Source of the DNA: Paraphysomonas bandaiensis
Taxonomy: Eukaryota > Protista > Chrysophyceae
Reading direction: 5' to 3'
NCBI GenBank assembly: GCA_965644295.1
Contig: CBFFRP010000449.1
Location: forward strand, 1-60,380
DNA length: 60,380 bases
This document shows, piece after piece, positions 1-60,380 of the stretch; the first letter of the stretch is position 1; each line of letters starts with the position of its first letter. Position numbers and translations under genes: made by a program. A model generated the notes under the pieces. It saw only the letters and a program-made list of their open reading frames with translations, was not told where the DNA came from and ran no database searches.

Positions 1-766
1 AGGCCTCGGTAGCCTACTGGGTGATGTCAAGAAGCTCACGGAAGAATACATTACAGCATCCTCTGGGTCATTAGGGTCAAGCAAGGGATGAGTACTGGGG
101 CTCTCCTGACTGGTAGTAGGTAGTAGGTAGGGGTTGTCCAGGAGGGAGGCCTCGGTAGCCTACTGGGTGATGTCAAGAAGCTCACGGAAGAATACATTAC
201 AGCATCCTCTGGGTCATTAGGGTCAAGCAAGGGATGAGTACTGGGGCTCTCCTGACTGGTAGTAGGTAGTAGGTAGGGGTTGTCCAGGAGGGAGGCCTCG
301 GTAGCCTACTGGGTGATGTCAAGAAGCTCACGGAAGAATACATTACAGCATCCTCTGGGTCATTAGGGTCAAGCAAGGGATGAGTACTGGGGCTCTCCTG
401 ATTGGTAGTAGGTAGTAGGTAGGGGTTGTCCAGGAGGGAGGCCTCGGTAGCCTACTGGGTGATGTCAAGAAGCTCACGGAAGAATACATTACAGCATCCT
501 CTGGGTCATTAGGGTCAAGCAAGGGATGAGTACTGGGGCTCTCCTGACTGGTAGTAGGTAGTAGGTAGGGGTTGTCCAGGAGGGAGGCCTCGGTAGCCTA
601 CTGGGTGATGTCAAGAAGCTCACGGAAGAATACATTACAGCATCCTCTGGGTCATTAGGGTCAAGCAAGGGATGAGTACTGGGGCTCTCCTGATTGGTAG
701 TAGGTAGTAGGTAGGGGTTGTCCAGGAGGGAGGCCTCGGTAGCCTACTGGGTGATGTCAAGAAGCT
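1..766. repeat. 146-bp tandem satellite, about 5.25 near-identical copies, running off the window edge
   Basis: The unit start AGGCCTCGGTAG recurs at 1, 147, 293, 439, 585 and 731. The only difference seen is CTGAC/CTGAT. Confidence 0.97.
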
Positions 767-946
767 GACTGTGAAAATTTGTAGCAATGTTAACTATCGC
801 AGGGAGTGTAGATCGTTACTAATTATTGATAACGAAACTTTTCTCGTCATTATTCGAGATTACCTTAACATAAACTTATCCGTAAATAATACAAGTATCC
901 ACTAACAATATCCAAAATTCATGAAACAAAATGGTAGGAGATTGGA

Positions 947-3900
947 TTACATTGCAGCACCGTCATCATGTTCAGAAATGACACTTAACCTGTTGGCCTT
1001 CACCTTCATTGAATTTTCTATCTTAGCCGCCATTTTCAAAGCCTTATCTTTTTGCTCAAGCACCTCAGCAATCTCTTCCTGTACACTGGCATATTCCTCA
1101 TACAAGTCCTCCACTTGCACACGTCGTTCTGACGCCGTTGGCTTGCGCTTATACTTCGCAATGAATTCCTCCTCCCACTGTCGGGCTGCATCCTTTAATT
1201 CCAACTTTCTGGCGCGCAAGGTCTGAATATCAGTTTCAGCATTGGCAATATAAGAATTTAGTGAATTCAAATCTTCTGTCATCTTTGCTATAGCGCGCTC
1301 CAGCCTCTCCCGCACGTGATGGCGGGTGACTTTGTTTGAATCAGAATACGACATCGATCTATCTTCGCTGATAAAACTTTCTGTCCGCTCGCTTAATTCC
1401 TTGGACTGTGACTGCGCCTGGGATATTGACGTGCTTAGTAGAGAGCTTGAATTGGCATTATTTCCTGCATAACCTTCTGGTGCACGCCTAGAAAATCTCC
1501 TCTGTAATACTCTTAAGCGTTCCACTTCTGTTGCTTTGGCTGTAGAGATAAGAGCGCATGTTCGCATCTTCTCCATTTCCTCCTCCAGCTCAATATGAAG
1601 ATCATGACAGTCAAGATATAACGCCGCTGCATTCTCTTCTTTGTCAGCATCACTAGGATCACGTCCATACTTCTGCTTAAAATCTCGCTGCCAGCGCTTG
1701 ATTGTCGTTTTTTGAGCAGACAGTTTAGAATTGAGTTCTTCAGCCACCGCTCGGCTCTCTTGTAACGATAGGTGAAGATCAGCTATATCCTGCTGAAACT
1801 GTTTTATATCGCTCTCCAAATTCTCTAAGACATCAATTTTCGCACTATCACTAAGCTCGTCAAAATTTAATGTGCCGTTAGGATAAAAGGATTGATGACT
1901 ATTTATAGATGCATCATCCGAGTCACTTGGGCCTTGCATCAGCATATTCTCAACAGATTCAAAATGAAGTTTATATGCATCTTCGTATTCTTCTCCATTC
2001 GAAAGACCCATAATTGGATCTTGAAACTCGGATTCAAGTGCATCGATAACATAAGCAAGACTATCATTGTTCCTCAAAATCTCATCTCGCTTAGAGTCCA
2101 GGTAATCAAATAGTTCCTGTATTTCCTGGTGGTGAGCATACACGTCATGCTGGATACTATTGAAATTTTCGAATATTTGATTGTTTGAACCATATTTAGA
2201 TTCTGCAAGACCTGGAACCCTTCCTTGCTCTTTCAGAAAAAATACTGTCCATTTTTCGATTTCTCCACGTGACTTTTCTTGTTCCTCCCTAAGAGAGATG
2301 AGCGCTTCTTTGTGAAACTTAAGACGAGTGCCAATGATTTGCAACATTTCGTCGTAAGACTCCACCTCTGAAAGCGAAACTTGATCGTCAAATTCACCTG
2401 GTGCTGAATGCTCAATCGATCCATTGTTACCAGGAGGAGTGTCAGAACCATTTTTTGCATGCCTTCGTGAATCACTATCTACAACAACAGAGTTCGCGTT
2501 TAGAGAACTATATGTTGACATATTTCCAACACTGCCGTTATTCTCTTCGTCGGCGTTGTCATCATCAAACCCTTTTTCACCACTGACATTTGCTTTAACG
2601 CCGGCCTCATGAGATTCTTTATTTTCCACTTCTAGCACAGCTGGGGGGAGACTTTCTCGTATGCCACTGCTAGAACGCGATTCCTTCCCGCTGGTGTTAG
2701 AATGACCACTCTCCTTTTTGTCAGAAATATTGTCACTCTCATCAAAGTTCAAAACTTGAGCGTTCTCACTTTCCGAATGCTGTTTCGGTGGGACTGAAAA
2801 TCGCTGAGTCGACCCCAAATCACTGACAGGTTTCGGATGTTTAATTTCTGTGAAATTACGGGTAGCTTTAGGGCGAGCCGACTGTCCAACAGGTGCAGTA
2901 GGTGCGAGTACAACAGGTTTTCTTGAGGTGTTACCATAACTATCGCTCGACAGAGGCATCGCGCTGCTTCCGAGACTTCCAGAAACAGAATCTATTGGGC
3001 TGTCTTGCGTGTTCCTGGTTGGTCGATATCCCTGGGATGCATAGCTTGACTGGGGAGTGACCATCCCACTCATAGTACTTCCTCCAGTGGCAGTCATAAA
3101 ACTTCCTTCATCTGTTTCTTCTTCCTCAACAGCGCCCATTTCACTGGATGTCCGCCTGGAGACAGAGCTTGTATCCCTCCGAATCGTTGCACCGGCTCCA
3201 CGCGATTGACGTGAACCACCAGTTGATTTCGAACTCCGATCGTGGTCAATACGTGCAATAGTGGCAGCTTCTTCAGCGTCATTTAGTTCTTCTTGCAACC
3301 TGTCACATTCCATTTTACAATTAAGTGCTTCAGTGGCAATATTCTGCGCTTCAGTCAAACGGTCTTGCATTACATGTTGAATTTCATCTAACTTTGCGAA
3401 TAATGCTCTTGACTCCGCTGAATTCCCTCCTTCAGGTGGTAGTATACCATTATTCTTGGATTGTTCTCTAAGTTGCCAATCTTTGATCTTGGCTCTCACA
3501 GCGTCTTTCTGCTTCTGAACAACTTGAATCTCATCTCTCGCAGCGCCTAGGTCTCTCTTAACAGCTTCGAGTCGAGATTTTTCTTCGACAAGCTTTTCTT
3601 CCAATCTCATGCATACTTCCTCCCAGTCAGTTTCTCTGCTTTGTTCGTCAAGTCCCGCACGTCGAACCTCCGATCCTTGAACAACCGCATCAAGTTGAGT
3701 TAGTTTATCCTCCAAGAGACCCAATAATGACACAAGCCTTCCCTCCAAGGGGTTTGTCGCTGAGCGGTAAGGGTCTGTGAGGGAATCATCAAAGCTGTAC
3801 CCGTCATCATAATATCCTCCAGGAGACGGCGGACCAGTAGTATGCTGCATGACTGCGGACTGGGAAGAATATACAGGGCCGGGAGAAATAACATTACGTC

Positions 3901-5756
3901 GACTGTCAGTGGTGTGAAGATTCGGCACCGACTGCAGGGTAACCGAATGTGCAGACCTTAACCCTCCGCGGCTGATGTTATCAAAGTGTTCTTTCTTGCG
4001 TGCCTGAATCAGCTGGCTCTCAAGCATCCTCGCGTACCCAACGTTCTGTGCTAATAACTCTCCACTAATTAGTGTCCGCATTTCCGCCTCTTCTGCTGCC
4101 ATGCATGCACATTCTCGCTCAATGCATATATTTTCAACACGGTCAAATGCTTTTTGCAGATACTTCTCACTTTCGGAAACGTCTTCAAGTGCACTCCTAA
4201 GCTCTTGTTCTTTCTCTTCAATGACACCTTGTAAACGCTCCATATCTGCTTTGTATACAGTCGTGGCAGTAGTACCTTCTGAAATCATTTGTTTCATGTC
4301 ATCTCTTTGAACAGTAATTTCTGTTACAAGTTTCTCAAGACTGGATATCTGTGCAGTTTTTGACGCAACTTCTTTCGTTAATTCTTCATTTTCCTTTAAG
4401 TGATCATTTTCATCATGCAGTTTAGATTCAAGTTCATTTGCTGTCTTTTCGAGCACAGCTTGGGTTGCAAATAGATCCTCCTTTAGCTGATTTCTCTCCG
4501 CAATAGTAGCATCCAGCTGGGACACCAGTTTAGTCATGTCTTCTTGCATACTCTGAATTCTATCTTCAAGCTTCAATGATTCCTTGAGATCACCACTTCG
4601 TAATCCATTAAGTTCGTTGGTAGTTTCCTCAAGGCGAACCTCGAGGTTGGTTATATTTCGGAGATAATCCTGGCAAGTTCTACGTGAGACTTCAGTTTCC
4701 TCCCGCGCTAAACGGGTTTCTCTCTTCTCCTCTTCTACACGACTATCAGCATCCTTCAGTTCTTTGACATGTTCCGCCTTCAACTCCTCTATAAATTTTT
4801 CCAGATCCAAATAAGATTGCTTCCTTTGTTCGATATCTTCCAATAGCTGGGAGTTTGCTGCACGCATGGAGTCTAACTCGGTCTCCAGGCAACTCTTTTC
4901 ATCCCCCAACTGCTGACTTAAATCCTCAAGACCACGACCAAGGTAATCTGAAATTTGCTTTTGAAGAGAATGAACCTTGCGCTTGAGAGCCTTGCACTGT
5001 TTAATCCAATTATTTTTTTCTTCGTTCTCGCAGTGGAAGCGCCCGTTGTCTACATATTTCTGGACATAGTACTTTATTTTCCATGCAGCTAACTGTTCTT
5101 GAAACTCAAGTAGTGCCTGCTCTGCGCCACTAATCTCCATCTGGCGCTGTGTTCCGCGAATTTCTTCCCATAGCTAATATCTTCGTTACAAATATATGAA
5201 AACAAGTATTGAAAAACTTACATTGTAACGGTGCTTCATTCGCTCTTTACGCCGTACTGCGTAGTCGTGCAGCTTCATTGCAGCAAGTGATTCAACAGCT
5301 TTTTCGAATGTCGACTTTGAGTCCGATGTGCTATGCATTATCTATAGATACATGACATTACGGTACGCATTGAAGACATAAGTGTACACTTACACTAGGG
5401 TGTTTAGACATATCTTGCAAACTTTCTCTAACAGGACTAACAGAAGAAGCGACGGAAGCATTTGGAGCTGTTTTAATTTGTCTAGGGGACTTTGTAGTCG
5501 GTTTTCCACCTTCGGGGCAATGTTTTTTACGAGGATCGCTACGAGAAAAAGGAGGTCGCACAGCTTTGGTCGGACTTGTTTGTGACCGCATTCTCTCAAC
5601 ATGCATTACCTCAGACCGCACCTTATCTGCCTCTATATCTGCTGCAAATTCAATATATGGTTCCAGGATTTTATACGGGGATGGCTGTTGTGGATACACC
5701 GCAATTTCTGGAAATTTTTTATTGTTAGTAGTTGATAATGACTTGGATTCAGACAT
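947..5756 (-). CDS. Large coiled-coil protein (~1570 aa) with repeated W-x3-F-x4-(G/K)R-x-P (Sld2/RecQL4-N- or FAM13A-like) motifs
   Basis: The 1397-aa ORF is extended upstream through two GT-AG introns (5342-5393, 5174-5221) that keep frame to an ATG at 5756 (MSESKSLS...). The protein has heptad-rich segments and motifs IKRWQRDFKQKYGRDPSDADK and ARQWEEEFIAKYKRKPTASER. Confidence 0.85.
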
Positions 5757-6180
5757 GCTTATATGTATATATTCAGGAGTATATGAGACGATGAGACACA
5801 AGTCGATGCAGAGAGATTATACGCAATACTTAAATACTTATGAACTTAATTCACATGACTGTTCATTGTATTCAGATAATTGCAGTTCTCTCTGGTAATA
5901 ATTTTGATATGATTGATGATATTATCCCCTCATCTCATCTCGACATTCTGCTCTGCTCTGCTCTGGTCTGCACTGCTAGTCAACTGAAACTTAGCGACAC
6001 TTATCCCTACCGCACTATACATATATATATACTGTACATACTACACACTGCTGTGGATACATACATAGGCGTGTATGTAGAAGACGATTCCTATGACCGT
6101 TACAAAAATAGAATTTTTTGAGAAAGAGATTGTCATCACCAGCAGCAGTATAGGTATATATTGAGAAGAAAAAAAATGAT

Positions 6181-6258
6181 TGACTGGAGTGGGATTCGAA
6201 CCCACGCCCAAAGACTGGTGCCTAAAACCAGCGCCTTAGACCACTCGGCCATCCAGTC
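6181..6258 (-). tRNA. tRNA-Leu (anticodon TAG)
   Basis: Reverse complement GACTGGATGGCCGAGTGGTCTAAGGCGCTGGTTTTAGGCACCAGTCTTTGGGCGTGGGTTCGAATCCCACTCCAGTCA folds as a cloverleaf with A and B boxes. A T8 pol III terminator follows. Confidence 0.95.
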
Positions 6259-6522
6259 GCGCTTTACAGCTGATAGGGTCAATCTAATTACATAATATAT
6301 ATCCATAAGTTAATTGGATTGATACACTAGAGACGTATACCACATACATAAGTTGATGTTGTATGATGGAGTATTAAAACAGTTCAATGCTATTTCATCG
6401 TGTAGCTAGTCTATATCGTACAAGTTATTCGATTACCTCTACCTTATATTTATAGTTGAACAAGTAATCAGCTTATACATTTGTTGTCCATTAGATTATA
6501 AGATATAATAATCTGAATATTC

Positions 6523-7664
6523 ATGGGAACATACTCAAGCAAAGACGTGTCTGAAGACTCTGGAGGATTACAGGATGGAATACCATCGCGAAATGATCGG
6601 AAAGAAGATGAAAAATTTCCAACCTATACTATGGTAATACTTTGAAAAATTTTATTTGATGAATTCTAATGTCTTTTCAGCCTCCTGCGGTGAATATCAT
6701 TGACAGTGAAGTACCTAAACTACCATCAGATCATGAAGGTATGATCGCGTCCTTTGCAAATAGTTATATATTTGTAGTAATTTGCTTTCAGAATATGTTC
6801 CGACGGTGTTCCGATGGGAACATGGTGGTCGAAATGTTTACATTACTGGGACATTTAATAATTGGGAGAAACAGGTTCGCGTTTTTTTCTTTGCGTAATA
6901 AGTATATAATTGTTGTTTATAGATTCCAATGCATCGTAGCGGAAACGATTTTACATATATTCATAATCTCAAGCGGGTATACCACAGAAAAACTTTAGTG
7001 TTGTTGAAATAACTGCTGAGTTTGTTAGGCAAAACATGCATATAAGTTTGTTGTCGATGATGAATGGCGTTTCGCTCCTGACCAGGTTGAACTGTGTAGA
7101 TGTGATCAATAAATTCCTTATTAGTTTTTACATAGCCTACTGTTGCTGATATTGAGGGAAGAATAAATAACTTCATTGATGTTAGCGAATTCAATCCGTA
7201 TATCGGTGATGACAGCTTCTTTGAGCGGAGTAAAGGTAAGTGAAATTGGAAACTGAGAGCAGTGTACTGATTAGGCGCAGAGCGAAAGATTCCAGACACT
7301 GATTTTCACCAAATAATTCCAGATGTTGATGAGGTGATGTTATTGTCCTGTTATCACTTCTTTGTGAATGATGTTGCTCTTACAGTATGCGAAAGAGCCC
7401 CCAGCTCTTCCACCACATCTGAGGCACATAATCCTGAATAAGGTATTCATTGTCTTGCTTGTTTTGTTGAATGTAACTTTCGTTTAGCCATCATCTTCGC
7501 TTGATGCGTTATCGTTGCCTCTTCCTCAACCCGTCTCGCTGAATCATCTATACTGTACAGCGATTAAAGATGGTATGATGGTGCTTGGGGTCACTGAGAG
7601 ATATAAACACAAATACGTTACTCAAGTATTTTATTCTTCAATGCCAATTACATCTAATGCGTAG
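6523..7664 (+). CDS. PRKAB: AMP-activated/SNF1 protein kinase beta subunit (CBM48 plus ASC domain), about 8 introns
   Basis: Manual splicing gives MGTYSS (myristoylation-type start), VPTVFRWEHGGRNVYITGTFNNW, KHAYKFVVDDEWRFAPDQ, EPPALPPHLRHIILNK, LNHLYCTAIKDGMMVLGVTERYKHKYVT and a TAG at 7662-7664. Confidence 0.93.
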
Positions 7665-7940
7665 ATTTTATCAAGTGTTCTGCTATATGCTGTTATATGG
7701 CTGATATAAAATTTTGAATGTCTTGACATAATGGTTGGCGATGTAATAATTAATAGTGTACAATGCAGACCTATATGTTTTTAATTGTTTCCTGTCGGGA
7801 AAGCTAAAGGGTAAACAACGTCGATTTTTCCCTTTCGAGTTATAGTATATTACTTAGAAGTTACAATAATGTAACACAAGAAACAGTTGTATTTCATTTG
7901 TGTTATAGTAGATGACGGGAAACGATCTCTTACGAGATAT

Positions 7941-7966
7941 AATAATAATAATAATAATAATAATAA
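7941..7966. repeat. (AAT)n microsatellite
   Basis: Read directly from the sequence. Confidence 0.9.
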
Positions 7967-8055
7967 AACATAGGATGCTTTTCATTAACCTCTTCAAATA
8001 GATCGTTTATTTAAAATATTATGTATTTACCACTGTCTTATCATAAATGCATATA

Positions 8056-8233
8056 TGAAAGTCTTATTAGCAATAGGCGTCAAGAATAATTACCAGATAA
8101 GTAGCTAGATGAAAACTAGCTAGAAAGGCTTTTACCTGTAACTAGCTAACTAGTGCAAATTCTCATATCCTACTATGTAACACAATGAAAACTGTTTGTG
8201 CGTAGCCGCAAGCACCAAGGTAAGGTGCGACCA
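8056..8233 (+). repeat. Dispersed repeat family X, partial copy
   Basis: TGAAAGTCTTATTAGCAATAGGCGT...TATCCTACTAT...GCCGCAAGCACCAAGG matches the reverse complement of 42780-42960. Confidence 0.8.
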
Positions 8234-9506
8234 ATTCCATTTTATTTTAAATACCTAAATACCTACAAATAAGTGTTCCAAACACTATACTTTATACTAT
8301 TTACGTCATTTAACAGTCATCATACACTTCTGTTATTTCAACTTATGTTATTCTTCTTAATATGTGCCTGTCATCTTCAACGGAATATAACTCGTCAGAG
8401 TCTCCTAGTTGCTAATATTGTATCCCCAAAGCCGCCCACTTTAATGAATAAGTTCGAACACATTACATGTTGTAATTTAATATAGTATGATCTCTAATTT
8501 CGAGATCTAGCATTGATATTAGACATTAGGTACCGTTCTTTGACTGCCCTAGCAGAGCAATATTTTACTGCAACAGTTTATCCTCTAACATGTCTCAATG
8601 AATAAAATTGTACGCCCGTCCGACCTGAGATTTGTCACTGGAAGCATCTAGATACATTCTACTTTTGTGTAAGAGGGTGGCCAGGTATCGCTGGGTGGGA
8701 GAAGGGCAACGCGAATATGCCGTCGTACTTATTATTGGAGGTTCTGTGTGCCTTCAAAAAACTAGCTAATTATGTGATATTATACCCGAATACTCATCTA
8801 ATTTGTGCTTGTGTATGTCGATCTTTATCGTCGAAAGTGAAGCATCCAGTTACTCGGAAAGTGATTCATTTCACATACTTCTTTCCACTGAAGAGGTGCC
8901 TTAATTCAACTTATATATAAGGTAAAGGCATGTATCACTTATCGATGTCATTCTTGTACGATTGTTCTACTACTCTATGGGTTATACCTGCGGTGGACAC
9001 ATCCATTCAGAACCAACTGAATATTTCTCAGATATCGCGAAAACTTAATGTATGATAAGTGATCATCATAATCGACAGTTTTTATATACCATTCGATTAA
9101 ATAAGCCTCATTTACGGTGGAATAAGAGTGCTATAGGGAGGTATGACTGAACCCAGCAAAAGATATGAAGATGCATCATGTCCCATATAGACGGCTGTGC
9201 CATTGGGGGCATATACACCGTATTCCTATGTATTCCTGTGTAATAAATATTACGTAGGAATTCCTGGTGACGGTGCTGCCTGGGATTCTACTACAAAGGA
9301 ATGAAAGCTCACTTCATCTCTCTATCCAATAGCATGACCCCATAGCATCGTGCTCTCGTACATATACTATCGTATACATACAGTACATACAGCATATCCT
9401 AGAGGAGATTACATACACAACAGTATAGTATAGCAGGGGACAGTAATAGAATCATACATACTCTCACCATACTCATTAACCAACCCTTATATATAGAAAC
9501 CAATCA

Positions 9507-11522
9507 ATGACAACAGAACAAACTACTTCAAATCAACCTAATGGCACAACATATTCTCATTTATTCGTCTTTTCTGGTTCGAATAAAGCAGGAATGGAAC
9601 AAAGCGATAAACAGAAACAAGCAGATGTTATCTATCAGATGTCTAAAAACAGTAAATTCTTTGAACATGAGAATAAACAAGATTTGAAACGAAAATCAAA
9701 AATAGAAGAAATTAAAAGAAAAGTTTCTGATATGAAAGATACGGATATACATGAGATGAATCCACGTATAGATAATATAATCATATCACTTGAAGAGAAA
9801 CGTAATCTTAATAGAATGTGTGTAGTGTTTGATATGGATATGTTTTTTGCTGCTGTTGCCATTCGTGATCGTCCGCATCTTGTGGATAAACCAGTTGCTG
9901 TGGGAGGTATGTCTATGATATCCACCACTAATTATGTAGCAAGAAAGCATGGTGTGCGCAGTGCTATGCCTGGATTTATTGGGAAACGATTATGCCCAGA
10001 ACTCATATTTGTTGAACACGAAGGGGAGAAGTATGCGGCTGCTTCTAAAATCGTTGGAAATATAATCCGAGAATACGACCCGGATTTCAAGTCATACAGC
10101 TTGGATGAATTTTTTGTGGACCTCACAGACGCAGTGAACAAAAAGTTAGGAGAGGGTCATACCGAGATCCCTGTGATTAGTAAGCGGGAGGTGGCTTGTG
10201 GAATTGCGGAGGAGATACGTTCTCGTATTCGGGTGGAAACCGGTGGTCTGACCTCCTCGGCTGGTCTCGCCAATAACTTCATGCTTGCTAAGATTTGTGC
10301 TGATGTAAACAAACCAAACGGTCAATTCTCTCTTCCCCCTGAGCGCAGCGCAGTATTGGAGTTCATGGACACTTTGCCGTGCCGTCGGGTAGGGGGAGTT
10401 GGGCGCGTCACAGAAAAGGCATTGAGTGAATTGGGTATGTCCACTATGGGAGAAGTGAGGAGGGGCCTAAATAAGGTTGTGTTTGGGTTCACTGAGTCAC
10501 AGGGGAAGTTTTTAACGCGGGCAAGCTTGGGGATTGGGAGTGAGGAAGTGAATGATACCGAAGAAAAGGAAAGTAGAGGTAGAAAGAGTGTAGGTGCAGA
10601 GCGGACTTTCTCGGCTATACAAGAGCCCGCACTTTTGATGGCGAAACTCTTGGAGCTGTGTGGTACAGTTAGTTCATCCCTGGAAAAGAAAAACTTATAC
10701 GCTGGTTCCCTCACTCTTAAATTGAAGTCAGTTAATTTTGAGGTAACTACAAGACGTTACTCCTACCCGCGTAGCCGTTTTGTGCGGACAACTGATGACC
10801 TCTTCGCTGCTGCGAGCAAGCTGCTCACTGCCTGCCTTCCTGTCCATGTGAGACTGATGGGAGTACAGGCTGGTAGACTAAGTTCAACAACTACCGGGCG
10901 TCCAGTATTGTCTGCAGAGGAAACACCACTAGGGCGGCTGCTATCTCGACAGACGGTTCAAAGTATGCCAGAGGGAAGTGGAAAGAGAAGACGAGAAGAA
11001 GAGGGAAATGAAGAGGTGATCAACCGTAGCCACGACCGCTTCTCCTGGGAAGAGAGTAGTTGTGGATCAGACCACTCACTTTCTTACATAGGAGCTGATG
11101 AAGACAGTAGAGACCAGTGTATATATCAAGAGGAGAGGGATCACGGCTTAGACAATGAAATTTCGCCATGGCCAGTACTTCTACACACGTCGCGTAGTTC
11201 GAATAGTGATGTCAACGGATATCTTGGTGGTAGTGATCGCACTGCAGTGAGTACTAGCAGTAGTAGTGCTGACGTAGTTGGTACCGTGTCCTCATCCGAG
11301 GTCAATTGTACTGCAGCAAATGATAGCCCGATAGAGAGGTGCACCTCAAGTTCTTCAACGGGTCCAAGTAGTGTTGAACTCAAGACCTCGTTTTCTTGTC
11401 CTATTTGCGGAGACCGTAGTAGTCGATCTCTGCTTTCACTTAACATACACCTTGATAAATGTTTGCTAAGAGCAAAAACGAAGAAAAAAAACATCACAAG
11501 TTATTTTGGTGTTTGTAAATAG
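9507..11522 (+). CDS. POLK: DNA polymerase kappa (Y-family, DinB)
   Basis: Motifs NKAGME, DMDMFFAAV, STTNYVARKHGVRSAMPGFIGKRLCP, SLDEFFVD, LAKICADVNKPNGQ and RKSVGAERTF. There is a C-terminal UBZ zinc finger (CPICG...LNIHLDKCL) and a PIP-like ITSYF. Confidence 0.96.
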   Translation: MTTEQTTSNQPNGTTYSHLFVFSGSNKAGMEQSDKQKQADVIYQMSKNSKFFEHENKQDLKRKSKIEEIKRKVSDMKDTDIHEMNPRIDNIIISLEEKRNLNRMCVVFDMDMFFAAVAIRDRPHLVDKPVAVGGMSMISTTNYVARKHGVRSAMPGFIGKRLCPELIFVEHEGEKYAAASKIVGNIIREYDPDFKSYSLDEFFVDLTDAVNKKLGEGHTEIPVISKREVACGIAEEIRSRIRVETGGLTSSAGLANNFMLAKICADVNKPNGQFSLPPERSAVLEFMDTLPCRRVGGVGRVTEKALSELGMSTMGEVRRGLNKVVFGFTESQGKFLTRASLGIGSEEVNDTEEKESRGRKSVGAERTFSAIQEPALLMAKLLELCGTVSSSLEKKNLYAGSLTLKLKSVNFEVTTRRYSYPRSRFVRTTDDLFAAASKLLTACLPVHVRLMGVQAGRLSSTTTGRPVLSAEETPLGRLLSRQTVQSMPEGSGKRRREEEGNEEVINRSHDRFSWEESSCGSDHSLSYIGADEDSRDQCIYQEERDHGLDNEISPWPVLLHTSRSSNSDVNGYLGGSDRTAVSTSSSSADVVGTVSSSEVNCTAANDSPIERCTSSSSTGPSSVELKTSFSCPICGDRSSRSLLSLNIHLDKCLLRAKTKKKNITSYFGVCK

Positions 11523-11684
11523 AATTTGTATCTAATGTAGGTAGTAATAAAAATTACGAACTTTGATATTTCGGGTGTATTTTTTTCAATGATTTTCAAT
11601 CTGTTCAAGCAATTTTCACTATCCGTTCAGAAGAGATCGCTTAAGTTTGGCTTTTGAGCTATTAGAGATGGTATAACCCTGTGT

Positions 11685-12263
11685 AATTAGCTGGTATTGG
11701 CTAGGCGTTTAAGAATCAGTAATTTAGCGTTTCAGTTTAACAAACTAGTGAGTAACACATTAACACTGATATCCTTCTATTTAACGCTATAAAAGCAGTA
11801 GTGAATTTCTGATTTTCAGTAATAGGCATATAAGAGTCAGAACTAATGTAACAAAACAATTTAACTAACTAGTACTTAGCTCTGATATCCTACTATTTTG
11901 CGCTACGAAGCTGCATGTGCGTCGCCGTAAGCATCAAGGTGCAACCACTTTCGCACTATATCCTTGTGATGAACTTGCCCAGATGCTCGACTTCGGCAGG
12001 CAACCCAATACCCCGATGATGCCCTTGAGGTGGGCCAATTCCAGGATGCCTATTTATTCGTCAGGGTCCAAATACGTCTACACAAGTGACACTTATATTA
12101 GTGTCCCTTGTAGCATGCAAGCATTTGCCTATGAGTATGAGTGGGGAGAACAATATCTGCTGGCCCTATATGCGGCTCACGTTAGTTTCTTGGAGAAATT
12201 ACTCCGGTACGTATGTACGAAAAGGTGTGAGTCCGACTTTGTTAAGGGAGCGGACAATGATAA
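11685..12263 (+). repeat. Dispersed repeat family X, full-length copy with a duplicated 5' module, flanked by the 13-bp direct repeat TATAACCCTGTGT
   Basis: Homologous to the copies at ~22850, ~42450 and ~50030. The direct repeat is at 11672-11684 and 12264-12276. Confidence 0.85.
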
Positions 12264-13819
12264 TATAACCCTGTGTTATGAACGGGTAACTACTTTCAAG
12301 AAGTATGAGACATTTTTCACTTCTTTCAATTAAAGGAGTTACTATGTGGCTATGAGTTCGACGCTATTGCATCAGCTTGAACGCACATTTAAAAAATCGC
12401 TTTGAAAAAAGGAAATTAATTGCACATATTCCACGCTACTAAATTTAATACTGACGACGATAAGAGTATGTAGCGGTGAAAACGTAACTCAGTAGTAATA
12501 AAAATGGTTGTGATATTCTCGGAAGAGTTGTAGTAAATAATGTTGAAAAAGAAAGTTTAATAACATTGAGCTTTTTCAAATACCACGAATGTCATACCTG
12601 ATGCGTCCATCTCTCAGAATCTCAGGAAGAGAGCAAGAGAAACGTTAATGAGTGACATCTGCTGACTTTAAGAGTTTTTAATTCTCACAGTAACAGCTCT
12701 ACAAAGATTAAACTTCAAAACGTCCAATCTTCGGTATCACTTTAGAGAATTCACTCTCTCAGACCACTGTATACGATGGAGTTCAAACATACTTACACGC
12801 ATTGTGCTACATGCAATGGGCTATGAGTAAGCAGAGTGTCACCTGTTAACTCTTAAGACGGTATATGTCTGTATTGAAATGAACATTTTAGCCGCAACAT
12901 TACGAATCCTGTTGTTGCAATCTTTTCAGCGACTAAAAATGAATCACTTTTATTCTTTGTAGTAAATAACTACGCGTATAGTTGATGCAGTGTGTACTTG
13001 TATCACAAATCTCAATTGTTTATGACAGCAATATCTTTTGGACCTTGGATGTCTACTCTACTATTCCGAGAGCATTCAAGAGCTACAGAGCCAGGTACAC
13101 CACTATCAGTTCAATTTCGCATTGAATTTTTCCATCCATAACAGATTTTTCATCGCAAATTAATGCCGTTAGAAAAACGCACTTTTACGTTATGTAGATT
13201 CAACCATTGCTTTGAGAGAAACGCTTTGCTTTGTCATTGATCCGACCAAGTGTGGGGCGGGGGAAGGCTCCATTTCTACAGCAGCATCGTGCTGCTTGTT
13301 TGACCTATATCTACTGTAGATTTCTCTCATTAGTGTTAAAGAAGGCTTCGTCTCCCGCGTTGTCAGATCTTTTTTTATGATGTGTGAGTTTTTAAGATAC
13401 AGTTCAGCATCGGAATCATTCATTTCGCCGTCACAATCTAATACTAAACTGACTGTTTTCATAAATAGTACCATACGTCCGCATACAATAGGTAATAGGA
13501 TATAGTTTAATAAAGGGATTAATTGTGCCAGACTCAATTGTAAATAAGTATGCATCATAAATAGTACTCGCTATTACGTCCTTGTTTTATGTAGAAAGTA
13601 GAAAGAATAAGCACTTACTAAATTGAAGGCATATTTAGGTTTCCATTAACTTTTAGAACAAATAAAATAATATATGCTGTCATCATACGCAATCAAGATC
13701 AACTAACACACCAACATGGAAATTAAGTTCACATCATATAATTATCATTGCACAGTGCTTTTCTCCACTGTACGTGGTATCGATAGAAAATACGATACGC
13801 ATACGAGTTATTGCGGATT

Positions 13820-14563
13820 CTATAGCCAATACTGTGGATACTGTCTGTTTTTGTGAAGATTGTTATACAAGGCACCCACAGCAACCAGGATCGATGATCC
13901 AACTGCCGTCGGTACCAAGAAGTAGAACCCAAGAGAGCTAATATGAGCAGACCCGACTGCAGCAAGCAGTGCAGTTCCACCAGCAGGTGGGTGGACCGTT
14001 CGAGTTGCCATCATCATCATTGTGGCTAAACTCACTGCAACCGGGCCAGCGATGAAAGGCATATCTAATGGTATAAATTGATTCGCACAGATACCACAAA
14101 ACGCAGATAACACATGCCCTCCAATCACATTACGGGGCTGAGAAAATGGTGCAATAGGGGCACCAAATATCAAAACACTCGACGCTCCAAATGACCCAAC
14201 GATCATAGTCGCATCTATCGTTGCAATTCCAAAATGCAAGAGTGACAAAGTGCCAATTCCAATGAAAGATCCAACACCAGCTATCGCAACTTCAGTTGGA
14301 GTGGCACTGGGAGAAGATTTCCCTTCAATTCCATTAAACTTGTTAAAATATATTTCTAATTCACTCTGTGATGGAGGAGTGAGATCATTTAGTGGTTTAA
14401 CTTTTCTGTTCTCTTCAGTTGATTGAGATGAAAACCACAATCGAGATGATACAGCAGATACTAGTGTGTGTCTCTTTGTATGATGGAGACTATTCAGGCA
14501 ACGTGTGGTAGTCCATTGATGCCGTGAATGGTTTCGTAAACATGTAGAGAACTGTAGCCACAT
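13820..14563 (-). CDS. HPP-family integral membrane protein with an organelle-targeting-like N-terminus
   Basis: Motifs GSFGASSVLIFGAPIAPFSQPRNVIGGH and TVHPPAGGTALLA, C-terminal YPQYW, and several TM segments. Confidence 0.92.
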   Translation of the reverse strand: MWLQFSTCLRNHSRHQWTTTRCLNSLHHTKRHTLVSAVSSRLWFSSQSTEENRKVKPLNDLTPPSQSELEIYFNKFNGIEGKSSPSATPTEVAIAGVGSFIGIGTLSLLHFGIATIDATMIVGSFGASSVLIFGAPIAPFSQPRNVIGGHVLSAFCGICANQFIPLDMPFIAGPVAVSLATMMMMATRTVHPPAGGTALLAAVGSAHISSLGFYFLVPTAVGSSILVAVGALYNNLHKNRQYPQYWL

Positions 14564-14747
14564 TTGATATATATAAACACACTCTGTTAATTATATCCTC
14601 AGTCTCATATACAACACTCACTATGAAGAGGTGTAACATATGATTCTTCCAGCAGTGCCATAGAGCAGCAGTGTAATCCCTATACAAATACACTTCTGTT
14701 ATGTTCACCTTTATAAATCCTATTTTTTTTCAATTCAGTAGTCGTAC

Positions 14748-14819
14748 GGGAAAGTGGTCTAGGGGTATGATTCTCGCTTCGGGTGCGAGAGGTCCCGGGT
14801 TCGATTCCCGGCTTTCCCC
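14748..14819 (+). tRNA. tRNA-Pro (anticodon CGG)
   Basis: GGGAAAGTGGTCTAGGGGTATGATTCTCGCTTCGGGTGCGAGAGGTCCCGGGTTCGATTCCCGGCTTTCCCC forms a 72-nt cloverleaf. Confidence 0.96.
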
Positions 14820-15126
14820 GTACTGTTTTATCTGCTGTATACTCTATATACACAAAATCCTACATATATATGACCATTGTGTATGTTTTTCTCGTAAATC
14901 AAGCAAAAAAACACAAGACTTTTAGTTATAGTCTAGTTTTTTATTACACAAACAACGAAAAAGGCAGTTTTTTTTGCCTGACCGTTCCCCCAGAGTATAT
15001 TCCCACAAACAGATATCATAACGAGCCAGATATCAGAACTTAAAGTAATGTTCTCAGTGCAGCCACTCAATTAATACTCCAGGAAGAGCATAAATTCTTG
15101 ATTTGAAGAGGTTTATTTCTATCCTG

Positions 15127-16818
15127 ATGCTTCATGATCTCAGTGGGGTTGGGCTACTGGCAACCTCACTGGCATTATGGAAGCTATACAACATATATAT
15201 ATATAGAAATAGATTACCACTGTACCGAGACGTTATCATAGCAGTTGACATTGGTTCATCATCAATCAAATGTGCAGCTTTTCATAAATATAAAGAGAAG
15301 TATCAATTAATTCCTAATTCAGAGATAAAAGAGACATTTCCAGTTGTGTCAAATGGTGTGGCTAATGCACAGGTTATTTCCACTAAAACTGAGTTCATTT
15401 TATCGCAATGTATATCGCTTTTAAAATATAAAGTTGCAAATATTGTAGCCTTAGGTATATCTACCTTTGCCATGAGTTTAGTAGGTGTGGATAAATTTGG
15501 AACCCCAGTAACTGACGTGTACACCTATGCCGGGAAGGTCGGCGAGAGAAACGGTGAATTGGAACAACAGAGTGAGCTGTTTTCATTACAACATTATAAA
15601 GAAACTGGGACAGTTCTTCACCATCCATGTTATGCTTCCACTCAGTTGAAATATCGAGCATCATCAGTCGAAGTATACAAGTGGCAAACTTTGAGTAGTT
15701 TCTTGATTGGTAGTTGGACAGGTCAAGGCTACAATTGCCCTGTTTCTCTGTCGGAAGCGTCATGGATGGGCTTACTAAACATTCACACCATGAAGTGGAA
15801 CCCATCTACCTTGGCCTATATTGGTATTGACGCAAGCCGTCTTCCCTCATTGAGCATCGATAATTCACCACTTCGCTTTTCCGAGGAGTGGATTTCCTCC
15901 CATCCACTCTGGAGTGTTCTGAAAGACACACGAATTTATCTTGGCATAGCTGATGGAATGGCTGCTTCTTTAGCCTCCAAGTGCGACACCGCGAGTGACA
16001 AACAGAGTGTGTATGCTACAGGGTCAGTTGCTATTACAATCGGCACATCTGCAGCTGCACGAACTGTCGTCTCGGCATCGGAATCTGTTCTTTCCGCCTG
16101 TGAACCCAACGCTGGCTTGTGGGTGTATCGTATGAGTTCTCAGAGTGTCCTTATTGGTGGAGCTCTCACTGATGGGGGTTCACTTGTTGACTGGTTATCC
16201 TCCTATGTCGGACTAAATAGAATCCAAACTCTTACTGAGGAGTTGGAGTCCCAGTATCTGGCGAATAAGAGATGTGGACGACCGGGATGGAGTGGGTTAC
16301 TGGATAGCGCTGGATATCCAATGGTGCTACCCTTCTGGTCAGGTGAACGTTCTACTGGGTGGCGTGAAGATGCTCGTGGTGTTTTATACGGATTGTCTCA
16401 TGCCACAACACCCGCTTTGATGCTCTTGGGGTTAATGACTGGGATCATTGTCCGCCTTGAGGAGGTGGTCTCTCGGATGAGACAGGTCGTTAATGGCATT
16501 GAGTGCATCGTCGCAAGCGGTGCGGTGTTGGAACGACATGGGGTATGGAGGCAGCTGCTGGCTGATATTTGCTTTTTACCGGTACTGACCTTACGTCAAA
16601 AAGATGGGGAGAGAACACTCTGTGGAGTGGTAGAGCATATACGACAATCTACCTCATCAGTTGATGAATTTGCGTCGAATGAGTGTCCTCCAAAAAGCAA
16701 TTGGGATTTTGTTAACAGTGAAACTGAAAATACTCACACTCCAGAACCATTTGGCAATCCCCAAAAACAAGTAGTGGAGAGATTGAAAGCGTTGTATATT
16801 CAAGATATTAAATCTTGA
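15127..16818 (+). CDS. FGGY-family carbohydrate kinase (gluconokinase-like)
   Basis: Motifs AVDIGSSSIK, SLSEASWMGL, ITIGTSAAAR, GGALTDGG and LPFWSGERSTGW. The first ATG is at 15127. Confidence 0.88.
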   Translation: MLHDLSGVGLLATSLALWKLYNIYIYRNRLPLYRDVIIAVDIGSSSIKCAAFHKYKEKYQLIPNSEIKETFPVVSNGVANAQVISTKTEFILSQCISLLKYKVANIVALGISTFAMSLVGVDKFGTPVTDVYTYAGKVGERNGELEQQSELFSLQHYKETGTVLHHPCYASTQLKYRASSVEVYKWQTLSSFLIGSWTGQGYNCPVSLSEASWMGLLNIHTMKWNPSTLAYIGIDASRLPSLSIDNSPLRFSEEWISSHPLWSVLKDTRIYLGIADGMAASLASKCDTASDKQSVYATGSVAITIGTSAAARTVVSASESVLSACEPNAGLWVYRMSSQSVLIGGALTDGGSLVDWLSSYVGLNRIQTLTEELESQYLANKRCGRPGWSGLLDSAGYPMVLPFWSGERSTGWREDARGVLYGLSHATTPALMLLGLMTGIIVRLEEVVSRMRQVVNGIECIVASGAVLERHGVWRQLLADICFLPVLTLRQKDGERTLCGVVEHIRQSTSSVDEFASNECPPKSNWDFVNSETENTHTPEPFGNPQKQVVERLKALYIQDIKS

Positions 16819-16985
16819 TGGTTTGACAGTTGATTTCGAGTTTTTACTGTGTGATGATTGTATTATTTGAGAGAAGGTTTCGATAATTATAAATATAATA
16901 TCGTTTGGATAATTACCAAAGTCTTATTATTATTTGAGGTCACTTTTGGTAGTTATCTATAGTACAGTGTTTTAGTTTGTCATTA

Positions 16986-17717
16986 TTATAAGGGATCCAG
17001 TTTGTCACGGTGTTTGAAAATGATATTCTCATGGATATGTGCAACATCATTTGGGACATTGAAGGAGAAGCTGCCCGAGGAGCTTACTTCTTCTGCAACC
17101 CCCGCCACACTTTGCGAAGACCGGTGCTCCTCCGCTGTCCTCCCCCGTTGAGTCTGTTGGCTCAATAACGCCTGCAGCCAATCTATTTGCTGCTGTACGG
17201 ATTCCAATATGCGGTCGGACCTCCTACTATGTGACCTCCCGATCCTATCCTCACGAGACCTGCGGCTACCCGATCTGCTGTCCCTACTTCTTCGGGACCT
17301 GCAGCTATCACAGCTCCGCGATCTCCCCCAATCTCTCCACCGATCGGATTGCCCCCGAAAACTGCCCGAGCAGCTGCGGGAACGATCCTAGGTGTCCCTA
17401 CCCCTTCGTATTCGGGCCACTTGAGACTGCAGTTTCCTCTGACGGACCTGCCTCAGATGCTGCACAGATTTATCCAAATGATTTTGTTTGGCCGCATCCT
17501 CCGAACTAGATCCATCTGGGATCTCCAAGCCCTCCTCATCGACCCTATCCCTATAGGGATCACTCGATTATTCTTCCTCCGCAGTTTCCTGCCTACGAAG
17601 TTTCCGATTAGAGTCAAATTCCTCCCCTTCCATTGCATTTGAGGTTATCGTTCCTTCCGAGGCCATCTATCCCTCTTTTTCAAGTGCACTCCTAGTTCTC
17701 GTTGTACGTTTCGACAT
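16986..17717 (-). pseudogene. Decayed RS-rich ORF (244 codons, 3 internal stops), probably the 5' gag-like part of a retroelement
   Basis: One frame runs from ATG 17717 to TAA 16986 with internal TAG, TAA and TAG. The segment is GC-rich relative to its flanks. Confidence 0.6.
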
Positions 17718-17840
17718 AAGCGTGATTAATAATAGCGCAAAGAATCATAGATGCATAGACTCGAATGAAACTACTGTAACTAGACTACGCTATCCTTCCA
17801 GTTACTCTTCCAAACTATTCGATTAGGGTTAGTGTTTGAC

Positions 17841-17889
17841 GTAGTTGATTGCATGCCTAGAAAATGCCAAGCTGTGATAGATGCTCAAG
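17841..17889 (+). mobile_element. Tc1/mariner transposase C-terminal fragment
   Basis: Translates VVDCMPRKCQAVIDAQ, matching the Tc1 C-terminal consensus L(V/I)xSMPRRCQAVIxAKG. Confidence 0.7.
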
Positions 17890-18005
17890 ATATTAAGTTG
17901 TTTTTTTCGCAGAAATCTAAAAATCAAGGTTTTGACACTTCATTTATTAAATTTTCACCAATTTTTTATCTAAAGAGCTCGTTCAAAAGTAGATGCATAT
18001 ACACA

Positions 18006-18064
18006 GTATGTATGTATGTATGTATGTATGTATGTATGTATGTATGTATGTATGTATGTATGTA
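18006..18064. repeat. (TATG)n microsatellite upstream of the USP gene
   Basis: Read directly from the sequence. Confidence 0.95.
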
Positions 18065-18171
18065 CGTTTATATATGTATATGTATGTATGTATGCTTGTG
18101 TGTATGTTGTGAGTTAGGGTCATTGTATGTGTTGGGTAATTATATCTTTAGCTCTCTACACAACAATAACA

Positions 18172-20218
18172 ATGAGCTCTAACGGAACCACATCTACCAA
18201 CCGCAAGGTACCCCCTTCACCCCCTTCAGACTATCATTAAATATATATTCATAGGCATGGCCTGCTTCTATCCAATCAAATATAAGTATCCTCACGGATG
18301 ACGAACAACAACTAGTTGATCTCCTTATAGACAACGGACAAGAGCATTTATTCTCACAATGGGCACCTCCAGGTCAAGATGATGATCGTAAACATGATTT
18401 TTTCCGTCAGATTAGTGCTCTACATAGCAGTTATCTTCCAGAGCAAGGCGGTCTCACTGCATATATACGAAATGCAAGACAACTTCTCACTAATTCGAAG
18501 AATGGTGTCAACCCCTTGACAGGTTGAATATATGCTGTGTGTAGTTTTAGCGTTCAACTGTTGTTTCCATAGGTTGGCGCCCAGAAGTTCCCACTGGTAT
18601 TTCCATTGAACCCATATCCTCGAAGTATAGCGTGTATGATTCACTTGGGAAAGCTGAAATAGGTCGAGTGGGATTCGTTTTAGTAGCTGGGGGACTTGGA
18701 GAAAGGCTTGGGTACAATGGAATCAAAATCGAGCTCCCACCAGAGATGACAACTGGTACCAGTTATATTGAGTATTACTGTCAGCAGATATTGGCCATAC
18801 AGGGCAGATACTGCTGTGACGGGGGTAATAAAAGCGAGATACCACTTGCGATAATGGTGTCAGATGATACTGAAGAAAAGACACGACTTCTGTTAGCTGA
18901 AAACAGTAACTTTGGTTTATCAACCAATCAAATCACCATCATGAAACAGGAAAAAGTGGCTGCGCTGATGGACAATGATGCACGCATTGCTCTAGAGAAT
19001 GGCGATCCTTACACTGTTTGTTCCAAACCTCATGGACATGGAGATGTGCATGCGCTTATGCACCGGACAGGTACTGCACAAAGGTGGTTCTCTAGGGGCG
19101 TGAAATGGTGCTTCTTTTTTCAGGACACCAATGGCCTGGCGTTGAACACACTGAGTGCAATGCTGGGGGTGAGCATGGACCATTCGCTGGATGTCAACTC
19201 ACGAACAGTTCCACGCTATGCCAAACAGGCAGTGGGTGCGATAGTGAGGCTTATCAATGATTTAACTATGGATGAAATAACAGTGAATGTCGAGTACAAT
19301 CAGTTGGATCCATTGCTTCGCGCGACGATATCCCCTGATGGTGATGTTAACGATCCAAATACTGGGCGCAGTATATATCCTGGTAATATAAACCAGCTTC
19401 TTTTCCGATTAGACTCCTATGTCGAAGTGCTTCAACGTACACACGGTGTGATGGGTGAGTTCGTTAACCCCAAATATGCAGATACCTCTAAAACGACGTT
19501 CAAGAAGCCGACGAGGCTAGAATGTATGATGCAAGACTACCCTAAGGTGCTAGGGAAGGGAGCTCGAGTAGGGTTTACGGACAGTCCTGGCTGGTGTTGT
19601 TATAGCCCTGTGAAGAACAACACCAAGGATGCTGCTGAATCAGTGGCAAAGGGTGTGCCTGCTGGGTGTGCTATGACAGGAGAGAGCGATCAATACAACA
19701 TGTGGGTAAATATGCTCCGACTTATGGGGTCCACTATTGAAAGCGCCCCATCGATTACTGTCAAGGGTATTACATGCTCACTAGCTCCTCAGATAGTGTT
19801 CCATCCATCTTTTGCAGTTTTTCCGAGCGAGCTTCAAGGGCGAATTGCGTCTCCTGAGAATGTGGTCATCTCAAAGCGGTCTACCCTTATTGTAGAAGGA
19901 AATGTACTTATTGAGAGTCTAAACTTAGATGGAGCACTTAGAATATGCAATCAGTCAGACAGATTGCTGACAATCAGCTTAGATTGCCACACCCCTATCA
20001 GAAACTCTGGTCACGTAGTTGTTGTTGATGACAGTTGTGATGCCAACGAATCAGAAGTCATTCAGATGAGAGGATACAAAATCGTCAAACTTGAACAATG
20101 CTTTATTCATGTACCTGAGAATGCCTCTGGGAATATGGTATTTACGCATGAGTGTTTGAGAAGTCCCTCGAAGAGTAATGTGAAAGCGATTACAATGAGG
20201 TTTTGCGGAAATAATTAG
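18172..20218 (+). CDS. USP: UDP-sugar pyrophosphorylase
   Basis: Motifs FVLVAGGLGERLGYNGIK, KPHGHGDVH, NVEYNQLDPLL, EFVNPKY, KPTRLECMMQDYP and YSPVKN. Two upstream introns (~18208-18254, ~18523-18573) join to an ATG at 18172. Confidence 0.94.
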
Positions 20219-20956
20219 ATTTCGTAGAATCAGTAAGTGTGTATTCGCATTGGATGAACGAAATAATTGTTGTAGTACCACGAAGTTTATGATCGATCTG
20301 TGCGTGTATATCTTACAATCACTATCGTGATAGAAATTTATTGAATATAAGGAATAGAATGATGATACAAAGTATTATATTGGAATGGCCTAATATCACA
20401 CCTATAAATTACTAAATTTGTATAATTCAAAGAGAAGAAGAAATATTAGTAGTAATTGACCTATGATAAATGCATCTTCTTATTTGTATATATCAAATTA
20501 TATGATAATCGACTTTGGTATAAAGGTAAATGTTTCGTACACCGATGTCAGAGTCGTCTTTATGACCCATACTTCATGGGATAATTATTACAATAAACTT
20601 CACCTGGTGGTCATTTTATAAAGCTTTGTATGGTATTATATTATCCCCATTTTTTTTGACCTGATTTGGGTTCAACAGAAGCTCACTTCTATCTTTATTA
20701 TGATATTGACAGTCATAATATATGCTTAGTCTGTAGCCTATTGGATTTAGATTTTAGTTAAATCCCGTAATTTTGGTGTTTTGCGCATGTTTGAAATTTT
20801 GATCTGATTATGTTAATAATGCACACATATAACTCCCAGTTAGTTTAGAAGATAATTTCTTTCATTGTTATTAACTTGATTATTAACTACCAGTTGTCAT
20901 CATCATTTCCAATATTTTCAACACACTTTCAACATTTTTTCAGAATTAATACATAC

Positions 20957-21857
20957 GGGATGTATTATTCAACCTAGAGGCGTGAAGATGGGCTCCTCAA
21001 AATCACTTTCTTCGTCATCAGAATCGCCAGTATCTTCTTCGTCTGAAGATAAAAATGGTCGTTTTTCCAAGGAACTTGGAAGATCTGATGATGTATCTGG
21101 AGTTCTGTCAACAACCTCGTTGATCAGCTCTTCTTCTTCCGCAGACTGTGACAACTGACTGGGGGATTCCATGAGTATTAAGCTATAACTAGAATATATA
21201 TGATATATAAGCTACACTCCTTCAAGCAGCTTATAATAATGTATACTTCTTATTGATGTTGGTAGGTGTGTTTAGATGCTCTCGGAGCCAGTAATATTTC
21301 CTATGGTGGGGAGCAAGTATCTTGGACAGGCAGAATCTTTCAGCTACGATATATCGAACGAACTGCAAATCCTTTCAAGATGCGTTTTGGTTTCGTAACC
21401 AATCATTTGAGTATGTTGTTTAGTTGTCATATCTGTGCATTGTAATTGATATAAATATAAGTGACACTGATAACCCCCCAGACGGCAAGATTTCATGACG
21501 TTTGGTTAGAAGGGAACTTGAAGAAATATATGGATATTCTGTTCAGAGAACGAAGCAGAGATTATTCCTGTTTATGCTACTTGAGCGGTGGAGTTCTGTC
21601 TATGCTACTATGAAATATCTCTTGTTGTATACTCTAACTCTGCTTTTACCTGATCTATGCTGCGTTGGTTTCACTTTTTACCTGCTGTGTGACTTCATTG
21701 TTCTTTAATGCGTTCTTATATGTGAGTACATTTTATGACTAGGTTTATAACTAAAAATGACTAGGTTGAATCATTTATTACTTTGACTAGGTTATTCAAC
21801 CAAAAATAGTGTGACTAGGTAATTCAACCAATTTGACTAGGTTGAATAATATTTCCC
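20957..21857 (-). mobile_element. Non-autonomous Mutator-like (MULE) DNA transposon, 901 bp
   Basis: 21-bp TIRs GGGATGTATTATTCAACCTAG and GGGAAATATTATTCAACCTAG (19/21 identical). Perfect 9-bp TSD AATACATAC at 20948-20956 and 21858-21866. Five subterminal TGACTAGGT repeats. Confidence 0.85.
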
Positions 21858-22846
21858 AATACATACATATATATACTATATACATCATCATGTATGTCTA
21901 TGCTTGTAGTATAGACACCATCATAAATGGAGTGATCTCAGCATCACCACAAGAGGGGGGATTACCTATGGTCATTATCAGGAACAATATCACTCGTGGC
22001 ATCCGATGATAAAACTGGATTTCATTATATTACACTATATAATAGAGAAACCACAATCATGAGCAAACTATCAAGAGCAGATCATCAAACACTCCAAGTT
22101 ATATTCCATCCTTCGACTGCTGTATAAGATCATAATGATGTCAGTGCAAGCGATGATCTATCTTCATAACCAGGACTTCATAACAACTTCAAGAATGTTT
22201 CAAGAAAGTGCTTTATCTAATGCTGTAAAGATGGTTAAGCGCAGTGGCATCCAGTTCTTTCAGGGTTTGAGTTACATTGTGCTTATCAGGATATTGTGTG
22301 CTTCATATTATCATACTTACATAATTTAATCAGGTGCACTAGCAAAGGTTAAGCGCATTGTATATAAATGTGATGGTGATGCTAATTAAGGCAATAAGAA
22401 GCCTTTCGTGCGACTATAACTGTTTACATTCATCATCACACTTATGTACGAATTTCAACACCTCCCAGTTGCTATTTCCTCAGTATCCTTCTGTGGTAAG
22501 AGTACATTTGTTGTCGCTACTATATATATGAATTTGGGGGTTTATTGTTTGAGTTATCTATAGTGTAATTGCAATATTCGCAAAGCATACACAGCCAGTA
22601 TACATAAAATTCATTTTTTTTAATGCTAATTAGGAAACACGTATTTCTTATTACAGCAAGAAAGCTACTAATAGCTATGCAATCTAATATTAAGTTTTCA
22701 ACATCATGAGGATACGCTACAATTTAACCTAGGAATAAGGAGTATCGTCCCTTGTCTAAATTTTAAAACTCGGGCTTTTCACCTTCTTTTCAAATTTTGA
22801 GCGCGGGACGATATAGCCTCCTTATTGCCCGTGGTTAAATATAGCT

Positions 22847-23273
22847 ATATCACTACCCGCTCCCTAAACAAAGTCGGACCTACACTTTTTCGTGGTGTTC
22901 TGGGGGATAAGTACCGGGGATATTTCTCCGGGAAACAACACGAGCCCCATATATAGTCAGCAGATATTGTTCTGCCCACTCATAGTCAAATGCTTGTGTA
23001 GACGCCTATCGGCCTTGACGAATAAACAGGTTTCCGGCAATCGGCCCAACTCAAGGGCAGCATCTGAGGTATTGGGCTGCCTGCTGAAGTCAAGTATCCG
23101 GGCTGCTCACCTTAAGGTCAGCGAGAGAAAGTGTTTGCACCTTGGTGACGCACATGCAGCTTTCGTAGCGTTAAATAGTAGGATATCAAAGTTAAGCACT
23201 AGTTAGTTGAATTGTTTTGCTACATTAGTTCTGACTCTAACACGCCTATTGCTAATAGTCAGACATTCGCTAC
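22847..23273 (-). repeat. Dispersed repeat family X copy
   Basis: The reverse complement aligns with 11800-12260 and 50030-50388. Confidence 0.88.
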
Positions 23274-23737
23274 TAGATTATATATTATATTCCTCTTTAA
23301 GAAATTGACCGCACTTAAAGTGGGATGTATAGCAGTTGTGTCATCCTAATATTTCGTACACGGTTTTATAGTGCACCAAACTATTCCGACTACTAAAGCT
23401 CTATGACGACCGTCCATATGCACGAGCTCACGGCGCACAAAGGACTCGTAGTCCTCTAACCTCTAATTCGCTTCGTGAATGACTTGGTATTCGTATGAAC
23501 AATTGTACTCCTCACAACTATATTATACCAAATGTTTTTGATATTTTCATATATCTACACAGAACGCTAAAGAAGATCCAACAGCAATATAACAATGTTG
23601 ATTCTCTAGTAATTCATGTACTTTAAACAACTATATGTTCCAGTCAATCGTGTATAACCTATTAATTATAATACTGTAAATACAATATAGGAAAAAATAT
23701 TGGTATTCACATTAATTCGCTAACTATTTGAAGGATT

Positions 23738-26700
23738 TTATTTCGATTCTGTTGGTGATGCAGTGCTAGAGGTTTCATATATGGAAACATCACTTTCTAC
23801 ATCGAAGTAAGTCATCGCAGAGATAGTATTCCAGATATCAACCCCACCACTGTCGCTGCTGACATCACTGCCACTGAGTTCCCACTTACTCTCGTTATCG
23901 CTTGCGCCGGATATATCATAACGAACCTCACATTCGTCGCTATAACTACTATAGTCTTCGCTGTCACTATTGCTCGTTGAGGCACTACTCAAATCAGTCC
24001 ACAAATCATCGCTACTTTGCTGGCCAATAGATTCAGATACACACTGCCTCCGACAGGACTGGGTCGGAATTGACATCTCTTCGATGGCAACATCGGACAC
24101 TTCAGGAGAAACTTGTCGACAAGTGGTTTGCACAATAGGCCGGCTACAAATCACTCCAAGTGGCATAGATTCGCTTTTTTTAACTGCAAAAGTAATATTA
24201 TCTTTCCTCCTCTCTCGTATAACTTTTGATGTCTTTGAATGCCTCATTTCATTCCCGGGAGGTAACGTATCACGAACTATTATCGGTTCGATACTGCTAC
24301 TTTTTCGAATTCCTATGGACTGCGACCTTTGCATAATCGATGATGCATTATTTAATCGACTTTTACTCTGTTCATGTGCTACCATATTGTGATGTTGAGC
24401 TATGTCATTCGACTTCGTATATATGGTGCCATTTTTGACGCCGGAAGATACACCCACTGCAACATTTTGGACGGGGGTGACAGCGCTTGGCTTCCTCACA
24501 TTGATAGACTTTTTCGGTACTGTTGTTTTTGAGAGTGGGGAGCGAACAGTTGGTGTGAGATGAATCCTAGGCAGGTCATCAACAATCGGACTTCGAAGCT
24601 GATTTTCTCGGTGTTCCATACTTTGTAGCATATGCTCAGTGAACCTTCGTCCCCTCTGCAGTTCATCTTTGCGAGAGAGGAGGCCATTGTCGGAGTTCAT
24701 ACTTCCATCATGTAATAGTGTGCTATCTGGGGTAACTACAGAGAGCTTGGATAATTGCCTTTCAATACTACTAGAGCCTCTGTTGTCAGTATATATCTCT
24801 TCCATCCGTCTTACCCGCTTATCATTGGTACCAGATTTCACCATAAAATGTATGATAATAACAAATGCAGCAAGAGGAATAAATGGAAGGAGTGGGTTTA
24901 CGCGAAAGAGTTGAATAAACAAGACAACAACGTATCCCAAACCTGATGTTAAAACTAGCTGCACGATAATATCCTGTGTGAGAGGTGGAATATTCATTAA
25001 TCCGGTTAAAAAAAATACAGCTACTTTGCTCATTGCTTGACCGAAGAACTGAAAACGTCGATTGTAGGACTCATTGACTTGCTTCTTGCTCTGTTTGAAA
25101 CTTCTCTTTGGCCATGGGGTAGAAAATTTGGAAATAACCCTGCTCTCAGGAATATCTGGAAATAAATAGGCAAGGCGGTAGGAAACGAATAAATATTTTG
25201 CGGCATTAAATTGAACAGCAGATTTTCCGGCAATAGCTTCATTCAGACTCATGTGCTTTTCGTGCTGTGCTGTTACTTGATTTTTATAACTCATGATATC
25301 AGCAAGTAACTTTCTCTTCACTTTTTGAACATCAGTGGAAATATACAGTGGAATAAGTAAGTGGGTCACGAAGACGACAGCTGAGCTGGCAAGTACGATT
25401 TCAAAAATTAACCAAATCACAAACGACCGAAACCACTGTAAACAATGTTAAACAGTATGATATAACCACTACAACACTTACCGCCACCTGTCTCTCACCA
25501 GACTGCATCATTGCAAATAAATACACATAAAATAGTAGAGCGGCATTCAGGATAATTACAAAAACCCAAGCCATGAATTTCACACCCCAGTTTATACTCG
25601 TTGTATTCTCTTCATCTCTTCTGTGTTTGTCCTCCAGTATTTGTCCATTGACTCCAACTAATAAATCTTTCACAAACAAATACAGAAGTTTTCTACTGAT
25701 ATGTTCTTTCTCAGATTCGAATTCTGTACGCCCGCTCGAGCTGAGCACAGAAGTAAACCTGGCATGCTCTTCAGCTACAACTTTTCGAATGGTTCGTAGT
25801 TCGTAAAAAAGCCTGCTATCTGATGACTGAGAAGAACAACCATTCCATACTGCCAACAACATATCACGAAAATATGATGTAAAATATTCATCCTCGTCCT
25901 TGTTAACAGTAAGTCCCCACCCATCTATGTCACGTCAGAAAAAATACATAACACGCAGTATAATAACGTACCATCAAAATCTCTACGTTGTTCTGGGGTT
26001 AATTGCTCCCTAAAGTTACATACTTCAGTTATCAAGTTGTAAAAATCTTCTTGGAGTGAGTTTCCACACACTTCACTTAGATTGACTTTCGCAGCACGGT
26101 CAGTCTGTTTCGATTCATCGGCTCGAGCCCATGCCTCATATTCCCAGTTGGCTTTTCGTGAGTACGTGTTTTTGGCCAAAATATTAGATATCACATACTG
26201 CACGGTCAGAGCAAATGGCGTACTAACTACTGCAGAGATAATGGCAACGATAACGACACGCTTTGTGCTATCTTTTATTTCCCTAAAATGGCACGAGCCC
26301 ACATCGTCATTGTCATTCCAGTAGCACATCGTTTCGTCATTACTTAGGCTAGATTTTTCGCTCAAACAATTTCTCTCATTGCTGTAGCTCTCACAAGAGC
26401 CATCATCTGGGTCAGCAATGTTATACGTCAAAGCTTCGATAAATAGCATAATAATAACGTTTGAGCAGAGAGAGAGAACTCGTAAAGCGCGAGGAAACGT
26501 TGCCGAATAGTAGAACACTATCCCCAGCCAGCGGTGATAGGTTTTTAATTCACACACAAACTTGTTCCACACGGTATTCGACCGTAGAACAGAAGGGAGG
26601 CTCTCCTCAATACGCTCAAACTCATGCTGCACTCGCATTTTGCTTTGTGTCGACTTACTGCGCACAAGTCGGGATGGGGAGCTGAAATGTAAGCGTTGTT

Positions 26701-29700
26701 TCAGTTTATTCTGAAGGGGCTTAACATTTTCCACAACGGCTTCAATTTTGTCCCTTTTCAGTTGACGCTTGTCAGCGCCATCAGCAGCCACTGTCATCAA
26801 TACGAACACCACCCCTATAAACATGCACGTCAATAGAACTTGCCAACTATCTCCAACTTTTTCTGCATCCAGATCGCCCGTGGATTTCCATGTCGTTATA
26901 AAATCTGATACCACTGTATCACTAACTGCCACAAACTCAACAGATATCCGTTCATCATTATTACCATAGTCATCATTTGATGCAAGCTGGCTGGAACGCT
27001 TCGCAGCAGTTAGATCACGAGGCAAGGTACAAGTACAAGTCGTGTTTTCAGTATTGTATGATATCAGCTGGCACGAACTCGAGGTCGACCCAATGGCATT
27101 ACAAGATGCAGATGGCTCAAACGACGGACAGGTAACCATAAATTCACCAGAACCAGATCCATTACACGCAATTACTACAGGACTACTCCCTAAACATTGT
27201 ACCTCGTGTATCTCCTCCACACCAGCAATACAGTGCACAAAACTCGTTGTCAAGTTTTCTTGTGACATTGTCCTCCAATTGAAAGTGATTTCATTATGCA
27301 GAACCACCGTCAATTCACAAGATTTGTTTGACAAATTGTCACACGGCAATTTCTCAAAGGATACCCCAAGAGGTAAAGACAGATACGAAGAGTTCAAATT
27401 TCTGGTGTCAAGTACCTCAAATACTGTAAGTTGAAGCGGAAGTATAGCACTTGGAATATAAAGATAAGGAGTAGCTTTTCCACTGAGATGTTCTAGAGTA
27501 GTTTTGGGGGTAGACAATTGAGCATTGTCACTTCTTGCAATTGTATATGACGACATTCGAAAAAAACTCGCAACGACATCAACTGCATTCTGACCATCCA
27601 CCATATCATTCATTACAAACTCACTGTACGTCTCCATCAGAGATATATACTCCTTGTCTTTTTTCAGTTCTGATGCTGAAAGCGCAAAGTCAATCACAGC
27701 ATCAATCCCCGTCAATTCTTCCACAGTCATACCCATATCTCTAGCTCTTTCGACAATATCTTCAGCAAGGACGGCCATCAATAATTTGGTTTTATCTGAC
27801 AAGTCATCCGGGTCACTGGCAAGGGAAGCCAGACCAACAACCCACGATTTCAGAGTATTGGGATCTGTATTCTCCAGGGTAGACAAGTTCCGTATACCTT
27901 CTGCAATCATATACCGCAAATCTAACAATACGCTGTGATCTTCTTCCTCGTAGGAGCACGAATACCCGGCGTATCCTCCAAAGCACACACACCGCGCCGT
28001 ACAATGGTAATCCAGTAAACCGCATTGTGGCAGTGAGATACTGGAGTTAAGTAAATGCATATACATGCAATGACCATGACCAGAACATGCGTTTGGACAT
28101 GTTCGTTGGATGTAACCACACATACCATCGAGCTTGCATTCCATAAAGAAATCACCTTCACAATCTAAATCAGAAGAGCATGAAGTGCCAACTGTAGATG
28201 ACGTCAATTTTCGTCGTGCCGTATCAGCATGTAGACATGGAGTGTTCGCATGTCCGGGGTTGCCGACGTAGCCGTCAAAGCAATTGCCGCATGTGAACAA
28301 AACAGTAGAGCAGTTCTCGCGATTGAGAAGCATACAATTCGGAGCTCGTGAACAATCTGTTATGCTAAGTATACTTGAGGTGGTGGCCAGTACATTCTTG
28401 AGCTCGTCCGCGTGTCCTTCCGAACCCAGTACACCGGCCAACAAAAACCCACCCAGATGATCTAACGACATCTCGACTTCATTCACCTCAACATCTTTTG
28501 ATGCATCCGAAAAAGCGTCTAGTTTATCGTATACATTTACTCGGCACCGTATTAAGTTGGAGTGTGATTTAGGGCCAGCCGGTAGCACAGTGGAGGTATA
28601 GGCGATAGTTTGCCTTGACCTCAGCACAACACTAGTCCCTCCGAGGGACTCATAGCCGAACTCATACGTGATTGGTATATCTGAAAAGTAATCATATAAA
28701 AAGCAAAGGTACTTATATACGAGCATTACCTGTATCATCCCACTGGAAAGCAGAGAAGTAGAATGTTGTATTCAACATAATACCAGTGGTCGGTGTTATC
28801 TCAAATTGCCCAACAATGGGAGGTGAATTTGTAGAGACTTCAATTGAGCTGCTTTCTGAAAACCCATTTTCTAGCGAACAGAATAATGTGAAAACAAAAG
28901 ACGACCGTTCCGGAAGTGTATTAGGTACAAGTACAAGGCTCACTGTAACACTTTGGATACTGTCGTCCTCTGAACTGGATGTCAAATATGGAATATCTTT
29001 CGATATTGGAGAAAGTGAAGAATCCACAAGAGAAATTGATGGATCATTAATTGACCACAAAATATTTCCACTTGATTTAACATCTATGTTGGCTAGAAGT
29101 CTAAGTTTGTTTGACGGATTTATTCGTGTTCCACCACGGGAAGACAATGAAATGACTGGTGAAAGAGAGTTAAGCACAGTTAATACTACCACAACCTCAG
29201 ATGTTCTTGAGTCCAAGGGGTTTTTTGATGATGCAATTATTCTGAAATGGAATACATCCCTAACAGATACTTCGGTAGACGAGGACGCATCGACTGACAC
29301 CCGAATAGCATCAGGTGAAATGTGCTCCATCAATAGTCCACATACACTACTGTAGGATGGTAATATTCTATTGCACTCGAAATTAAACTTCAGGTCAGCA
29401 TTCGAGCCAAATGCGCTTTCAATATCTTCGTCATAGCTTGACGATAAATCGATGACAGCAGAACCGTCAATTCTCATCCCTAAATCATATCCACCTGATA
29501 CGACACACACTATACTACCAGTCACCACAAACAGCTGCATAGTAGCAGTTGAAGACTTAAGTGATTCGAGGTGTCTTACAGTTAAAGTGACACTGTACAA
29601 CTCACCCACCACCAGGCTGTATGCAGGCAACTTGAATTCCCGAGGATTAACAGAAACAGATTTCAGCGCTTGAACACTTCCTCTTAAATAAACTTTCCAG

Positions 29701-32700
29701 TCGAAATGTAAGTTCCTGGTGCTCTTTTTACCATCACACTCAAATGTATAGCTGCTCCCGAATACTGTGTAGCTCCTGTTCCTATAAAAAAACACCTTGC
29801 TATCAATACAGTTGAATCATTGCAATGATATGTACCTATGAACAAAAAGAGGGGACTGAGAGTTGATAAAAACAACAGGAACGCTCTTCGAAGAGGACAC
29901 AACAAATGGATGTGCCCCTCTGCCGCACGCATGTAGAAAGTTGCACAAAATAACAATAACATTGTACGCATTTTTTTCATAAAGGTATATTTGAGGTATA
30001 ATTATAGGAGTGGTCACAGAGGTAACAGTGGAGTTAAGGTAAGCTTGAAGTTCTGAAACGTTTAACTGGCTACTTTCAACTGTAATTGAAAAAGAAGACC
30101 AAGGCCGTCCACCAGTCCCGGTGGAGCTAGTTAAGTCGAGAGTAAGTGGGTCACATGGACCAATAACAGCAGGGGATGATATTGACACTCTTGGAAGATC
30201 AACAATCTCTGGAGCGGCAACAGAGACACTTTGCAATGAGTTATACTTCCAGCTGCTACATGTTGGATCAACAGAGGATGTACACTTCGACTTAAGCATG
30301 CCAGCATTCAAGGTAAGTGTTGCCCCAACAGTGATACCGCTGTTGCCTGTTGAAAACATATCCACAGTTGCTTCATTTACCCAGGTACAAGTCACCGACG
30401 AATCAATGCCAGTAAAATCAAAGAGCTCATTACATTTGAAAGTGACTGAACTATGTGCCTTGTTAGTTTTGTCATTGAATAACACTGTTACTTTGCTTCC
30501 ATCACTTGAAAAAACAGCAGACTTCAATACCGGTGGATCTGGCTCCACTTCAGTACTTCTTACTCGAAATATTTTAGCGTTACGATGTACAACCTCGTAG
30601 TCATGCCTCGACGGCCCCAACAGAGTAATATTCAAAACGTAATCACCACCTACGTGGCGCACATATGTTAACGAGACACTTTTTCGCGGTGATGCACTTG
30701 AAAATAGGTATTCAGTCGGTAAAAATGGATATATGACAGTGCCAGTAGCTTCATGGAAAGCAGATACGCTAATACGTAAATATTCACTGGGTAAAATATC
30801 CACTGATAATGTAACCGCCGCAGAAGAATCATCATTGTCTGAAAAAGTCATTTGATTTAATTTCACAGCAATGCTTCGGCAGCAAAGGGTATCAACAGTT
30901 GTCTTCGTGTTTTGCATTAGCGTAGCATCCATGGGGACTTCTGTCGGAGAATATGTAGCACAATAAACATCATACGTAGAGGCAGGTATTAGACCTGTGA
31001 TCTTGTATATCGCAGAAGTTGTCGCAACATCCTTTAGGGAGTTACCGATTAAGAGAATGGCAGTAGCCGTAGGAACGTAAGCAGTAGAGGAATAATAGGC
31101 AGCACAAACCAGAGACCCAGTCCCACTCAATTCCACATATAATGTAATCGTAGTACTAGATGAAAAACCAGATACCGATTTTATAACTGGTGCCGGAGAC
31201 AGTTCATCGAAGTCTACGACCAGCATGGTCAATTTTCCAATAGGACTCGCGGAGAAATGATTACATGATACTTCATGAATAAACTCCCTCTCCTTACTTG
31301 CCATGCCACAATATCCAGAACAGTTAACACACAAGACAGCTTCTAAATTCCCATCGCATTTCAATACACTCCACTCGCTATTACCACAAACATGAGTAGC
31401 TTCATAAGAGCTCGCCGACGCACTAGCAGCCTTGATTTCATTCACAACATTACTCACAATCAACTCATCACCACATTCTGCTTGTGCTGAAGTGGATGGA
31501 AAATTTATATTGCTGATGCTTATCAGAGCGATATATGACGGAGTATGAGTGATCAGTGCTGCAGGTATATGATCGTAAACAAATACTCGCCACTCCGTGC
31601 ATGTACCATACACTTGCTCATTTCGAAGTGACAGATCCGTATACAACAGGCGTTTCACAGTCGCCAAGGAAGATTCGTAGTACTCTAAATACTCATTCCA
31701 CTGAGTCAAAAAAGACAACGATGGTGCCAGCGAAGGTGTACCAGTCGGTGGCACAGAATAAGTTGGAGATAGAGTCGGGGAAAACGTTAATGTCGGGTAT
31801 AACGTTATGGTTGGTTCTTCAGCCGGCGTATCTGTTGGACGGAAAACAGGAAAACCACTAGGACTCAGTGAAGGATATGCGTGAGGAAAGCCTGTTGGTA
31901 GAGCACTTGGTATAGCAGATGGCGTCGAGGATGGGATCTCACTCGGGAAGTGACTGGGAACACCAGAAGGCAATGAAGTCGGGGTCGACAAAGGTATCGA
32001 TGTAGGAGCACAACTTGGTTTCCCTGATGGCTGCATTGTAGGAATGCTACTCGGCAAACAGGTCGGTTCTCCAGATGGTAGACTTGTTGGGGAACTACTA
32101 GGTGATGTAGGATTGCTACTTGGTACACTACTCGGCGTCCCGGTAGGCTGCATACTAGGAGAAGTTGGCATCAAAGTTGGTTGACCTGATGGTTCTCCAG
32201 ATGGTAAACTCGTCGGAGATGTCGGCTGAGAAGTAGGTATCGATGTAGGAACATAACTTGGTTTCCCTGATGGCTGCATGGTAGGAATACTGCTCGGAAA
32301 ACTGGTTGGTTGTCCAGATGGTTCACCGGATGGTAGACACGTTGGGGAACTACTCGGCGATGTAGGGTGGCCACTTGGTACACTACTCGGCGTCCCTGTT
32401 GGCTGCATACTAGGAGAAGTTGGTTTCAATGTTGGTTGACCTGATGGTTCTCCAGATGGTAAACCCGTCGGAGATGTCGGCTGAGAAGTAGGTATCGATG
32501 TAGGAACATAACTTGGTTTCCCTGATGGCTGCATTGTAGGAATGCTGCTCGGAAAACTGGTTGGTTGTCCTGATGGTTCACCGGACGGTAGACACGTTGG
32601 GGAACTACTCGGTGAAGTAGGGTAGCTGCTTGGTACACACGTTGGGGAACTACTCGGCGATGTAGGGTTGCTGCTTGGTACACCACTTGGCGTCCCTGTT

Positions 32701-35700
32701 GGCTGCATACTAGGAGAAGTTGGTAACAGTGTTGGTTGACCTGATGGTTCTCCAGATGGTAAACCCGTCGGAGATGTCGGCTGAGAAGTAGGTATCGATG
32801 TAGGAACATAACTTGGTTTCCCTGATGGCTGCATTGTAGGAATGCTGCTCGGAAAACTGGTTGGTTGTCCTGATGGTTCACCGGACGGTAGACACGTTGG
32901 GGAACTACTCGGTGAAGTAGGGTAGCTGCTTGGTACACACGTTGGGGAACTACTCGGCGATGTAGGGCTGCCACTTGGTATACCACTTGGCGTCCCTGTA
33001 GGCTGCATGCTAGGAGAAGTTGGTAACAGTGTTGGTTGACCTGATGGTTCTCCAGATGGTAAACTTGTCGGAGATGTCGGCTGAGAAGTAGGTATCGATG
33101 TAGGAACATAACTTGGTTTCCCTGATGGCTGCATTGTAGGAACGCTGCTCGGCAAACAGGTCGGTTCTGCAGATGGTTGTCCAGATGGTACACAGGATGG
33201 AGTTGAACTAGGCGTTGCAGATGGAGCTGCAGATGGTTTCCCACTCGGTAGACACGATGGAAGTCTGCTTGGTATACTTGTTGTGGGTACAGAAGTAGGC
33301 GTACAACTAGGTGAACTTGATGGAGTATGACTCGGTTCACCTGATGGTGAACTAGTAGGACATTTTGAAGGGTTGCATGTTGGTGTACTGGAGGGTAAAG
33401 AAGATGGCGAGCATGTTGGCATGGACGGTGCAGAAGTGGGTTGACTAGTAGGTGACGAAGACGGGATCGAAGAAGGCAATGTCGAAGGGGAAACAGTTGG
33501 TAGACTTGTGGGAGTAACACTTGGACAGCTGGTAGGTACGCCAGAAGGTGCAGTTGGCAAACTGGAAGGAATGCTTGTCGGTGATGTCGGTGAACCAGAC
33601 GGAAAACTTGTCGGTGATGTAGGTGAAGCAGAGGGAACACTTGTCGGTAAACCAGAAGGAACACGGGTTGGAGATGTCGGAAGGGAAGTAGGATTGCTAC
33701 TTGGTACACTACTCGGCGTCCCGGTAGGCTGCATACTAGGAGAAGTTGGCAACAATGTTGGTAAACCTGATGGTTCTCCAGATGGTAAACTCGTCGGAGA
33801 TGTCGGCCGAGAAGTAGGTATCGATGTAGGAACATAACTTGGTTTCCCTGATGGCTGCATAGTAGGAATACTACTCGGCAAAAACGTCGGTTCCAGAGAA
33901 GGTTTTCCAGATGGTATATAGGTAGGAATGCTGCTCGGTGAAGTAGGGTTGCAACTTGGTACACTACTTGGCGTCCCTGATGGCAGCATTGTAGGAATGC
34001 TACTCGGCATACAGGTAGGTTCACCAGAAGGTGCTCCTGATGGTAGACACGTTGGGGAACTACTCGGGGAAGTAGGGTAGCTGCTTGGAACACTACTCGG
34101 GGAAGTAGGGTTGCTGCTTGGTACACCACTTGGAGTCCCTGTTGGCTGCATACTAGGAGAAGTTGGTAACAATGTTGGTTGACCTGATGGTTCTCCAGAT
34201 GGCAAACCCGTCGGAGATGTCGGCTGAGAAGTAGGTATCGATGTAGGAATATAACTTGGTTTCCCTGATGGCTGCATTGTAGGAATGCTGCTCGGCAAAC
34301 AGGTCGGTTCTCCCGATGGTTCACCGGACGGTAGACACGTTGGGGAACTACTTGGGGAAGTAGGGTAGCTGCTTGGTACACACGTTGGGGAACTACTCGG
34401 CGATGTAGGGTTGCTGCTTGGTACACCACTCGGCGTCCCGGTAGGCTGCATACTAGGAGAAGTTGGCATCAATGTTGGTTGACCTGATGGTTCTCCAGAT
34501 GGTAAACTTGTCGGAGATGTCGGCTGAGAAGTAGGTATCGATGTAGGAACATAACTTGGTTTCCCTGATGGCTGCATTGTAGGAATGCTGCTCGGCAAAC
34601 AGGTCGGTTCTCCAGATGGTAGACTTGTTGGGGAACTACTCGGGGACGTAGGGCAGCTGCTTGGTACACCACTCGGCGTCCCTGTTGGCTGCATACTAGG
34701 AGAAGTTGGTAACAGTGTTGGTTGACCTGATGGTTCTCCAGATGGTAAACCCGTCGGAGATGTCGGCTGAGAAGTAGGTATCGATGTAGGAACATAACTT
34801 GGTTTCCCTGATGGCTGCATTGTAGGAATGCTGCTCGGCAAACAGGTCGGTTCTCCCGATGGTTCACCGGACGGTAGACACGTTGGTGAACTACTTGGGG
34901 AAGTAGGGTAGCTGCTTGGTACATACGTCGGGGAACTACTTGGCGATGTAGGGCAGCTGCTTGGTACACCACTTGGAGTCCCTGTTGGCTGCATACTAGG
35001 AGAAGTTGGCATCAAAGTTGGTTGACCTGATGGTTCTCCAGATGGTAAACTTGTCGGAGATGTCGGCTGAGAAGTAGGTATCGATGTAGGAATATAGCTT
35101 GGTTTCCCTGATGGCTGCATTGTAGGAATGCTGCTCGGCAAACAGGTCGGTTCTCCTGATGGTAGACTTGTTGGGGAACTACTTGGCGATGTAGGGCAGC
35201 TGCTTGGTACACCACTCGGCGTCCCGGTAGGCTGCATACTAGGAGAAGTTGGCATCAATGTTGGTTGACCTGATGGTTCTCCAGATGGTAAACTTGTCGG
35301 AGATGTCGGCTGAGAAGTAGGTATCGATGTAGGAACATAACTTGGTTTCCCTGATGGCTGCATTGTAGGAATGCTGCTCGGCAAACAGGTCGGTTCTCCA
35401 GATGGTAGACTTGTTGGGGAACTACTCGGGGACGTAGGGCAGCTGCTTGGTACACCACTCGGCGTCCCTGTTGGCTGCATACTAGGAGAAGTTGGTAACA
35501 GTGTTGGTTGACCTGATGGTTCTCCAGATGGTAAACCCGTCGGAGATGTCGGCTGAGAAGTAGGTATCGATGTAGGAACATAACTTGGTTTCCCTGATGG
35601 CTGCATTGTAGGAATGCTGCTCGGCAAACAGGTCGGTTCTCCCGATGGTTCACCGGACGGTAGACACGTTGGTGAACTACTTGGGGAAGTAGGGTAGCTG

Positions 35701-38700
35701 CTTGGTACATACGTCGGGGAACTACTTGGCGATGTAGGGCAGCTGCTTGGTACACCACTTGGAGTCCCTGTTGGCTGCATACTAGGAGAAGTTGGCATCA
35801 AAGTTGGTTGACCTGATGGTTCTCCAGATGGTAAACTTGTCGGAGATGTCGGCTGAGAAGTAGGTATCGATGTAGGAATATAGCTTGGTTTCCCTGATGG
35901 CTGCATTGTAGGAATGCTGCTCGGCAAACAGGTCGGTTCTCCTGATGGTAGACTTGTTGGGGAACTACTTGGCGATGTAGGGCAGCTGCTTGGTACACCA
36001 CTCGGCGTCCCTGTTGGCTGCATACTAGGAGATGTTGGTAACAGCGTTGGTAAACCTGATGGTTCTCCAGATGGTAAACTCGTCGGAGATGTCGGCTGAG
36101 AAGTAGGTATTGATGTAGGAACATAACTTGGTTTCCCTGTTGGCTGCATGGTAGGAATACTGCTCGGCAAACAGGTCGGTTCTCCCGATGGTAGACACGT
36201 TGGGGAACTACTCGGGGAAGTAGGGTTGCTGCTTGGTCCACCACTCGGTATCCCTGTTGGCTGCATACTAGGAGAAGTTGGTAACAATGTTGGTAAACCT
36301 GATGGTTCTCCAGATGGTAAACTCGTCGGAGATGTCGGCTGAAAAGTAGGTATCGATGTAGGAACATAACTTGGTTTCTCTGATGGCTGCATGGTAGGAA
36401 TGATGCTCGGCAAACAGGTCGGTTCTCCTGATGGTACATACGTTGGGGAACTACTCGGCGATGTAGGGTTGCTACTTGGTACACCACTCGGTATCCCTGT
36501 TGGCTGCATACTAGGAGAAGTTGGTAACAATGTTGGTAAACCTGATGGTTCTCCAGATGGTAAACTCGTCGGAGATGTCGGCTGAAAAGTAGGTATCGAT
36601 GTAGGAACATAACTTGGTTTCTCTGATGGCTGCATGGTAGGAATGATGCTCGGCAAACAGGTCGGTTCTCCTGATGGTACATACGTTGGGGAACTACTCG
36701 GCGATGTAGGGTTGCTACTTGGTACACCACTCGGCGTCCCTGTTGGCTGCATACTAGGAGAAGTTGGTAACAATGTTGGTAAACCTGATGGTTCTCCAGA
36801 TGGTAAACTCGTCGGAGATGTCGGCTGAGAAGTAGGTATCGATGTAGGAACATAACTTGGTTTCTCTGATGGCTGCATGGTAGGAATGATGCTCGGCAAA
36901 CAGGTCGGTTGTCCAGATGGTACACCGGATGGTACAAACGTTGGGGAACTACTTGGTAAAGATGTTGGTTGACCTGATGGTTCTCCAGATGGTACACTAG
37001 AAGTGCTTGGTATAGTCGTAGGAAAAAATGTAGGGTGAGGAGTAGGGGCATGACATTCATGTACCGATGTTTGTGAAATGTAAAATATTTGCAATGCCGA
37101 TAGCTCACACAATGCACGTGGATAAATAGCATTCATGTAGTTACCATACAATTCCAGGCGGGTGAGATGTATTAAATTCGCAAACGAATCAGGGACAGAT
37201 CCCGTGAAAGAGTTCTCTCCCATATAGAGCACTGTAAGACTAGTCATGCTTCCCATACTAGGAGGAAGTGAACCTGTTAGGGCATTACTCCAAAAACTCA
37301 TATCCGCAACATTCTGCAAATTCCCAATTTCTGAGGGAATTGATCGACTCATGAAATTCGAAAACAAACGAAACTCACTTAGTCGTGACAATGATCCAAT
37401 ATTTTTAGGAATACTTCCAGTCAAACTATTTCTACTGATATCGAGATAGTAAAGTGCGGATAACTTTCCGATGTCAGAGCTCAATGTACCTGTAAAACTA
37501 TTGAGATCCAGATCAAGAAATTCCAGAGTATGAAGGCTGTAGACAGATGACGGTAAACTTCCTTCAAACATATTATCGTAAACGTCCAAGTATTGCAATG
37601 ATTTCAAAACAGTAAATGAGTCCGGAAGACTACCGCTGAAAGAATTCCTATATAATGAGAACACCTGTAAGTTGGAAAGAGCCGAAATACCATAAGAAAT
37701 TGTGCCCACAAAATAATTATCACTCAAATCAATTTTAACAAGACTTATCATTCTTGAGAGTGTATGTGGTATACTACCAGACAAAAGATTTCTGTCTAAA
37801 GCTAATGCAGTGAGCTTGGTTAAGTACCCAATGCTATCAGGAATCGTGCCTTCGACTGAGTAGTTTGGGAGCATAATACTTGTTATATGTCCTACCGAAT
37901 CGCAGTACACACCTGACCAATTACACTTCTGGTGAATCAAATTAACATTCCAATCGACGATCGCAGAGGTCGAAGAAATAAAATCACGTAGAAATATATC
38001 TTCCCGGAAGTCATAAGCATATGCAACATCCAACTGTAGTACTCTTACTCTGTGTTCATCTAAGATTACTGCGACACTCTCATCTGGAGATACTGCTATA
38101 CTTTGTATAGAGCTAAAAGTAGCTAATGTTCCGATACCGTCATCGTACCCTGAGAACCCAGGCTCACCAGCAACACGACGCACGTCAGATACAACCATAT
38201 TCAAGCGGTGTACAAAGTTACCGCTGTATGTAACAAAAGCAACACTATCATTGTACGTGAGTGTAATACCTAAAGGTAACGTGTTCGAGGCACTTGAATA
38301 TAACGTTGATACAGTGCAACTGGATAGAAGGATCTTCCTGATGCATTTATTCTTCATGTCTGTGACGAGGACAAAAGTATTATCCGAAGAGATTGCCAGG
38401 GATGTCGGGTCAGCAAACTTCGCATTAGTACCAATTCCGTCAGAGTGTCCCATTTGGCCTGATCCAGCTATAGTACTAACAGCTTTTGTACTCAACGTTA
38501 TCTTTCGAATGCGATGTGTTGCATCACATACAATGGCAAAACCATTATCGGAGGACAACGCCAGTCCTAATGGGCCATCAAACAGTGCCGCAGTACCAAT
38601 AGAATCAATGTAGCCGGAAGACGAGCCAGCAAGAGTCGATACATGAGTAGTCGAAAAAATAATCTTGCGAATGCGGTGATTAGAATGATCAGATATAAGC

Positions 38701-39166
38701 CCCATTGATGCATCTGAGGAGACAGAAATACCCCACGGGTAATTGAAGAGCGCGTATGTACCAATATCATCAGACCATCCACTACTTCCACTTTTTCCAG
38801 CAATCGTGGATACTTCTCCAGACAACAAGTTAACCTTTCGTAACACGTTGTTCATAGAATCGGATACGTATGCCACGTTTGAGAGTGGACCAAATGCAAC
38901 ACCAACAGGGGTGTCAAACTTGGCGGCGGAACCGATACCATCTTCATAACCATTAGTAGATCCCGCCACAGTTATAGTGTAATATCCATCAGTCACTGCA
39001 AGGAAAGAGTCATAAGAGAACCCAAATTTGAAAAAAATATTGCTCACAGCAAGTATATGTTAAGAACAAACCCACCTGTCGAAGTCAATGGTATTATTGT
39101 CGACGCTAGCGTCAAGTTATACGTCAATAACACTAAACCAACACCAACAAAACAATATGACATCAT
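23738..39166 (-). CDS. Giant (~5000 aa) polycystin-1-like surface receptor: signal peptide, NHL propeller, LRRs, PT/PS stalk, REJ, EGF-like, GPS-like, ~8 TM
   Basis: ORFs 29817-39047, 28713-29795, 25925-28738, 25401-25862 and 23738-25420 are joined by short GT-AG introns. A signal-peptide exon at 39166-39076 (MMSYCFVGVGLVLL...) splices in phase. Confidence 0.85.
31900..37020 (-). repeat. Coding minisatellite for a Pro/Ser/Thr stalk, with 243-bp and 300-bp units and a 786-bp higher-order duplication
   Basis: Repeated PSGEPTCLPSSIPTMQPSGKPSYVPTSIPTSQPTS. Shadow ORFs recur at offsets of 243 (36148/36391/36634) and 786 (34469/35255). Confidence 0.95.
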
Positions 39167-39783
39167 CTAATAAATATGAAATGTAATGATAAAGACCCAA
39201 TAGAGCTATAAATATGGATTCGTATACTCTATAGAGTCATGAGTAAAATAATTGCTGCTGTAGCCATTCTATCGCCCGATGAGAGGAGATCCGGTAGTCC
39301 GGATATTAGTAATTAATTCCAAACAGGAATATAATGAATATAATAATTACCATACTGTAACACAATCATTGGGGACTGCTCTGGGCAATATACAGACACG
39401 CATTGATATGTCTGTCACGCTATATCTTCCGATAGGGTATGTACTCTCACTGTATTTCAACATAATTATGTCCATATACAGAAAAGAAGAACTCTGTATC
39501 TGTGTCTGTGTGTCTGTATATTTCGTATACCATATACGGTATACCTGCTGTACAGAAGGGTATATACTTGTATGTATACTGTGCGGTATACCATACCAAC
39601 AACTCTGTGCTGCTGTATGTATACCATCATATAGCTACAGTGTACATATATATTGTATATATAACTGCTATGTGGGTATTGAAATGTCACTTAATGGAAG
39701 TGGCGATCGATTCTGACTTGATGCCATTCATCATTCCATCTTTCCTTTCTTAAATTAAGCCATTAAATGTCACTAGTACATTC

Positions 39784-41621
39784 ATGGATGATTTACTACT
39801 TCCTCAACGTAAATTGACCCCTACTAAATTAAATACAGAATCAATAGAGTCCAGTGCAGGGTCTTTCAAACCAAGTAGGGCGCTTTTCCGAGGAAGAAGG
39901 ATACAAAAGAATAAGAATGGAATTAAAAGAGCAAACCAGGTTGGAAATAGTATTGATGAAGCAGAAGAATCTGAGGAAGATTCCCGTCCTTCGTTTTTAG
40001 ATATTATCGCTTTGAAGAAATGGCATTTACATGCCATCATACCAACAAGAAGCCTTGTTGCTTTGGCAATGACTTGTAAGAGTATATATCATCGTTATAC
40101 CGCCATGAATTTCGACTACACTATAAAGCTCCATGATTTAGCAACCATAATTCGCTTTGGGAAAGGATTTGGTGTTCTTAATGGGTGCTGTTTACACATT
40201 GGTGACGGTACGCAACTTGAGAAACGTATGCATTCCGTTGTAATAAGCATTAGGTGACGATATAGTTAATTCTGAAGATATAAGTTTTGTTTGCGCGGCG
40301 ATGCAAAGTCCACGTACTCAAATTAGCTGCACACTCGCCTCCTTTGCATTTCAGCTTCATGGCGAGGTTTCTGAAGACGTCATGCATGGTTTCATTCGAA
40401 GCATGAAATACCCATCATTTTTACCTCTTCGACGATTATCTCTAGAAGGTAGCTATAAACTGTTTAGTTATTGTTTGTATGTAGTGACCGCTGTTTCACT
40501 GCAGGGAGTTTAATAGGCGAAAAAGGAATTACAATGTTGAGCAGCATGATAAAAAAGAATTACCTACCGAAGCTAAAAGATTTAAACATTGCCAGTATGT
40601 TTAAACTTTGATTTAACAGCTCCTCTTATAATTATGTTCTAGGAAATCATGCATCTTATAATGGTATTCATAGTATTCAACATTCACTTCTTTCGAAATG
40701 CTGTCCCGAGCTGGAAACTTTAGTTATCGCGGATAACCATGGCGAAATTAGCGTTCTGGAACTCATCTGCAGCCCTTTAATAAAGAAGCGCCCTCAGTTA
40801 ACCGCCCTTGATATTAGTAACAACAATGTTTCTCTAATCGATAGTGACTCAGTGTCTCTCATCATGAAGAGCACGATAAATATTAATTCTCTTCGCTCCC
40901 TCGACCTTTCTTTTAATCCCCTTGATGACGTTGGAGCTTTTAGACTTCTCTCCCAGATGTGGCCGTTGGAAGTTAAAACTCAAGATATTATCTTGATTGA
41001 AAATCTTACAATTCAGCATTCGGAAATTGGAAACAAAACTTTTGGATATATTGGTATGTTTATGATTTAATTGGATAATTAGAATGACTTCATGGTGGGT
41101 GCAGTGTTTGCTTGTGCTAACTTTTTTTGCAGGAGATTTAATGAAGAAAGGACGATTGCGAAACCTTGTTAGCCTATCTTTAGGAATGAACAATGCAACA
41201 GGAAAAGTAGGTGTATCCAGTATATTGGAAGCACTTTGCATGGGTGAGGGTCGAGTGGAGAGCTCAACCGCAGCAAGTGAAGTGCTTCCGAACTTTCGGA
41301 AACTGTACATCCCTCTTAATAGACTGAGCAATGAGGGTCTTATTGCTGTAATGAATGTAGCTGTAGTAGGAGGATTCAAACACTTGGAGGTATATATCAT
41401 TGTACTAATTCTTGTTCTGAATATAATTTTTGTAGGTTTTGGATGTGAGCGATGTCGGGGCCACAGTGGAAACTATGAACATATTTCTGCGCAACTTTAT
41501 AACACACGGTCAATACAAGAATTTAAAACGCCTTGTTGTATATGGTAGGCACCCTTTTGCCAAAAAAAATGCTCGAAGTCAATGTGCACCAGAATTTCTC
41601 AGCCGTGTCCAGGTGTCTTAG
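39784..41621 (+). CDS. RNI-like leucine-rich repeat protein, multi-exon, with a possible F-box-like segment
   Basis: LRR motifs LRRLSLEG, LPKLKDLNIA, LTALDISNN, LRSLDLSFNPL, LVSLSLGMNN and FRKLYIPLNRL across exons separated by short introns. Confidence 0.75.
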
Positions 41622-42451
41622 TTACGTGAGTAGAGTTTATGTACAGTGTATTAAACAAACTGTGGTGTGTAGTTGTAATGATGTAGAAATAAAGCGGTTT
41701 AACATTCGCGCTATATTTGAGATTATTTACCAAACGTAAATATAGCATATAGCATAATTTTGCCGTTTTGATGTTTTGGCGAAGTGTATAACTACTAGTG
41801 CTTCTATAACACATAATTTATAAGAATATTGTAGTATAATGTATCTGCACTGACAATATGTCTATACACCATACATCATACGTTGAATGAAACGACATTA
41901 TAATTATGATATAAAACTGGCGAGAGTGTTAGCTACAAACTACCAAGTATCAAGTCATAACTTGTGTTGACTTCAAATGTGTAGTAATTTCCTATCTAGT
42001 TTACTAGACTTTCACTTTCTTAACAACATCTTGCAACATTATCCACTGTTGTAAAAAGTGATCAATTAATTTTTCTTAGTGAAACTTTTGTTGAAGCTGA
42101 GAATTAACAACTGCAGCTCCTGAGTAATTACTAAAGCGAATTTAACTTTAACGCTTTTTCAGAAACCTATATCTGGACATTACTACCAGGATAATGCCTA
42201 AAAATGTAATTGTAAGCTCTGTACTCTTGCCATGCTTATATATGTGGATGAGAAGAAGAGCGCTCAACAAATAAAGAAATTATTGGCTAAATGGAGTAAC
42301 GTTGTAACTAATGCCACAGTGCGGATACACCCTCATTGAGCAAAGGATGAACAGGCAGAAGTATCTATGAGGCATATCTCACTTATTTCGTCTCTTGCGA
42401 CTTACAATTAGCGTCATATGTGGGTGGGGCAGTGCAAGTATCATGGGTTAA

Positions 42452-42960
42452 ATCCCTCAACAAAGTCGGACTCGCACCTTTTCGTGGTGTTCTGGGGGAT
42501 AAGTACCGGAGTTTTTTCTCTGGGAAACTAACGTGAGCCGCAAACATAGTCAGCAGATATTCTTCTGCCCACTCATAACCGAATGCTTGTGTGGTACAAG
42601 GGACACCAATAAGTGTCACTTGTGTAGACGTCTTTGGGCCCCGACGAATAAACAGGCATCCGGGAATGGGTCCACCTCAAGGGCATCCGGGACAGGGCCC
42701 ACCTGAAGGGTAACCGGGGTATTGGGCTGCCTGCTGAAGTCAAGCATCCGGGATGTTCACCTTAAGAACTCCGAGCGGAAGTGGTCGCACCTTGGTGCTT
42801 GCGGCGACGCACAAGCAGCTTCCGTAGCGTTAAATAGTAGGATAAAAAAAGTGTGTACTGATTAGTTACAGGTAGAGGTCTAACTAGTTTGTCTAGCATT
42901 CATCTAGCTACTAAGTTAGTGCAGGTTTTTAACGCCTATTGCTAATAATAAGACTTTCAA
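42452..42960 (-). repeat. Dispersed repeat family X copy with an internal ~27-bp tandem duplication
   Basis: Homologous to the other copies. GGCATCCGGGA...CCACCTNAAG is duplicated at ~42655-42710. Confidence 0.88.
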
Positions 42961-43199
42961 TATATATCATGGGTTAAGATTTACCACTGTTGGTCCACAG
43001 CAACGGTTTGTGTGGATGGATTCTTGGGTAAAATACGGGTTACACACAACGCATTAAAAAATTATCATGATAAATTTTCTCTGTTTTCTATCTATTTAGG
43101 GTCACTCGGAAAAACACACAAATACATACATAGGATAGATCACTGATATTATATATTACATAAGTACTATTATCACAATAAAGCTCATCAGCTGCAAAC

Positions 43200-44130
43200 A
43201 TTGCCTCAGATATACAAGATCCTCCAGATAGTGTCTCAAAGGATGATCTCTGAAGAATTGTAGAACTATATCTTTATCCCGCCGCCCAAGTTCATTTTAC
43301 TTCTGCACTTGGGGTTATGACTCGAAGTGAAATGGACGCAAGGAAGAGTGAAGCTCCAACACTTAATAGAAAGTCTATGTTAGCTGAATCCACGGATCCA
43401 CGGCTTCGATTTACATGGACTACGACATCTTCAATCCCCAGAATAGATTGATTCAGTAGTCAGTAGGACCTGAAGGCTCGTCAGTTCCTATGAAACCGTG
43501 TACTACAATTGATATGACAGTACTTGCTGTAAGATGCTCTGAATTGAATCCGACCAATCTTGAGCGTGCATCCATTCTTCGCAATGAAGTCTGGATTCAG
43601 GAATGATTACTGTAGGTTCCGTCATTTTTATCTGCAGTCTTAAGAGATATTAATCGCTCGGGAGAGAACAGGGATCGGTCAGAGGTGGAGGTGAACTGGA
43701 TGTCAGCGGAAGCGCAGATGAGATGGGTGTATCACGTCCACAACAAGAGTCGCCGGTATCCTACTGTTGTTACATATGCGTATGGGGTGCTTGATCAGTC
43801 ACAAGTAAATACCTTTGATCGGTCTGCTGGTGAAGCTGGAAGAGACTTCTCCGTTTATGGGGAAAACATAGGAAGTGTGGAGAAAGCGAATGCAGCACGT
43901 AAGAAGCGTTACGCTGAAGCAAGGGCTGAGAAAAGAGCTAAACTTACTAAAACCAGTCACTCATTTGAGAATACCTTGGAAGGATTATAAAAGCCCTAAA
44001 GGACCAAGAAACAATGAAAATCCAATTATAAATACTGAAATTTGCTGCTCTAAATGCACCTACGATTGAAAAAAGCAGGAAGCGTGGCTCAAGTTGGACA
44101 TGATGAGGGCAGCATTACGTAGTAGATAAA
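43200..44130 (+). pseudogene. Degenerate ORF, candidate second (DNA-binding) gene of the PIF/Harbinger element
   Basis: Fragmented coding-like sequence, including ORF 43685-43990, convergent with the transposase remnant. No domain was recognised and the boundaries are approximate. Confidence 0.35.
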
Positions 44131-44279
44131 TATCGCACACCTATTGTGATGAACAAAATTATGATGGAGTAAGTAGTGATGTGGGGGTAGAATAGCTCCT
44201 AGTATTGCAGCTGATTCAGTCATGTACACCAGAGAGACGATTATCTGATGATTTAATTAATATTTCAAATTATAAATTC

Positions 44280-45127
44280 TTACGAACGACTATGTGCTAT
44301 TGTGTGTGGAGGTCTTACACGCCCTTCGCGTTCAATTCTTCGTGTAATGGTTGCTCTTATGTGTCCAAATACTCTTCGTCATGGAATATCATCCCGCTCT
44401 TCGCCATTTTTACTACTAACGGCACAGTGGTCATAATCGCGAACTTTCTTAACATCCGCGAGGTGGAATTTTCACACCTCTGTCAAGGCAGAAATTATGA
44501 AGTGTACAACAAACATTTATTTCCAGACCACATCTCTCATACACCTTCCAAAGTATTCCCCACTGTTGAACGAGCATTTGAAATGCTCGTTAAATAGCTT
44601 GTTGGAGTAAGAATACCAGAAGTTGACCACGTCTTTCCAAATTCCAATACCACACTCAGGGTAAGGGGTTAGAAACTGCAGAGTGAAGGTTAAGGCTTCA
44701 TCTCCGATTAAGAACCTGTCATATAAGTCTCCTTTCGATAGTCTGTCAGCGAGATTGGAAATATCTCAGCACTCACTGGCACGGGTACTGCCCGGATCAT
44801 TGGCAATAACACTCCAAAAACGCCCATTGGCGTCACATCCAGCCATAACTACAACAAATAATCTGTCAAATGCAGGTATAAGTTATAAATTAGTAGCACT
44901 AGTTACTTACGATTGCAACACTTCCTTATTTTCTAAAGGAATTCCTATTTATAGAAGCTTATCTAATGGCTCTATTGTTGGCCATAGTACACGGTGGTCA
45001 CTACACCATGTTGCCTTGCTCACACCTCATGCAAAACATATCTCAATGTACGAGCCACCACTAAACCACCGCAAGCACACTGCATATCTGTCTGGTATGT
45101 GTATTGGCGTTCTCACCTTTCTTCATT
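44280..45127 (-). mobile_element. Decayed PIF/Harbinger (DDE_Tnp_4) transposase
   Basis: Minus-strand translation gives RYAVCLRWFSGGSYIEICFA*GVSK...VLWPTI, AGCDANGRF...PGSTRAS, LIGDEA...LTPY and AI*RAFQMLVQQWGILWK. Confidence 0.85.
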
Positions 45128-45478
45128 GCTGTATTTTGTAATTTTGTATTTTGTCCAAAAAACATACGTATATTTTACTGGTTTCATATATATATGGTGT
45201 TGTCGTATGTACACTCTGTATGAAAGTCTTGCATATACTGCTGCTGTATATACTGTACCATACATATGTACAGAGATCATATGAATGTACAGTATGTGCC
45301 GCTGTGTATGTATATATATATAGGGGGGAACTATTAACATTAACCGACAGCGGTATATGTAAATATATCCAGTCACTGTGTCATGTCATAGCAGATTTAT
45401 TAAAATGAAAGGGGTACTGTTCCAACTCCTCACTGACTGATACACGATCCGATCTATATAATAATACAGTGAAGTGGA

Positions 45479-46609
45479 ATGGAGTCACTTGCTATTATTA
45501 ACCGGTACATTAGTCAACCTAATGGAACCACAAGAAACTATGATAAAGTAATTTATGAATGTAGTGTCTTTGTAGAGACATTTCAGGTGCCATCTGGACA
45601 GCAATTCGGTCCAGAGCCAGATGAAATGAGACCCATTCTAGCGGCACTCAACTCAGAACTGGCGCCTGATATGGAAATATATTTGATTAAAATATTAAAA
45701 ATACTTCTGAGGAATCCACTCAATAGAAGAGCTATTGGAAGGGTTGGCTTATCTGCGTTAGTTGAAGCATTAAAACGATTATCATCTGGACGACCTGTGG
45801 CTGCCGGGGAGCTTGGAAATGCTGTTTTGAATGCGTGCTACAATGGCGAAAATGTTGGCCTATTTATCGAGGTTGGAGGTGTTCCACCTTTGTGTGTGCT
45901 ACTTCGATCACGAGATGTGGATGTAATTGCAAGCACATTGGGAGCCCTGCAAGGAGTATGTTATGTTCCTAAAGGACGACATGAAGTTCGCGGAGATATA
46001 CAGGTGAGGCATTATTGTTGTTGCTTGGGAACGTATGTAAGGAAGCGATAAGTAGTTTATACTTTTGAATGTATACGCTTCTCACTATCTGTGAATAGAC
46101 TATGTCGCTGATTGCCACTTTTCTCTCCTCTTCTGACCCGTTAGTACGTGCTCGCGCCGTCGGGTGCGTGCATAACCTCTCTGCCGATGGAGTGTCAATC
46201 TCTGCACTACGAGAGGTTGGCTGCATTGCACCTCTTCTTGCGCTGCTGCGAGAGCACTCCCCTGAAGTGTGCCAGGCTGCCGCTGGTACGCTACAGAATA
46301 TGTCCCGTGAAACAGCGTCGAGAAATATTATCCTAGATATGGATGCCACGCCAATGTTATTAGATCTTCTTTTCAGCGCCGATGTACAGTGTCAGGTGTG
46401 TACTTTACTGCATGAAGCAGTGTGTTATATTTCTAATCTACTGATTTCTCTACTACGTTCTTCAGGTGGCTTCCATTGGTGCACTTATGAATATCCTAGG
46501 TCCCACCTTGGACGAGGAGCGTATGCAGCAATTGAAAGAGACCCTTACTGATGGTTTAGTTCTGGGGGCGATAGAGTCTTGCGTATTTGAACCTAACATT
46601 CCCCCCTGA
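45479..46609 (+). CDS. Armadillo-repeat protein, 3 exons
   Basis: Motifs GGVPPLCVLLRS...ASTLGALQGV, ARAVGCVHNLS and GCIAPLLALL...AAGTLQNMS. Introns at ~46003-46098 and ~46396-46465; TGA at 46607. Confidence 0.85.
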
Positions 46610-47359
46610 TGTACTGAGTTTTCCAGTGGCTACTGACCTCACATTCGGACATCTAGCAACGGCAAATTATAGACACTGCATTTTTGACAGTTATTGTGGC
46701 CCCTTTGGCTACTTTCCACGACAGGACTAGTCCTGCTGTTTAATGGTAGAAGTTACACTTCTTGTTGGGTATACACAGGATGTTACCTATGGGGCAAGCA
46801 AGTCTTCCCTGGATTCCACAGTATGTGTCTGCTGTGATGCATTCTTTGTTGCAAGTTCTGACATATACTATCTGCGACCCTGAGTTCATATACGTTGTGT
46901 TTAAAAATCTTAGTATGACACAGGCATGTGCTCTACATTGTGCGTTTTTTATTGATAGTGGTGGTCTAGGCGGACGAGCTTGGAATTACTGCATTAGCGA
47001 GTACTGTGTATATCTGTATACACTGGCAGCTTTTCGTGGTGAAGCATTGTGGAGTATACTTGATTATAAATGTCCTTACTGTTATTACGATATACTTAAG
47101 TATGGAACAACAATAATGTAAATCGTAAATTTGCTAGTTTCAAAGTAATCATCATTGTATAAGAATAGGCATTAGACCCTTGTAATCTCATCCGTGTACC
47201 TTTTTCTTGTCTCAGGTGGACTTCTTTCACTCACAACATCTATTAAAGTTTCTATCACAATGTCAAGTACCGACATCATAACGTAATGTTACTGATTCAC
47301 TTTTCAAGAGCTTTATCATACTATACCAAGCATTCCACATTGGCTGTTAGTAGTTAGTG

Positions 47360-47400
47360 GTGAATTTCTTATTAGCGATTGGCGTGAAAGAGTCAGAACA
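47360..47400 (+). repeat. Short fragment of dispersed repeat family X
   Basis: GTGAATTTCTTATTAGCGATTGGCGTGAAAGAGTCAGAAC resembles the 5' module of the other copies. Confidence 0.6.
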
Positions 47401-47770
47401 TTGGCTGTTGAACACTCGATAGCTGAAATCAAAATGGTATTATCAATAATCAACTGACTACTATTTACACATCCTATAAAAAAAATGTTAATATAATAAG
47501 GGCTAGTCTTTAATCTGGCCTACACTACATAGTACTACGTACTACACAATATATTGTTCTCTATCATCCCTCACGCAAATAGGTAAAGGTAAAACTAATT
47601 GGTTTTATATGGACCTATTTAATTATGTTATGTAAGCTCTCTACAAACTACATACCGGCTTGCACTTCACATACACACGACTTTACGCAACAAGAAGACA
47701 TTGAGATAGAAACAAAATACACAACCAAAAATATTCACACCCAAGCATTAAAACAAATATACAAGAATCC

Positions 47771-49462
47771 TCACTGCCCCTTATCAATATTACTGCTTTG
47801 CCTAGATGGAAAGAGTGCAGGTAACAAGTTTTTAAAAGAATCTAGCGTACTGCTTCTACTTATTTGCCGGCTTACAGATTTCTCAATAGGTACTACTGGG
47901 AGAGATTCTGGCTCTTCTAGGGCAATATTTCTCAAAGCATCACTTTGGCGTGCTTTCAATTCTTCCTCCATACGTACGAAACATTTGTTCGTGCGAACCA
48001 AACGGGTCGTCGCAATCCTTGCCACAAAATCACGCACGTCATCGATATCTTGCAGCATATTTTCCTTCAGTGCCTCCTTAAGTATCTTAGCAATTGCAGT
48101 GTCAGTTTTCGGAGATATGGCGTCTTCATACCGTGAAGCAATATCTTGAATATAATGCAGCACATATTTCGTAAACAGCATTGCTGTAGATATGGTCTCT
48201 GTCTTTAACACATGTATCAGCTTCTGAGTCATGACGTCACTAAAACTGGAAACGATACCAATAAACTGTTTTCTTTCATACAAACTAACATTAGGCAAAT
48301 TTTCCTCCATTGCAAGTAGTCGGGAAATCATATTCTGCACCTCATACAGGGAAGCCTTCTGGAAGAAAGTAAATGACTTATTTAGCTCCACTGGAATAAT
48401 TCGTACTGGCTCTTTGCGGGCCCTCTGCACACGATCTTGGACAGATTCAACAACCTCTTCCTCATCCTCCTCGTAAGCCATTAGCTCCTTTATAAATTTT
48501 CCACTGGAAATATTCCAGAGTCGGCAAGTAAAGTCATTGCTACCAGAAACCAGTGTAGTGCCATTGACAGCTACACTTGTGACGACACTTGTGTGTCCCT
48601 TTAAGACATGACGCATCCTACCGCTACTGACTTCCCACACCCGGCAGGTGGTGTCTGCACTACAGGTTACAGCTAAGCTGTCATCGCTTGAAAATGTCAC
48701 ACCCGTAACTACATCGGTGTGCCCAACAAGAGTGTTCAGAACCGATCGCGTAGAAGCATTCCATAAAATGCACTGCTCGTCCTTACCCCCAGATCCCACA
48801 TATATACTGTTGTGCGAAAAGTTTACTGCAGCGACGTATCCTGTGTGCATTTCAAATGTATGAACTAGCTCGCCAGATTCGGCATCCCATAATATGCAGG
48901 TTGTATCCTGGCTACAAGACACTATATACCGATTGTCCGGAGATATCGCAACAGCTCTAACCCAGCCACTATGACCTTCCAGTATACTTCGCAATTCCCC
49001 AGTTTCATATGTCCATACTCTACATGTATTATCCCAGCTACCAGTCACAACCAGAGACCCATCTGAAGATAGTGCAACCGAAGATATATTCTCTGGGTGC
49101 CCACATATAGTGCGCACATTTTCGCCAGTAGACGCATACCAAACTCTGCAGGTCTTATCTTCACCACACGATAGAATGGTATTGTTATCGGCAGAGAGGC
49201 AGATTGAGGTCACTGGTCCGGTGTGTCCCTCCAGGATCAAAGTGGGAATACCCGTGTCTGTACTCCATATTCGACAAGTAGCATCAGCACTGGCTGATAT
49301 AACTGTCGATCCATCAGATGACACAGAGACAGAGGTAACAAAGGAAGAGTGGCCTTTGAGTTGTTTGGGAGGTCGTGTGTATGCAAATTCGTCAAAAAAA
49401 CCCGAATCAAAACTGGGTAATTGTGAAAATTTTTTGGGAACAATCTTCGTCTTAGGCACCAT
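47771..49462 (-). CDS. WD40-repeat protein (7 blades) with a helical C-terminal region
   Basis: Seven GH...S.D.TCRxW repeats in a single 563-aa ORF. Confidence 0.92.
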   Translation of the reverse strand: MVPKTKIVPKKFSQLPSFDSGFFDEFAYTRPPKQLKGHSSFVTSVSVSSDGSTVISASADATCRIWSTDTGIPTLILEGHTGPVTSICLSADNNTILSCGEDKTCRVWYASTGENVRTICGHPENISSVALSSDGSLVVTGSWDNTCRVWTYETGELRSILEGHSGWVRAVAISPDNRYIVSCSQDTTCILWDAESGELVHTFEMHTGYVAAVNFSHNSIYVGSGGKDEQCILWNASTRSVLNTLVGHTDVVTGVTFSSDDSLAVTCSADTTCRVWEVSSGRMRHVLKGHTSVVTSVAVNGTTLVSGSNDFTCRLWNISSGKFIKELMAYEEDEEEVVESVQDRVQRARKEPVRIIPVELNKSFTFFQKASLYEVQNMISRLLAMEENLPNVSLYERKQFIGIVSSFSDVMTQKLIHVLKTETISTAMLFTKYVLHYIQDIASRYEDAISPKTDTAIAKILKEALKENMLQDIDDVRDFVARIATTRLVRTNKCFVRMEEELKARQSDALRNIALEEPESLPVVPIEKSVSRQISRSSTLDSFKNLLPALFPSRQSSNIDKGQ

Positions 49463-50029
49463 TGCAATGGAGGTAATATCCCAGTGATAATACTGCTATA
49501 ATAGGTTGATATACTATGTATGGACGAGGGAGTTATGTATAGAGTGACACGATCATTCTTATGCTGAATAATTCCACTAGATATGCAGTGAATAATACAG
49601 AAGACAAGAAGAGGAGTAGATTATTTCAGATGATTACAGTCCTCTAAATAACTCTGTAGTTCTCTCTTATGGTGATGTTAAGTCTATTAGGTGTGTGTGC
49701 TGTCGTGGTATTGTCTCAGTTGTTAAAACGCAGAACAGAAACTGACAAACAATAACAAAAACTCGAATATTTGAAGGTTTGGTAGTAAAAAATACGTCGA
49801 AAATGTAGATTTTTCAGATCCCCACCTCTAAAAAAAACAGATATCGCTATAAGATTTACTGTAGGGAGCAGGAGTACAGTACACAGCTGTATGATATGTC
49901 CACTTTCACAACAACTCAATCCTTAAGAAGAGAGAGCTATCTGATTAGGGTGACGAGACTATCAATACAATTGCTTTAATAGTGTCAGTGGTGTCATCTT
50001 TGTGTAGTGACTATTTGTGTATTCACATT

Positions 50030-50388
50030 GTAGTGAATGTCTGATTATTAGCAATAGGCGTGTAAGAGTCAGCACTAATGTACCAGAATAAATTAACAAA
50101 CTAGTGCTTAACTCTGGTATCCTACTATTTGACGCTACGAAAGCTGCTTGTGTGTCACCGCAAGCATCAAGGTGCAAACACTTTCGCTCTCTGTCCATAA
50201 GGTGAACAGCCTGAATACTTGACTTCAGCAGGCAGTCCAATACCTCAGATGCCTTTGAGGTGGGCCCAATCCCGGATACCTGTTTATTCGTCAAGGCCGA
50301 AAGACGACTACGCAAGCATTTGGCTATGAGTGGGCAGAACAATATCTGCTGGCTATATATGGGGCTCGTGTTGTTTCCGGGAGAAATT
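50030..50388 (+). repeat. Dispersed repeat family X copy, truncated
   Basis: Closely similar to the reverse complement of 22920-23273. Confidence 0.88.
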
Positions 50389-50856
50389 GCCTATTTATCG
50401 CTACCTTGTCGTGACAGTGAACTCAGGTCACTCCCTAGAAGGGCAAGAAACAGACTCAAACTATCAATATTTAAAAGCAAAAATAGGGGTAGTATGCAAT
50501 TGCGAATAACGTTTGTCGATTAATGTAAAAGAGTGCTGTCTGTTGTGTTCATCAAAAAATATTTTGGAAGTCACCGAAACTACCATTTATGTTGAAATGT
50601 ATTGTTCACAATTACTGCAACACTTTTCAATGCCTCCTGCAATTCATATTACAATATAGTGAGAATACAATTGATCTATTGGTGTACTTATGTACGCGAC
50701 GACTACATGGCGCACATGCATGTTACAACTAAGAACGTGATGTACAATTTACAAGAGCTTAACCTGTAGTACATTTTTAATGTGAGAGTTTGACATACTG
50801 AAATAAATAATTAATCACCAGTAACACGATTCGGGTAAAAATAACGAATACATATA

Positions 50857-53647
50857 TTAAATTATTTCAAGCAGAAGAGCACAAAAGAAACACATGTCAA
50901 AATTCGCATCAAGACATGCTAACCACAGAAATTCGTTGCTGTACACTTCCGGGCTATATTGACTTACACAGGAACAGCTAGGACACGCTCGAGGATTTAC
51001 TGTACTTTCAGAAAGATCTATTGGAGAGAAAGTGTATGTACAGATTTCTGTTTCTAGTGTGCATACAGTGCACGCCACCCGAGCAGGACAAGATTCGGGT
51101 ACACCGATTGCAGATCCACACCCTGCGCATTCTGTTCCGAATCCATTCTTTTCATTGCTGTAGTATAACATAAGATATTTCTCGGCATATTTCTTCGTTC
51201 GTAGGGCAGTGGTTCCAACGCGACATGCATCCACCTCAGAATATATGCGCCTGGAGTCGGTGGTAGAAGCGTTCTCGGGATCGTTCTTTTTAGCAGATAA
51301 TTCACAGATGTGATACAAAAACTGACTCGCAAAATAAATAGTCCGCAATTCTCGCAATGAAGGTACTGGAAGACCGCGTGCCCAGGCGCTCATAATATCG
51401 CTTGTATATTCGCTTTCTCTGTCAGAAGCTCGAGACTCAAATACTTCGACTTGGAAGTGAAACCGCGCACTGAAATTCAAATACATACATTAATTTCAGA
51501 TAGTAGATATCAATCCACGTTGTACCTGTGGATTAAGTTTTCAGCCCATGATGCTTTCATACATAGCTGAAGTGTCCATAATAAGCTGAGAAATGGCTCT
51601 TGTATTTCCACTCCTGTCGACCTATGGACAGCCAGAATAGTGCCAGCAACACATTGCCAAAGTCTAAATTTTGATCGTCTCCCATCTTCATCTACGCAAA
51701 TCATATTTTTAATAAAAAATGCAATTCATACTTTATCACAACCTGCGGGTATCTTGAGAAATGAATCATGATCCGTAAGAGCGCTAAAACTGCTATCTAG
51801 CCCTGCACTGACTGCAATTGCGGCCGTATGGAACGTCTGCATCAAAAGTGTTAACCTTTCAATTTCAAATTCCTCAGTTGACTGCACTATATCAATTGTC
51901 GCTTCATTAGTTCCACTATCATCGTAGTCTTCATCCACTTCACACATTTCGGTAGATTGTCGCTTTATTTGTCCTGTCTGGGACAGCTCATCCATACATA
52001 GAAGAAGGTATAGGTGAAGCGAGGATAAAGACACAAACTGGAGATATCTTTCCCGAGAAATAAATAATAGCACTCGTTGTATAGTACCTACGTCAACTAG
52101 GTGAGATGGTCGGGTAGGTGGACATAGACCACAGGTCAATGCGTGTACTTTGTGGTTTCCATACATAGATTTACTTTTTATGGTGGTGTCGTGTATTGTC
52201 CCGAAAACTAGTCCAAAAGGATCCACGCAAAGCCCAGCGTAAAACAGACTATTCGAAATTACAGTGCCAGTACTCGTTACGCGCATCAGACTAGAGTTTT
52301 CAACTGGTTCACACTTCCATGCTTTCACATTTCCATCAAATGATGCGGTTAGCATCGCTACTGAACTGCTATTACTACAGTCGTAATCGAATGACGAGGG
52401 ACATGGTGGTACAAAACTAATGCCAGAAACGCAATCATAATGACAGACACATTCGATACTCTCGATAGTGACATCACTGCTACTGCTGTTGGTTGTGGTA
52501 CTGTCAGATGCAGTGCTATGCTTATGAACATAGCATCTGCAATCAGATTGTACAGCCAGGAGGCTGGTATCTGGGTCCAACGCCCTGCTCAGTACACGCT
52601 CGACTGGAGATGACTTGCTCTGTGTCACCCATCGCCACACGAGATTCAAGCAGACCGAATCTGACAAACTAAGGGACAAATCAAGAATAGTTCCGTCAGA
52701 TAGGCCCACCACAAGACCGCTGGGTGTACGCAGTGTACCCTCACGACCAAGACTTGTGTTGGCATCATTCCAAGCAACAGAGCAGATGTAGGACGTCGTG
52801 AATTCAGTGGAAAGAAGACTTCCTATAGATGCAGTACATAGCAATTTCACACCAGATTGGATCGACCAAATTGCAATCATGTCTGAAGTGGTCGTAACTA
52901 GTAGCGCACATCTCCCTTCGATAACGGAAGGAAGAGTACATAAGCTGGAAAACCACGACATGTACCTGATAATCTGTACACAACGTATCAGACAAAACTT
53001 TAGTGTATATAGTTGCTTGCATAAACAACTTCTAGACACCAACTATAGCAGATACATATATCACCATTCGTGAAACTGGTGGGTCTTGTTGGCTGTTAAG
53101 TGCAGAATACACTTCATTGATATTTGCTATCTGGGAAGCTCCAAAATACATCACTTTACCTCCCACCACGACAGCTTCGCTGCAAGTAGACGTAGATACC
53201 TAACACAGTTGCAATTACATCTCATCGCTTGTAATTGAACAGATATACCTCTACAAGCAGGAGAGTTCCATTGTTGAGTAGCACAGCGAGTATATCTGCA
53301 CCTGTTGCAGATACATGCAAAGGGCTCCAGCAAACAGATCGAAACAACACTGTTGATTGTAGGTCTTCCAGCATATCCTGGTTAGGATACTGTCAGCGAG
53401 TTAAACAGTGCATCAGAGATAAGAAGTAGAGATTTACCTGAATGGAGTAGTCAGCTGTGGATTTAATGGACTGAAACTGAATCCATTTCGGCTTGACAAT
53501 ACACCCATTCCGATAAAGAGAATACGGCTGTATTAAGAGAATAGTATCACATGTGACCACTGCAAAGATTCCACTCAATGACCATTTCACACAGTCAGGA
53601 TATTGTAAAGTTCCAGGGAAGAGTTTAGTTGAAATGATAGTATCCAT
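50857..53647 (-). CDS. Probable TFIIIC subunit 4 (GTF3C4/Tfc8-like), multi-exon
   Basis: N-terminal LQYPDCVKWSLSGIFAVVT, a WD-like middle region, and a C-terminal Cys cluster CAGC...CTVC...CTYTF...CPSC...CFFC resembling zf-TFIIIC. Confidence 0.55.
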
Positions 53648-54032
53648 TAATAATATCTATTTATGTATGTATTGACTATAGATGTATACATACATGCATA
53701 TGTTAAAGATCAGTATATCATCATCTCAATCATAGAGGATGAAGTCGAAGTATTTTGTGTTAATACTAAACTTCGTTTTCAGATCACTTTGCTGTCCTTG
53801 CTATGTACTGGTCGTATGATACACTATGATAGGGAGTGGAAGGTATACCACAAATACCGTCCCTTGTGTTAAAAAATCGATTGTTGTATACGATATATTT
53901 CATACATTAGACACATACATGTATATAGTAGTATAGTACACCCATCCAGTGTAAGTGTGATATGCATGATTGTTTAGAATAGCCAAATATAATCTCGTGA
54001 GTTAGATTTCTATCACAACAATTCCTGAGATC

Positions 54033-55911
54033 ATGATAGCTGATTCCGAGTATATATTCTTTATTGCCTATGGGGTGTTGTGTGTAGTAGTATGTCTGGC
54101 TCTTATAAAAGTACAGAGTACGGAGACTCTGACTATAACAACAACTGAATTCAAAATATTTCAAACTAATTTCCTACTTGGATATATGACAGTTATATTG
54201 GGAGAAGTGTTATGTGTAGCATCATTTTTCTATGTCTTGACCAGCTTGGATTTAACTTTAGGGCAGATAACCAAACTGTTCATTGTATCCGCCACATCGT
54301 CGACTTTATTCGGAGTACTGTCTGAAATTGTCGACATTGGCTCGAGAAGAGACAAATGCATTTTAAGTGCAATTTTATATGCGATTGCTACATTTAGTCT
54401 GTTTTCTGGAGGACATTTCGAGATACTGATGCTTGGAAGAGTTGTATACGGCGGTGGCAATGTATTGCTACATTCTGCGTTTGATGCCTACATGGTTCAC
54501 GAACACACCACTCAAGGATTTCCGGATGATTGGTTGCTACATACGTTTGGTCGTCTTGCGCACTCCATGACTATTGTTGCTATTATTGCTGGTCCGCCTA
54601 CTGAGCTTTTTTAATCTGGAGGATAATTTTTTTCATGGTTTAGGTATACTTGGACAAGCGTCATCCGCGCTCTTTGGCCCTTTCGGATGCGTGGGGTTGA
54701 GCTGCCTTCTATTTATTGGTATTGCATTATTTATAGGTGTTAAGTGGAACAAAGATGTATCCAGTTCAAGGTTCATGCTATCCGGATTCACGTACTCCCT
54801 CGGACAGATGGCAAGGTGAGCATCCAGTGGTCGTCTACTATTTAGCTGACCTCAACGTTGTTTTCTCTACTAGGGCAATGAGGAGTAACACTCAAGTAGT
54901 CTTAGTAGTGGGGCTTTCTACCTGTGCAGAGGCAGCAATCCTAGTCTTTTCTTTCTACTGGGCCCCTTGGATCGCCGGTACTTTCACTTCTTCCGCACTC
55001 GCATCTGCTGCCCCTGTGAGTGTTTTGGTTGACACAAGCGCTGGTACTAGTACAGAGCCTGTCAGTGGATCAGGAGTTGCAGCTGGGGCAGATGGGTCTA
55101 CAGCAGAGGAATTAGCTGGAGCAGAAACCACTCATCTGATGGCCGCTGCATCCACAGTACCTTTCATTCTCATATACTCCACCCTCATGATGAGCGCTAT
55201 GTTAGGTATCATAATTGATACTAGTCATGGTTATACTGTATGTGAATGCATTGTTTGAAACATTGTTTTTGTAAACATGTAACTGCGAATACGTGGATAT
55301 TTATCCTTTATGTATATACTTTTAGGAAACTACCTCTACACCCTCGCCAATCCCCGGTATGGCAATGATATTATCTTCCAAGCATTGCTGGCGACTGCTG
55401 CTGGTGCATTTTTTATTAGTGCGATAGTGCAGACCCCCGAGTTGGTATTCCTTGCCTCTATATGTGTGCAGGTATGCTCTGGTGGGTACTGGCCAAGCAT
55501 AGGGTATCTCAGGGGCCGCTACTTCCTTCCTGAGATACGAGGAGTCACAGTCGCCTTGATCAGGTGTGTTGATAATATTTGAGCCAATTGGCATGTGGTG
55601 TTATTAAACATGTAGCCTACCTATTGATCAGTAGTTGTCATGATGGCGTGACTAATTTATGTGCGATGGTGCTTGTATAATCAGGGTCCTGTCCTTGTGT
55701 ATCGTTGTGGCCATTCTCTGGATGTTCCACGAGAGCTATTTTATGGTGTTGATGATGTGCAGTGCACTAAACGCTGTGGCAATGTATCTACAGTTCACTA
55801 TTTCTCAGGTGTGTTAGTTCTGTGTAAAATGATTACTCTAAAATATTGTGTTTACAGGCTGAACTCAAATCGGAGGCAAATGATATTTTGGATGATAATG
55901 CCGACGCTTGA
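54033..55911 (+). CDS. MFS transporter, MFSD5/MOT2 (molybdate-anion transporter)-like, multi-exon
   Basis: Motifs EFKIFQTNFLLGY, LMLGRVVYG...LLHSAFDAYMVHEH...GFPDDWL, FSFYWAP and GGYWPSIGYLRGRYFLPEIRG. Confidence 0.82.
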
Positions 55912-56752
55912 TCGATATCCTATTGGGTAGCTATGTGAAGCGTAGTATTATGTAAGTACTAGCTAGGCAGTATTGTTGCAATTGCATGGTGCTAATGGTA
56001 TTCGTTTCTCATTCTGTTAAGTATAATTAGATATTTTATGTTACACTTAAGCATCGAAGCATCGAATATATGTGTTACAGTACGCAACTCCGATCAACCT
56101 AGCTTTGGTTAATCAATACATTATTTTTCTAACTGATATCCAAATTCGTCACAGATGACATGAATAGTATTTTAACTTAGCTCATCATATCTTTTCGGCA
56201 TTCTTGAATCTGCCAAAGTAAAAATGCTGTGTATATACTGGTTTAGTTAGCTAAGCAGGGCCCGATAGCAATATAATAGCAATCCAAAATATTTTTCCTG
56301 GCCCTGTATTTAAGTAATGTTATTGTCGTTATAATGGCTTTAGTGTATGTATATATCTGAAAGGATTTACTTCACTTAATCTCAAACTAATACCGCATAG
56401 CTTCCAGTCTGTACTGAGAGCCCGGGTAATTGATTTTGATGGTGCAGATATATTATTGTGTTTACAGAGATAATTTTCATTTTGACAGCGTGAACAGCAT
56501 AAACATCAAGTCAACAGAGTCATTGCTCTCGTGGTTTAGAAAAAATTTTGCTCTTTATTAATATGTATAATCTTTATTAATCCAGGAAATAACACTATTC
56601 AGCATGTGGTCATCATCAATCATATAAAGGTCAATTCAAAGCCTTGAACTTTTCCATGATGATAATTCGAACCACGACGTTAGTTTGCCAACTACCAAAT
56701 ATACGACACATAATTCACTATTGACAATACTGCACTGGATCCCCATAACCGG

Positions 56753-57529
56753 CTAACAGCATAGGATGTCATTACATGTGTCATTGCTATTTCTACTGGA
56801 GGATACAATGAAGTATCCTCGAGGAAGACCTGTCTTAGAATCTACAGCCTCCATAGCTGACCATAGAGTTGTAAGAGGCACCCAGTAAGGAGGATACTTG
56901 AACCTCGCTACATCTAATATGAGCACGGAATCCGTATCACGGTTGTATCCCCCAATAGGGCTAAAGTGACCGTCCCCAGTTTGATCCAGCACTTTTCTTG
57001 AGAAATTACAAATGATAAATGCATCACAGGTTGAATTTCTGCAGGAATCAACAACTAAGGAACGAAAACTATCAAGGTTAGTTTTCGGAGCTCTACACGA
57101 GTTAATTTTAACTTGATGGCAAACACCTAGAGCTTCAAAAGCTTGAAAATCCATTCCCTCTGTCCGAATTTTGTCAGATGAATGAGCGCATAGTTTTTCT
57201 GATTCACATAACAACGTCTCCTCGGACACCCAGCGCCATATTCCTTTCCAAGTTCGCTTAGGATCATGATTTAAAGCATTCAACACCATTACCAAGGAAC
57301 TGAGAGAGCAGTAACTGGGTTCTGACTGAGTGACGAACTGTTCTGCCAACGGAAAGTAGCACTCCATATCCCCATCATCAAGAGACTTCTTAAACATAAA
57401 ACGACCCTCTTTAGAAGATAAAGCAATAAGAGTACTAGGAAGCTGTCTGCGATGAAATGTTGTCGAATTCGTACGCCGATACACATTAAAAAGACTACTT
57501 GAAACTAAAAAACGAGCAGTAACATACAT
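56753..57529 (-). CDS. PCS: Phytochelatin synthase, catalytic domain only
   Basis: Motifs TQSEPSYCSLSSLVMVLNAL, WKGIWRW, QTGDGHFSPIGGY and LILDVARFKYPPYW, giving the Cys-His-Asp triad. The start is uncertain (57529 or 57610). Confidence 0.92.
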   Translation of the reverse strand: MYVTARFLVSSSLFNVYRRTNSTTFHRRQLPSTLIALSSKEGRFMFKKSLDDGDMECYFPLAEQFVTQSEPSYCSLSSLVMVLNALNHDPKRTWKGIWRWVSEETLLCESEKLCAHSSDKIRTEGMDFQAFEALGVCHQVKINSCRAPKTNLDSFRSLVVDSCRNSTCDAFIICNFSRKVLDQTGDGHFSPIGGYNRDTDSVLILDVARFKYPPYWVPLTTLWSAMEAVDSKTGLPRGYFIVSSSRNSNDTCNDILCC

Positions 57530-57677
57530 CGTTGTTATGAAATGAGCAGAACACCGATACAAGAGAAAGTTACAATAGAGTAGCACCCAACTCAACGGCC
57601 ATGCATGCAATTGTCATGCACGGCCACACTAATGCAAATTGTAATTGTCTCTAACACTTGTAAAACAACACCTCCAC

Positions 57678-58511
57678 ACATACATACATACATACATACA
57701 TACATACATACATACATACATACATACATACATACATACATACATACATACATACATACATACATACATACATACATACATACATACATACATACATACA
57801 TACATACATACATACATACATACATACATACATACATACATACATACATACATACATACATACATACATACATACATACATACATACATACATACATACA
57901 TACATACATACATACATACATACATACATACATACATACATACATACATACATACATACATACATACATACATACATACATACATACATACATACATACA
58001 TACATACATACATACATACATACATACATACATACATACATACATACATACATACATACATACATACATACATACATACATACATACATACATACATACA
58101 TACATACATACATACATACATACATACATACATACATACATACATACATACATACATACATACATACACCGTACATACACATGCTGCTGTACATCTACAT
58201 ACATACATACATACATACATACATACATACATACATACATACATACATACATACATACATACATACATACATACATACATACATACATACATACATACAT
58301 ACATACATACATACATACATACATACATACATACATACATACATACATACATACATACATACATACATACATACATACATACATACATACATACATACAT
58401 ACATACATACATACATACATACATACATACATACATACATACATACATACATACATACATACATACATACATACATACACCGTACATACACATGCTGCTG
58501 TACATCTACAT
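57678..58511. repeat. ~830-bp (TACA)n microsatellite in two blocks, each ending in the same 32-bp unique sequence
   Basis: CCGTACATACACATGCTGCTGTACATCTACAT occurs at 58169 and 58480. Confidence 0.97.
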
Positions 58512-58629
58512 ACGGATATATCTCAAATACGTGAAGTATGTGTATATCAGTCAGTTATTGGTATATCTCCACACATCCCACACTATAAGTCGACTCTTCC
58601 ACGATATATATTCTATCTTGTCCTTAGTC

Positions 58630-59572
58630 ATGGATAAATTATTTCATTGTGCCGCTGTTTTTCTTACACTCAGCATTGCCTCTCTGGCGTCAGGGGAGAG
58701 CATGCTCAGAGGACCCGGCAAAGAGCTTTTTGTTTATCCTAAAACATTTGGGAACTTTTCTCTCCAATCATGCAGGTATATTGCCGAGATTAGATATGAT
58801 TTGGATATTTATTTTACGTTTTAGTTCTGCCCCATCCTGTGGAACAACAATGGCAACGTACAACGGAATACCCGCCAAATCAAATGGCGCTAACCAATGT
58901 ACTGGCAACAGCTGTGCTGGGTATGGAACTTATGGGTATCAGTATCAGTGTGTTGAGCTTGCTCAACGATACTTTGGTGAGCTGTATGGCACGACTCCTA
59001 TTTGGTATGGTAATGCTATTGATCTTTGCAACACATTTCCAAGTGGCGTCGTCAAAACTAGCTCCCCTATTGCAGGAGACCTGGTTGTATTCAATACTGG
59101 TACATATGGTCATGTGGCTGTGATTACACATGTAGGAGGGGGGTATGTTGACGTAATTGAGCAAAATTCTTCCCCAACAGGCACCAACACCTACTCCATG
59201 TCCTCCAATGTGCAGTGCTACTTGCACGCCACCAAGAACTCGGGGTCATGTCCTAACAAAGGATGGTACTGTGGAAATGATGGCGTTGATAAAGATCCCA
59301 ATGTCAACTATCTTTGCTCAGCTACTGGTGGGTCGATCACGAATCAGGATAACTGCAAAACCACTTGCGTGACAATGCCAAGCGGTTACGACGATAAATG
59401 CACCTCCAATGGATCTTGCGACGGGTTGCACGGTTACTACTGCGGAAACGATAAGGTTAACGGGGATGCCGACACTCTTTATTTGTGCCTCAATGGTGAG
59501 CCCTCCGGTGCCACATACTGCAGCAATGGATGTCATGTTGCCTCTTCTGGTTACGATGACTACTGCAACTGA
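58630..59572 (+). CDS. Secreted CHAP-domain amidase/peptidase with two C-terminal Cys-rich G(W/Y)YCGND repeats
   Basis: Signal-peptide exon MDKLFHCAAVFLTLSIASLASG, intron at ~58776-58824, then YQCVELAQRY, WYGNAID, PIAGDLVVF, YGHVAVI and VIEQN. Confidence 0.88.
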
Positions 59573-59771
59573 GTCCTGACATATAACTATATGTTGGCGT
59601 TGTAAGTGAATACAACTTCAGAAAAACCGAGTATCTAAAGCTTCACGTCGTATATGTGTAATTTCCTGTAATTCGTAATATTTACTATTAATATATAAAA
59701 CCACGATAGGAACATTGTCATGTCATTATTTTTGGATGGTACAAATTGCGTGCCAGCCAGCAGTCTTTATT

Positions 59772-59921
59772 ACAATTTATGGCTCCGCAGATTCTCGCTT
59801 ATTCAAATACTGTTTTGTTGAAAGGATCTATATAAACACGAGTAAGCAATCTTTGTGACAATTTATGGCTTCGCATATTCGAATATTGTTTTGTTGAAAG
59901 GCTATGTAAGCACGAGTAAGT
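59772..59921. repeat. Diverged ~70-bp direct repeat, 2 copies
   Basis: ACAATTTATGGCT...TGTTTTGTTGAAAGG...CACGAGTAAG at ~59772 and ~59858. Confidence 0.75.
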
Positions 59922-60380
59922 AACTATAATTGCAGTAGCGTCAATTCAAAACCGGCTATTACATCTCAGAACAATCAACAACTTTGTTGCAACTGTTGAA
60001 TATTTGCTTGCACCTACTAGCATGTATTGCTTGTCATGTGAATGATAATCCTATAATCTACTCGCCAATTGGCCGATAACTGGTTCGAGATCATGTAACC
60101 AAGTAAATAATTCAATCGTATCTATTAAAATATATACTATAAGTGATATTTAAGCAGCATGAGAGCAGAATTTGTACAATACGACAACATATAGATCTAA
60201 ATTCTGAACACAGGCAATGCCCCTAGTAATTTCTATTCATTCGACCAGTACACCATTCCATAGTCACGGTTCTCCTTGCTGCTGCCTGAATATAACTGTC
60301 CTCAACAACGTACACCTTCAGCATAGAGCATATCGGCAGTCAGCATCACAGTTCTTGGTAATAAATGCATTATAACATCT

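Follow-up and report, generated by a model that had tools for sequence, protein, structure and literature searches.

Does the minus strand between positions 39166 and 23738 of a contig of the chrysophyte Paraphysomonas bandaiensis (GCA_965644295.1, CBFFRP010000449.1) encode one receptor, and to which known system is its membrane base related? The window, i.e. the whole stretch of DNA that was analysed, comprises 60,380 nt, and an earlier note made from its letters had described here a single modular receptor gene, with an NHL and LRR head on a mucin-like stalk and a polycystin base. Here we report that the region probably holds one intact gene of six exons, encoding a multi-pass surface receptor of 5,050 aa that shares a reduced polycystin-1-type core with a large family of protist proteins.

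The gene (39166-23738; all features below lie on the minus strand) runs from an ATG at 39166 to a stop codon at 23740-23738 and is interrupted by five introns of 46-80 nt, all with GT-AG borders. The coding sequence of 15,150 nt, a sum over exons that is divisible by 3, specifies 5,050 aa, close to the ~5000 aa estimated earlier, and none of the exons contains an in-frame stop. The splice sites are predictions drawn from reading frames and paralogues, and searches and structure models were run on single exons or intronless paralogues rather than on the spliced 5,050-aa protein.

Exon 1 (39076..39166) comprises the start codon and a hydrophobic, signal-peptide-like N-terminus (30 whole codons), where the earlier note had placed a signal peptide; its frame runs on into exon 2 across a GT donor after 39076 and intron 1 (38996..39075, 80 nt). 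Exon 2 (29836..38995, 9,160 nt) is based on a single open frame at 39047-29817 and encodes the NHL propeller, the LRRs, the stalk and a beta-rich region ahead of the REJ domain. It is followed by intron 2 (29782..29835, 54 nt), exon 3 and intron 3 (28729-28681, 49 nt), the latter of which interrupts REJ. Exon 4 (25972..28680, 2,709 nt) encodes the end of REJ, a Cys-rich module, a GAIN domain and TM1-TM3. Intron 4 (25925..25971, 47 nt), which is shared with the nearest paralogue and absent from others, separates it from exon 5 (25482..25924), with a cytoplasmic helical loop and TM4; after intron 5 (25436..25481, 46 nt, GTAAGT...AG), exon 6 (23741..25435) encodes TM5, a conserved cytoplasmic loop, a weak helix, TM6, TM7 and a Ser-rich tail. 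The domain order is thus signal peptide, NHL, LRRNT and LRRs, stalk, REJ, Cys-rich module, GAIN, TM helices and Ser-rich tail, and the elements that the earlier note had listed are present where it had placed them, on the minus strand. Intron 5 is masked in the list of open reading frames, where it appears as two overlapping frames. Its splicing restores the family motif RQxAW at the junction, and paralogue L001 lacks this intron. An alternative donor 6 nt upstream would remove two residues of RQxAW, both of which the GTAAGT donor restores, and was rejected for that reason. Paralogue alignments continue straight through junctions 4 and 5.

It is very improbable that the region is not one functional gene, i.e. 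that two or more neighbouring genes have been read as one, that the locus is a pseudogene, or that it is an artefact caused by repeats in the assembly. The exon joins are predictions, the units of the stalk are 92-95% identical and could be mis-assembled, and the genome contains incomplete and disrupted family members at other places, e.g. as matches with stops. The exons themselves, however, are free of in-frame stops; the five short introns restore the frame and the family motifs exactly, with a total divisible by 3; REJ extends across exons 3 and 4, and the TM module across exons 4-6; and the order of domains is the same in intronless paralogues and metagenomic relatives. The claim of a single modular receptor gene with its head and stalk is therefore supported, at the level of a predicted gene model.

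The head consists of two modules, both of which the earlier note had recognised. A six-blade NHL beta-propeller (38004..38993) is supported at the sequence level by Pfam (NHL, 3.1e-10) and by six blade motifs with a spacing of ~55 residues. It is followed by an LRRNT-like cap and ~11 plant-type LRRs (37056..37925), identified by Pfam (LRR_8, 2e-23; LRR_1, 9e-23; LRR_14, 2.7e-19) and by a period of strictly 24 residues, with ten regular repeats and flanking ones. The cap motif, CNWSGVYC at 37925, was identified by eye, and Pfam LRRNT_2 gave no match on it. The cap motif and the 24-residue repeat type (LxxLxLxxNxFxGxLP) are shared with plant LRR receptor-like proteins and kinases (LRRNT_2). In contrast to the kinases, the gene has no Pkinase match in any exon and carries a seven-helix module instead of a single TM helix, and its LRRs form a head module that is paired with an NHL propeller on an unrelated base.

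The head is connected to a mucin-like stalk of 1,747 aa (31815..37055), one third of the protein, which was delimited by composition (26% P, 26% S, 14% T), Cys spacing, TRF and a Pfam PT repeat at its C-terminal end (2.9e-7). It contains 41 Cys residues with recurring spacings of 63/18/25/12, which agrees with the regularly spaced Cys residues of the PT/PS stalk in the earlier description, and is made up of tandem units of 81-100 aa (TRF periods of 243-300 nt).

The REJ-like region of the earlier note scored above the Pfam cut-off. The matched part of the domain (PF02010; 28460..29717) is distributed over exon 3 (1.4e-22, 80.3 bits, cut-off 25, profile positions 12-343) and exon 4 (7.5e-6, 25.2 bits, profile positions 344-420), and because the two matches are contiguous on the profile, the REJ domain spans intron 3. 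In a scan of the organism's own genome, the REJ of this gene scored 2.1e-19. Between REJ and GAIN lies a Cys-rich, EGF-like module (27947..28354) with family-invariant Cys columns in both alignments (A2 and A3) and small beta elements in the structure model; the Cys-rich stretch around CPNACSGHGHC, previously called EGF-like, is therefore present, but Pfam returned no EGF match, even at E<=5.

By its modelled fold alone, the region directly ahead of TM1 is a GAIN domain (26918..27946), with a six-helix subdomain A and a beta-sandwich subdomain B. The AF2 model that covers it (exon 4 of the gene) had a pLDDT of 77.9, and a Foldseek search with it returned GAIN domains of adhesion GPCRs as all of its top eight hits (best 1.6e-7); VIA aligned the GAIN model with BAI3 (Z 18.4, 255 aa, rmsd 4.8), GPR110 (Z 16.7) and CELSR1 (Z 16.0). 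The Pfam profiles GPS and GAIN gave no match up to E 5 in any exon or in two paralogue bases. The canonical GPS cleavage motif (HL-T / H-x-S/T; the latter as given in PMC13062082) is absent, the sequence after the CxC motif being TLPRD..., and none of 106 relatives has HL[ST] within 4 residues of CxC. The GPS-like motif of the earlier note thus stands with regard to the fold of the domain, but not as a cleavage motif.

The last two GAIN strands are connected by a flexible loop with a dibasic KR (26996..27001), which ends 11 residues past CxC, the median position in the family; the loop has a pLDDT below 50 in the AF2 model. A dibasic pair follows CxC in 68 of the 106 relatives, whereas 500 shuffles gave 16.1 +/- 3.3 on average and never more than 28. 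Most of these relatives have RR[L/V/M], this gene has KR, and the next residue is Leu in 40 of 63 cases. Among the genes sampled in the genome, 20 of 27, including the present one, have the motif and 7 of 27 do not. The genome contains at least 25 Peptidase_S8 loci and no match to P_proprotein, the P-domain of kexin and furin. Judged from this sequence pattern, the dibasic GAIN loop is likely a convertase site, with the KR of this gene as the candidate. The KR loop occupies the position of the GPS cleavage site in canonical GAIN domains.

The membrane module begins with TM1 (26783..26845; hydropathy 2.66, a helix in the model), which is followed by TM2 (26417..26485) and, after a conserved extracellular loop with four Cys residues (26413-26285), by TM3 (26177..26257, from hydropathy). 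TM4 (25577-25509, exon 5) comes after the cytoplasmic helical loop, and exon 6 adds TM5 (25423-25343), a weak hydrophobic helix (25024-24989) after the conserved cytoplasmic loop, TM6 (24970-24905) and TM7 (24892-24839). The remaining 366 aa (24838-23741; 18% Ser) form the disordered Ser-rich tail that the earlier note had described. Its count of about eight TM segments is reduced to seven strong helices, the eighth being only the weak hydrophobic segment; the choice of seven is based on hydropathy and the positive-inside rule. The N-terminus would accordingly lie outside, with seven crossings and the tail inside. The loops are large (first intracellular loop ~90 aa, TM3-TM4 ~200 aa, TM5-TM6 ~120 aa); in the models, the ~90 aa between TM1 and TM2 fold into short helices without a beta-sandwich, and only two or three helices follow TM5.

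The fold of this module was modelled on the intronless paralogue L002, which is ~35% identical to the gene, whose own module is split over three exons. In a comparison of the AF2 model (pLDDT 82.5, pTM 0.80) with the full PDB, VIA ranked polycystin-1 first (8z6b_A; Z 15.7, rmsd 3.9, 201 aa) and the runner-up at Z 6.5; the Z scores of helical bundles can be high by chance, and the ceiling given by VIA itself is ~13-14. L002 residues 5-491 align with residues 3063-3610 of polycystin-1, and the match stops at 3610, which corresponds to TM5. The model reproduces the polycystin-1 pattern of TM1, cytoplasmic loop, TM2, Cys-rich outer loop and TM3, and continues in the same manner with a cytoplasmic helical loop of ~200 aa and a TM4-TM5 hairpin. 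The gene's own TM1-TM3 also aligned with 8z6b_A in VIA (Z 7.3, 143 aa, 18% identity). Foldseek, run with the same module model against PDB, missed polycystin-1 and gave nothing better than E 0.2, and a profile of the module searched against PDB sequences returned no polycystin, only low-complexity noise from the Ser-rich tail. As modelled, TM1-TM5 is of the polycystin-1 type, by a structural match that has no counterpart in sequence profiles.

Pfam gave no match to PLAT (PF01477), PKD_channel (PF08016) or 7tm, up to E 5, and the absence of PF08016 includes exons 4-6; since the same scan found PKD_channel elsewhere in the genome, it is functional. The earlier statement that neither PLAT nor a channel pore domain is recognisable therefore holds even at E<=5. 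The polycystin base that the same note had proposed is retained in its REJ (by Pfam), its GAIN fold and the structure of TM1-TM5, and is unmatched by the profiles for GPS, GAIN, PLAT, PKD_channel and 7tm. That note had also held that a failure of the GPS and TM regions to match polycystin profiles would speak against its reading; both regions do fail, and the link to polycystins is structural only.

These results bear on two related readings. The first takes the protein for a genuine orthologue of polycystin-1, i.e. a PLAT-bearing receptor or channel subunit with 11 TM helices and with polycystin-2-type channels as its assembly partners. REJ, GAIN and the polycystin-1-like TM1-TM5 are indeed present, and the 18 PKD_channel matches in the genome offer possible partners. 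This reading is nevertheless largely refuted, with only a very slight probability left to it, because neither PLAT nor PKD_channel is matched by any exon up to E 5, short helices and not a beta-sandwich make up the TM1-TM2 loop, the structural match ends at residue 3610, two or three helices lie beyond TM5 in place of six with a TOP domain, and the only PLAT match of the genome is weak and located elsewhere. A 7,778-aa ORF with PKD_channel on C66 was considered as a polycystin-1-like "missing link" and rejected as unrelated to the receptor family; it encodes a polycystin-2-type channel behind a giant cytosolic N-terminus resembling SPRY, LRR and ankyrin domains.

The second reading, an adhesion-GPCR-type receptor in which GAIN sits on a seven-helix GPCR fold with a tethered agonist and coupling to heterotrimeric G proteins, is quite unlikely. 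It would account for a GAIN domain directly ahead of TM1, for a count of seven strong TM helices and an N-terminus on the outside, and for a weak likeness to GPCR bundles of classes B and C (Z 4-6.7). However, GPCR folds reached Z 6.7 or less against the module model, which is background level compared with the Z of 15.7 for polycystin-1; a 7tm match in Pfam and the H-x-S/T motif (PMC13062082) are both lacking, and loops of ~90, ~200 and ~120 aa are unlike those of any GPCR class. What the gene shares with adhesion GPCRs (class B2: BAI, latrophilin, CELSR, GPR110, GPR126) is the GAIN fold (Z 15-18), its position directly ahead of the first TM helix and a long adhesive ectodomain, and several animal members are likewise resistant to cleavage. 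It differs from them in its membrane domain, which structure search shows not to be a GPCR fold and which does not match 7tm_2, in the lack of H-x-S/T, and in an insertion of 25 residues between the last two GAIN strands.

The reading of a receptor on a reduced polycystin-1-type core gains weight from the size of the family. The genome contains 88 matches to REJ and 83 to the receptor base, and with ~88 such genes the family is real and not a one-off. A word-index search with exon 4 of the gene found nothing at E<=1e-8, and one with a paralogue base found two relatives only, a yield that justified an exhaustive profile search; the latter recovered 4,919 representative relatives from public data (E<=1e-3), nearly all of them without a name. 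The nearest clusters in the ESM Atlas likewise have neither a name nor a Pfam family. In many relatives a single match covers all 1,071 positions of the profile, and the core from GAIN to TM7 is kept end to end, including cytoplasmic loops with strongly conserved motifs. The swappable tips that the earlier note had anticipated were found among the paralogues, whose heads comprise NHL only, LRR arrays, NHL plus LRR, or a C-type lectin placed straight on the same membrane module; one metagenomic relative has several NHL propellers. Paralogue L007 is short and combines a lectin head with the whole TM module in the absence of a stalk.

The protein could also serve chiefly in a structural coat or in adhesion, as a membrane-anchored mucin to which scales, mucilage or prey are attached. 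The membrane module would then be no more than an anchor, and the conserved basic motif would be unrelated to processing. The long stalk, which evolves by tandem duplication, the very large family with variable heads and the lack of any enzymatic or known signalling domain (Pfam) in the cytoplasmic parts are all compatible with such a role, which we regard as unlikely. A single helix would suffice as an anchor, whereas the GAIN-TM7 core is conserved over thousands of relatives, together with its cytoplasmic loops, and the stalkless L007 retains the entire TM module.

In comparison with the polycystin-1 family (PKD1, PKD1L1-3, PKDREJ, suREJ), the gene has in common a large modular ectodomain, REJ, a GAIN domain abutting TM1, and the fold of TM1-TM5, in which TM3 and TM4 are joined by a large cytoplasmic loop and TM4 and TM5 form a tight hairpin (8z6b chain A); polycystin-1 and suREJ proteins likewise bear lectin and LRR heads. 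In contrast to polycystin-1, it lacks PLAT in the first cytoplasmic loop, the channel-like half TM6-TM11 and the TOP domain, with only two or three further helices in their stead, and has the conserved dibasic loop in place of the HL-T motif of the GPS. Its membrane part has no detectable sequence similarity to polycystin-1, and ~88 copies per genome stand against a handful. Related, too, are the PKD/REJ-like proteins of the stramenopile Ectocarpus, which have REJ, GPS and 6-7 predicted TM segments, no described PLAT or channel and a fast-evolving extracellular region (PMC4700764, PMC3879662). One of them, Esi0130_0068, has 1,427 aa and a reported GPS domain match and is, according to its description, male-gamete-specific (PMC4700764, PMC3879662). 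Of these two proteins, only ours has an NHL/LRR head and a mucin stalk, and the Pfam GPS profile does not match it; as compared by description, the Ectocarpus proteins probably belong to the same core family. In view of ~88 genes, thousands of public relatives and the published REJ/GPS/7-TM proteins of Ectocarpus (PMC4700764), the term "undescribed protein system" used in the earlier note was too strong.

We infer a function in adhesion or sensing. The head would bind a particle, prey or a cell-surface ligand far from the membrane, because a stalk with heavy O-glycosylation would adopt an extended form. A secretory convertase of the subtilisin type would cleave the GAIN loop, leaving the cut ectodomain held on solely by the last GAIN strand; a pull on the head would then unmask or dislodge this strand and alter the state of the seven-helix module, which may signal via its large cytoplasmic loops and a probably phosphorylated tail. 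More broadly, we propose tentatively, and with rather less than even confidence, that the self-cleaving GPS has been replaced in this family by an inserted RR[L/V/M] or KR loop that is cut by an S1P- or kexin-like protease. Such licensing by a protease would yield a non-covalent pair of ectodomain and membrane stub with a tethered last strand, and the stub would be a free-standing TM1-TM5 module of polycystin-1, an ancient signalling unit that predates the fusion with PLAT and the channel half.

The signalling of polycystin-1 and the role of its TM1-TM5 half are open questions in kidney-disease biology. If our reading is true, the family represents an abundant natural version of the minimal REJ-GAIN-TM1-5 unit, far from animals and without the PLAT and channel half, which would mean that this unit can stand alone and would make thousands of sequences available for covariation studies and mutational work. 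The dibasic loop that is conserved at the position of the GPS points to another route by which a GAIN domain may be armed. For the organism, a probable bacterivore with a genome of 62.6 Mb, the ~88 giant receptors, whose propeller, LRR and lectin heads are interchangeable, are prime candidates for the recognition of prey, particles or mates.

The minus strand of the receptor region carries five long ORFs that abut or overlap, and reading the junctions in three frames revealed short GT-AG introns between them. The predicted gene has six exons (39166-39076, 38995-29836, 29781-28730, 28680-25972, 25924-25482 and 25435-23741, all on the minus strand), separated by introns of 80, 54, 49, 47 and 46 nt and followed by a stop codon at 23740-23738; the exons total 15,150 nt, or exactly 5,050 codons. 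The predicted joins find support in three independent checks at the sequence level. The Pfam REJ profile runs unbroken over the exon 3/4 join, with position 343 ending exon 3 and position 344 starting exon 4. Splicing restores the family motif FD-x-x-WG at the exon 4/5 junction, where the nearest paralogue also has an intron and other paralogues have none, and the motif RQxAW at the exon 5/6 junction (GTAAGT donor), where the nearest paralogue lacks an intron. Searches and structure predictions used single exons or intronless paralogues as input. The architecture claimed in the earlier note for positions 23738-39166, namely NHL repeats, leucine-rich repeats (LRRs), stalk and REJ, was recovered in this one predicted gene.

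The exon 1 product has a hydrophobic, signal-peptide-like start. The first domain encoded by exon 2 consists of six NHL blades (Pfam NHL, 3.1e-10) and is followed by the LRRNT-like sequence CNWSGVYC and about 11 LRRs with a strict 24-residue period (Pfam LRR_8, 2e-23; LRR_1, 9e-23). Elsewhere in the genome, LRR residues 521-613 of this head recur at 90% identity in a fragment (contig C432:247339-247620, plus strand) that contains two stop codons and probably represents a pseudogene fragment of recent origin or a gene-conversion donor. The stalk (37055-31815, minus strand; 1,747 aa) consists of 26% P, 26% S and 14% T, contains 41 cysteines with recurring spacings, and is encoded by tandem units of 243-300 nt that are 92-95% identical and therefore point to a recent expansion. 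Identical 167-aa alternative-frame ORFs in the stalk (34469-34972 and 35255-35758, minus strand) were rejected as genes, being by-products of the tandem repeat in a second frame. Between the stalk and the REJ match, a beta-rich stretch that Pfam leaves unassigned is conserved with the relatives P0001 and P0002. C-terminal of REJ lies a Cys-rich module whose cysteines are invariant across the family; it gave no Pfam EGF match.

The Pfam GPS and GAIN profiles did not match the receptor. An exon 4 segment (28189-25973; 739 aa) was folded on an alignment that combined paralogues and relatives (mean pLDDT 77.9). In the model, six helices form a first subdomain, and a beta-sandwich comes next, its closing strand just before TM1. 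The best eight Foldseek matches in the PDB were all GAIN domains of adhesion GPCRs (probability 1.00 each), led by BAI2 (1.6e-7) and followed by BAI3, CELSR1, GPR110, latrophilins and GPR126. An exhaustive structure aligner gave Z 18.4 for BAI3 (255 aa, rmsd 4.8), with the next matches at 16.7, 16.0, 15.6 and 15.2. On the predicted structure, the receptor's own GAIN fold is established. GAIN domains have been reported outside animals (PMC3321182).

Of the seven strong helices identified by hydropathy analysis, exon 4 encodes three, exon 5 one and exon 6 the other three; exon 6 also encodes a weak 12-residue hydrophobic segment ahead of TM6. K and R are abundant in the loop ahead of the weak segment and at the start of the tail, which leads us to prefer a topology of seven crossings that leaves the tail inside. 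Since the membrane module is spread over three exons, that of the intronless paralogue L002 (contig C291; about 35% identical to the receptor) was folded instead (686 aa; pLDDT 82.5, pTM 0.80). Foldseek found nothing in the PDB (best E 0.2). In an exhaustive scan of 48,161 chains, the lone outlier was human polycystin-1 in the PC1/PC2 complex (8z6b chain A; Z 15.7, next 6.5), with residues 5-491 of the model matching 3063-3610 of polycystin-1, i.e. TM1 to TM5 (201 residues, rmsd 3.9). The receptor's own TM1-TM3 matched the same chain with Z 7.3 (143 residues, 18% identity). In polycystin-1, TM3 and TM4 are joined by a large cytoplasmic loop and TM4 and TM5 form a tight hairpin; both features recur in the receptor module. 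Judging from a single predicted paralogue model and a single PDB entry, the fold of TM1-TM5 appears to be polycystin-1-like. The relationship is structural only, since a profile of the module found no polycystin-1 sequence among PDB sequences. GPCR bundles reached only Z 4-6.7 against the modelled module, compared with 15.7 for polycystin-1, and an adhesion GPCR identity was therefore rejected. The ESM Atlas cluster nearest to the L002 module, an unnamed one of 119 members (score 0.95), carries a viral label (Nucleocytoviricota) on the record of a single member; this may reflect a copy of the module in a giant virus or a host contig that was mislabelled.

The canonical GPS motif, as given in PMC13062082, is H-x-S/T after CxC. 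The receptor has TLPRD after CxC, then a low-confidence loop of about 25 residues up to the last GAIN strand; its GPS site is non-canonical. Among 162 proteins, nearly all from the matches listed, 106 had a recognisable CxC-loop-strand-TM1 arrangement, and none of these had HL[ST] at the site. A dibasic pair was present in the loop of 68 of the 106 (shuffled loops: 16.1 +/- 3.3, maximum 28, 500 shuffles). It was nearly always RR, lay a median of 11 residues past CxC (range 7-17) and was directly followed by Leu in 40 of 63 cases. The dibasic loop occurred in 20 of 27 family genes sampled in the genome, spanning divergent subfamilies; the receptor's pair is KR and ends exactly at position 11 after CxC. 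S1P-type and kexin/furin-type subtilases recognise motifs such as R-x-L-x and RR/KR. Peptidase_S8 is found at no fewer than 25 loci in the genome, which gave no P-domain match. From these motifs we infer that the dibasic GAIN loop may undergo subtilase-type cleavage.

The surveyed genome (62.6 Mb, 669 contigs) contains 88 REJ matches above the Pfam cut-off, nearly all within ORFs of 1,400-7,900 aa, and 83 matches to the receptor's GAIN-TM region at about 60 distinct loci. NHL and LRR units occur in many family ORFs singly, combined or in arrays; the heads are modular. The 1,077-aa paralogue L007 (C351:7500-15500, plus-strand ORF 2879-6109) joins a C-type-lectin-like head straight onto the same seven-helix module without REJ, GAIN or stalk, and the membrane module is thus a separable unit. 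Tandem clusters (at least four members on C475:65000-134400, about ten on C66:208000-316000) and near-identical copies on different contigs (e.g. loci L022, L024 and L025) suggest that duplication was recent or that contigs are allelic or duplicated. Directly downstream of one family member (L004, C276:134000-143900), a 1,043-aa ORF (plus strand, 6699-9827) resembles a copia-type retrotransposon, its features being gag-like, zinc-knuckle and integrase-like. The genome also has 18 PKD_channel matches. One of these (C66:166225-166911) lies in a 7,778-aa minus-strand ORF (L028, C66:164500-174400) that ends in a polycystin-2-type channel (TOP-like region, six TM helices), has a cytosolic-looking N-terminus with SPRY-like, RNI-type LRR and ankyrin-like regions, and is unrelated to the REJ family.

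A profile of the Cys-rich-GAIN-TM core (1,071 positions), searched against 1.84 billion proteins, found 4,919 representative proteins at E<=1e-3, of which 1,840 reached E<=1e-30; many of the matches cover the profile end to end in one stretch. All ten relatives checked were metagenomic and unnamed or 'hypothetical'. Relative P0016 combines REJ with 26 PT repeats, and several NHL propellers are present in relative P0035 (5,874 aa). The literature search found only the 'PKD/REJ-like' proteins of Ectocarpus, of which Esi0130_0068 (1,427 aa; REJ, GPS, 6-7 TM helices) is male-gamete-biased and under positive selection (PMC4700764, PMC3879662).

The polycystin base proposed in the earlier note thus holds in part. 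REJ, GAIN and the predicted TM1-TM5 fold are common to polycystin-1 and the receptor, whereas the receptor base lacks PLAT, TOP/PKD_channel, TM6-TM11 and the GPS motif; judged on PLAT, the channel half or the GPS motif, it falls outside the polycystin-1 family. The description that fits the receptor best is that of a reduced, free-standing REJ-GAIN-TM1-5(+2) core with interchangeable heads. In the mechanism we prefer, a protease would license activation of GAIN, with a cleavage step that we consider plausible at somewhat less than even chances, and the receptor would serve in adhesion or mechanosensing.
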